From Eledone cirrhosa (Eukaryota): DNA of 64,000 nucleotides. Numbering within the stretch: the first letter of the stretch is position 1; every line of letters begins with the position of its first letter. The stretch lies in the NCBI GenBank assembly GCA_964016885.1, contig OZ024745.1:78988001-79052000 (forward strand). The letters run 5' to 3'. The translations under genes and the position numbers were made by a program. Below the pieces are notes generated by a model. That model was not told the DNA's origin, did not search any database, and saw only the letters and a list, made by a program, of their open reading frames with translations. This document shows, piece after piece, positions 1 through 64,000 of this stretch.

Positions 1-819
1 AGAAACAATAGAAGAAACAGACAAAGGAAATACCTATGGTTCAACCCAATATTCAACTCCTCTATAAAAACTAGACTGCCCTCTATATTCTTTAAACTAA
101 TAGATAAACACTTCCCTATCTCGCATAGATATCACAAACTACTCAATAGATCTACTATAAAACTCTCTTTTTCAACAGCAGCTAACATAGAATCACACAT
201 ACGCAAGATCAACCGCAGAAATATCTCAAGTAAATCAATTGCACCTATACATAAGCACAAACTCATCACAACATCAAAACCACAAGCGCATACAAACGCG
301 CAGCAGCAAAACCCCATTGGGCATATATCACAACCCACTTATAACAGGGTACTAAATAGGAATGTAAAAGCTGCACATAATAGCGCCTCAAACTGCAACT
401 GTCACCTCCCAGATAGGTGCCCATTGGCGAATAGATGTCTCGATTCGAGCCTGGTGTACATGTGCACTGTCATCTCGGGTAACTCCACTTGGAATTACAT
501 AGGATCCACCGCGGGTTCTTTTAAGAAAAGATGGTATGTGCACAGGCACTCGATGAAAAACCGAGCTCTTATGGGTTCCACCACCCTCGCCAGAAAAATA
601 TGGGAATTGAAGGACAGCAACGCTAGCTACACTATCAACTGGTCGAAGTTGTCGGCTGCTAAAACCTATAGTACAGGTATGTCCTATTGCGGGCTGTGTG
701 ATCTTGAGCTATTGTATATCCTTAGAAATGTTAAAAGACTACTTAATAATAAGTTAGAAAGATCTATCTTCTGCAGGCATAGAATAGCCACTAAATTCAT
801 AAGATTCAAACCTCCGTGA
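1..819 (+). mobile_element. Penelope-like element, 3' part of ORF (linker + C-terminal GIY-YIG endonuclease), runs off the window start
   Basis: Frame +1 appears open from base 1 to TGA at 819: ...WFNPIFN..LIDKHFP..HKLLNRSTIKLSFS...CNC..CPLANRC..SLVYMC...YIGST..FKKRWYVH...CGLC..E...CRH. This is a GIY-YIG motif with the Cys/His residues typical of PLEs. Confidence 0.85.
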
Positions 820-1069
820 ATCGAACCAACATAACATAGCTTTAAATTAGGATACCTACTACCCACAGAAATATATATTCATTAAGTATACTATTTCCTT
901 CACAAGTCTATACCACACAATAGTCTGTAAATACCTCATCTACCAACAATCTTACTCCTTCTCAGCTGCTGCAATCATTTGATCCTAGATCCTAGTTTTT
1001 CTCATTTCACTACTACAATGTTACTTTACCTTCTTTTTGCCATATTACAATTAGCACGCTTTTCTCTTT

Positions 1070-1148
1070 GCATGTATGTATATTTTTGTACGAGTGTATA
1101 TTAGTGTGTATGTATGTGTCTATGTACACATATATGTGTATATGTATT

Positions 1149-1213
<65 letters not shown>

Positions 1214-1230
1214 AGATATATGCGTATATT
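1070..1230. repeat. Compound (TA)n/(TG)n microsatellite
   Basis: Direct inspection. Confidence 0.9.
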
Positions 1231-1570
1231 AATTCGTTAACCTCTGTATTAACTCTACAACTATTGAGCTTTGACAGTGGTCCCACTCATGTATACGGTT
1301 GAAGATGAAGAGAAAGACTGTAAAAACTAGCTTATCTTTATAATTTAAAATTGATACACACTACGATACTTTTTGCCTTATGACAGCTGGTTTTCACGCC
1401 GTAACATTAGATACATTATATACCCCCCACCTAAGTAATGTCAGGGTCTCCTTAAATAGTTTATTGATAGCATTGTTGTAATAATTGTTGTTGTTTATTG
1501 TTCTAATTGAATGCCATAACTACTCCATATTTTCTTTTATTTTCTTGCCTGTGTATTTTCTTCATTCTCG

Positions 1571-1683
1571 CATGCTCCGAAGATCTGACTGGTTATAATT
1601 CTGTATTGGCGATCGAGTGACGCAAAATTAGGCGGATAGCGATCTCTAGACATACCAGTTCAGTGAAACAAATGTAAGCTATG
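1571..1683 (+). ncRNA. Type-I hammerhead ribozyme (variant CCGAAGA core, long stem II) downstream of the PLE ORF
   Basis: gct-CCGAAGA-t-ctgactggt...accagttcag-t-GAAA-caaatg-TA-agc; stems I, II and III are all complementary; position fits a PLE pseudo-LTR. Confidence 0.6.
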
Positions 1684-1905
1684 TGATTAAAAACTTTTTT
1701 GTATAGCAAACCATGTAAACCTTCTTTCCTGATTTATTATTACTCCAAGTGTTTACAACATAGGAATTACAGCATACCCGCAGCATCACTATGAAAACGC
1801 CTTGTTGAGTCAAACCAAGCCAAGCGTTAATATCATCCACTACCTGGAATACCATAACTGGACTTCACCTAAGTGGACTGCATTTAACTATTATTTGTTA
1901 ATCCG

Positions 1906-1906
<1 letters not shown>

Positions 1907-1966
<60 letters not shown>
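1907..1966. repeat. (TA)n microsatellite
   Basis: Direct inspection. Confidence 0.95.
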
Positions 1967-1968
<2 letters not shown>

Positions 1969-2126
1969 GAGGAGGTTATAGTTCACTTGAAGCATTGTGT
2001 AATGAGGTATAAACGTTAGAATATGTGTAATAAGGCCAAGACAATGCAGATATGGACATAGAAAAAGAATGCAATAGTGAGAGATATTGATGAGAATTCG
2101 TCTTTCACCTTGAATTTATTTAAATG

Positions 2127-2164
2127 TCCTTAATTTTCGAGATAATATCTCTTCTTCGGAGGGA
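2127..2164 (-). ncRNA. Minimal type-I hammerhead motif
   Basis: Minus strand reads cct-CCGAAGA-a-gagat-att-atctc-GAAA-at-TA-agg. Confidence 0.5.
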
Positions 2165-2384
2165 AGTAAGTCTCAGACCAGCGTCTAAATTTCCAATGAA
2201 GCCATGCTGACCGGAAATAGTATAGAGTTCTAACTTTAATATCAAAGAATTAAAATTAGGTGGGTAAAGAGTAGTCTCCCTTTAAGAGGGGTTTGTTTAT
2301 GTTTTTGTTGTGTTTTTTAAATTTTATATGCGTGCCTGTATATATGCGTGCCTGTATATTTATATCATCATCATCAGGTTTAGC

Positions 2385-2582
2385 GGTCAGTCAATGGCAA
2401 CATTGAGGACCGAGTAAGTTAGATCGCAGATATAATAAAAGACAGCAAGAAGCGAAAACCAACCAAACAGTGAGTGTGTTCTGTTATTAATTCTGGCAAT
2501 ATTACGCAAATATGACCCTCCCCAAGTATAACAATATCTGTTTCGACACACGATTTCATATAAAAAAAAACCTCGCAAAACT
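2385..2582 (+). mobile_element. Isolated pseudo-LTR fragment of the Penelope-like family found at 61.2-63.6 kb
   Basis: Closely similar to 63450-63598 and to the reverse complement of 61172-61360 (ggtcagtcaatggcaacattgagg...gaccctccccaagtataa...cctcgcaaaac); followed by (TA)n. Confidence 0.85.
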
Positions 2583-3272
2583 AATTCATCGCCGCTATAT
2601 ATATATATATATATATATAAATATATATATATATATTTATATATTTATATATATATATATTCATCAGCGAGAGATGAATATATACAAGCCCATATAGAGA
2701 GATGGCCCACTTACACGGGCCATTATTGCTACTTTCACCCATCTCTCTATATCGGCTTGTACAGGTAAGAGAAGAAGGGAGCCCCCCCCCCCCCTCTCTG
2801 TACTCCCTGGCAGAAAGGTCGCACACTTTCTACGGGGGTGTGTGACCCCAAAAGGCTAATAAATCGCCAAAAAACAAGCAAACAAAAAAGGGGCAAATAA
2901 AGAAATCTATGCCCCAGTGGCAAATAAATCGCAAAAAAAAATAAATAAATAAATTTATATTTCTTTTAACGGCTAAAAAAGGGGGAATGTAAATTTGTTG
3001 GAATAGCCTCATACATTGAAGTAAGCGGCATATAGACAGCTAAAATTGGATATCGCCCAAAATATTACAACAGCTAACAGAGAAATATAGAATTTTAAAA
3101 AAAAAAGCTTTTTTGACTGAGATCAAATCTTTGAGAACATTCACATCTTTTTTTTTTTTTAAATATATAATTTGAAATAGCTTGCTTTTGTTTTGGACTG
3201 AAACTTTTTTGTATTTAATTCGTACGAGTATTTTTTAAAGATTCTAACATAACTTGATTTGGCCCAGTAATC

Positions 3273-3341
3273 TACTGATATTAAAATCAGTAGTATACTG
3301 ATATTAAAATCAGTAGTATACTGATATTAAAATCAGTAGTA
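3273..3341. repeat. Three exact tandem copies of a 23-bp unit
   Basis: (tactgatattaaaatcagtagta)x3; each unit contains the inverted repeat tactgat/atcagta. Confidence 0.9.
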
Positions 3342-4069
3342 TATTAAAAAATAGGGTAGAGGGCGTTTCGTGATTTCGTGATTTTATTGGAAATCTGCTG
3401 TGTCTCTAAAAAAATGTTCATTTAAAGAACGTGCATTATTAAGAAAGTTATTAAGAAGTAAGTTGATGTGAGATACTAACCTATTGTTATGTTTTTGTTC
3501 TAATCTCATAACTGGTATTTATTTTCTCGACTCTTAAACATAAAATGATACAATCAACTTACCCCTTATGAAACTCATATATGGTAGTACATGTGTAGCT
3601 TCTATATATTCTGCACACAAAAGTTTTACTGAGTTAAATAATGCTTCGAACTTCTCTGCCATAGTTTCAAAGTTCTCTTGATATTTCACACTTTTGCACT
3701 TGCAACAAAATTATTTGTTCGCCTTTTTCGTCCCTCCGTTTTGTTATTGGTAACGTTGCGAGTGTGATAATTTTAAATACAGGTGTTATGAAGATATCCG
3801 TATTAATAGTAGAATAAAAAATGTAATATGCTTCGATGAATGCAATAATGCCTTCTGATTTAAGCACAAGAAATAGAATGAAAAAAACATTAGGAAATGA
3901 AACTAACTACTTAATGTGTCAAATAGCTATTGGTTGATATAAAATGAAACTAAAAGTGTTCAGAGAATCTCAATTGAATGCGCCCCATTCCATTATTCCA
4001 CGAAGTGCTGGTAAATTCATAAATGTTTATTGGAAAACACTTACATATAAGGAAATGAATAATACTTTG

Positions 4070-4490
4070 ATTCCTGGGTGATATTTAAGGGTCAAATTCT
4101 GGGTTACTTCCTTTTTGGCGTAAACAAGTCTATATAGCATGTCTTGGACCAAGCAAAGGGCAGTTCGAAGCAGTTCCTGATAGAGTAACGATGTAAAACA
4201 TTAGCTTTCTACAGACCCCTTGAGGGTCTACAGACTATTACTCTCTTCCCTGGTCTTACAGACTCGCACCTTCTCTTATCACTGGGCCTTGCTGTTACGA
4301 CTAACGAACACACTCTATTTCAGCATAACGAAATAACAGCAAAGACATGGTCAACTTTTATGATTTGTAGTTATCTTGTTCTTTGTTCCTTTATTCGCTG
4401 AAGTGAAGTAAATTATATATTTAAACGAAATCCTCTATTTTGTCGTGTTATTTCACCTCTAACAACACTTACTAACTTCTCATCGCTTCA
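4070..4490 (+). mobile_element. Degenerate solo-LTR-like element related to 59952-60568
   Basis: Shared collinear blocks: ggtcaaattct.gg, ttttgg.gt.aaca, gggtctacag, cagactattactctc, cagactc.c, gaagtgaagtaaat. The 5' end is not defined. Confidence 0.55.
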
Positions 4491-4703
4491 TATATACTAT
4501 CTTGTATAAAAAGAAGTTGAAAAATTGTTATTAAGGCATACTATTACAAATAGAAATAAAAAAAAGAAAGAAAAGGGAAAGCAAAACACACACAAGCAGG
4601 TAATACATCTAGGACCGCATACAACAAAAGGTAGGCGAAAGGGGGCAAACGAACTGCTACCAAATCAAAAGATAACAATATCGCGAGGAGCACTAGGAAA
4701 CCT

Positions 4704-5400
4704 CTAATCATTTTTGAGGCAAGCCAGCACACTCGCAGTGTTACCTTGGGTGATGGCGAGACTGAGGTGCTGGAACAACCAAGTGCCCTCACGAGCATTA
4801 CCAGTTACTTCTGTTTGGTGAGCTGCTAGAGAAAATAAGAACCTCGCAGTCAGTAGCCCGACTCCCCCAAACGTCTTGAACTCCACAGCCTGGAAAATGT
4901 AGTTAGCCAACAGATCACGGTATTTTAGGATTTTGTTCCGTTCAGCTGCGGAAAATGTAGCTCTTGCCCTAACCGAAGCAAAAGAGTCACTAACTGTGAC
5001 GTCCCAGATAAGACACCTGTCTCTTAAACAGGGGCACAGGGTAAGACCATCAAATCTTTTCCCATCAATTCTGGACAACTCAGACAGTTCCAAAATTGAG
5101 GGGATGTTTGCCCAAAGCTCTCTTGATGAGGGTTAGCTCTGTGTGACACGCAAAGCAACTGGCATTCAGGCGGCAAGATATACTCTGGAGGCCTATGGAG
5201 TTGAGGATCTTGCCACACTGACACTTCAGACCTGTACAGACATTGACTCCCACTTTGAGGGCAATAGAGACACAAAGCTCATCCAAGCTGAGTAGGCCAC
5301 TTGAAAACTGATCTGACTGGTCGAAGAGAGATTCAAAGCTGGCCTTCAAATGTATGCTGTCTAAAGCTCTCTGACTCCGTCTGTCCTCCACCTTGTCAGG
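4704..5400 (-). mobile_element. CRE-like non-LTR retrotransposon remnant (CCHC knuckle + restriction-like endonuclease), frameshifted
   Basis: Translations CQCGKILNSIGLQSISC, DGKRFDGLTL, LIWDVTVSDSFA, AERNKILKY, FQAVEFKTFG, LFQHLSLAITQGN. Confidence 0.8.
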
Positions 5401-5463
5401 AACAGATTCTTACAGAAACATCTAGCTTATTCGTACCTTTTCTACGGAAATACTTAACTTATA

Positions 5464-5608
5464 TAGAAGTAGTTCCACAACAGCTAAATAACCATTGCCG
5501 ACGACAATTGTTTCACCTTATATGGATTATCAACCGCGCTGATGATCCGTATAAGGTGAAACAATTGTCCTCGGCAATGGTTAATTAATTGCTGTGGAAC
5601 TACTTCTA
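5464..5608. repeat. 145-bp near-perfect palindrome containing hammerhead cores in both orientations
   Basis: Arms of about 69 bp (tagaagtagttccac...ggattatca / tgatgatcc...gtggaactacttcta) around a 7-nt loop accgcgc. Confidence 0.9.
5534..5574 (+). ncRNA. Type-I hammerhead ribozyme with palindromic stem III
   Basis: ccgcg-CTGATGA-t-cc-gtataa-gg-t-GAAA-caattg-TC-ctcgg; GUC cleavage triplet at 5567-5569. Confidence 0.7.
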
Positions 5609-5689
5609 CCAACCTCATCCCATGGACTGAGTGCTCTGCTACTGCAGATATAACCTACCAGTGTTCTACCACTATATATATAATTATCA

Positions 5690-6010
5690 TTTAAAGTCTG
5701 CTTTCCCTGCTAGTCAGTACTGAAGTGGAGCTACTGACCTCCCAAACAGGCCGAGGGGTCTGCATCCTGCTTACATACGGTTATATCAAGTGCAGTGGAG
5801 AAGTTGTATCGTTTAACATAAATTGAAGGGTCTTCTCAAACCCCTATTTGGCAGGCTTTCTACGGCTAGATGCCCTCCCTAACACCAACCACTTTGAAGT
5901 ATGTACTGGGTGCTTTTATTGTGTAGATAACCACCACTAGGCAGGTTGTCATGTCCTTGACACAAAAATGGTTCTCCCAACCCTTTGTTTGGCAAGCTTT
6001 CTACGAATAT
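5690..6010 (-). mobile_element. RTE 3'-tail / SINE tail fragments
   Basis: Contains gatgccctccctaacaccaaccacttt and gggtgctttt, shared with the RTE 3' UTRs elsewhere in the window. Confidence 0.65.
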
Positions 6011-6329
6011 ATATTTCAGAGAGAGAAGTAAGTTTAGTGAGGAATTCAAGGACAGGTTTGGCGAAATGAAGTTGATTGTTGATTGTAATGCAGTTGAATG
6101 TTGTTGAGTGGATGTAGCAATGGAATGAATTGGCTTGAGTTTGTTGTTCATTTGGGCGTGGCAGAGCTTGTAGTAGTAAAATTGTTGGCTTGTTGGGTAC
6201 ATAACGTAAAATTTGTCCCATCTATAAGCGCTGTGGAGAAAATGCTGATGAATGAACAATTACAACATTATTGCTACTAAAATATATTTTTAAATTAATA
6301 GCCGGCTATTATAGACAATATAATATAAT

Positions 6330-6865
6330 CAAGGCTAAAGTTGTGATATATGTGTGTGCAATGATTTAAAATACTACAGACTACTGAAGAGACATGTGGC
6401 TGGAGCAAAGCAAATCTGGTAGTGGAACAGTACAGTAGATAGAGCCATTAAAATGAAGAGACAGACATATAAAGACTAGAGAAATGGGGGCAACAGAGAC
6501 CAGTACCAAGTAGCTAGAAGAGAGGCTAGATGGTTAGTATACATAGCACGAAAAGATGATGAAAGAAGGTTTGCAAATGTTTTGCGATGTGAAGATCAGA
6601 GACATGAAGGGTTCCACTTTTCAAGGCAGTATGTCAGTGTGAACCATTGTGCATCACTGATGCTCAAAAGAAAGGGATCTGGAAATGCTACTATGTTAAA
6701 GAATGTAGGGAATGAATGGGAGGAAGGGAGATAATCTCCAACCGATACAACAGAGAGGCCAGCTATCAAAATTGGAAATGAAAGGATAAAAGAAACAATC
6801 AAAGAAATTAAAAATAGTAAAGCTATGAGACCATCTCAGATGCTGAAAGCATCTGGGGAAGTAGT
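6330..6865 (+). mobile_element. Degenerate RTE LINE fragment (endonuclease-RT linker)
   Basis: Similar to the RRFANVLRREDQRHE...EMLKASG region of the more intact RTE copies. Confidence 0.7.
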
Positions 6866-7332
6866 CTCTCTTTCAGTCTACTCTCTCACAACCGCTATCT
6901 CTGTCTCTCTATTTATAAAGGTACCCAGAAAACCCTATTTATCAGGGACCCGTGCTTAGATTTACGCCAAATTTGTTTTATTCCATTTGTATTCCCCTTT
7001 CAGGGGCAACTTCCTTTCCGTATGCCCCCATTATGTGCCCTTTTGGCTGTATTACATTGCAAGCAAGCAATCACAGAATTTTAGTAATATATCATTATCT
7101 ATAAAAGGCAGATTGTTGTTGTTGTGTGTGTGTGTGTGCGCAATTCTGTATATTTGGCTGTTTTGTCCCTCGGCTCTTGTAGTGTGTATCTATGTATGTA
7201 TGTAGAGGTCAGAGATAACAGCAGAAACCAGTCAAATAGAAGATTGCCACGCCCACCAGACGAGTTGTGGTTCCTGGTCTAAGCGGAAAGTACTTTCATT
7301 TACTGAATATATTCGATTTGTCCGTAGTAGGC

Positions 7333-8835
7333 TTTTTTTTTTTTTTTTTTAAACACTTTAGTCTTTATTGTGTTGTATCAGATGAAAGAATGGTATTTAA
7401 CTAATGTATTGGTACGCGATGGGGCACACCCACAGCCCCGGCGGACAGAATGGAGAAGGTGTTTCCCCGGAGGATGGCAAGGGAGACGCGCTGGAAAAGC
7501 CACTCCAACTCGCGAGGCTCACACCTGTGGCTGGCCAGCTCAGCGCCTATGGTGGTGAGTAAGGAGGTCCCTGGGGCCTTTGCCGTCCCCTCAATCCAGC
7601 CCCACCGGCTCGAGCTGGGAAGGGAAGCCTGCAGCATCCAAGCCATGCTTAATGACCTCATTGAGGGCAGCATGGTGTGGAATGCGGCCGGCACTGTGGC
7701 GACAGGAAAGCGGGTGGAGGCCGAAAGAGTCCACGGTGGAACCGCAGCGACACTGGTGTGGCTGGCAGATCCGGAGGCCGAGCCTCAGGGAAACGCCAAT
7801 TCGCAGGCTATGGTTGTCTAGCTGCGTGCCAGTGGAGAAGGAGGGCAGAGCATGGAGCCAGGCACCACTGTAGGGTTTGGAGGCCGCACGAAAACAAGCA
7901 AGGCGGTGCTGGTCGAGCTGGCGCGTGAGCCTGTCTGAGGCCAGGCTGCACCGGATGGCATCCCAAGTGCATTGGGGGGACTTGACGTCAACAGGAGAAG
8001 AAGGAGGAAGGACGTCTACTGGGCTAAGTCCCAGCCGGTCCCACGTCTCACAGGCAGCCTCACGTTCTCTGAACACAGAGGGTTCTGTTGTGTTTTGAAG
8101 AACCCTGCTGACAAGGACGCGGCACGCGGTTACCGAGGAAAGATACGCCGGCAAAGCTAGTGAGATCGAGGACCGGAGGCCTAGGCCGCCATACCTGATC
8201 AGTAAAGTGGCCTGTTGCCACCCTATGTCGTCAAACTTGATGTTGCATATCCCCTCGGCTGCTGCTCGGATACAAGTATCGAGGTCAGCAAAGAGAGATG
8301 TCTGGGTGTAGCATGGAGTGCTGCGGAGTGTATAAAGGAGCTTCGGCATGGCGAAGCAGTTCCTCAGCAGAAAGAGAGCTGGGTGGCCGTCAATCAAGCC
8401 CAGTCGGCTTGTGAGAGTCTGGAGCTGTTGAAGCCTGGACCTGATGGTGGAGCGGATGGCCGGCGGGTGGATCGGTGACCCGAGGATGAGGACATCCTCT
8501 TTGGGGGTCACCTGAACCTGGCGGAGAATGGGCCGCACGTCCAAGACGGAGGCTGCAAAGCTCGCAGCATCGAGGCTGACGTTCACCACTTCCGAGTTGT
8601 CCTGGAGGCCGATTCCCACCAGGGCAGGAATCACCAATTGAAGGTCTTGGCATACCATCCATACGGGCCCGCCCAACGTAACATCATCCAGATACCAAAC
8701 GTTGAAAGGAGCCGTGATACTCCGGGCGATGTCGTCAATACCAAGAGCGAACAGGAGGGGTCCCCCTGTTGGACCCAAGTAGCCGAGAGTATGACCGTAT
8801 CAGCAGCTAGGAGCATGCTCGGGGCTCCATATGAC
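7333..8835 (-). mobile_element. 5'-truncated CRE-like non-LTR retrotransposon (partial RT, CCHC knuckle, partly deleted RLE, polyA tail)
   Basis: WVQQGDP, WYLDD, GGLGLR, CRCGSTVDSFGLHPLSC, LEPVGL, WLFQRVSLAILRGN; AATAAA then an A-run at 7333-7350 on the minus strand; GC-rich relative to flanks. Confidence 0.85.
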
Positions 8836-8842
8836 ATGTATG

Positions 8843-8874
<32 letters not shown>

Positions 8875-9660
8875 TATTTGCCAGGTCAGCCTTTATCATT
8901 TCATCCCACATCTTCCTTTTCTGAGACACCCTACAACCTCGAATGCCCTGCACCTTTTTATACCAGTAAATGCCCATACCATTGCAGTCTTCTCTCTTGC
9001 ACAATGTTTGATCCCTCTTATGCCTACTTTTGCTCTCAATTCATTTACATTACGCCGTTCATACACACTTCTATTACACATCCATCGGACCATGCAGGCT
9101 TCATTTCTTTCCATTCTACATAGATCCTCAGCATGTAACATTGCTGTTCACACAAAGGCATAATACAGCTTGCCTTTTATGTTGAGTGAGAAACCTTTTG
9201 TAGCTAGCAGCTCCTTGAACTTTTTCCATCCCATCATTACTTTGACAATTGTATTTTCTGCACATCCACCACTGCTGATATGATACCCAGGTAGTAGAAG
9301 CTATTAACTATTTCCATTGGGGTCCTCTGTGCCTTTTTTCCTGACGGTTTTTGTTTACTGCTCCTATGCAATGTTCACAAATTAAGTCTATGTTCTTTGC
9401 TAGCCTGCCTGATTTCCCACTAAACCTCTGTGTATCCATAATTTGCATTTGGAACACAGGATTGAGTGCCTACCTACTCGTTTTCTACACACAGAGCAGG
9501 GCCATTTTCCTGAGGGGATCAGGGCCCTATTTTCATTTCTGCTCACTAGGATTTTGGTCTTTGCCAGGTTGACTTTAAGGCCTTTTGTTTCCAAGCTGTC
9601 ACTCCATATGTGAAATGTCTTCTCTAATTTTGTCAGATTCAGCTGTGAAGGTCAGGTAAA
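8875..9660 (-). mobile_element. RTE LINE 3' fragment
   Basis: KGLKVNLAKTKIL, WPCSVCRKRVG, ERNEACMVRWMC. Confidence 0.85.
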
Positions 9661-9834
9661 GAAACAGATGGAATAATGAAAGAAATTATTAAATTAATCA
9701 AACACAACCCAAATAATTCTAAAGATTCACCTACTTGTAAGTTAGTGCTAGAATTAAGTTTGATAACACCATTCTAGTCTGTGATTTAGGCACAAGGGCT
9801 ATAGTGGACCATTAACACATATTTTGTAACCTAA

Positions 9835-10910
9835 AATGGGACTTGACCTGCTCAGTGCTATTTTTCACATATGGCATCCTGTTAAATGCTATTTTAACAC
9901 CATATAGAGAATATTTCAAAATTTTTCTTTAGGCAGATGACAAGTAATTTTGTACAATGTGAGATATATATAGAAGACCTAACCATACCGATGAAGGAAA
10001 CCAAGGTCTTAAGATGCTTATTACCAAAATTTATAATTGGTGATAGATACTAACCACTAAGATAAATGGTTTGTGTCATTTTTTTTTGGTTTCCAGAAAC
10101 AGATCTATCTTAGGCTCTATAGGTTATGTTACCATCTTGAAGTATGGTATATTTACTTACACAGCTCTGTATATATGTACAAAATACTAGTAGTTTCTCA
10201 ATTGATATATATCTTGTTATATATCGTTTAAATGTGTATAATTGAACTGATGTTCATGGAGCTTTTTTATCGAGAAACATAATCGATATGTATTTTATAT
10301 GTATTGATTAATCCGAAAATTAGTATATTTCTGCTCATATTTTTAATTAGTTGAGTTCTCTTAATGGGACTTCTTTGATGCTATTTTTAGCACACTTTAC
10401 AGCTTGTCCTGTAATATCTGCTCTTCTGTTAAACATCATTTTAACACCATGTGGAGAACATTTCAAAATTCTTTCCTAGATAGATGACAGTGTAATATAT
10501 ATATAGAAGACCTAACCTTACCAATGAAGGAAGTCATAGATGCTTATTATCAAAATTGATAATTGTTGATTGACACTATGGTTTGCATCTTTTTTTTTTG
10601 ATTTCCAGAAACAATAACAATTTTAATCCATAGCCTTTTTAATGCTATGATAGAACTGGCTACCTTTAAAGTAAAAAAACTTGTGCAATTTTATTAAAAC
10701 ATACATTTTGGCTCATGAATCTAGTCAACTTCTTAGTTTTGATACCAACACAAGTCAATTCATTCAAATTTCCTTGCATAGACTTCTTTATTTATAACTG
10801 TAAGTCAAGCCTACTGATGAGGATAAATTGTCTTAATTTACTGATTAACAATTTTAATTATGGTAATTAGCATTTTCTTTTTCTCATTCGAAACTGTGGT
10901 ATAAGCATAT
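9835..10910 (+). repeat. Decayed direct repeat (about 530-550 bp period) carrying hammerhead motifs
   Basis: 9880-10100 matches 10428-10615; hammerhead-like cores at 9988 (CCGATGA, stem II ggaaaccaa/ttggtttcc, GAAA 10096), about 10521 (degenerate) and 10814 (CTGATGA...GAAA-ctgtgg-TA). Confidence 0.6.
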
Positions 10911-10919
10911 AATTCTATT

Positions 10920-11060
10920 CTAATAGTTTCTTCCTTCGTACATCTCACCAATGGAATTCTCTTCCAGCTTCTTGCTTTCCTGACCACTATAATTTACAAA
11001 AATTCAAAAGCAATATTAATCATCTCTCTCCTTGAATTGTTTTTTCTGTCTTGTCCTTGG
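10920..11060 (+). mobile_element. 3' end fragment of a CR1/Jockey-group LINE
   Basis: Translates SFFLRTSHQWNSLPASCFPDHYNLQKFKSNIN, the typical C-terminal WNxLP motif. Confidence 0.55.
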
Positions 11061-11114
11061 CTTTATTGCTTTGCTGGAGGTGAACAAAGAAAAAAAAAAG
11101 GGGGGGGGGGGCGT

Positions 11115-11535
11115 GTATGAAGACAGGTAAAGCTACTGGACCATCAGGGATAGTAGCTGAGATGCTGAAAGCATCTAGAATGGTGGGCCATATTTTAACT
11201 ATGCATATTGTAAACTAAGTGATTCAGAATGATGTCATACTCAATGACTGGCACAGCAGCTGAATCCTCAACTGCTACAAGGGCTAAGGAGATGCACTAG
11301 ACAGGGGAAACTAAAGAGGCATCAAGTTGATGAACCAGGTCATGAAATTACAGAAAAAGTTATAGTACAACTGATTAGGGACAGAGTTAATCTAGATGAG
11401 ATGCAGCTTGGCTTTGTACCAGATAGAAACTACCAGTGCCTTCTTCCTGGCGAGACAACTGCAGCATAAGTATTTAGTTAATAAGCCCCTCTACTTGGCA
11501 TTCAGTTACCTGGAGAAAGCCTTTGACAGGCTACT
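11115..11535 (+). mobile_element. RTE RT fragment
   Basis: [20 protein letters not shown]...CYKG...LEKAFDR with stop codons. Confidence 0.85.
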
Positions 11536-12172
11536 TTACTTTATAGACCTCTTAAACTTTTGGTGTCATTAGTACATCTTTGCCTAAGTAACACAGGACT
11601 GAGGGTTTATGTTGTGTTGAATTTATCAAAGATAAATTTCAGAGATAACTTCCCCACAATATCTATCCCAACAGATAGATATATAAATAGAGGAGGCAAG
11701 AGAAATTTAAAGAACTTGTTTGGATGCAATAAAATTCATGACCCATAAGCTAGTAAACTGATACTTTAAACTATCGTGCTCTCAATATACACATCTACCT
11801 CTTCATAATCATTCCTGGTTCAGCACTTGTCTCTAGTTTCTATGTATATGAAGCACCCATAAGATAGGAAGTCAGTCTACTGCAGTAGAACCAACTAAAT
11901 GCAGAACTGCATGCCAACAAATTATGTTAATTTTACAGAGCAGGAGTGGCCTACAATAGTGAATGAAACAACCCAACAGTACCTGCTTGTTATCTAGTAC
12001 TTCATCTACTCAACTACTTGAGATATCCCACATGAATTAGATGAGATAAGATAAAATTAAAAGACACATAACATTCCATTAAATCAAAAAGAAAACCAAA
12101 CTAGAATAAGTGTGTAGAAATATAATAAATATATTTGACTAAATTCAAATACAGTAAATTTTTAGGGAGTGT

Positions 12173-12178
12173 TTTATT
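12173..12178 (-). terminator. Candidate polyadenylation signal (AATAAA) of GATD3A
   Basis: AATAAA about 270 nt after the stop codon on the minus strand; not verified, and such hexamers are common in AT-rich DNA. Confidence 0.3.
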
Positions 12179-12447
12179 GGGAACAACTGCCCAATTTCAC
12201 AGCATCTTCATTTCAAAGCTTCTCTAAATTGCCAAATGTTAATTCAACTTTGCTATTGGAGGAGTTTTTTTTTTTGTTTGTTTTTAATATAATTTTCAAA
12301 TGATTAAATATTGTTTCCTTTTTCTTCTTTTTTTTTTGTTAGCTAATTGGTGAATGAAACTGCAATCAGAAGTGGAAGAAACAAGATGGCATGAATGCTG
12401 CATCTTCTGGGGGAAAAAAAAAAAATCACACAAAAAAACAAAGCATT

Positions 12448-12573
12448 TTATTTAACCAGTTTCAGTACTCCTGTTACCATTTCACCAATGCCATCAAAAA
12501 CTTCATGTACTGCAGTTTCACACATGAAGGCTGGAGCAGTCACAATGCGGTTATTGATATCAATATGGGCTTC
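12448..12573 (-). CDS. GATD3A: GATD3A last coding exon ([41 protein letters not shown])
   Basis: 42 codons including TAA; preceded by a U12 branch point. Confidence 0.93.
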
Positions 12574-15500
12574 TTAAAAAAACAAAGTCAAGGAAAACAA
12601 CAGAAAACAAAAAAAGGAAAACATTTATTTTATCAAATCATTCAGTTTAAATACTTCATCAATTCCCTATCTTATAAGGAAGACTCTTAGACTAGCAATT
12701 TCTACTCTTTTCAGTTTATCGCATACCTTTGAAAGTTGATAAAAAAATTTATATTAATACTGTCTTCCAAGTGATCCTTGACACATTTTTTTTTGCCTGC
12801 TAGAAATAGCAGTTACATTTCCCTCTATCCATACTTATTTTTAATTTTTTTAAGAAAGAAAGATTCACTGGACAGTTTGGTCCCTGATATACAAAAAGAC
12901 AAGATAGTCACAGCTGGAACATGTTTCATCATAGGTATGCACATTCAAAGATGACCAGGAACAAAAGAACGGAAAAACTTCCTCTGTATATAACTGGTAT
13001 TTGCAAGGTTTTGCAAAACTCTTGTGGTTTTGACACTTTACTCATAGTATCCTAATATTTGAAGATATGAACTCTACAAGTTACATAGCAGACTTAAAAG
13101 TCGGTACAAAGTAGTGATAGTAATATGATAAAGCAGATTCAGTTCAAATTATAAGAAAATAACACAACAGATTTGGCTAAATTTCCCGTTGCAATGTGTG
13201 GTAGGTGATGAATGACTGGAGCAAATGGTAAGAGAAAAGACTAAGACAAGAAGTAGAATGAAGGTCCAAGATGGACTGCAGCAGGTGGTGAGACGGAGTA
13301 CAGTGAGTGACAAAACTCTGCAAGGACCCATCCAACCCATGCCATTGCGACAGATCCTTAAAATAGTTAAATACTCTTCGAGTGAAGAGGAATGGATTCA
13401 ATCAAAACTGAAGCAAATGCTCTATAGCTCTCCACAATACTGAAGATGGGATTTACTAAGAATTACAGGGATAAGAAATAGAATGTTAGGAGATACCCCA
13501 ACCTAAGATGTAAGTTAAGGCAAATGGCTGCAGTCAAAAATCACCACCAGGTCATGAACTATTCTCAATAGTGGCTTCGCACTATGGCTTACACTACAAT
13601 TTCAAAATATTGAATTCTTTCAACCAGACCTAGAGTCAATTTTTGCAAGAAAGAGAAAGTTAATTGAAACAAACCAAATATTAATGATACTAATTTTATT
13701 GAACCTTGGAAGAATGTGTAGCGGTTGTCTCCCTTGTTGTGACTCACAACCCCAATAGATTAACATCTAGACGGGAAGTAGAACCCTTTCTGTAACTTCC
13801 GGCAGAGCCCTATAAAACGAATAGCTCTCGGCTCTCTCCCTCTCATTTGCCCTTCCGGCGCCTGGCCTTCGCCAGGCATCTCGCGTTTGCCTGGCAATCA
13901 AAACGGTAACTACTAACTTTGCTTCATTCTATCATCTATTTCTTTGACATGTCAACTATACTGTTCTATATATATCCATGATTGTTAATTAAATATTATA
14001 CACACAAGCCATGTCTCCTTGTTACATTCATACAACCCAGTATCTTCGCTATAAATGTAAGGTACAACAAAATTTGAACTTAGATTTTTTTCAATTTCCT
14101 TTCAATTTAGTGATCCTCCAGGACGCCCCACATGCTTTTCCTAATCCACTCTGTCTATCATAAGTGTCCAAAACTCTTGTAAGTTGGCCATTCCAGTGAT
14201 TCTCAGTAGAGTGTTGATGTAGGTGATGGTCCTCTTGCCTCGAATGCTCTTCCTTCAGGTGGTTTCCAGAGCACCAGCTTGCAACTTCCTCATCATGACG
14301 CATGAAGTGGCTAGAGAATCTCATTCTCCATTGTTGTATCTTATGTGAAACCTTCAGGGGATGCTTATAAAGTTTCTGGCTTGTTGTACATACCTGCTGT
14401 GACATATTTGTTTCCATATGCAGCATTATGTGAATAAACTATCCAGTTGTTTCTTCAGTGTTTTCATGATTGTCCAAGTATCTGATCCGAATAACAAGAC
14501 TGATTCTACTGTTGCAGTGAATAGTCCTATTTTGATTTTCCTTGATCTCTGAGGTCCATATTTTTTTCATCTTGTTACAAGCATTCCATGCTAGTGCATT
14601 ACTTACCTCTCTGTCCATTCTCCTAGGTATATAAAGTTGTTTACCTCCTTCAAAACTTCCCCGTTCCTTACTTTGGTAACTACTGGCTTTTGTGGATTAA
14701 CCCTTTAGTGTTCAAACCGGCCAGAATTCTCTACCTCTTTCTGTTGAAATTGGCTGTAACTATCACTCAAACTGATGTTAAGGTATTGTTCTCAAAATAA
14801 ATACTTTCAAAATCTCATAGATTCGATATTATGTGAGGTAAAGCCTTTACCATGAAAATATAATAGTATATATAAAATAATGTGAATGCTAAAGGGTTAA
14901 AAACTTAAATTTCAGTCTTAGATTATATATAAATCTATTAATCATTTGTTTCCTATAAAATGACTAATTACTGTGCTAATAAGTGTTTACTCCCTCCTGG
15001 GATGAGCTATGGCATGAATTCACCTCCTGGGCAGTGCAGTATATAAGCAAACCAAAGTACCTTTTGAATAGAAGTTGTTGGAAGAAATTGATTCAATAGG
15101 GATGATGAATTTCAGAGTTTGATACAAAATTAATGTGTGACCATGGAGGTTTTTGGGAAAGCAAAAGTGGCAGAAATCTTCCATCTTGCGTAAATCTATT
15201 GCTCTCATTGAACACACCTTGCGGATATAGAAAAAGATACTACAAATAATTACTCAATAGATTGAAGTCAGACAGGGCAGCTGGACCCTCAGGGATAGTT
15301 GCTGAGATGCTGAAAGCATCAGGTAAGGTGGGCCACACCATAGTCTCCTGCATTGTAAACCAAGTTATACAAAATGATGTCATACCCAATGACTGGTGAA
15401 GCAGCAGCATCGTAAACTGCTACAAGAGCAAAAGTGATGCTCTAGAAAGAGAAAACTATAGAGGCATTCAGTTGGTTGACCAAGTTATGAAGGTCACTGA

Positions 15501-18500
15501 AAGAGTCATAGCTCAGCTGATTAGGGAATAAGTTAACCTAGATAAGATGCAGTTTGGATTTGTACCAGGTAAAAGTACCACAAATGCCTTCTTCCTTGTA
15601 AGATAACTGCAGGAGAAGTACCTAGGTTAGAGTAAACCCCTCTACTTGGTTTTTGTAGACCTGGAGAAAGCTTTTGACAGACTCCCCTGTTCCATTATCT
15701 GGTGGGCTCTTAGACAGTACAAGCCATGTGTAGAAGAACAGTCAGCAAGGTCAGAATTAACAATGATTACAACGAAGAATTTAGCATGCAGGTTGGTGTC
15801 AATCAAGGCTCAGTTCTTAGCCCTTTCTTGTTTATTATCATCCTGCAGACTATAACGGAGAAGTTTAAGACTGGCTGCCCTTGCGAACTTCTGTATGCAG
15901 ACCTAACCCTTTTAGCCAAATCTATTGCAAAATTAGAGATGAAAATCCAAACCTGGAAGCACAGCCTAGAATCAAAAGGTCTTAAAGTCAACTTGACAGA
16001 GACTAAAGTTCTAGTAAGTAGAAAGGAAAACAGGGCCCAGATCTCCTCAGGGAAATGGCCCTACTTAGTGTGTAAGAAAGGGGTAGATAGAAATTCTATC
16101 CTATGTCCCAAATGCAAACTATGGATACACAAGAGTTGTAGTGGGATCTCAGGCAGGCTAACAAAGATTGTAGGTTTTACATGTGGCCGATGCACAGGGG
16201 CAGTAAGTAGCAAGAGCTCTCAGGATACATCATCATCATCATACAATCTCCTTCAAATGCCAAGAGGGCTCTGTAGAAGTGGTAGATAGTTTCTGTTACC
16301 TGGCTGACCAAAGCAGCAGTGTGTTCTGAAAGCACAGTAACCAAAGATCGGGTTGGAGAAAGTTCAGAAAGCTACTATCGCTGCTAACTACAAAAGGTTT
16401 TTTCCTCAAAATGAAAGGCAGACTGTATGATGCCTGTATCCAAACATGAATGTTGCACAGCAGCAAGACCTGGGCACTGTGTGCAGAGGACCTGCAAAGA
16501 TTGGAAAGAAATGAAGCCTCCATGCTTTGATGGATGCGTAATAGCAATATATATAAAGAGCAAAGCATAAACGAACTGCATGAGAAATTAGGCATAAGAG
16601 GGATCAGATGCAGTGTGCAGGAGAGGAGATTACGTTGGTATGGACATATGATGAGTATGAAGGATGACAGCTGTATAAAAAGGTGCAGAGCACTCAAAGT
16701 TGACGGCAGCCATGAAGTGGGGAGAAGACATGGAATGAGGTAATAAAAACTGACTTTGCACAATTACAACTCACTAAGGTAATGACACAGGACTGTGATC
16801 TCTGGTGCTATGCAGTATTAGAGAAGACCCACCCTCCCAAATGCTCAAGCTGAGGAATATATCTAGTAGGCATCTCCCCTCCCATACACCTCCCTTGCTG
16901 TAATCATCCCACTCCTATACCTACATCCCTAATTCCCCAGGCATCTTCCTCACTCAAGTCCCCAACCCCACTGTAAAGTGGTCGTGTAGGTGCCACGACA
17001 AAAAGCACCCAGCCCACGCTGTAAAGTGGTCATGTAGGTGTCACGACAGAAAGCACCCAGCCCACACTGTAAAGTGGTCGTCTAGGTGTCACGACAGAAA
17101 GCACCCAGCACACACTGTAAATGAGGTTGGTGTTAGGAAGGGCATTGTATCTATGCATTGCATTTGTCAGGTCAATGTTACTGGCAATGCCATCTGTATA
17201 ATAGAGGTTAATAGTTTGTTCTAGTCCTATGAAATTCTATGGGCATATTCTTCCCGTGGAAGATGGACGTTAATCGATGATGATGATGAAATAGTCTATT
17301 TCATTGGAAAATATTGAATGCTATTTATTAAAATAACAAAAAGCACCCAGCCCACACTATAAAGTGGTCGTGTAAGTGTCACTTGTAGATATCAATTTCA
17401 TGTATACAGTTCATATATCATCCTTACATATCGAGATGTCAAACAGACAGGTAATGTAGTCTACAGATTTGTTGGTGTGCCATAAGAAAATAATGTTTTC
17501 TCATGGATATAGCTTAGATAAGAAATAGCACCTTCATTTGTATCAATTTTGTCTATCTCAGTTTAGGCATTATCATTTTGGTGCTCAAGCTATTATGGTT
17601 ATTGATGCAATTGTTTGCATTTTATAATTATTATCCAGCAATTATATTATTATTGTTGTCCATACTACCATTTGCTGCTAAGCACATTTAAATACATGGA
17701 GACTTCTGGTGTCCTTGGCCCTAGTGCCACCTCCCTACTCACCACCATCTACACAGAGTTGGCTACCTGCAGGTGAGAGCCTCGTGAGCTTGAAAGGCTC
17801 TTCCAGTGCGTCTCCCTCACCATCCTCCGGGGAAACGCCTTCTCTATGCTGTCTGTCGGGGCCGCGGAGCGGTTAGAGCGTGGGCCCCCATTTCCTCACA
17901 ATAGTGAGAGATGAAGTGGGAGAGACGGAGACAGTGAAAGTTTGGTTCCTTTGTGTTCAGACCTGGTGTATATGTGTATGTTTCACAGACACACACTCAT
18001 TCTTACAGTATGCAGCTGAAAAACTGACCTTTCTTCTTTGGTCAATAAATAGAACAAAGTTATTGAGAAACATACACAAGATGTTTTTTGTAATGTTTTC
18101 TAGTTTAGTTGTTTCCCTCTTTGACATATGAACCTTAGATGACTGACTGAAAAAACATTTTTTTTTACAAAAATCTACTGTTTAAGAGAAGGATTACTTT
18201 TCCAGTTTCTCAATGCTATGGTAACTAAAACACAACATTCATATAATTCAGAAAAAGAAGAGAAAAACTACTGGTATAAAGCTGATGGACCAGGTCATGA
18301 AAGTAACAGAAAGAGTTATAGCACAGTTGATTAGGGACCGGGTGAAACTAGACGAGATGCAATTTGGGTTTGTACCAGGAAGAGGCACCACTGATGCCCT
18401 CTTCCTTGTGAGGCAGCTACAGGAAAAGTACCTAGCTAAAAGTAAGCCACTCTACCTGGCATTTGTCGACCTTGAGAAAGCCTTTGACAGAGTTCCACGT

Positions 18501-21500
18501 GCTGTAATCTGGTGGGCTCTTAGAAAACTAGGAGTAGATGAATGGCTTGTGAAAGCGGTACAAGCCATGTATAGGGGAGCAGTCAGCAAAGTTAAGATTA
18601 GCAATGAGTATAGCGAGGAATTTAGCGTACAGGTTGGGGTCCACCAGGGCTCTGTTCTTAGCCCCCTCCTGTTCATCATAGTCCTGCAGGCAATAACGGA
18701 GGCAGCAAACAGCCACAGGAAACAAGTACCACCAATCTCTGGGAGGGCTCTGTAGAAACAGTAGACAGCTTCTGCTACCTAGGTGACCGAATTAGCAGCG
18801 GAGGTGGGTGTTAAGAAAGTACAATAACTAGGGTAAGAACGGGATGGAAGAAGTTTAGGGAACTACTACCACTGCTAGCTGCAAAAGGCTTCTCCCTCAA
18901 AATGAAAGGCAGACTGTATGATGCGTGTATCCGAACAGCGATGTTGCATGGTAGTGAGACCTGGGCGCTGAAGGTGGAAGACTTACGTAGATTAGAGAGA
19001 AACTAAGCCTGCATGCTCCAATGGATGTGTAATAGTAATATACGCGAACGACAAAGCATAAATGAATTGAGAGAGAGACTGAGCATAAGAGGAATCAAAT
19101 GCTGTGTGCAGGAGAGGCGGTTGCGTTGGTATGGACATGTGATGCGTATGAAGCATGACAGCTGCATAAAAAGGTGCAGAGCACTAGAAGTCGATGGAAA
19201 CCGCGGAGTGGGGAGACCCAAGATGACTTGGGATGAGCTGATAAAAGCCGACCTTACCCAATTACACCTCTCAAAGACGATGACACACGACCGTGACCTC
19301 TGGCGTCACGCAGTAATACAGAGTACCCAATCTCCCATGGGTACAAGCTGAAGCATACAGACAATATGCCCCCACACCCCCCACCGCAAGGTGGTCGTGG
19401 AGGTGCCACGGCAAAAAAGCACCCAGCCCACACTGTAAAGTGGACGTGTAGGCACCACGAAAAAGCACCCAGCACTCACTGTAAATGAGGTTGGTGTTAG
19501 GCAGGGCATCCAGCTGTAGAAATCAAGCCAAATCAGTTCCTGTATGAGCAAGGCATGGTCAGCCGACCAGACACTGCCCACAACAGGACAACCCGTCTAA
19601 CCCATGCTAGCGTGGAAGAACGGACGTAAAACGGTGATGATGATGATGAAACAACTTTTAAATTGAAAACCAATTTTGATCTATTTGAAAGCAAAGGATA
19701 TTGTAACTTCTTTGGTAATATGTGTGGCTCCCAGTTCCTTAATGCCTTCAGTTGTTCTTGCATAAGGCCATCTGTCATCTTCTTTGTCAGACCCTACTGT
19801 TACTTCACAGCCTTGTATCACTTTAGCAGCCAACACAGGAGCAATACAACACAATCTAGTTTAATTGAATGAAATAAAAAAAAATATAACCTGCAATCAT
19901 CATCATCATCCTCTTCCATAAAAGGAACTTATATTTTAGCTAAGTTAAGAGGGCTCATTCACAATTACTTCTTCATAATGTTGCAGATATCCATAATTAA
20001 TCGTGTGACACATTTAAATAAAGTACTGGAAGGGATTTAACAGACCATTATCAAGAATGTAACACAATCTAAAAATTCAATTTTCAAAGATGCAACACCA
20101 TTAATAATAAATAGCTGAAATTGTATTAAGGAAATAAGACATTCAGCCTCCTTGTTTCTAACTGCATATCTCTCCTCAGAACTGAAAATTATCTTATCCA
20201 TCAATGGATATTGCCACTCCCTTACCACAAAATTTTTTAATGCTCTTTTCATCCACTGCCATTAAATGTTGCAATGTACGAGAGCACACACCAATGTTCT
20301 TCTTTGCTCACTTATTCCTGAGAGAGTCATGGGTGTAAAGTGCTCAGATACGCCTTCCTGAGGGTCATGTCAGAAGCAATCATCTCCAGAGTGAGGAGGT
20401 TATACACTAGCTATTAAGGGGAGATAATTATTGCAAAACTTACTGCATGCTACAAGAGATTATTAATGAATTAAAATATCATTTGTTATTTAAAATATCT
20501 ACCTTTCAAGCATTCAACTAAAGTGCAGTTGCAATTAAAGGCTCGTTTAAGGGTGAAATTAACATACTATTGCCTGAAATTTTCTATATTTCAGGAATTT
20601 CCATTGACTGGGATTGGCAAAAATATGACTACTGGTACCAAAATGTCGTTAATGCTTTGATACTTACCCAACAGGTTTCTTGGCATCATGAAATTCTTTA
20701 AGAACCCGCTCAACATCTGCAATTACCTTCATGTCAGGGCCATCAATTGCAAAAGATGATCTGAAATGAAATTATTTATCAAACATCATTCTTCCACCCT
20801 TCGTTTTAATCTCTATTTTCCCATACAAGGATGACTTGATCTAATCTGAAATAATGACCAAATCTTTTGACATCTTATCTCCGAGGTCAAATACCTTCAG
20901 ATCTAAGTTAACCACTTTCTCCTAAATATTTCTTGGTCTACCTCAACCACAGATACTCTTCATCGCCCATACACACATATACATCTCATCTGAATATATT
21001 TACTAATACATTTGATGTACAATGTAAGAGTCTAGTTTCATTGTATTTAGCGACTGAAAAATGAACCTTCCCTTAGATAAGATGCTTGCAAACTGCAAAT
21101 AACATTAAGCGAAAACGTTATACTTCTCAACATCTAGGTGAATTAAGGTCTGAAAAACTAAGTGCACTGCCCAAAGGCATAATAAAATGCCTGCAATGGT
21201 TTTAAAACAAGTGGTCAACTAATACAGTATCCACTCAAGTTTCACTTCTACATACTTTTGTCGCCCGGTCATTTCTTTGTCTTTGAGATGAGATGACACT
21301 AGAACAGCAAAGATTAATAAGATTATTAGCTTTATTCTTTATATTGGAGAAATACCAAATAACTAGAAAAGAGGCCAGGTGCCAGGTATAGCTAGCAACG
21401 GCAGAAAAGAAGAAATTTGTGCATGTTCAGATTAATCTGGTGGGTACTTAAAATATGTGTAGATGAATGGTTTGTGAGAGTAGTGCGGGTCATGTATAAA

Positions 21501-24500
21501 GGAGCAACAAGAAGGGTGAAGGTTGGAAGCGAGTACAGTGATGAATTTGAAGTGCAGGTGGGCATCCACCGGGACACAGTCCTCAGTCCACTCCTGTTTA
21601 TCATTGTTCTTCAGGTCATCCTGCAGGGCTTTAAATTGGCACAGCACATCATGGGAGCTCTTATATGCTGATGACCTAATCCTTATAGCTGAATCGATAG
21701 AGTTAGAGACACAATTTCAAGCGGGGAAGAAGAACCTAGAGTTGAAAAGCCTAAAACTAAATTTAGCAAAGACAAAAATGTTAAGTAGGAAAGAGGACAG
21801 GAGGGTGATGCCATCTGGGAAATGGCCTTAATTGATACATCAGAAGTGGGCAGAAATTCTATAAGGTGCACACAGTGCAATTTATAGATGCACAAGAGAT
21901 GTAGTGGGATTGCAGGCAGATTAACAAAAAATATAGACTTTGTATGTGACAGATGCACAGGAGAAGTAAGCACTAAGAATTCACATGAAGTAGATTCATT
22001 CAGCTGCCAAGGAGGCTTCTTAGAAGTTGTCAACAGCTTTTGTTACTTAAGTGATCAAATTAGCAGTGTGGGAGGATGCACAGAAAGTGTGATAGCCAGG
22101 ATCAAAACAGACTGAAAGAAATTTTGAGAGCTGATACCTCTGCTGACAACAATGCTACATGGCTGTGAAACATGGGCCTTAACCGCAGAAGACTTGCGAA
22201 GGCTGGAAAGAAATGAAGCAAGGATGCTCCAATAGGTGCGTAATGTTTGTGTGCATGACCAACGTAGCATAAGCGAACTGAGAGGAAAACTTGGCATAAG
22301 AGGAATTGGATGTAATATCTCAGAGAGAAGACTGCACTGGTATGGACATGTGATGCATATGGAGGATAGCAGCTGCATAAAGAAATGCAGAGCAATCCCA
22401 GTGGTTGGAACCTGTGAAAAAGGTTAACCCAGGAAGAGCAACCTAAGAAACTAAGCCTCACAACTGAGATGACAAAGATCAAGAGGGCTGGCGTTATGCT
22501 GTGATGATGAAGACCCCTGGCCCATCCATCATGAGCTCCATCCCACTAGCACTGCCCACCAACAATCTTCACCACTACTGCACCCACAAGACATGCCCCT
22601 CCTTAACTACTACTCCACCTTTAAAACCCTAAGATATCCTCACCATTGCTCTAGTAATTACTCTCTCTACCCCTTGTTCTTCCCCCACTACAACCCCTTA
22701 CCACCATATTACCTATCTCTCCACTATGCCCCCATTCTCTCAGCCACATCCCCACATTACATCCCGCCTTCCCCATAAACCAATCAGCCATCCCTACTCC
22801 TTACTCATTGCCGTTAAATAACCACATACACCTATAACTTCATACCTATCTCCCTCCCCTATTGTCCCCCACCACACAACAGAGTGTTCTTCAGTTGGGA
22901 CTTTGACCAACAACCTCTCTAGTGATGGTGCCACAAAAATGCACCCAGTACACTCTGTAAGGGTGGTTGGCAACAGGAAAGGCACCCTACTGTAGAATCC
23001 ATGCCTAAAAGGGTTGAGTGGACCTTTTAGTTGTGTCAAAAACACAACAATCTCTCTAGTGTTGGGGATCAATACGAGAAACACACCCAGTACAAGCTGC
23101 AAAGTGGTTGATGATAGGAAGGGCATCCAGCCATAGAAAGCTTACCAAACAAGGGATTGGGAGGACCCTTCAGTTTGTGTCAAAAGACACAACCTCTCCT
23201 CTGATAGAATGTATGACCGTATGTAAGCAGGGTGCAGGTACTTCGGCCTTTCTGGGAGGTCAATAGCCCCATTCTGACTTGCTAGCAGGAAAGCAAATGA
23301 TGATGATGATGATTGTTATTTACTTTATATAGAAATGTCAACAGAGCAACTTAAAAGAAAAATTCAGGAGTTCAACTGCAGTTTAAGTAATAAAAGCATA
23401 TATGAACCCATACAATATGTTTACACTGTAATGTGGTTTGTAGTGCTGGTGCTATGAAAAAAGCACCCATTCCACCCTGTCAGGTGTTAGTGGTGGTACC
23501 ATAAGATAAAAAAAAACCTGACATTCCATGAAGTAGTTGACATTAGGAAGGGCATCCAGTTGATGAAACTATGCTCTGTTTGGCAAATTTTCTACAGCAG
23601 GATGCCCTTCCTATCACCAACCACTTTACAGATCACATACATATACTAGAGAAATTTAAAAAAACAAAAAGACAACTTACAAATTTTTTGCAGCTCCAAA
23701 TCCACCAGGAAAAATGACTGCATCAAAAGCACTTGCATCCAGTTCAGAAAGAGAAGAGATTTTACCTCTAGCAATACGAGCTGATTCTAATAGTACATTC
23801 CTGGAAAAAAATGTTTAAACACATAATGAAAAAAATAGCATTATTGCATGAGAAACAACAGTAGAAGCAGTCTGTTGTTCTTGGTACATTATCTAGTTTT
23901 TGTAATATGTACCCTTTGTATTCCTTTCAGGCTTGTGCTTGCCCAACAATGATGTTAACATACTTCTGTTTGATATTTTGTTGAAAAATATCTTCCTTCT
24001 CTGCATGAGCTTTTCTCACTGGAAGTGTTTTGAGAGATCATTACCACAAGCCAATGAAACACTCATCAAATACAATGTTCTCTGTTGTTCACTGTAGTCA
24101 ACTACAACACTTTCTATTTGTATATATTTTTAGTACAAACACCATGAATCAGGACCAAATACATAAACCACCATCAGTGTCATCTATTTAACCTTTTTTT
24201 TTAATATTACCCTTCCTTCAAAAAAAAGAATGTATAAAAAAAATGAGAAACTGTCCTTAGTCATGTACTGTAGATTACCAAATCCTTCTCAACATTGAAA
24301 TGATCAAGTTAGTCATTTAGACTTTGCAAAAACACTTTCCAGCTTGGAAAGAATATAGAAAATGTAATAAGTACAATAATACATGCATGTGGCCAAAGAA
24401 AGTGCCCAATTTTCAAATGGGTGACACTGCTTTTGGGGACATCTAAAGAAACATTAGATTAGACAGTCAACTGTAATACAATAGAACCATTATGTTCTAG

Positions 24501-27500
24501 GAATATGATGTTGTGGACTTAATCAAGACAAATCTGTTTGCTCCAGTTTGCATGATTGGAAAAAAACATTCCACACCTGTTTCAGCCATTAAGTTGTTAA
24601 TATGATGAGTAATTTGAAGGGATTTGTTTCCCACTGTGAGTAATAGTTGGTAAATAAATAAAAATGTATGAATATATAAATAAAAGTAAACAAATTATCA
24701 TCATCATCATCATCATTTAACATCTATTTTCCCTGTTGCAAGGATTGGACAGGTTACCACAGACCAATTTAGTACTCAAACGAAGCTACTGACCTCACAG
24801 ATGGGCCAGGATTCTATTTCACTCAATTAAGTTCCCACACTGTACTGGGTGTTCAAGCAAGCCAGGGGCCCCACATCTTGCTTACAAAAACATACGTTAC
24901 CACACTCTACTGAGTGCATTTGATCAAGGCACCCGCAATGTGGAGGTTGTCATATCTTTGACACAGCTGATGAGTCTTCCTGACCTTTTGTTTGGCAGGT
25001 TTTCTATAACTGGATGCCCTTTCTATCACCAACCACATTACAGAGTGTACTGATGTAGTGTACAAGAGAGAAAGCTATGCTGGTATGATCATGAGATGCA
25101 TATGGAAGATGAAAGCTGTATAAAGCAGTGCAAAGAAATTTCAGAAAATGGGACTTGTGAAAGAGGTAGATCTAGAAAAACATGATAAAATGGTGAAGAC
25201 CAACTTTAGGAAGCTATATCTCATGACAGAGATGACAAAGCACCACAACGATTGGTGACATGCTGGACTAGAGGAGACTCATCTACTGGTATAAACATGA
25301 TACCAGGTAAACCTAGTAACCTACCACTCCATTTCTGCTATAGAATTTTGTGGCTACTTAAGAAGCTAAAGATAGAAGAATGGCATGTAAGGGCTGTAGA
25401 GGCTATGTACAGAGGTGCAACCACCAATGTAAGAATCAGTAATGAGTAGTGACAATGTTAGTGTACTGGGTGTCCCCCAAGGCCCAGTCCTCAGCTTCCT
25501 GTCACTACAGTCCTTCAGGCAATAATAGAAGAATTCAAGACTGGTTGTCCAAGAGAGCTCCTAAGTGCGAATGATCTAGCCCCCACAGATGAAATGATAA
25601 AATAACTAGAGATAAAGTTCCAAACATGGAAGCAAAATCTGGTATAAATGAGCCTAAAAGTAAAGACCTTGCTACCATGAAGGAAACAGCCCTATTCAAT
25701 CTGTAGAAAGAGAGTGGTTAGGAATTCTATATAGTGTACCTAGTGTAGACTGTAAACATACAAGAAATGTAATGGAATCACAAGTAGGCTGGCAGGGAGG
25801 ACAGATTTCACATGTGACAGATGCACAGAATAGTCAAGAGTAAGGGTACTGATGAAATAAATCCACCAGAAGTGGTAGAAAGCTTCTATCTAGATGATCT
25901 CATTAGTAGCGGAGATGTGTGTACAAAAAATGTTGTAGTTAAAGTGAGAACAGGGTGAAAGAAATTCAGGGAACTGTTACTTCTGCTGGAAACAAAAAAT
26001 CGCTTTCAGAGTGAAAGGCAGATTATATGATGCATGTGTTCAAACTGCAGTGTTGTATGGCAGTGAGACATAGGCCTTAAATGCAACTACCAAAAATATA
26101 AGGAAGTACTTTGAGAACAATTTATTCATATTAATTAATTATTATTTGATGAAAAATATTTAATGGAAATTATATTTACCTGATGTACTAAATATAGAAA
26201 TATTTACATTAAAGAAAAAAAGATTTTTCAAATACACTTCTGTGCATTTCCATTTTTATTTTTTACCTATAACCTACAATTTGTATTGAACTTTACCCTG
26301 CCTTTTTTTAACTATATATATATACAGGGTGCGGACAATATTTGTTCGCAATTTTCAACTGCTAATTCTATGCAAATTTTTTACTTCCGTTGTCACTCTT
26401 GTCTTCATAAAAACAGTAACTATATTTCCATTATTTATTTTCAGAATAATTGATTATGAATAATTTTGAACCTCCAAATTTGTGGAAGAGACACGGAGAT
26501 CTTCTTGGAATCTGCGCCGGGAGGACAAATAAGACCAGAAGATCAACTCTCAGAACAACAGGTGGCTCGCTGTCTCATCCAAAGACGTGCCAAGAGTCAT
26601 GCAGACAAAGTTTCCAGCGACAACATTGGTCTTAGGTGTCATCAGCAGTCAAGGTGACGTCATGCCACCTCACTTCTTTCCTGAGGGCCTAAAGCTGAAC
26701 ACCGATGGCTACATCCGCGTTCTGAGCGAGATAGTAAAGCCCTGGATCGACCAGATAGCTGCAGGTAGGCCGTACGTGTAGCAACAAAACTCAGCGCCCT
26801 GCCATACCAGCCGAAAGAGCCAAGCTTGGCTGTCAGAGAACTTCGTCGACCACACTTCACCTGACATCTGGCCTCCCAGCTCGCCTGACTGCAACTCCCT
26901 TGACTTCTTTGTGTGGGGCGCAGTGGAACGAGACACCAACAGATCTAGCTGCAATATGAAAGACGATCTGAAGGCCAGAATCATAAGTGCCTTTAGGGGC
27001 CTAAGTTGGGTGACAGTGACGAAGGGCTGTAGCCGGTTCCGAGGCCGCCTTGAGGCCGTCATCAAAGCCAATGGCGGGTTTATCGAGAGATCGAAAGAAC
27101 AAGTCATGAAGACAAACTGACCCAAGTTTGATAAATATATCTTAAAAAATAAAACTAGTGTTATTTTTTCCTAGACAGTAATCTTGCGAACAAATGTCGT
27201 CCGCACCCTGTATATATAGTTCTCTTGAGTAATGGTCTAATCAGTTTAAAACTGAATCCATTCTGATTTATATGTGTGTGTGTGTGGGGGGGGGGGGGGG
27301 GGGGGGCTAGGAAGACTTAGTTGAGGTGATAAAAGCTGACCTTGCACAATTGCACCTCTCAAAGGTGATGACACAAGATCAACATCTCTGGCGTTATGCA
27401 GTAATACAGAAGACCCACCTCCCCATGTGCACGGATTGAAGCATACATCTAATATGCACCACTTTCCCCTACCTTCTCCATCTTTTCCATCTACCTCCTA

Positions 27501-30500
27501 CATTCTAACACCCGACACTTCACCAGATAAGTGCCCCACCCTAAATCCACCTCTCCAATCCCCATGCACCCCACCCCAGCCCCAGCCCACACTGTAAAGA
27601 GATCGTGTAAGTGTCACAACAAAAAGCACCTAATCCACACTGTGAAGTGGTCATGTTGATGATATGACAAAAAACACCTAGTCCATACTGTAAAGTGGTG
27701 GTTTTGGTGCCACGATAAAAATCACCCAGTCCACACTAAATGTAGTTGGAATTTAGAAGGGCATCATCATCATCATCATCATTTTACGTCCGCTTTTCCC
27801 TGCTTGCAAGTGTGGGACGGGTCTTATTCAGCACAGCATCTCTCCACTCGTCACGGTCCCTCGTCATCTCCACCGTGAGCTTCAATGATCTGAGGTCTGT
27901 TCTCACCACCTCCGCCCATGTTTTTCGTGGTCTACCTCTACCACGTCTTCCTTCAACTGGCATTTCCTGGCACTTCTTCACCCATCGGTCATCCTCCATG
28001 CGCATCACATGTCCATACCACCTCAGTCTCCTCTCCCGTACACTACATTCTATCCCTCTCAGACACAGTTTCTCTCTCAACACATTTATGCTGGGTCGTT
28101 CACGCACATTTACACTGCACATCCAACGGAGCATGCTTGCCTCATTTCTCTCCAGCCGTCGCATATCCTCTGCGGTTGCTGCCCATGTCTCACTACCATG
28201 CAGCATCGCGCTCCTCACACAGGCATCATACAACCGGCCTTTCGTACGCAGGGAGAAACCCTTCTTCGTCAACAGAGGAAGCAGCTCCCTAAACTTCTTC
28301 CAACCCGTCCTTATTCTAGATACTATGGCTTCGGAACACCCTCCTCCCATGCTAATCTGATCTCCTAGGTACCGGAAGCTATCCACCACTTCTATAGCGC
28401 CCTCTCGCATTTGAAAAATGTGTCTATCAGTGCGACTTCTACTGTCTAATTTCCCTGTACATCTACTGCATACATATTTCTCCCTACCTGTTAGTTTGCC
28501 TGCTATCCCGCTACATCTCTTGTGTACCCAGGACCTGCATTGTGTGCATTTTATAGAATTTATACCAGTTCCTTTTCTGCATATCGAACATGGCCATTTC
28601 CCTGACGTATTAACGAAGCCAGAATCAGTTCTGTATGAGCAAGACATGATCGTCTGATCTGGCTTCTCACACAACAAGACAATTTGTCTAAGCCATGCTA
28701 GCGTGGAAAAACGGACGTTAAACAATGATGATGATGATATATATACATACACATAAAACTACAAACAGATTAGGATGCCCAATATGGCCAAAACCCAGAA
28801 AAAGATAATATATATCTGCACCTGTTTGGCTCCATTGGTTCTCCCTTCTGGTGATTGATAGTGTGCATCTGTTCAACATCTGGTGCAAACATGGACACAC
28901 AGGCTTGATTACGACTCAAGTGCACCAATACACTGCAATGTAAAAATTGGAGTTATATTAATTTTAAACATGAGATTTAACTATAAATGGCATCTTTCAA
29001 AAATGCAAGAGCTCAGATATATATATGTAAAAGTAACAATGAAATGAAACCACTGATATTTATATTGGTTTCACCGAAGATATTAGCTAAATACATGAAA
29101 TAATTACAATCGTAAAATGAAACTAGCTTATGACCTTGGCATGTCTGAGGCATACTTAATATTTTTGTGGGGTTCTTTGAATATAAGATTTGATATGAAG
29201 GCATAAATTTTCACATATAGAGAGGAGGCAAGATTGTTTCAACATTCTAGCCTTTCTTAAGGGCAATGGTAACGCAAGTGAAGTCTAATGGTAGCCACAA
29301 GGATTTGAACATGAAATGTATTGCTAACATTACTCTGCAGTGCTTGGCTACTAGAAAGTACTTAGGAAAATTAATCCTTTTCTCGTTTTTTTTTACACTC
29401 ATTTTTTATCATGTTTTTCGTGTGACATCCATAACAAACAAATGGTATTGGAATATCATCATCATCATCATCATCATCGTTTAACGTCCGTGTTCCACGC
29501 TTGCATGGGTTTGGACGGGGGTTTTCCCACTTGAGGCAAGAGTGATTGTCTTGCTCGCATAGGACTGTCTGGCGGGTTTTCTACAGCTGGATGCCCTTCC
29601 TAACACCAACCACATTTAAGTTAAAGCAAACATATCAGTAATATACCCCCCCACCCCCCCCCCAAAAAAAACCCACATAGAATCTGACAAGCAATTGAAA
29701 GGATCTCAACAGTCATCTAATTTACTAAAAATAGCAGCCAAATCTCCCTAGCACCTTTAACCCTTTAGCATTTAAACCGACCGTATCCAACCAGAATTCC
29801 CTCACCTCTTTCAGTTCAAACTGGCTGTAACTAGCCACTCATACTGATGTTAAAATAAATAACATCAAAATCTCATAGATTCAATATTATATGGGGTAAA
29901 GACTTTATCACAAAAATACAATAGTATATATAGAGTATTGTAAATGCTAAAGGCATGCTTGAGGACTCTTCCACTACAGCCTTCTTAGGAATATGTGGCT
30001 GAAAAAGGAGTTATAACCATCATTATGAACAACAACAACAGTCCACTAATCTTTAAAATAATTGTTTCTACTTTTGGCACAGGGCCAGCAATTACCCAGT
30101 ACATTACTGGTACTTTATTTTACCGACCCCGTAAGGATGAAAGGCAAAGTTAACCTTGGCGGGATTTGAACTCAGATCGTAAAGGGACGTAACTCTTTGC
30201 GTCAAAGCATGGCGTCCGACCCTCTAAAATAATGAAACATTCAAATGCTATGCTTTCAACAACTTCAACTAGGGAGTGAAACTTAAGATATTGTCAAACT
30301 CTTTAAAATAATACAAATTCAAGAGTTTCACTTTAAAGACATAACCAGTGCTATGAAAATCTATCAATTTATGCAGCAAAATAGATATAGAAACATTTGT
30401 AAAACATGGAATTTCCATGGGTCTTACTAGTTATTATTATTATAATTGTTTTTATCATTATTTATTATTAACTACTTACGCAGAAGCCTCGTGGATTTCA

Positions 30501-30532
30501 CTGCCATCATAAACACCGCAGCCTGAAAGAAC
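12448..30532 (-). CDS. GATD3A: ES1 protein homologue / glutamine amidotransferase-like class 1 domain-containing protein 3 (mitochondrial, DJ-1/PfpI superfamily); spliced and 5'-incomplete. Exons 30532-30480, 28932-28822, 23800-23681, 20760-20668, 19855-19702, 12573-12448
   Basis: The six exons join in frame (657 nt, 218 aa + stop): [25 protein letters not shown]...MFAPD...[13 protein letters not shown]...[11 protein letters not shown]...[15 protein letters not shown]...WPYA...[29 protein letters not shown]. All are hallmark ES1/ElbB motifs. Confidence 0.95.
13717..14053 (+). mobile_element. Solo LTR (337 bp) with 4-bp TSD, inserted in an old SINE
   Basis: aatg|TGTAGCG...CGCTATA|aatg; internal TATAAAA near 13811; the flanks rejoin to a decayed copy of the ttttattga.c...gaa.atg.aagg...atttgaact SINE. 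Confidence 0.75.
14091..14696 (-). mobile_element. Degenerate RTE-clade LINE of a different family (C-terminal region)
   Basis: [59 protein letters not shown]. Confidence 0.7.
14701..14896. mobile_element. piggyBac-type MITE
   Basis: TTAA|CCCTTTAG...CTAAAGGG|TTAA; a second copy is at 29761. Confidence 0.85.
15260..17290 (+). mobile_element. RTE LINE (RT to 3' UTR), decayed
   Basis: [29 protein letters not shown]-like Cys/His, [11 protein letters not shown]; 3' UTR has about 49-bp tandem repeats (aaagcacccagcccacactgtaaagtggtcg). Confidence 0.9.
17700..17885 (+). mobile_element. 3' fragment of the CRE-like family seen at 7333-8835
   Basis: Matches the reverse complement of 7430-7580 ([27 protein letters not shown]). 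Confidence 0.8.
18265..19650 (+). mobile_element. RTE LINE, internally deleted, with (GAT)n tail
   Basis: ORFs 18285-18755 ([28 protein letters not shown]) and 19013-19351; tail cggacgtaaaacggtgatgatgat. Confidence 0.92.
19702..19855 (-). CDS. GATD3A: GATD3A exon ([11 protein letters not shown]...WPYA...KEVT)
   Basis: AG acceptor, U12 ATATCCTT donor; contains the GLCCIAP nucleophile-elbow motif. Confidence 0.95.
20668..20760 (-). CDS. GATD3A: GATD3A exon ([31 protein letters not shown])
   Basis: ttcag|...|gtaagt; phases match the neighbouring exons. Confidence 0.95.
21430..23250 (+). mobile_element. RTE LINE 3' half with 3' UTR, decayed
   Basis: [27 protein letters not shown], (GAT)n tail near 23260-23310. 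Confidence 0.88.
23681..23800 (-). CDS. GATD3A: GATD3A exon ([12 protein letters not shown]...[11 protein letters not shown])
   Basis: ttccag|...|gtaagt; conserved ES1 motifs. Confidence 0.96.
24698..26090. mobile_element. Cluster of RTE tail (-) and decayed RTE coding (+) fragments
   Basis: (CAT)n + tail motif at 24700-25050; [29 protein letters not shown] at 25340-26090. Confidence 0.75.
26325..27210 (+). mobile_element. Tc1/mariner DD37D (maT-type) deletion derivative
   Basis: TA|CAGGGTGCGGAC...GTCCGCACCCTG|TA termini; QQ(D/N)SAPCHT...[13 protein letters not shown] with 37 residues between the 2nd and 3rd catalytic positions; most of the N-terminus is deleted. Confidence 0.92.
27305..27762 (+). 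mobile_element. RTE 3' end and UTR fragment
   Basis: [17 protein letters not shown].. followed by the UTR tandem repeats. Confidence 0.8.
27763..28606 (-). mobile_element. Relatively intact RTE 3' fragment (second subfamily, ORF reaching the tail)
   Basis: Open [12 protein letters not shown]...LHGSETW...[10 protein letters not shown]...EKRT* followed directly by (GAT)n. Confidence 0.92.
28822..28932 (-). CDS. GATD3A: GATD3A exon ([37 protein letters not shown])
   Basis: ttgcag|...|gtgcag; in frame with neighbours. Confidence 0.95.
29455..29620 (-). mobile_element. RTE 3' tail fragment
   Basis: (CAT)n-cgtttaacgtccgtgttccacgcttgcatggg, near-identical to 48731 and 51412. Confidence 0.85.
29761..29953. 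mobile_element. piggyBac-type MITE, second copy
   Basis: TTAA|CCCTTTAGCATTTA...TAAATGCTAAAGG; collinear with 14701-14896. Confidence 0.8.
30063..30224 (-). mobile_element. tRNA-derived SINE (Meta-like central domain), 5' truncated, with TSD
   Basis: B-box gagttcaaatcc, gcctttcatccttacggggtcg core; flanking direct repeat taaaataat. Confidence 0.8.
30480..30532 (-). CDS. GATD3A: GATD3A exon ([18 protein letters not shown])
   Basis: ttcttcag|...|gtaagt; signature N-terminal ES1 motif. Confidence 0.96.
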
Positions 30533-31065
30533 CTGAAGAATGAAACAGTTATTAGTATAAAAAAACAAAGAAAATCAAAGTTATATATATATATATATTT
30601 TTTTAATATTTATATCTGTAAGCCAAAGTGTAATATATACATAATACTGTATTTCTTAATGTAAAATATGTTTCTAAAGAAAAAAAAATGGAAATAAACT
30701 AATCTTGTGTATAATACCAGTCTATATAAAGTTTTTTGAAGCGTGTACCATGAGAGACCTTATGTAGCCCCTTTATGAATTTATGATTCCCAAATAACAA
30801 ATATTGATGATATATCAAATACCATTTGTAAATAACTGTTATCAATAATCTTGCCACTTGGAATGAGTATTTTTAAGTTCAGTAAAAATTTCTGAAAACA
30901 TGTACTTTTAAAATACAACTCACCCTAACATAACTCACTCTACTACATGTGTCATACACACACACAAACAATATCATACTTGTCATCTTTTCTTGTATAA
31001 TATATATGCATCTTCAGCTATCTCTTTACATCAGTTTGCCAAACACTGAACACACACCACCACCA

Positions 31066-31473
31066 CCATCATCATCATATGTCCGTTTTTCCCTGCTTGC
31101 AAGAGTTGGACGGGTCTTATTCAGCATCTCTCCACTTGTCACGGTCCTTCGTCATCTCCTCGGCGAGTTTCAGCGATCTGAGGTCTGCTCTCACCACCTC
31201 CGCCCATGTGGTTTACCTCTACTGTGTCTTCCTTCTACTGGGGTTTCTTGGCACTTCTTTCCCCAGCGGTCATCCTCCATGCACATCACATGTCCATACC
31301 ATCTGAGCCTTCTCTCCTGCACACCACAACTTATCCCTCTTATACCCAGTTTCGTTGTCAATTCGTCTATGTTTGGTCGTTCACGAACATTGGCATTGCA
31401 CATCCAAAGGAGCATACTCGCTTCATTTCTCTCCAACCGTCGCATATCTTTTGCAGTTGCTGCCCATGTCTCA
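31066..31473 (-). mobile_element. RTE 3' fragment (second subfamily)
   Basis: [19 protein letters not shown]...ERRLRWYGH; similar to 27780-28190. Confidence 0.9.
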
Positions 31474-31592
31474 CATATATACACACACACACATATACAC
31501 ATACATACATATTTATATATATATACACACACAGACATACACACATGCATATATATATACACACATACACACACACACATATATATATATAT

Positions 31593-31625
<33 letters not shown>

Positions 31626-31627
31626 CG

Positions 31628-31682
<55 letters not shown>

Positions 31683-31700
31683 ATATATATATATACACAT

Positions 31701-31738
<38 letters not shown>

Positions 31739-32120
31739 GTGTGTGTATATATATACACATATATACATATATATACACATATATACATATATATATATAC
31801 ACACACATATATATATATACATATATACACACGCGCACACACACACACATATATACACACACATATACATACACACACATATATACACACACATATATAT
31901 ATATACATATATACATATACACACACACATATATATATACATACATATATATATACATATACACACACATATATATACATACATATACATATATATATAC
32001 ATACATATATACATATACATATACATATACACACATATATACATATACATATACACACACATATATATATATACATACATATATATACACATACACATAC
32101 ACACACATATATATACATAC

Positions 32121-32151
<31 letters not shown>

Positions 32152-32370
32152 CACACACACATACACATATATACACACACACATACACATATATACACAC
32201 ACACATACACATATATACACACACACACACACATACACACATATACATATACACATGCACACATATATATACATATACATATATATATATATTTATACAC
32301 ACATACACATATACACACACCCACACACATATACACACCCACACACACACATACATATATACACACACAC

Positions 32371-32415
<45 letters not shown>
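31474..32415. repeat. About 940-bp compound (TA)/(CA) microsatellite
   Basis: Direct inspection; source of the spurious YI/HT/VC ORFs. Confidence 0.97.
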
Positions 32416-32417
<2 letters not shown>

Positions 32418-33047
32418 GGGTGCGGACGACATATGTTCGCATGAATACTGTCTAAGAAAAAATAACACAGTACTTTTATTTTTTTAAGATATATTTATCA
32501 AACTTGAGTCAGTTTGTCTTCATGACTTGTTCTTTCGACCTCACTCGATAAACCCGCCATTGGCTTTGATGACGGGTGCTGAGTCTTGGTGCCACACGTA
32601 CGGCCTACCTGCAGCTACTTGGTCGATCCAGGGCTTTACTATCTCGCTCAGAACACGGATGTAGCCATCGGTGTTCAGCTTGAGGCCCTCAGGGAAGAAG
32701 TAAGGTGGCATGACGTCACCTTGACTGCCGACGACACCTAAGACCAATGTTGTCGCTGGAAACTTTGTCTGCATGACTCTAGGCACGTCTTTGGATGAGA
32801 CAGCGAGCCACCTGTTCTTCTGGGAGTTGATCTTCTGGTCCTTATTTGTCCTCCCGGCGCGGATCCCAAGAAGAACTCCATGTGTCTTCCACAAATTTGG
32901 AGGTTCAAAATTATTCATAATCAATTATTCTGAAAATAAATAATGGAAATATAGTCACTGTTTTTATGAAAACAAGAGTGACAACGGAAGTAAAAAAATT
33001 TGCTTAAAATTAGCAGTTGAAAATTGCGAACTAATATTGTCCACACC

Positions 33048-33050
<3 letters not shown>
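32416..33050 (-). mobile_element. DD37D mariner deletion derivative, second copy, inverted relative to 26325
   Basis: Same TIRs and TA flanks; same first deletion plus an extra deletion joining QDSAP to VIKANGG. Confidence 0.92.
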
Positions 33051-33095
<45 letters not shown>

Positions 33096-33234
33096 CAGGA
33101 AAGAAGGTTGACATGGTTTGCTATACAAAAAAGGTTTTTAATCTCATAGCTGACAATTGTTTCTCTGAACTGGTAGGTCTAGAGATCGCTATTCGCTTAT
33201 TTTCACGTTACTCCGTATATATATATATATATAC

Positions 33235-35128
33235 ATGGAGAGGTGCCTCTGCGAGACTAATCGCAGGCAAACATCTTAGTTATAAGCTTTCTGGGTAGGT
33301 AAGGATGATGGGTTGGGAGAAGTAGGCATTTTCCTGGCTGAGAGATGGATCATTAAGACAATAGAGGTAGTTCGAGTTAGTAATCGAATAATTAAGCTTA
33401 GATTAGTTGTAGGCAGGAGACTACTGACAATCATCTCTGCCTATGCTCCCCAGGCAGGCCTAGGCAAAGATGAGAAAGACTGCTTTTACGAGCAACTTTT
33501 ACAAACAACCGCAATGACAGAGGACGGAGACATCGTTATGCTAGCAGGGGTCTTCAATGGTCATGTTGGACAGCTCCAGGGTGGTTACACTGGAGTACAT
33601 GGTGGGCATGGTTACGGCTCAAGAAATGAAGGAGTGAGACTTCTTGAATTCTGTGATGCAAGTGCACTAACCATTTGCAACACTAGCTTCCAGAAACCTA
33701 CCAACCACCTAATAACCTACAAATCAGGCGAGCACATAAGCCAGATTGACTTCTTACTAGTTAGGCAGCGGGACAGGCAGATGGTGTCAAATACCAAGGT
33801 ATACCCTGGGGAAGAATGTACCCCACAGCATAGGTTAGTCATTAGTGATATCTCAGTAAGCAAGAGATGGAATGAGACATACAGGAAGGTGTGGAGAGGA
33901 AAGGTCTGGAAGCTAAAAGACCTTTCACTAAAATTCAAATTTAGGCAAGCCCTTCAAGATGTGTATGACATAGATGATAACTAGAATTTCTTACATGACA
34001 ACTTACTGCAGGCTACTACAGAAATTCAACCAGACAGAGAGTGACCTGGTGGTGGAACAGCACGGTAGATAAGGCCATTAGAGACGAAAGACTAGCATGG
34101 AATGCTTGGAAAAAAGGTGGGAGTAGAGAAGGATATACAGCCGCTAAGAGGGAAGCTAGACATCAGGTGTACTTAGCACGCACGGAGGCTGGGAGTAGGA
34201 GGTTTGCCAATGTTCTGCGACGGGAAGATCAGAGACATGCGGTGTTCTACATTGCAAGGCAGTGTGTCAATGCAAATCAGGATGTTGTTGGAGATAAATG
34301 TGTCTGGAATGATGCCGGTGTACTTTGTGTCACGAATGATCAGAAAAAGGAGGCCTGGAAATGTCACTATGAGAGACTGATGAATGTGGGGAACGAATGG
34401 GAGAGAGAGAAATTACCCTTGGTAGATCCGACAGAGGGACCAGCTATTGAGATTGACGAATATAGGATCCAAGAGGCGATTAAGGAAATGGAAAATGGTA
34501 AGGCCGCTGGACCGTTGGGGATAGTTGCTGAGATGCTGAAGGCATCAGGGGATGTAGGCATTAAACTGGTTACACGCATCATCAATCAGGCTATATATGC
34601 TGGTGTCATACCCAAAGACTGGTGCAGCAGTATACTCATAAACTGCTACAAAGGTAAAGGGGATGCTCTGGAGAGGAGCAATTATAGGGGTATAAAACTG
34701 ATGGATCAGGTTATGAAAGCGGCAGAAAGGATATTAGTGCAACTAATTAGAGAAAGAGTCAAACTATGCAGTTTGGTTTTGTGCCTGGGAAGGGTACAAC
34801 AGATGCCTTCTTGTTAGTGAGACAATTACAAGAGAGGTTCTTAGAGAAGAATAAGCCACTATACTTAGCTTTTGTTGACCTAGAGAAGGCTTTTGATAGG
34901 GTACCCCGATCTGTCATCTGGTGGTCCCTAAGGAAACTAGGTTTTGAGGAAAGGCTTGTGAGGACAGTGCAAACTTTGTACAGAAGTGCTGTCAGTAAAG
35001 TGAGGGTAGGAATGGAGGTTAATGAAGAATTCCAGATACAAGTAGGAGTACATCAGGGTTCGGTCATCAGCCCGCTCTTGTTCATTATAGCTCTCCAAGC
35101 CATAATAGAGGAGTTTAAGACTGGCTGA
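33235..35128 (+). mobile_element. RTE LINE 5' half (APE endonuclease + RT N-terminus)
   Basis: WRG, SAYAPQ, FNGHVG, QIDFLL, QHRLV, CYKGKGD, QFGF, DLEKAFD, GVHQG. Confidence 0.92.
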
Positions 35129-36284
35129 TTAAGAGATGATTGTCAGTAGTCTCTTGCCTACAACTAATCTAAGCTTAATTATTCGATTACTAACTCAAAC
35201 TACCTCTATTGTCTTATTGATCCATCTAACATTATTGATCCATCATTAACATTATTGTGGGCAGTGTTATCGAATACAGCCAGGTAGAAATATTACACGT
35301 GTTGTCAGAATTGTGCTTTTCTCTCCTGAATAAGAAGGCCAGTTTAGTGTAAATAATCTGTATGAAATCACCTTACATCATGATTTCAACCTTCACATAA
35401 ACACCTCAGTCACAGATAATGAATGACTCATATTTTCCTAGTCCAACAATGCTTCACTCTACCTTTTTCTCCACCCCTAGCCAGTAATGCTTTTCACCAC
35501 AAATACGTGTAGTTATACATGTTTCATTATGTATGTGTGTTTATAGATAGATAGATATTATCATTTCATTTTGTCATCACAGACCAAGTTAGTAAGTACT
35601 CAAACAGGCTGGGTGCCTACATCTCACTTATGTTCCCGCACTGTACTGTGTGCTCAGATAGATCAGGGCACCACATCTTTGACACAGATGAAAAGTTCTC
35701 CTGATACTTTGCCGATTTCTCTACACCTGAAATCCTTTCCTATCACTAAGCATTTATTTGCCATGTCTTTGACACAATTTAAGAATCTTCCTAACCCTTT
35801 TTATTGGTGGTCTTATCTCACTAGTCACTAATTTGGTACTTTTCTCAAACCCATGAATAGACTTTTTAGAGGTGGCCTTTACTCTTTTACTCGTCTCGTT
35901 GCAGCTGCATCACAGGGTTGTAAGAGTTTTCGTGGGAGCTAACAGTGACCCTCATTGCTCTGTCTGCCCTAGTCATTTACTGCGGTTTGTTAGGGGTTGC
36001 TTATTCGTCCAGCAGGAGCCTGCTTATATTTGCTAATCATCATATCTGGTGGCTATATTGTTATCTGCCACTTGAAACCCCTTTTCTAGCAGAACAGCTC
36101 TGCCAAGAACAGTTTGCATTGGTAATGAAATTTTCATCCTTGCAAAGAAAATATACCTAATGCTACAAGTACATGTAAACATATTTTCATGTTAAAAACA
36201 CGTGTATTACGAAAAAAAAAAATAGTATCCTCACTAAAACAAAGTTTATTCTTTGGTTGACCTGGACGGCAAATACCGCTTTCC

Positions 36285-36600
36285 CCTTTTTACCACCACA
36301 AGACCTGATCTCATCTTATGATGCAAAGAAAGGAAAGTGGTGGAACTTGTTGTCTCTTGGGGGGTGAACATTGATGATGAATTCAACAAGAAGGCCAAAA
36401 AGTACAGTGAGCTGGATGAACTCTATAAAACCAGTATATGGGAGGCATTATGTTTCCCTTTACAGATAAATGTCAGAGGATTTACTTGCTGCTCTGCGGC
36501 CTTGCACTGGCAGCAAATGAAAGAAAACACTTTTCGAGGACATTATCAGAGGCAACTGAGAAAGCAAGTCACATCTGGCTACAAAAAAAGATGAATGGTG
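36285..36600 (+). mobile_element. Hero/NeSL-like RLE endonuclease remnant
   Basis: TTRPDLIL..VVEL.VSW....K.KKYSEL...CFPLQINVRGF...SEATEKASHIWL. Confidence 0.65.
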
Positions 36601-36699
36601 CATTTGACACATTGAGATGGATGGAGATGTCTCACTTGGAAACACAAAACCAGACACATTGAATTTTATACTATTCTGATATATACATACACAAACAAA

Positions 36700-39600
36700 C
36701 ATGTGGTAAAATGGGGGTGGGCAGTAGGAATGCTCCTCGCTGAGAGATGGGAAATTGAGGTAGTCAGAGTGAGTGATAGAATAAATTAAACTTAGACTAC
36801 CGTTGGGCAATACTATGTCCCACAAGCTGGGCTTGCCAGTGAACAAAATGACCATTTCTATGAGGCCCTCCTACAGACTAATGTAATGACAGATGACAGA
36901 GATCTTATGATCGCAGCTGGTGACTTCAATGGACATGTTGGGAAACATGACGGATTCCCAGGCATACACGGAGACTACGGGTATGGCATAAGAAACTAGG
37001 AGGGAACTAGACTTCTGGAGTTCTGTGATGCTCTTGGCTTAATGATCTGTAACACAAACTTTAAAAAAACAGCCAACCACCAGTTTACCTACCAATTACG
37101 GGTACACACAATCCAAATAGACTTCATCCTCACCAGGAAACGAGACAAGCAAATGGTTGTAAATACCAAGTCCTTACCTGGGGAAGAATGTACCTCCCAG
37201 CATAAATTAATTGTCAGTGACCTTAGAGTAAGGGCTAGGTAAACCAAGAGACAAAAGCCAATCTGGAGAAGGAAGACTTGGAAGCTGAGAGAACACTGTA
37301 GGTAACAAATTTAGAGAAATCCTTCTTGGTGCCTATGACAGTAAGGAAGAGGAGTTAAAGACATACAGGACAACCTGCTGGAAGCCACAAGCCAGATCTA
37401 TATCTGGAGCAAGGTCCCGCCAAGATGGAGGGTGACAAGGTAGTGGAATGACAAGGCAGAAAGAACTATTAAAATAAAAGAAAATGGAGGAACAGAAGAG
37501 ACAGAATACAATACCAGATAGCAAGAATGGCAGCTAAATGCAAGTATGTCTAGTGAGAGGAGAGGTAGAAAAGAAGATGATTGCACATGTTCTGCACCAT
37601 GAAGATCAGAAGCATGAGGTGTTCAGGATTGCAAGACAGTATGCTAGAGAAAATCATGATGTGTTCGGAGAAAAGTGTGTCCCAAATAGCAGTGAAGCAC
37701 TTGCCCTGCCTGATGCCGAAAAGAAGGAGGCATGGAAGACATGCTATGAGAAACTGCTGAACAAGAAAAATGAATGGGACAGCGAGGGCCTATCCCATGC
37801 ACACCCTACTGAGGGACCAGCCAAAATAGGGACAGAATCGAGTTAGATGAGATGCAGTTCAGATTTATGCCAGGTAGGAGTACAACTGATGCCCTTTTTC
37901 TGGTCAGACAACTACAGGAGAGGTACTTAGCTAAGAGTAAGCCACTGTATCTAGCATTTTCTGATCTGGAGAAGCCCTTTGACAGGTTCCACAGTCCATA
38001 ATCTGGTAGGCACTTAGGAAGCTAGGTGTAGATGAATGGCCTGTGAGGGCGATGCAGGCCATGTATAGAGGAGCAACCAGCCGAGAAAGAGTTGGCAATG
38101 AGTACAGTGATGAATTTGAAGTGCAGGTGGGGGTCAACCAAGAATAGTCCTCAGTCCACTCTTGTTTATCATTGTACTTCAGGCCATCACTGAGGAGTTT
38201 AAAACTGGCATTCCATGGGAGCTCCTATATGCTGACAACCTAGTCCTCATAGCTGAATCCATAAGAGAGTTAGAAGCAAAATTTCAAGTATGGAAGAAGA
38301 ACCTAAAGCTGAGGCGCCTAAAAGTAAATTTAACAAAGACGAAAGTTTTAATAAGTAGAAAAGAAGACAGGAACGTGACACCATCAGGAAAGTAGCCTTG
38401 TTCGATATGTTAGGAATTCCATAAGGTGTACACAATGTAAATTATGGACGCACAAGAGATGTAGTGGGATTGCAGGAAGGCTATCGGAAAAGATAGATGT
38501 TATAAGCAGCAGATGCACAGGTAGTGTAAGCACAAAGAACATGTTAAATAGATTACCTCAGCTGCCAGAGGGGCTCGATAGAAGCTATTGACAGCTTTTG
38601 CTACCTAGACGATCAAATTAGCATTGGGGGAGGATGTGCTGAAAGTGTGATAGCTAGGATAAGAACAGGCTTTAGAGATCTATTACCGCTGCTAACAACA
38701 AAATGCTTTTCTCTTAGAGCAAAAGGTGAACTGTATGATGCCTGTGTGTGAACTGCAATGTTACACAGACCTGCCAACCTCTAAAAACCCAAACAGGGAG
38801 TACCATGAAAAGAAGTGCCCCAGTGCCCCAAAGCGGGGAGAAAAGAGACAAAATGGAGAGATTTTACATAATTGTTTCTACTTTTGGCACAAGGCCAGCA
38901 ATTACCCAGTGTATTACTGGTACTTTATTTTATCGACCCCATAAGGATGAAAGGCAAAGTTAACCTCGGCGGGATTTGAACTCAGAATGGCAAGGGCCGT
39001 AACTATGCGTCGAAGCATGGCGTCCGACCCTCTACCGATACTGCCAATCCACTGCCCGGAGAGATTTTACATAATGAAAACTATAACCATTTTCACAAGA
39101 GAAGACATCTCTCACCTGCCCCTAAGTGGGTACGAGATCTCTCCGTCGGACAGGGAGAGTTGACAGGTCTAGTTACATGGCAGCGAAAATGAGCCTTGAC
39201 TGCAGAAGACCTGAGGAGGCTAGAAAGAATTGAGTATGTTCCATAATGTGCATGAGCAACATAGCATAAGCAAACAGGGAAAAACTTGGCATAAGTGGAA
39301 CTAGATATAGTATGCAAGAGAGGAGAATACATTGGTATGAACATGTGATGTGCATGGAAGATAACAGCTGCATAAAGAAATGTAGACAAACTCCAGTTGC
39401 TGGGGCCAATGGAAGATGTAGACACAGGAAGACATGGGATGAGGTTGTGAAAACCAACCTTAAAAAACTAAACCTCATAACAGAAATGACTAACGACGTG
39501 ACGGTTGGTGCTATGCAGTGCTGAGGAAGACCTGACATGCAGCATACAATGAGACCTGACCTACCCCCAGCAGTTATCCTCAACATCACTACTTCAAAAC
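36700..39600 (+). mobile_element. Old, near-complete but heavily decayed RTE LINE with deletions and insertions
   Basis: GDFNGHVG, ICNTNF, WELLYAD, ERRIHWYEH occur collinearly. Confidence 0.85.
38873..39057 (-). mobile_element. Full-length tRNA-derived SINE (Meta-like) with 18-bp TSD
   Basis: Direct repeat ggagagattttacataat at 38855-38872 and 39058-39075; A/B-box-like head. Confidence 0.88.
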
Positions 39601-39767
39601 CCCCACCATGTATGTCCTGCCCCTCCCCCCATCCAAGTTGTTCAACCTGTACCGATGAAAATGAACCAAGAAAATCAAAAAAATAACTAACTTTGGCAGC
39701 CAGTACAAAATACCACCATTACTTTAGTTTCAAGTGTTAGAGAATGTCCTATTTGAATGGTTAAGTA

Positions 39768-39872
39768 ATAGTAGTAGTAGTAGTAGTAGTAGTAGTAGCA
39801 GCAGCAGCAGCAGCAGCAGCAGCTGCAGCAGAGGCAGTAATAATAATATTAGTGGTCGCAGTAGTAGTAGTA
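39768..39872. repeat. (AGT)n/(AGC)n trinucleotide tract
   Basis: Direct inspection. Confidence 0.9.
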
Positions 39873-40131
39873 ATTGCAATTATGACCTCAGTAGTTATTC
39901 ATGTACTCTATTATAAATCCACTCATAACAAAAATAAGTAAGGATATAACTAAAGATGAAAATGTAGATACATATATGTATGTGTGTGACAAATAATAAG
40001 GAATAAAGTCGATATGTAGTATCTATAGGTGTTACGTTTGCTTAGAACTTATAGGGGTGAGGATGTTATCAATAACAATATATATACATTAGGATCCTCA
40101 ATCTGCACAGTGTGGACATTCTGATACTCTA

Positions 40132-40690
40132 TGGTTAGATGGTAGCCACGGAGTAGGCAGACCCAGAAAAACCTGGGACGAGCTGATAAATTCCGACCTC
40201 ACACACTTACACCTCTCCAAGACAATGTCACTGGACCGAGACCTTTGGCGGTACTCAGTAACAGAGAAGACCCGCGTTACCTAAATACAAAGTAAAACCT
40301 ACTACAGTCAGTAGGCATCTCTAACAAAATACACCCCCGTCCCACCACCCCCACCCCATCCACACCGCCCCTTTCAATGTAAAGTTATGTTGGTGCCACA
40401 AAATCCAGGCCAAAACAAATGAGATCGTGTAGGTGTCACGAAAAAAAAACAAAAAAAAAAACACAGTTCACGCTGTAAATGTGACCGTGTAGGCAACACG
40501 GTAAAAACGTCCCAGTCCCACACTGTAAATGTGGTTGGTGTTAGGAAGGGCATCCAGCTGTAGAAAACCCACCAGACAGTCCTATGCGAGCAAGACAACC
40601 ACTCTTGCCTCAAGTGGGAAAACTCCCGTCCAAACCCATGCAAGCATGGAACACGGACGTTAAACGATGATGATGATGATGATGATGATA
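40132..40690 (+). mobile_element. RTE 3' end with UTR and (GAT)n tail
   Basis: DGSHGVGRPRKTWDEL...; reverse complement of the 48731-49270 type copies. Confidence 0.9.
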
Positions 40691-40815
40691 TTAAAGATGT
40701 GATATGTATGAGAAGATTCGATTAACACGGTTTGATAAACATAGCCAGTTGTTATCCTATCGTTAGTAGACTCTGTATAGTAACTGTTGTTAAGTAGGTG
40801 TTATTATTAGCAATT

Positions 40816-41056
40816 GGTGGTGAATTAGCAGTATCAGTAGAGTATCGGACGTTGTGTGACATAGAGTTACGTCCCTTTGGGTTCTGCGTTCAAATCTCAC
40901 TGAGATTGGCTTTGGCTTTCATCTTTACAGGGTCAATAAAATAAAGTACAAATCCAGGGTCAATAAAATAAAGTACAAATCCCGTACTGGGGTCGATTTA
41001 ATCGACTTACCCCCCAAAAAATTGCTGGCCTTGTATCTAAAGTAGAAACAATTATT
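40816..41056 (+). mobile_element. tRNA-derived SINE (Meta-like) with small internal duplication
   Basis: gttcaaatc B-box, ctttcatctttacagggtcaataaaataaagtac (duplicated), 3' aagtagaaacaatt. Confidence 0.8.
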
Positions 41057-41676
41057 AACAATTTATGATTGTTATTCAATTTCTAGTGTATATGCTAGTG
41101 TAGGTTAGGTTGTGTATATTAAAGTCTATTATGATATGGTATATATTCATTTATATCTGAATGATTAATGTGTGTGTGTGGGGAGGGGGGGGGGTTAACT
41201 CCACATGGTTTTGTTTGTTACTTACTATGGCTTCTGTGAGTTTGTAAGATATGCATGGATATTTCTAGTCCTAAATAATCATGGAAGGGGTAGGGTTATC
41301 TGTTACTCCTGCTACATAGAATTTACCTTCCATATCACTTGAGGAAAGCTCCCCTGATGTTAGGTGTAGACAGAGATTATATTCAGAGGACCCACCACGG
41401 TCAGGTGGCACCTCGAGAACCTTAGGCCATTCCAATAATGGTTCTGGCTGGCTCCCATAACCACAATTCCTTCCATCTAATCTGCTCAACCATAAACTCC
41501 TTCAAAGACATGCACTATACCTGTTGCCCATATGGCAACTTCACACTTCCTCCATTTTTACTTAGTTGACTACTGAGACTCTTCTCTCCTTCTGATGCAT
41601 GGCATAGTTTAGTCTAAATTGGGAATTTCCAAGGCCCTTTCTGTTGCTCTGTGTGGGACATACTATAATCTTCATA

Positions 41677-41958
41677 TCATATATATATATATATATATAT
41701 TCATTTATATACATATACATATATATATATATATATATACATATACATACATACATATATATATACATATACATTATTCATTTATATACATATATACATA
41801 TATATAAATATTAATTTATATATATACACATATACATACATACATATATATATACATATACATTATTCATTTATATACATATATACATATATATAAATAT
41901 TAATTTATATATATACACATATACATACATACATATATATATATATATATTCATTTAT

Positions 41959-41992
<34 letters not shown>

Positions 41993-42022
41993 ATATATAT
42001 ATAATATATATTCATTTATATA
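41677..42022. repeat. (TA)-rich satellite with TTCATTTATA motif
   Basis: Direct inspection. Confidence 0.92.
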
Positions 42023-43690
42023 TAGAGAGGAAAGAAAGTTCAAGCATGTTCTACAACATGAGGACCAAAAACGTGAGGTGTTCAGGATTGCTAGGCAATG
42101 TGTCAAGGAAAACCGTGATATTGTCGGGGAGAAGTGTGTCCTTAATGATGATGGTGTACTTGCCATCACTGACGCTGATAAGAAGGAAGCTTGGAAGTGT
42201 CACTACGAAAGGCTACTAAATGAGGAGAATAAATGGGAGAAAGACAGTCTCCCCCACATCGATCCAATAGAGGGACCAGCAGTGCAAGTTGAAGGTAGTA
42301 TAAGTAAGGCAATCAAAGATATGAAGACGGGCAAGGCGGCTGGGCCTTCGGAAATAGTTACTGAAATGCTGAAAACATCTGGAACGGTGGGACACACTAT
42401 GGTCACCCGGATAGTAAACCAAGTCATACAGAATGGAGTCGTACCAAAGGACTGGCGTAGCAGCATCATCATTAACTGCTACAAGGGTAAAGGAGATGCC
42501 CTAGATAAACTATAGAGGCATTAAATTAATTGACCAGGTCATGAAGGTCACAGGAGAAGTACCTAGCTAAAAGTAAACCCCTATACTTAGCTTTCGTTGA
42601 CTTGGAGAAAGCCTTTGACAGAGTCCCACGCCCCATTATCTGGTGGGCTCTCATAAAACTAGGTGTTGATGAATGGCTTGTGAGAGCTATACAAGCCATG
42701 TATAAAGAAACGGTCAGCAAGGTTAGAAGCTTCCTGAGATCCCGCTACATCTCTTGTGTACCCATTGTTTGCATTTGGGGCAGAGAATGGAGTTCCTACC
42801 TACATCTTTCCAACATACTGAGCAAGGCCATTTCCTAGAGGGGATCTGGGTTCTGTTTTCTCATCTACTTACAAGGACCTTACTCTTTGTCAGGTTGACT
42901 TTGAGACCCTTTCTTTCTAGTCCCTGCTTCCATGTTTGGAATTTCTTCTCTAGTTCTACCATAGATTCAGCTATAAGTGCGAGGTCATCTGCATACAGGA
43001 GTTCCCATGGGCATCCGGTCTTAAACTCCTCTGTTATTGCCTGCAAAACTATGATGAACAGGAGAGGGCTAAGAACAGAGCCCTGGTGAACACCGACATG
43101 TATGCTAAATTCCTCGCTCTAGTCATTGCTAATCCTAACTTTGCTGACTGCTCCCCTATACATGGCTTGTACAGTTTTCACAAGCCATTCATCTACTCCT
43201 AGCTTTCTAAGAGCCCACCAGATTATAGCACGGGGTACTCTGTCAAAGGCTTTCTCCAGATCAACGAATGCCAGGTAGAGCGGCTTACTTTTAGCTAGGT
43301 ACTTTTCCTGTAACTGTCTCACCAGGAAGAGGGCATCAGTGGTGCTTTTCCTGGCACAAACCCAAATTGCATCTCATCTAGTCCCTAATCAACTGTGTTA
43401 TAACTCTCTCTGTTACTTTCATGACTTGGTCCATCAGCTTTATACCTCTATAGTTTCCTCTATCTAGTACATCACCTTTACCCTTGTAGCAGTTGACAAT
43501 GATGCTACTGCACCAACCCTTTGGTATGACACCTAGTATTACCTGGTTAACAATATGTGTGGTTATGGTGTTACCTACTGACCAAGATGCCTTCAGCATC
43601 TCGGCAGCTATACCTGATGGACTGGTTGCCTTCCCCGTCTTCATATGTTTGATTGCCTTACTTACTACGCTGCTGCTGGCCCCTCTATAG
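42023..43690. mobile_element. Two opposed RTE RT fragments (+ 42023-42725; - 42726-43690)
   Basis: ORFs 42078-42515(+), 42602(+), 42861-43046(-), 43119-43322(-), 43378-43680(-). Confidence 0.9.
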
Positions 43691-43795
43691 TTCCTCAGTG
43701 AAATAACAACCCAACCAGGAACTGGGCATATCAGAGTATTGACAATATTATACACCTCAACAACATATGTACTTGTCTATACCATACTAATTCAA

Positions 43796-43850
43796 ACTGC
43801 CTGAAGAGGTCACAGCCAAAGATGGCTGTCACTGAAATATATATAGCAGT
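43796..43850 (+). ncRNA. Canonical type-I hammerhead ribozyme in a short PLE pseudo-LTR-like insert
   Basis: actgc-CTGAAGA-g-gtcacagcca-aaga-tggctgtcac-t-GAAA-tatata-TA-gcagt; perfect stem I, palindromic stem III; AATAAA follows immediately. Confidence 0.85.
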
Positions 43851-43894
43851 AATAAACGAAGCTAAATTTTAATCATTTGACTTTTTATTTAACT

Positions 43895-44866
43895 TTATAT
43901 ACATATATACATATATATATTCATTTATATATATATACATATATACATATATATATTCATTTATATATATATACATATATACATATATATATTCATTTAT
44001 ATATATATACATATATACATATTCATTTATATATATATACATATATACATATATATATATTCATTTATATATATATACATATATACATATATATATATTC
44101 ATTTATATATATATACATATATACATATATATATATTCATTTATATATATATATATACATTCATTTATATATATATATACATATATACATATATATATAT
44201 TCATTTATATATATATATACATAAATATATATTCATTTATATATATATATACATATATATATATTCATTTATATATATATATACATATATACATATATAT
44301 ATATTCATTTATATATATTCATTTATATATATATATACATATATACATATATATATATTCATTTATATATATATATACATATATACATATATATATATTC
44401 ATTTATATATATATATACATATATACATATATATATATTCATTTATATATATATATACATATATATATATTCATTTATATATATATATACATATATACAT
44501 ATATATATATTCATTTATATATATACATATATATATATGTTCATTTATATATATACATATATATATATGTTCATTTATATATATATATACATATATATAT
44601 GTTCATTTATATATATATATACATATATATATATTCATTTATATATATATATACATATATACATATATATATATTCATTTATATATATATATATACATAT
44701 ATATATATTCATTTATATATATATACATATATATATATTCATTTATATATATATATACATATACATACATACATATATATATATTCATTTATATATATAT
44801 ACATATACATACATATATATATATACATATACATACATATATATATACATATACATACATATATAT
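43895..44866. repeat. About 970-bp satellite (TTCATTTATATATATATACATATA..)n
   Basis: Direct inspection. Confidence 0.97.
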
Positions 44867-45350
44867 AACTTTGAATAACTTTGAAATGTTTTGGCCAGTA
44901 TTGGCCCAGGTCATGTCTAACTTAATAGCACCACCTGGTGAAGTCTTTCAATTCAGGATTTGGGCACCATGGCCCATTCGAGAAGAGAATTACTGTTTGC
45001 GGAGACATATCCGGGTGTGGGTGGTTTGTCCGGGATTACTTGGAGGAATTTGTCCAAAGACTTCTTGAATTTTGTGTGGTCAGTTTCTGTTTTGACGTGT
45101 CCTGGTGTGATGTTGAAGAGAGCAGGGCCGATTGAGGTGAAATAATTGTGCCGTATTGTTGTTATGAGTTGCGATTTAGATTTTTGAATGGGACGGATAG
45201 CACGGGGCCCAAGCCTTGGGTGTATCTTGAAGGCGATGCCAACATCATTTGGGCAGTGATGATGGAACATTTTCCACATCATGCAGATAATATAACGCTC
45301 ACGGCGACGTTGGAGTGAGTAAAGTTTCAGGTTTTCTAGTCGACCCCTCT

Positions 45351-48143
45351 TTAGTAGTCAAGGTCTGACATGCCATCTATCTTTTTCGTGATTGCCCTTT
45401 GAGGAGCTTCAAGTTTCATGATACTTTGTTTCGTGTGGGGAGACCATAGTGGACAACAGTATTCAAGGTGTGGTCGGGCAAAAGTAGAGAAGAGAAGGAT
45501 AATGGTGTGGGAATCTCTCGACTGGAAGGTTCTGAGGATCCAGGAACACATTCTGCGGGCCATGTCAACTTTGCTGTTTATATGCGTGGCCCAGCTTATG
45601 TTGCTGTCCACAGTTACTCCCAAGTCTCTGATGTTGTTAGATGCCACGAGAGTTTCCCCGGAGGGAAGGGAGTATGGGAGTTTCAGAGCATCCTCTTTTC
45701 CAAAGTGGATCAGTTCGAATTTGTCTTCGTTCAGTAACATGTTGTTCTTTTCCGCCCATTGGGTAACAGCCAGTAGGTCTGACTGAAGGCTTATCCGGTC
45801 ATCCACGCCATTGATGACCTTTTGGAGCTTGGAATCATCAGCGAAAATTTTAATGTTGCTGTGTTTGATGATGTCAGTGATGTCATTAATATAGATGATG
45901 AAGAGAAGTGGGCCCAACACAGTGCCTTGTGGGACCCCACTACTGACTTTGGCTGGGCTGGATTTGACTCCTTCAACTACAACATGTTGGGTTCTATTTG
46001 ACAGGAAGCTCTTGATCCACTGCAGCAGCTTTCCAGTGACACCAATATTGGACAGCTTTCTCAGTAGAATGTTATGATCAACCCTGTCAAAGGCCTTGCT
46101 GAAATCAAGGTAGATAACATCAGTGTTGGAACCCTCTCCCAAGGCTCTCAAAATGTCATCAAAGTGATGCAGTAGCTGCGTCAGGCAATCCCTTCCATTA
46201 CGGAATCCATGCTGGTTGGAGTTCAGCATATTGTTACTCTCAAGGAAGTGGGTCATTCGCGATCTCACCACTCTCTCAAATACCTTAATGATATGAGAGG
46301 TGAGTGAGATTGGACGGTAATTCACGGCAAGGGATTTGTTTCCCTTTTTGAAAACTGGGACAACAGACTGGGATAGAAGGTTTTCTGGCACATATCCAGC
46401 ATCCAGTGAGTTCCGCCACAGATTGGCAAGAGGAGATGCAAGTTGGTGTTGACACGCCTTCAAGACACAAGCAGGGAACCTATCGGGACCTACTGCTGAA
46501 TTATGCTTGATTTCCTTTATTGCCGCCAAGACATCAGGGGCGCCAAACGTTATGTCCGATAAGGTGTAATGGGGAGTAACATCGCCGATACAGCCCAGAT
46601 CGGCCATATCAGGATTGCTGAAAACAGAGCAGTATTGTTTCTGCAGTATCTCACCCATGGTTTTAGCATTGTCTTGAAGAGTGCCATTTTCATCAATTAG
46701 AGGGCCAACAGTAGAGCCAGTGATTTTGTATTTTTTTGCAAATGAAAAGAACACTTTGGGATTGAGTTTGATCTTCTCAATGGCCCAGGCCTCTTCAGCT
46801 CTTCTCTGATTGTTGATGAGGGACATTATGTTGTTTTGGAGGTTATGTTTTTTAATCTCTAGTGATGAAATGGCAGTCAAGTTGATGTGTTGCTGCTGAC
46901 AGTATTTCAGCTTGTTGATTTTTTTGTTCGTTCTCTTAATTTTTCTGATGAGCGTTTTTCTATTTCTCGGGATTCTGCTCTTAGATTTGTTTATAGTTCT
47001 TAATGGGGTGTGTGTTGCACATATGTTTGTAACAGTGTCCACAAATGTCTGCCAGGACTTTTTGATGTTAGTGGGTGTATGAGTGTGCGTGAAGGACCAG
47101 TCGACATGTGCAAGATCATGACTGATCGCTTCCCAGTTTGCATTGTGGAAATCCATAGCGTCAAACGGATGGACAGGAGAGATGACATTGGGTTTGTATA
47201 TTGGACGGTGGAATCTCAGATCACAGAGAACCATGTCATGATCAGAGAGTAGAGTTTTCTCCACTGCAATATTGTGGATATTGTCAGTGTGATTGCTGAA
47301 AATTAAGTCTAGGACGTTTTTGTGGCACCTCGTTGGTTCGAGCACCAGTTGGGATAGGAAGAAATCATCCATGAAGTCAAGAAGCGATTCCACTGCTTCC
47401 CTGTCAGAGGTTGAGGCAGAAGAACCTGGTGGCAGGCTGTTTGTGGACCAGTCAACGCCGGGGAGGTTTCGAGTGGGTGGGTATGTGGGTGTGTGTGTTG
47501 TGAGAGGTGTAGATGATGGTTTGAGTAGGATTTGACGACCTTTGTGGACTGTGGGAGGGAGAGTTCTTGTTCTGATATTAGAAGGTAAATTCCTTGAAAT
47601 AGCAGTAGCCAAAGATGTTGTAGTAGTAGTAGTAGTAGTAGGCAGAGAAGATGTTGGCAGTGGTGATGATTGGACTGCTGGGCCAGAGAAAGGATGTGGC
47701 GTTTCCTGCTGTGAGACAGAGGCTACTGGGAGGTCAATAGTTTCATTTAGTAGATCGGCCATTGTTGATGAATCAAGGAGTGGTTCACACTGTTGTTGTT
47801 GTTGTCGTTGTTGTTGTTGCTGTTGTTGATGTTGTTGCTGTTGTAGCTGTTGTTGTTGTTGCCGCTGTAGCTGTTGTTGTTGCTGGACAGCATTCGAAGA
47901 AAAAACACATCGTAGTTTATCCAAATGTTTATTGATTAATTTAAAAGCAATTTCGATTTGCTTTAATTTATTTTGAATCTGTTGTTCAGATCGAGTTTTC
48001 AAAAGTTGAACTGTACGTTTAGCAATGTCGTTCAGACATGAAGCATCTATATCTTCTGTTTGGGAAAGGCAATGCCATGTGTTTATTAGAATGTCGATTT
48101 CATTATCAGACCAGTTCTGTTTGGATTTTTGCTGGTTAGCCAT
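45351..48143 (-). CDS. LINE-encoded fusion protein: Myb/SANT-like domain, polyQ/low-complexity linker, partial APE, complete RT
   Basis: First ATG gives MANQQKSKQNWSDNEIDILINTW...RSEQQIQNKL; reading frame uninterrupted to TAA at 45351. Confidence 0.75.
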   Translation of the reverse strand: MANQQKSKQNWSDNEIDILINTWHCLSQTEDIDASCLNDIAKRTVQLLKTRSEQQIQNKLKQIEIAFKLINKHLDKLRCVFSSNAVQQQQQLQRQQQQQLQQQQHQQQQQQQRQQQQQCEPLLDSSTMADLLNETIDLPVASVSQQETPHPFSGPAVQSSPLPTSSLPTTTTTTTTSLATAISRNLPSNIRTRTLPPTVHKGRQILLKPSSTPLTTHTPTYPPTRNLPGVDWSTNSLPPGSSASTSDREAVESLLDFMDDFFLSQLVLEPTRCHKNVLDLIFSNHTDNIHNIAVEKTLLSDHDMVLCDLRFHRPIYKPNVISPVHPFDAMDFHNANWEAISHDLAHVDWSFTHTHTPTNIKKSWQTFVDTVTNICATHTPLRTINKSKSRIPRNRKTLIRKIKRTNKKINKLKYCQQQHINLTAISSLEIKKHNLQNNIMSLINNQRRAEEAWAIEKIKLNPKVFFSFAKKYKITGSTVGPLIDENGTLQDNAKTMGEILQKQYCSVFSNPDMADLGCIGDVTPHYTLSDITFGAPDVLAAIKEIKHNSAVGPDRFPACVLKACQHQLASPLANLWRNSLDAGYVPENLLSQSVVPVFKKGNKSLAVNYRPISLTSHIIKVFERVVRSRMTHFLESNNMLNSNQHGFRNGRDCLTQLLHHFDDILRALGEGSNTDVIYLDFSKAFDRVDHNILLRKLSNIGVTGKLLQWIKSFLSNRTQHVVVEGVKSSPAKVSSGVPQGTVLGPLLFIIYINDITDIIKHSNIKIFADDSKLQKVINGVDDRISLQSDLLAVTQWAEKNNMLLNEDKFELIHFGKEDALKLPYSLPSGETLVASNNIRDLGVTVDSNISWATHINSKVDMARRMCSWILRTFQSRDSHTIILLFSTFARPHLEYCCPLWSPHTKQSIMKLEAPQRAITKKIDGMSDLDY

Positions 48144-48390
48144 TCTAGTTTTGAGTGTGTGTGTTTTAGTTAAGTATTTCAATATATATATATTTTTTTT
48201 ATTTATTTTTGTTTTTTGTTTTTCTTGTGTGTGAGTGAGAAGAGTATATATATAAATATGAGTATATATATATATATATATATGTATATTCTGGTTATTT
48301 GAAATTAATTAAATTAATGAAAAGACGAAAGTATATAATAATAATTTGTAGTTAAAGGAAAATGTACTCACAAGTTGGAAAACACAAGGT

Positions 48391-48490
48391 TTCAAATATA
48401 TAATAATATAGATGTATGTAAATGTATTAACCGGTCAATTTTCAAATATATAATAATATAAATGTATGTAAATGTATTAACCGGTCAATT
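48391..48490. repeat. 50-bp tandem duplication
   Basis: ttcaaatatataataatata.atgtatgtaaatgtattaaccggtcaatt x2. Confidence 0.9.
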
Positions 48491-48730
48491 TTTGTTTGTT
48501 TGGTTTTGTTTTGTTTTGTGGCTGTGTATAATATATACATATATATATACATATATATACATATATACATATACATACATATATATACATATACATACAT
48601 ATTCATTTATATATATATATACATATACATACATTATATATATATACATATATATATATTCATTTATATATATATACATATACATACATATATATATATT
48701 CATTTATATATATATATATATATACATACA

Positions 48731-49465
48731 TATCATCATCATCATCATCAACGTTTAACGTCCGTGTTCCACGCTTGCATGGGTTTGGACGGGGGTAGTC
48801 CCACTTGAGGCAAGAGTGATTGTCTTGCTCGCATAGGACTGTCTGGCAGGCTTTCTACAGTTGGATGCCCTTCCTAACACCAACCACATTTACAGTGTGG
48901 GTCTGGGAGGTTTTTACCGTGTTGCCTACACGGCCACATTACAGCGTGGACTGTGTGTTTTTTTGTCGTGACACCTACACGATCTCATTTGTTTCGGCCT
49001 ATGGCGCGGCACCAACATAACTTTACATAGAACGGGGTGGTGTGGATGGGGTGGGGGTGGTGGGACGGGGTGTATTTTGTTAGAGATGCCTATTGGTTGG
49101 AGTAGGTTTTACTATATATTTAGGTAAGGCGGGTCTTCTCTGTTACTGAGTACCGCCAAAGGTCTCGGTCCAGTGACATTGTCTTGGAGAGGTGTAAGTG
49201 TGTGATGTCGGAGTTTATCAGCTCGTCCCAGGTTTTTCTAGGTCTGCCTATTCCGTGACTACCGTCTATCTTTATTGCCCTGCACTTTGTTATACAGCTA
49301 TCGACTTTCATGCGCATCACGTGTTCATACCAACGTAGCCTTCTCTCGAGTAAACAACATCTGATCCCTCTTATCTCTAATTTTTTCCTTAGTTCGTTTA
49401 TGCTTTGCCGTTCACGTATATTACTGTTACACATCCAGCGGAGCATGCAAGCTTCGTTCCTCTCT
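48731..49465 (-). mobile_element. RTE 3' fragment, near-identical to 51412-52155
   Basis: ERNEACMLRWMC...TEKTRLT*, UTR, (GAT)n. Confidence 0.92.
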
Positions 49466-49607
49466 ATATATTCATTTATATATATATATATACATACAAA
49501 CCCGTCCAAACCCATGCAAGCGTGGAACACGGACGTTAAACGATGATGATGATGATGATGATGATATTCATTTATATATATAAATATACATACATATATA
49601 CATACAT

Positions 49608-49952
49608 GGAGGCACATGGCTTAGTGGTTAGAGCATTGGCCTTGCAATCAAAAGGTTGTGAGTTCAATTCTCAGACCGGGTGATGTGTTGTTTCCTTGAG
49701 CAAGACACTTTATTTCACATTGCTCCAGTTTACTCAGCTGTAGAAATGAGATGATAGGGACTGGGGTCTATATCACTCCACTGCAAAGTGGTCGTGGAGG
49801 TGCCACGGCAAAAAAGCACCCAGCACTCACTGTAAATGAGGTTGGTGTTAGGAAGGGCATCCAGCTGTAGAAATCAAGCCAGAATCAGTTCCCGTCCCAC
49901 CCTTGCAAGCAGGGAAAAAGCGGACGTAAAATGAAATGATGATGATGATGAT
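49608..49952 (+). mobile_element. tRNA-derived CORE-like SINE with RTE-derived tail
   Basis: A-box tggcttagtgg, B-box gagttcaattc, MIR-core-like ccttgagcaagacactt...ctcagctgtagaaatgag, RTE tail, (GAT)n. Confidence 0.88.
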
Positions 49953-50059
49953 ATATATATATATTCATTTATATATATATATACATATATATATATTCAT
50001 TTATATACATATACATTTATATATATATACATATATATATATATTCATTTATATATATA

Positions 50060-51365
50060 GCTGAATCAATGGCCGAACTAGAGAAGAAATTCCAAACATG
50101 GAAGCATGGCCTAGAATCAAAAGGCCTGTCTAAACTAAAGTTCTAGTTTGTAGGAAGGAAAATAGGACACCAGTCCCATCTGGGAAATGGCCATGCTCAG
50201 TGTGTAGGAATGGAGTAGGCAGAAACTCCATTTTATGTCCCAAATGCAAAGTATAGGTGCATAAAAGATGTAGTGGGATCACAGGTAAGCTAACTAAGAA
50301 TATAGATTTTATATGTGGCCGGTGCTCTGGTGCAATAAGTAGCAGCAAGTGCCCACAAAATACTAGCTCATTTCATTGCACAGATGGTTCTATAGAAATA
50401 GTGGACACCTTCCGTTTCCTGGGTGACAAAATCAGCAGTGGTGGAGGGTGCTCTGAAAGTACAGTAGCTAGAGTCAGAACGGGATGGAAAAAGTTCGGAG
50501 AGCTTATACCACTATTGGCCGCTAAAGGGTTCTCTCTAAATATGAAAGGCAGGCTGTATGATGCCTGCATACGAACAGCAATGTTACATGGCAGTGAGAC
50601 CTGGGCATTGTGTGCAGAGGATATACGCAGACTGGAGAGGAACGAAGCTTGCATGCTCCGCTGGATGTGTAATAGTAATATACGTGAATGGCAAAGCATA
50701 AACGAACTAAGGGAGAAATTAGGCATAAAAGGGATCAGATGTTGTTTACTCGAGAGAAGACTACGTTGGTACGGTCAGGTGATGCGCATGAAAGACGACA
50801 GCTGTATAAAAAAGTGCAGGGCGATAAAAATATACTGTAGCCACGGAGTAGACAGACCCAGAAAAACCTGGGACATGATAAATTCCGACCTCACACACTT
50901 ACACCTCTCCAAGACAATGTCACTCGACCGAGATCTTTGGCGCTACACAGTAATACAGAAGACCCGCCTTGCCTGAGTACAAAGCGAAACCTACAGTCAG
51001 TAGACACCTCTAACAAAAATACAGCCCCGTCCCACTACCCCCACCCCTTTCAATGTAAAGTTATAAAAAAAACACAGTCCACGCTGTAATGTGGCCGTGT
51101 AGGTAACACGGTAAAAACCTCCCAGTCCACACTGTAAACGTGGTTGGTGTTAGGAAGGGCATCAGCCGTAGAAAACCCGCCAGACAGTCCTATACGAGCA
51201 AGGCAACCAATCTTGCCTCAAGTGGGAAAATTCCCGTCCAAACCCATATACATATATACATATATATATTCATATATATATATATTCATATGCATATATA
51301 TATTCATATATATATTCATATGCAAGCATGGAATATGGACGTTAAACGATGATGATGATGATGAT
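50060..51365 (+). mobile_element. RTE 3' third with UTR, tail interrupted by TA satellite
   Basis: ORF 50257-50976. Confidence 0.92.
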
Positions 51366-51411
51366 GATACATATACATACATATATAAATTCATTTATAT
51401 ATATATACATA

Positions 51412-54400
51412 CATCATCATCATCATCATCATCAACGTTTAACGTCCGTGTTCCACGCTTGCATGGGTTTGGACGGGGGTAGTCCCACTTGAGGCAAGAG
51501 TGATTGTCTTGCTCGCATAGGACTGTCTGGCAGGTTTTCTACAGTTGGATGCCCTTCCTAACACCAACCACATTTACAGTGTGGGTCTGGGAGGTTTTTA
51601 CCGTGTTGCCTACACGGCCACATTACAGCGTGGACTGTGTGTTTTTTTGTCGTGACACCTACACGATCTCATTTGTTTCGGCCTGGATGGTGTGGCACCA
51701 ACATAACTTTACATAGAACGGGGTGGTGTGAATGGGGTGTGTGTGTGGGGGGGGGGGGGGGTTATTTTGTTAGAGATGCCTACTGGCTGTAGTAGGTTTT
51801 ACTATGTATTTAGGTAAGGCGGGTCTTCTCTGTTACTGAGTACCGCCAAAGGTCTCGGTCCAGTGACATTGTCTTGGAGAGGTGTAAGTGTGTGAGGTCG
51901 GAGTTTATCAGCTCGTCCCAGGTTTTTCTAGGTCTGCCTATTCCGTGGCTACCGTCTATCTTTATTGCCCTGCACTTTGTTATACAGCTATCGACTTTCA
52001 TGCGCATCACGTGTCCATACCAACGTAGCCTTCTCTCGAGTAAACAACATCTGATCCCTCTTATTTCTAATTTTTTTCCTTAGTTCGTTTATGCTTTGCC
52101 GTTCACGTATATTACTGTTACACATTCAGCGGAGCATGCAAGCTTCGTTCCTCTCTAGTCTGCGTATATCCTCTGCACACAATGCCCAGGTCTCACTGCC
52201 ATGCAACATTGCTGTTCGTATGCAGGCATCGTACAACCTGCCTTTCATTTTTAGGGAGAATCCTTTAGCAGCTAATAGTGGTATAAGCTCTCTGAACTTT
52301 TTCCAACCAGTTCTGACTCTAGCTACTGTACTTTCAGAGCACCCTCCCCCACTGCTGATTTTATCACCCAGGTAATGGAAACTGTCCACTATTTCTATAG
52401 AACCCTCTGCACAATTGAAAGAGCTAGTATTTTGTGGGCACTTGCTGCTACTTATTGCACCAGAGCACCGGCCACATGTAAAATCTATGTTCTTAGTTAG
52501 CTTACCTGTGATCCCACTACATCTTTTATGCACCCATACTTTGCATTTAGGACATAAAATGGAGTTTCTACCTACGCCTTTCCTACACACCGAACATGGC
52601 CATTTCCCAGAAGGTATCGCCGCCTTATTTTCTTTCCTACAAACTAGAACTTTAGTCTTAGCCAGGTTAATTTTAAGTCCTTTTGATTCTAGGCCGTGCT
52701 TCCATGTTTGGAATTTCTTCTCTAGCTCGGCCATTGATTCCGCTATGAGTGTCAGGTCGTCTGCGTATAGGAGTTCCCATGGGCAGCCGGTCTTGAACTC
52801 CTCTGTTATAGCCTGAAGGGCAATAATAAATAGTAGGGGCTGAGAACAGAGCCCTGATGGACGCCAACTTTTACGCTAAACTCTTCACTATATTCGTTGT
52901 TAATTCTAACCTTGCTGACTGTTTCTTTATACATGGCTTGTATAGCTCTCACAAGCCATTCGTCAACGCCTAGTTTTCTAAGAGCCCACCAGATAATGGA
53001 GCGGGGGACTCTGTCGAAGGCTTTCTCCAAGTCGACAAAAGCTAAGTAGAGGGGTTTACCTTTAGCTAGGTACTTCTCCTGTAGTTGTCGTACAATGAAA
53101 AGAGCGTCTGTGGTACTTTTGCCTGACACAAACCCGAACTGCATTTCATCTAGGTCAATTCTCTCTCTGATTAGTTGTGCTATTACTTTTTCCGTGACCT
53201 TCATGACCTGGTCGATTAATTTAATGCCTCTATAGTTACTCCTATCTAGGGCGTCTCCTTTACCCTTATAACAGTTAACGATGATGCTGCTATGCCAGTC
53301 CTTCGGAACAACCCCATTCTGTACGACTTGGTTAACTATGCGGGTGACCATGGTGTGTCCCACCGTGCCAGATGCCTTCAGCATCTCAGCAACTATTTCC
53401 GAAGGCCCAGCCGCCTTACCCGTCTTCATATCCTTGATTGCCTTACTTATTATACTCCCCTCGACTAACACTGCTGGTCCCTCTATCGGGTCGATATGGG
53501 GGAGACTGTCTTTCTCCCATTTATTCTCCTCATTTAGTAGCCTTTCATAGTGACACTTCCAAGCTACCTTCTTATCAGCGTCGGTGATGGCAAGTATGCC
53601 ATCATCGTTAAGTACACACTTCTCCCCGACAATATCACGGTTTTCCTTGACGCATTGCCTAGCAATCCTGAACACCTCACGTTTTTGGTCATCGCATTGT
53701 AGAACATGCTTGAACTTTCTTTCCTCAGCTTCCCTTCTTGCTAAGTACACTTGTCTCCTAGCTTCCCTCCTGGCCACTTGATAGTCTTCTCTACTTCCCC
53801 CATCCCGCCATACTTTCCAAGCCTGCTTTTTGGCCTTAATTGACCCCTCCACCTTATTGTTCCACCACCATGTTACTCTCCTCCTGCCTACAGGCCTGCT
53901 CCAGCCACAGACTTCGTCTGTCGCCAACAGCAGGTTTGCTTTCAGAAATTCCCACTGTCCCTCTATATTGTCCGACTCTAAATGTTCTTCCTTACTGTCG
54001 AAAGCATCAAGTAATATGCTTTGAAATTTATTTCTGGCTGTGGGGTCCTTTAGCTTCCATATTTTTCTCCTGAGGATAGTCCTCTTCTGCTGTCGAGTAC
54101 ATCTCGTCCTGACTATGAGGTCGCTAATTATCAGTCTATGTTGGGAGGTGCATTCTTCATGGGGGAGGGATTTAGTGTTTACAACAGACACTCTGTCACG
54201 TCTTCTGGTAAGGATATAATCTACCTGGCTTGTGTGTTCCCCGGATCTATAGGTGATCAGGTGATTGTCACGTTTTTTGAAGTTAGTGTTACAGATAGTT
54301 AGGTTATTTGCATCACAGAATTCCAGGATTCTGGAGCCTTCCTCATTTCTAGTACCAAACCCATAGCCTCCATGGATTTCATCGTAGCCGTCACAATGTT

Positions 54401-54598
54401 GTCCAACGTGACCATTTAGGTCGCCTGCAATAATTATATAGTCACTGTCGGATATTTGGGAGGTAGTTAGCATTAGTGTCTCATAGAATCTGTCTTTTAT
54501 AGTGCCGGGCAGTCCGGATTGGGGTACGTACGCAGATATTACTGTCACCGTAGTTCTATTGAGGACAAGTCGTATTTTAATTATTCTGTCGTTCACTC
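51412..54598 (-). mobile_element. Near-complete, little-decayed RTE LINE (APE + RT + PHD-like finger; two frameshifts; 5' truncated)
   Basis: ORFs 52806-54596 (596 aa), 52126-52734 and 51810-52010 are collinear. Confidence 0.95.
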
Positions 54599-56042
54599 TA
54601 TATATATATATTCATTTATATATATATACATATACATACATACATATATATATATTCATTTATATCATTATCATCATCGTTTAACGTCTATCTTCCACGC
54701 TAGCATGGGTTTAGACGGGAATTGTTCCACTTGAGGCAAGATTGGTTGTCTTGTTCGTATAAGACTATCTGGCAGGTTTTCTACGGCTGGATGCCCTTCC
54801 TAACACCAACCACATTTAAAGTGTGAACTGGGAATTTTTTACCGTGTTACCTACACGGCCACATTACAGCGTGGACTGTGTGTTTTTTTTTGTTGTGACA
54901 CCTGCACGACCTCATTTATTAAGGACTGAATTTTGTGGTACCAACATAACTTTACAGAGAGAGGGTGGTGTTGGTGGGAGTGGGGGGTGTATATTTGATT
55001 AAGAGGTGCCTACTGACTGTAGGTTTTGCTATGTACATAGGCAAGGCGGGTCTTCTGTATTACTGCGTAGCGCCAAAGCTCTCGGTCCAGTGACATTGTC
55101 TTAGAGAAGTGTAAGAGTGTAAGGTCGGAATTTATCAAATCATCCCAGGTTTTTCTGGGTCTAGCTACTGCGTAACTTCCATCAATTTTGATCACCCTGC
55201 ACTTTTTTATACAGCTGTCGTCTTTCATGCGCATCACGTGACCATACCAACGAAGTCTTCTTTTGAGTAAACAGCATCTGATCCCTCTTAATCCTAATTT
55301 CTCACTTAGTTCATTTATGCTTTGCCGTTAGCGTATATTACTATTACACATCCAACGGAGCATGCATGCTTCGTTCCTCTCCAGTCTGCGCAGGTCTTCT
55401 GCACACAATGCCCATGTCTCACTGCCATGTAACATTGCTGTTCAGATGCACGCATCATACAGTCTACCTTTCATTTTTAGAGAGAAACCTTTTTCCATCG
55501 CGTTCTGACTCTGGCTACTGTACTTTCAAAGCACCCTCCACCATTGCTGATCTTGTCACCCAGGTAACGGAAGGTGTCCACTATTTCTATAGAACTATCT
55601 GGGCAATAGAAGGAGCTAGTATCCTGTGGGCACATGCTACTTATTGCACCTGAGCACCGCCCACATATAAAATCTATGTTCTTAGTTAGCTTACCTGAGA
55701 TCCCACTACATCTTTTATGTACTCATAGTTTGCATTTGGGACATAAAATGGAATTTCTGCCTACTCCTTTCCTACACACTGAGCATGGCCATTTCCCAGA
55801 GGGGACCAGTGCCCTATTTTCCTTTCTACATACTAGAACTTTATTCTTAGACAAGTTAACTTTAAGGCCTTTTGATTCTAGACCATGCTTCCATGTTTGG
55901 AATTTCTTCTCTAGTTCGGCCATCGATTCAGCTGAGAGTTAGATCATCAGCGTATAGAAGTTCCCATGGGCAGCCGGTGTTGAACTCCTCTGTTATAGCC
56001 TGAAGAGCAATAATAAATAGGAGGGGGCTAAGGACAGAGCCT

Positions 56043-56357
56043 TCATCATCATTTCATTTTACGTCCGCTTTTCCCTGCTTGCAAGGGTGGGACGGGAACT
56101 GATTCTGGCTTGATTTCTACAGCTGGATGCCCTTCCTAACACCAACCTCATTTACAGTGAGTGCTGGGTGCTTTTTTTTCCGTGGCACCTCAACAACCAC
56201 TTTGCAGTGGAATGATAGGGACCCCAGTCCCTATCATCTCATTCTACAGCTGAGTAAACTGGAGCAATGTGAAATAAAGTGTTTTGCTCAAGGAAACAAC
56301 ACATCACCCGGTCTGAGAATTGAACTCACAACCTTTCGATTGCAAGGCCAATGCTCT
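56043..56357 (-). mobile_element. CORE-like tRNA SINE nested in RTE
   Basis: Reverse complement of 49630-49950; the host RTE frame (GVHQ|GSVLSP) resumes on both sides. Confidence 0.9.
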
Positions 56358-57510
56358 TGATGAACACAAACTTTTACGCTAAATTCTTCACTATATTCAT
56401 TGTCAATTCTAACCTCGCTGACTGTTTCTTTATATATGGCTTGTATAGCTCTCACAAGCCATTCGTCAACACCTAGTTTTCTAAGAGCCCACCAGATAAT
56501 GGAGCGGGGGACTCTGTCAAAGGCTTTCTCCAGGTCTACAAAAGCTAAGTAGAGGTGTTTACTTTTAGCTAGGTACTTCTCCTGTAGATGTCGTACAAGG
56601 AAAAGAGTGTCTGTGGTACTTTTACCTGACACAAACCCAAACTGCATTTCATCTAGATTAATTTGCTCTCTGATTAGTTGCGCTATAACTCTTTCTGTGA
56701 CCTTCATGACCTGGTCAACTAATTTAATGCCTCTGTAGTTTCCCCTATCTAGGGCATCTCATTTACCCTTGTAGCAGTTAATGATGATGCTGCTACACCA
56801 GTCATTTGGTATGATCTCATATGATATTACTTGGTTTACTATCCGGGTGACCATAGTGTGTCCCACCATTCCAGATGCTTTCAGCATTTCAACAACTACC
56901 TCCGAAGGCCCAGCTGCCTTGCCTGTCTTCATATCTTTGATTGCCTTACTTATTATACTACTTTTAACTTGCACTGCTGGTCCCTCTATTTTGATCGATT
57001 TGGAGCAGACTATCTTTTTCCCACTTATTCTCCTCATTTAGTAGTCTCTTGTAGTGACACTTCCAAGCTACCTTCTTATCAGCATCAGTGATGGCAAGTA
57101 CACCATCATCATTACGGACACACTTCTCCCCAACAATATCACTGTTTTCCTTTACACATTGTCTTGCAATCCTGAACACCTCGTGTTTTTGGTCCTCGCG
57201 TTGTAGAACATGCTTAAACTTTCTTTCCCTTCTTGCAAAGTACACTTGTCTCCTAGCTTCTCTCCTGGCCACTTGATAGTGTTCTCTACTTCCCCCATCC
57301 CGCTATGCTTTCCAAGCCTGCTTTTTGGCCTTGATTGACTCCTCCACCTTACTGTTCCACCACCAAGTTACTCTCCTCCAGCCTATAGGTCTGCTCCATT
57401 CACAGATTTCATCTGTCGCCTTCAGCAGGTTAACTTTCAGGAATTCCCACTGTTCCTCTATACTGTACATCTCTAATTGCTCTTCCTTACTGTCAAAAGT
57501 ATCAAGTAAT

Positions 57511-57852
57511 TCATCATTTCATCATTTCATCATTTTTACGTCCGCTTTTCCCTGCTTGCAAGGGTGGGACGGGAACTGATTCTGGCTTGATTTCTACAGC
57601 TGGATGCCCTTCCTAACACCAACCTCATTTACAGTGAGTGCTGGGTGCTTTTTTTTTTGCCGTGGCACCTCCATGACCACTTTGCAGTGGAATGATAGGG
57701 ATCCCAGTCCCTATCATCTCATTTCTACAGCTGAGTAAACTGGAGCAATGTGAAATAAAGTCTCTTGCTCAAGGAAACAACACATCACCCGGTCTGAGAA
57801 TTGAACTCACAACCTTTCGATTGCAAGGCCAATGCTCTAACCACTAAGCCAT
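57511..57852 (-). mobile_element. CORE-like tRNA SINE nested in RTE
   Basis: Reverse complement of 49616-49950; the host sequence caagtaat|atgct rejoins. Confidence 0.9.
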
Positions 57853-58950
57853 ATGCTTTTAAATTTGTTACTGGCTGTGGGGTCCTTTAACTTCCATATT
57901 CTTCTCCTCAGGGTAGTCCTCCTCTGTTGTCGAGTACGTCTAGTCCTGACTACGAGGTCACTAACTATGAGGCTATGTTGGGAGGTGCATTCTTCACTGG
58001 GGAGGGATTTAGTGTTACATCTTCTGGTAAGGATATAATCTATCTGACTAGCGTGTTCCCCTGATCTATAAGTGATCAAGTGATTGTCTCGTTTTTGAAG
58101 TTTGTGTTACAGATAGTTAGGTTATTTGCGTCACAAAATTCCAGGTTTCTGAAGCCTTCCTCATTTCTAGTACCAAACCCATGGATTCCGTCATAGCCAT
58201 CACAATGTTGTCCAACATGACCATTTAGGTCGCCAGCAATAATTATGTAGTCACTGTCGGTTATTTGGGAAGTAGTGAACATTAGCGACTCATAGAATCT
58301 GTCTTTTATAACACCAGGTAGTCCAGATTGGGGTGCGTAAGCGGATATTATTGTCACAGTAGTTCTATTTAGGACTAGTCTTATTTTAATTATTCTGTCG
58401 TCTACTCTATTTACGGCAATTACCTTATCTACCCATTTTTCTGCTAACATAATTCCTATTCCACCCAGCTCATTGTCATTTCCCACCCAGAAATGTTTAT
58501 GGCATTGGTTTTTACCCACAATGAATCTAGCAGACCCACCCCTCCACCTGGTCTCTTGAACACAACAAACATCAACTTCCTTACATTCAAGCATCTCTAC
58601 AACCTCATTAGAGCGACCTTTTAAAGTGCCTACATTCATGGTACCAACTCTGAAGTTTTGGATTTTGTTGGGTGGGTGGAAGGGATGGGTTAGAGGCGCA
58701 GTGAGGGGTGAGGAAGATGGGGTTATGTTAGCCATCCGTGTCTGAAATAAAGAGGAGTCCTTGCATTCTCGTCTGGCAACAGGAGGTGAATTTATCTTTA
58801 TCTTTGATATTGTCATTGAGTGTTCAGATTCTTCAGACTCTCCAAATTCTGTAGCCCATCTAGCATATCGGAAATACATACACATATATATTCATTCATA
58901 TATATATATATAACAAAGGTCCAGAATTAGCCGTCGGGGTCCTACTCGTT

Positions 58951-59097
<147 letters not shown>

Positions 59098-59951
59098 AGC
59101 GAAGTCCAAGCTTCTCATCTATATTCTACGAAATGATAAAACTTCACTTTTTCAAACTATTCACCAAACTTCCATTCTACGGAATATTTACAGTGACTTC
59201 GCTTTTATGTTTCGATTAATTACCAAACACTTCACCACTTGCTTCGTAATCTCCAACAACAACAGCTGACAATACTACTAGCTTCCAAGCAAGAATCCGA
59301 TCACATAAAGAAGAGAAAACTAAACTTTTTCTAAAGAGCAGTTATATAATTTTTTTTTTTTTTTTTTTTACAGGTTATATATGATTGTCATTTTTATTTT
59401 TTTTTATTCGTTTTACTGAATTATATGCCTGTATGAATAACACATTTTGCTTCAACACACATCATTTTCTTTGCCACACCAACATGTTTTTTTTGTCTAT
59501 GGTATATTCTGGATTCGGTTGGGTCTCTGCAGGATTTCAACTTGTTGAAGTTCCGCAACAGCTATTTAACACATGATAATCAACCCACGGTTACTACTCG
59601 CTCAACTCACTGAGCACGCAACTCAAAATTGCACACACTCATGTCATAGCGTAAACCTCGACTCACTGGAAGAGAATCTTACGTATGATAATACATCGAG
59701 AGAAATAGTCCTGTGTTGTCATATCGTAATCCGATACCGTAACCCCAACGTCCATCCATACACAACAGTTCGAAATACATGATCACAACTTTGTATTTTA
59801 ATAGTTTCTCTCTCTCCAAATTTCTCTACACTCGAAGTGCGGGTGCAGTACCCACATTTTGTGTGTTTTGGGACACGCTTCTAGAAATCAGATTTCGCTA
59901 CCCCTTTTATAATCGGTCGCTGCTCCTGCATCGATCTGGGTAGGGAACTAA

Positions 59952-60568
59952 TGTAGCGAAGCCTGTCTGCGCCTTGAACCTTGGGTGACACCTAAAGGTC
60001 AAATTCTAGGTCATCACCCTTTTGGTGTGAACAGGTTCATGCGTGGGCTATCCACTCAAGGTGGGAGACAGGAAGCGACAGGTATATAAAGCCTGTATCA
60101 TCCCACTTTAGGGAGAGACATCAGAGCACTACGATACACAACAAGCTACGTAAAGATTAACCGCTAGCTTCAGGCCTCAGGGGTCTACAGAAATACAGAG
60201 CGATCAGAGCCCTACTACTACAGACCCGCTATGTGAAAGATTCACCGCTATGTACAAGCCCCAGGAGTCTACAATCAATTACAGACTATTACTCTCTCTC
60301 ACTCACTCTGGTCTCAGACTCACGACCAGAACTACTATGACGACTGCAACAAACTTTAACCACCAACAAATATTATCTGATCGTTCCGTGTAATCAACAA
60401 CAAAATAACATTGTCAACCTTCTCAACTCGTGGTAACTGTTTTATTGTACTTTTTGATAGAAGTGAAGTAAATCATTATATATAAACTAAATCATTATTC
60501 TTGTTATAATCATTTCTAATAACCACATATAACCATCTTTAATTACTTTAAAAATACCCTTCGTTATA
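59952..60568 (+). mobile_element. Solo-LTR-like element (about 617 bp)
   Basis: Terminal inverted repeats TGTAGCGAAG...CTTCGTTATA; TATATAAA near 60083; internal 80-bp duplication; homologous to 4070-4490. No TSD evident. Confidence 0.65.
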
Positions 60569-60589
60569 CATATACATACATATATATTT

Positions 60590-60818
60590 ATGCCCCCACA
60601 CCCTCCCACTGCAAGGTAGTCGTGGAGGTGCCACGGCAAAGAAGCACCCAGCACTCACTGTAAATGAGGTTGGTGTTAGGAAGTGCATCCAGCTGTAGAA
60701 ATCAAGCCAGAATCAGTTCCCGTATGAGCAAGACAAGGTCAGCCGACCGGACACTGCCCACAACAGGGCAACCTGTCTAACCCATGCTAGCGTGGAAAAA
60801 CGGACGTAAAACGGTGAT
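60590..60818 (+). mobile_element. RTE 3' UTR/tail fragment
   Basis: Near-identical to 19365-19640. Confidence 0.88.
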
Positions 60819-60824
60819 ATATTC

Positions 60825-60862
<38 letters not shown>

Positions 60863-61060
60863 ATATATATATACATATATATATATTAAATATAAGTATG
60901 TACACATACATATATGTATTCAGACGTACAGTAGTATGTATATATATATATATATATACATACATGCACACATATAAAAATGAACGTATGGATTCACCGA
61001 ACATTTATTATAATGGTCGTTTATAATTTGCTTGTATATATATATATATATATTTTCATT

Positions 61061-61099
<39 letters not shown>

Positions 61100-61104
61100 T
61101 CATT

Positions 61105-61137
<33 letters not shown>

Positions 61138-61139
61138 TC

Positions 61140-61171
<32 letters not shown>

Positions 61172-61173
<2 letters not shown>

Positions 61174-63598
61174 TTGCGAGGTTTTTGATATGAAATCGTG
61201 TGTCGAAACAAATATTGTTATACTTGGGGAGGGTCATATTTGTGTAATAGTGCCAGAATTAATAACAGAATACACTCACTGTTTGGTTGGTTTTCGCTTC
61301 TGTGTCTTTTATATCGGTTAATTTAATTTATTCGGTCCTCAATGTTGCCACTGACTGACCAACGGTCAAAAATACAGATACAATATAGACACAAACACAT
61401 ATATATAGTTTATCAAAGTTCTTTCGTTGCACATCTGCAACATCGTCAGTGGTGCTATTGTTTCCTCCCGTTGCATTGTATTTTCTACGCCATCTTTATT
61501 TAGTCTGTTTATATATATTTTTTATTTTTTGTCCTCTTTGCGCATGCGTTTGCGTGTGTGTATAGTGTTTGATGTGTGTTCGTGATTGGGTGACTGTGTA
61601 TTGGTTAATGTATTAAGTTCTATTTCACTGGCTTCTCTGATTTGCCTATTTGCTGGGTCATTTTTATGTTTAGATATTATTCTAATTTCTATGTTGTCTA
61701 TGTTACCCTCGAGTTGTTGTCTGGCATGTTCGTATAGTACTGAACCGTTTTTTCGTCCTTTTAGTTCCCCCCAGTGTTGGTCTATCCTTTCACCTATGCT
61801 ACGAGCTGTCTCGCCTATGTATGTTGTTGTCATGTTTCTGCGAGTACCCTCTGTACATCTTATCTATAGACTACGTTTCTAGTTTTACAGTTTATCCGGG
61901 GGTTTACCTTACATATGATACATTTCCTATTAGTACAGTGGGTTTTCTTAAAAGGGTAGGTTTTGCTGATCAGGGATTTTATGATGGTTCCTGGCTTTTC
62001 TACCACCTTAATCTTTAAGTGGGTCTTTCTCAGGGCCTTTCTATACTGGTTAGCTAATTTCCCTCCAGGGGTAGCGTCCACAAACATGATACTCTGGTAT
62101 CTCTGGTTGTCGTACCATGAGGTGGCTTTCCCTATCTAAGCTATTCATGATTTGCTCCTGTATAATGGGCAAATTCCTTTCATGTCCAGTTCTATGAGGG
62201 TCTTATACTTCTCTGTGGCTCCTTCGTATACTCTGATTCTGTCTCTTTGGTTGTAGCCAGAGAACTGCATGCGGTTGATGAAGTGTTGGATGTGTCTTTC
62301 CATTTCTGTTGGGTCGCACATGCGGGACACGTTCTTCATCACTCGTACCAAGTCTACGATCAGAATATTAAACTTAGCACTACTGGACATTGCTGAGTTT
62401 TTGAGTATCAGGTATTTGGAGGCCATGGGTTTAGTATAGTGTGAGTGGAGAATTTGAGCTCTCTCGTCTATAGTGTTAATCCAGAGTTCCATGTCTAATA
62501 CAGGTAGTCTATTGTTAGGGTGTTTGGAAAGGTAGTCGATAGTTACAGTTATACTCTGGTGTATGGAATTAGCTATCTGCTGGATGCTTTCCATTGTGTT
62601 ACGTTCTAAATCAAACTTGTTAGTGCTCTCTAGTGGGGATGTTCTTATAACTATATTGATATCGTCTACATAACGAGAGTACATGATGAGGTCTATGGCG
62701 CTCTCATTAAGGAGATCTTTAAGTCTCCTTTCCCACCATACCATTAAAAGGTTGGCAACGTCACCAGCTATGCTGATGCCAATGGCTGCTCCCTCATTTT
62801 GGGTGTAAATCTCGTTGAACTTGAATATGTGGCCCTTTAGGGTAGTTTTGATACTAGCCCCTATTGCATGTGCGACCATTTTTCTTACCTGATCATTGTT
62901 TTGGGGGGTCCGTATAGCTTTGGTCCACCCAATCCACCTTCCCATGGGAGTCTTTTTAGGCATTGAGGTTATGGTGGGGGGGTCTACCTCTTATGGGTCT
63001 ACTGGGGCAGAAACGTCTAAGGTCATGGCTGTCTAGGTAGTCAGTGTCTAAGTTAGTCTAAGTAGGAGGCCCAGTTCGTCTGTGTCGACATCGCAGAACT
63101 CCACCTCACTCTCAATGATCATCTCCACACATTTTTCCAGACTTATCCGTGGGTAAACATACTACCTCACCATCCCTTGTGCGCTGCTTGAGGCTAACCA
63201 AGCCTTCTACAGGTTTCCTCCCAAGTTGTTGTACCTCTGACCTGCTCTGTCTCTTAGTATACCGGTCTACTATTTGTCTAATCTTATTTCTAGCTATGGT
63301 GAACTGTGCCTCTGTCTCGTCATCTATTTGTTGTGGTATGCAAACTCTTTTATTATTATTATATGCAAAGATTATGTGCAACGAAAGAACTTTGATAAAC
63401 TATATATATGTTTGTGTCTATATTGTATCTGTAATCTGTATTTTTGACCGTTGGTCAGTCAATGGCAACATTGAGGAGCGAATAAATTAAATTAACCGAT
63501 ATAAAAGACACAGAAGCGAAAAGCGAAAACCAACCAAACAGTGTGTTCTGTTATTAATTCTGGCAATATTACACAAATATGACCCTCCCCAAGTATAA
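61172..63598 (-). mobile_element. Penelope-like element (RT + GIY-YIG) with inverted pseudo-LTR, decayed, flanked by TA satellites
   Basis: LPTDKSGK, TQNEGAAIG, YSRYVDD, LPVLD, HYTKP; CxxxxCxxC..NVVY..YIGETAR; inverted repeat 61218-61434 / 63374-63598. Confidence 0.93.
61410..61456 (-). ncRNA. Type-I hammerhead ribozyme in the PLE pseudo-LTR
   Basis: Minus strand ca-CTGACGA-t-gttgca-gatg-tgcaac-GAAA-gaac-TT-tg; stem I is weak. Confidence 0.7.

Positions 63599-64000: not shown

Follow-up and report, generated by a model that had tools for sequence, protein, structure and literature searches.

A U12-type AT-AA intron in the GATD3/ES1 gene of the octopus Eledone cirrhosa, with a probable origin from an AT-AC intron

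How can an intron that opens with AT and closes with AA be removed precisely, and from what did such an end arise? The question is raised by the last intron of GATD3/ES1 in the octopus Eledone cirrhosa, located in a window of 64,000 nucleotides (contig OZ024745.1, positions 78,988,001 to 79,052,000), where the minus strand reads AT...AA at the two ends of a 7,128-nt intron running from 19701 to 12574. The evidence assembled below makes it very probable that splicing joins 19702 precisely to 12573 and takes AT...AA as the ends of the intron. The minor spliceosome is the likely agent, and the likely ancestor is an AT-AC intron in which the final C gave way to A.

Judged by its homology to ElbB/ES1, the gene is GATD3/ES1, a member of the DJ-1/PfpI superfamily encoding an octopus mitochondrial enzyme. 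It is single copy in the host genome, and its seven exons encode a 254-aa protein collinear with RefSeq XP_029658415.1. Exons 6 and 7 match NF008747, scoring as single exons below the whole-protein cut-off, and single-exon queries against Pfam and PDB sequences returned nothing useful. The features, from the start of the gene to its end, are as follows.

Contig positions about 79,061,745-79,061,852, minus strand: exon 1, outside the window, with an intron 1 of about 43 kb
30480-30532, minus strand: exon 2, 53 nt; intron 2 is GT-AG, 1,547 nt
28822-28932, minus strand: exon 3, 111 nt; intron 3 is GT-AG, 5,021 nt
23681-23800, minus strand: exon 4, 120 nt; intron 4 is GT-AG, 2,920 nt
20668-20760, minus strand: exon 5, 93 nt; intron 5 is GT-AG, 812 nt
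19702-19855, minus strand: exon 6, 154 nt
12574-19701, minus strand: intron 6, the last intron, phase 0, assigned to the U12 type
19693-19701, minus strand: U12 5' splice site ATATCCTTT
12587-12597, minus strand: U12 branch site TTTTCCTTGAC, putative branch A at 12588 (-15)
12574-12575, minus strand: terminal AA acceptor
12448-12573, minus strand: exon 7, coding part including the stop (EAHID...LVK*); the 3' UTR continues below 12000

Exon 6 ends in ...GAA GTT ACA at 19702 and intron 6 starts at 19701 with ATATCCTTTG, so that the donor agrees with the U12 consensus RTATCCTTT (PMC1635337). At the other end the intron reads ...TTTTTTAA up to 12574 and exon 7 opens with GAA GCC CAT at 12573; the branch site lies shortly before this end and agrees with TTCCTTRAY, a second species retaining TTCCTTGAT. 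The octopus branch A is further out than in homologs, where it is found at -11 to -13. The donor, branch site and AA end to which an earlier note on this DNA had drawn attention are thus all found on the minus strand where it placed them. Since [AG]TATCCTT occurs only 8 times and TTCCTT[AG]A[CT] only 7 times in 128,000 strand positions, the presence of both motifs at the exon edges is not a matter of chance (joint probability ~3e-8, as a product with 10 positions allowed for the branch site). Elsewhere within the intron the RTATCC hexamer recurs 4 times and CCTTRAY 3 times, and in a motif scan none of the 4 hexamers extended to a full U12 donor. About 63% of the intron is repeat-derived (by blast cover and contig depth), and no Pfam domain was found in any of six ORF fragments within it. 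Its 3' end also carries a long pyrimidine tract, with a T-rich run just before the terminal base. In the DNA of two species the first dinucleotide is AT and the last is AN other than AC, which is the definition of an A-type (AT-AN) intron. As for the reading frame, exon starts at 12573 and 12570, both following AA, are in frame; the AG dinucleotides nearby lead to starts at 12572 and 12569, both out of frame, with 10 and 9 residues before a stop, and so would disrupt the conserved tail, as had been claimed.

The junction itself was found with a short stretch of the window, the wide comparison over 12000-30800 being dominated by repeats and showing no exon joint. The contig X1 (774 nt, depth 179) joins 19702 to 12573 letter for letter, at the very junction that had been proposed for the mRNA. 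It covers 19702-19855, exactly exon 6, together with 12545-12574; its 30 loose letters are identical to 19703-19732 of the window, and among four candidate exon starts that were simulated its ends fit 12573 only. Two further contigs (X12 and X17), which come from two other organisms and two separate studies, likewise have letters of the upstream exon joined at this codon boundary. None of the three carries an RNA record (their kinds are given as '?' and 'DNA?'), and their RNA nature is deduced from the exact skipping of the intron. The joint can be slid by one base, AA...TA fitting equally well, and AT...AA is chosen by the U12 consensus only. On the genomic side, the A at 12574, on which the earlier note had made its reading depend, is kept in DNA contigs: X2, possibly from the sample from which the genome was assembled, shows 0 differences over 12443-13741, and X5, from a second species, has 17 differences in about 340 nt, none of them at 12574-12575. 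A RAD-seq run (X21) reached a depth under 1 at the acceptor.

The components required for minor splicing have counterparts in the host genome, with matches above the Rfam cut-off for U11 (2), U12 (1), U4atac (1) and U6atac (15), and with 3 matches to exons of CCDC84 (CENATAC family). The signals of intron 6 form duplexes of -6.6, -13.7 and -6.4 kcal/mol with U11, U12 and U6atac, respectively, the branch A being bulged. The 5' end of U11 and U6atac would read the donor, and U12 snRNA would pair with the branch site so as to bulge the A at -15. If the 3' end is fixed mainly by its distance from the branch site, with A tolerated as last base, AA would be preferred over the AG one base further on. 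The spliced contigs and the snRNA pairing together support the assignment of intron 6 as a U12-type AT-AA intron.

According to the earlier note, the vertebrate orthologue GT335 was among the first AT-AC genes to be described. In human GATD3A the last intron is listed as AT_AC, with donor ..GTGGTC/ATATCCTTCC and acceptor ..GCACAC/GAAGCT (PMC8280824, supplement). From this published table, octopus intron 6 is orthologous in position to the human intron of GATD3A/GATD3B (C21orf33): the two share the gene family, the position, phase 0 before EA(H), an AT donor with ATATCCTT and a U12 branch site. They differ in that the human intron ends in AC, measures 1,459 nt and has its branch A at -11 within TTCCGTAAC, whereas its octopus counterpart ends in AA, measures 7,128 nt and has the branch A at -15. 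The human intron responds to loss of minor-spliceosome factors (CENATAC and ZRSR2 data), and its retention rises from 0.068 to 0.418 after 48 h of CENATAC depletion (PMC8280824). As an A-type minor intron, the octopus intron is predicted to require CENATAC like its human orthologue.

Three other accounts of the AA end have to be weighed. The one that survives best, although unlikely, is mixed U12 splicing, in which a notable share of transcripts would either use an AG lying one or four bases further on or retain the intron; because this is the last intron, the frameshifted C-termini would escape decay, and the AA end would act as a leaky dial on enzyme level. AG is indeed present at exon starts 12572 and 12569, A-type introns have relatively high basal retention (PMC8280824), and X12 stops after 30 letters of exon 6, where a contig would be expected to end if an unspliced form branched off there. 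An intron-side X1 contig of depth 25 also stands beside the spliced contig of depth 179, but contig depth cannot rank gene parts and was rejected as a measure of intron retention, and 3'-biased libraries over-cover last introns. Against mixed splicing, no contig with another joint was seen in any of the three spliced data sets, although contigs lose rare variants and some use of the neighbouring AG acceptors may escape them, and basal retention of the human intron is just 0.04-0.07 (PMC8280824). Removal by the major (U2) spliceosome is very improbable, whether it treated the intron as a non-canonical AT type or used a hidden GT-AG pair. U2-type AT-AC introns do exist (PMC1557818), the pyrimidine tract would suit such removal, and gene predictors find GT/AG patches; however, the donor follows the U12 consensus throughout and has C at +5, where U2-type AT-AC introns have G (PMC2831892), the branch site matches that of U12 introns in full, the letters of the joint admit no GT-AG reading, and the human orthologue responds to loss of minor-spliceosome factors (PMC8280824). 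With C at +5 and an AA end, the intron does not classify as a U2-type AT-AC intron. That AA is an assembly error, or a private allele where the intron normally ends AT-AC or AT-AG, is hardly tenable: a T-rich run precedes the base and X2 may be the assembly's own sample, but at 12574 neither X2 nor the intron-side X1 contig differs, an unrelated invertebrate locus (L044) likewise ends this intron in AA, and the same AA in a second species, 5% diverged, refutes it.

Given exact removal as a U12-type AT-AA intron, the origin of its end can be sought in homologous introns. Parsimony supports a change from C to A, since human and two stony-coral loci have AT-AC. The earlier note had seen here an ancient minor intron whose C became A while transposons filled it; the direction of change is supported and the timing is not, as the homologous intron of L044 is only 809 nt long and also AT-AA, so that the change is not tied to transposon filling. 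Its expectation that gene predictors would mis-model the intron is borne out by submitters' gene models, two of them for Octopus vulgaris, and by that for a cuttlefish. Vertebrate orthologues are mis-modelled too, and the cause is therefore the AT donor and not the AA end.

Across animals, five states occur at this site: AT-AC (coral-like loci L048 and L049), AT-AA, AT-AG (L043), U12 GT-AG (L033, a heterodont bivalve) and, in bivalve L037, a GT donor of U2-like form that carries G at +5; their junctions and order are deduced, and the states are spread over separate lineages, few of them covered by RNA and some with no assigned place. In a quick-search tree of 69 rows, computed without bootstrap, L033 and L037 group with Dreissena/Mactra (SH-aLRT 98) and L049 with stony corals (SH-aLRT 96), L043 and L044 being left unplaced; a homolog search with the exon of L044 did not identify it either. 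The five termini likely represent the proposed ladder of subtype switching at one site, with an AG end likely in some other invertebrates. [quoted passage not shown] If true, AT-AA would be, besides AT-AG, a stepping stone of subtype switching, and the site a fossil record of minor-intron escape.

Published work provides the frame for these states. AT-AG has been proposed as an intermediate, and a +5 C-to-G change as the step turning a GT-AG U12 intron into a U2 intron (PMC2831892, PMC1557818). The GATD3 site resembles published cases of U12 subtype switching and U12-to-U2 conversion in having orthologous introns with different termini (PMC2831892), and differs in showing five states at one position across animals, a spread that allows the route proposed from AT-AC by way of GT-AG to U2 to be tested in ordinary mollusc and annelid genomes. 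The octopus intron offers a verified cephalopod AT-AA minor intron, sets right gene models in which a conserved mitochondrial enzyme is truncated or patched, and is a clean natural test of the choice of AA over an AG one base away. The literature search found no AT-AA intron for GATD3 or for cephalopods. AT-AA is the commonest non-canonical minor-intron end, at ~1% of conserved animal minor introns, with 823 conserved AT-AA minor introns in animals and 690 in plants (PMC10639083, Table S1). Examples are tabulated in human RASGRP4, FLJ21106 and MSH3 and in mouse IK (PMC1557818, Tables 2-3); like the octopus intron, they combine a complete U12 donor and a complete U12 branch site with a terminal A, and MSH3 forms a published AT-AA/AT-AC orthologue pair parallel to octopus and human GATD3 (PMC1557818). 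The octopus GATD3 intron is real and of an already catalogued kind, its type being unsurprising to a specialist, and it differs from the known AT-AA introns in host gene and lineage alone.

The last intron of octopus GATD3/ES1 (intron 6, minus strand) is 7,128 nt long and bears U12-type signals at both ends, at the places read from the sequence in an earlier note:

19702 (-): exon 6 ends in ...GAA GTT ACA and the intron opens with ATATCCTTTG
12597-12587 (-): branch-site sequence TTTTCCTTGAC, near the intron 3' end
12574|12573 (-): acceptor boundary, ...TTTTTTAA|GAA GCC CAT

Over 128,000 strand positions there are 8 copies of the donor motif and 7 of the branch motif, so that their presence at the two exon edges is far beyond chance. 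Exon 7 starts at 12573 and 12570 both follow AA and are in frame; starts at 12572 and 12569, both after AG, give 10 and 9 wrong residues, respectively, before a stop, in line with the frameshift predicted for the nearby AG dinucleotides.

The joint 19702|12573 is real. A 774-nt contig of sequencing run X1 aligns on exactly 19855-19702 with 29 letters remaining; on the acceptor side it spans 12574-12545, with 30 loose letters that match window 19703-19732 without a difference. Among four simulated exon starts, these contig ends are reproduced only by 12573, so the mRNA-junction check set beforehand came out as claimed. Contigs from two other organisms in two other studies (runs X12 and X17) pass from exon 7 into letters of the upstream exon, again at this codon boundary. 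Though the runs have no RNA label on record, the X1, X12 and X17 contigs are likely transcript-derived, because the intron is skipped exactly and the genome holds no processed GATD3 copy among the candidates scored (none of seven). Exon and intron both end in A, which lets the cut slide by one base (AA...TA), so AT...AA was chosen by the U12 consensus. Assembly error at 12574-12575 is ruled out: a contig of run X2, which may be the assembly's own sample, shows 0 differences over 12443-13741, and DNA of another organism (run X5) shows 17 differences in ~340 positions, none at these two bases. The A at 12574 is thus kept in both, and the X5 branch site is still consensus (TTCCTTGAT). In X1, an unspliced contig over the intron 3' end (window 12545-13759) has a depth of 25 and the spliced contig a depth of 179, a weak hint of some intron retention.

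GATD3 occurs once in the 3.0-Gb genome. Six exons were located inside the window by tblastn, exon 1 lying outside it, ~43 kb upstream of exon 2. Exon 6 and exon 7 both hit the ElbB/ES1 model NF008747, and the closest homologs are octopus GATD3 proteins (82-88% across exon 6). Removal of the AT-AA intron gives a product of 254 aa, collinear with RefSeq XP_029658415.1. Introns 2-5 (1,547, 5,021, 2,920 and 812 nt) are all GT-AG, and the length of the last intron is ordinary by the standards of the gene. The intron 3 donor is a weak U2 site, GTGCAGATAT (28821-28812, -). About 63% of the last intron (4,496/7,128 nt) matches other sequence, either the rest of the window or fetched loci, and contig depth across much of it far exceeds single copy. 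Mobile elements are found elsewhere in the window:

45354-48308 (-): LINE retrotransposon ORF, 985 aa, Pfam RVT_1, within intron 1
52809-54611 (-): LINE retrotransposon ORF, 601 aa, Pfam RVT_1 and Exo_endo_phos_2, within intron 1
1-816 (+), 61863-62990 (-), 7594-8799 (-), 26533-27117 (+), 32544-32924 (-): mobile-element-like ORF fragments

Going by their motifs, we take these five fragments to be Penelope-like, reverse-transcriptase-like and Tc1/mariner-like; the three tested gave no Pfam match. Many shorter fragments of the 601-aa ORF kind are spread across the whole window.

The minor spliceosome would remove this intron. Matches above Rfam cut-offs in the genome comprise two for U11, one for U12, one for U4atac and 15 for U6atac, the last being matches rather than copy numbers and most of them probably retrocopies. 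In duplex computations the donor pairs with the U11 5' end and with U6atac, and the branch site pairs with U12, leaving bulged the A at 12588, the putative branch nucleotide. Three CCDC84/CENATAC exon matches are present, and CENATAC may be needed for splicing here. Its depletion affects 92% of A-type introns according to de Wolf et al. (PMC8280824). According to U12DB (PMC1635337), the final base of AT-starting U12 introns may be A, C, G or T.

Mis-modelling by gene predictors, which had been anticipated, is seen in Octopus vulgaris (CAI9718577.1, CAI9718576.1) and cuttlefish (CAE1264899.1), where the donor is read through (VT-ISF...); RefSeq models carry the correct joint. In 218 homologous proteins, a set biased by exon-6 queries and including plain ORF calls on genomic contigs, the joint is intact in 178, followed by IS[FL] read-on in 28, VS[FL] in four, other alterations in seven and a missing exon in one. 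Vertebrate proteins are numerous among the 28, which places the fault in the AT donor, not the AA end. Read-through or patching of this donor is a systematic annotation fault. Many vertebrate GATD3 models show it (P0182, P0183, P0187, P0190, P0191, P0200, P0211, P0213, P0216 and others).

A metagenome-contig scan gave 56 homologous loci, mostly intronless (bacterial genes or transcripts). The junction region was read in 11 genomic animal-like loci, by protein alignment only, and both intron ends are present in five, with a branch A at -11 to -13:

L048:1560-1864: AT-AC, 305 nt
L049:2406-2732: AT-AC, 327 nt
L044:934-1742: AT-AA, 809 nt
L043:1172-2150: AT-AG, 979 nt
L033:374-760: GT-AG, all U12 signals complete, 387 nt
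L050: AT donor only
L037:1898-1906: GT donor GTATGCTTT with +5 C-to-G change, without its acceptor
L038: GT donor more degenerate than that of L037, without its acceptor
L054:4352-4540: no intron at this position, one further upstream
L061:7333-10003: GT-AG intron, signals U2-like, lying 9 nt (three codons) upstream of the U12 position
L063, near 7384: intron with U2-like acceptor 9 nt upstream of the U12 position

The divergent animal homologs L061 and L063 lack a U12 intron at this position, and their upstream U2-like intron may reflect sliding or replacement. L054 is nearest to amphibian ES1-like proteins (P0110/P0116), and coral-like L048-L050 have an extra intron within the exon-6 counterpart, after ...LAAKV. 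In a quick tree, L049 falls among stony corals (96), L033 and L037 join Dreissena and Mactra (98), and L043 and L044 stay unplaced.

Since AC is found in human and corals, AT-AC is the parsimonious ancestral state, and the AA end is common to two octopus-like species. The minor AT-AA intron and its C-to-A change are thus supported as first read; the proposed tie of that change to transposon filling does not, being contradicted by the short (809 nt) AT-AA intron of L044. Corals aside, AC is kept in none of the four invertebrate lineages for which both intron ends were read, a small sample with two unplaced, and on this ground a ladder from AT-AC through AT-AA, AT-AG and U12 GT-AG to +5 G can be drawn, which we regard as unlikely. 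If true, it is the sole part of the finding possibly beyond routine. The +5 C-to-G change is a U12-to-U2 step according to Lin et al. (PMC2831892).

A full-text search outside subscription papers found no literature that treats the minor intron of GATD3 or those of cephalopods. GT335 was described early as an AT-AC gene. The human GATD3A/B intron is classed as U12 AT_AC in the supplement of PMC8280824, with flanks ..GTGGTC|ATATCCTTCC and ..GCACAC|GAAGCT, and its retention rises there from 0.068 to 0.418 after 48 h of CENATAC depletion. Position and phase are identical in human and octopus, whereas the human intron ends in AC and the octopus intron in AA. Sheth et al. (PMC1557818) report AT-AA ends for eight U12 introns of human, mouse and Arabidopsis; they also describe a pair of orthologous MSH3 introns, one AT-AA and the other AT-AC. 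AT-AA is the commonest non-canonical minor terminus of animals and plants according to Larue and Roy (PMC10639083), whose supplement gives 823 conserved cases (1.1%) in animals and 690 (3.0%) in plants; their data set includes Octopus sinensis, so the GATD3 intron may already be tabulated. With signals, joint and conserved AA base in agreement, the octopus GATD3 last intron is a verified example of this known rare subtype.
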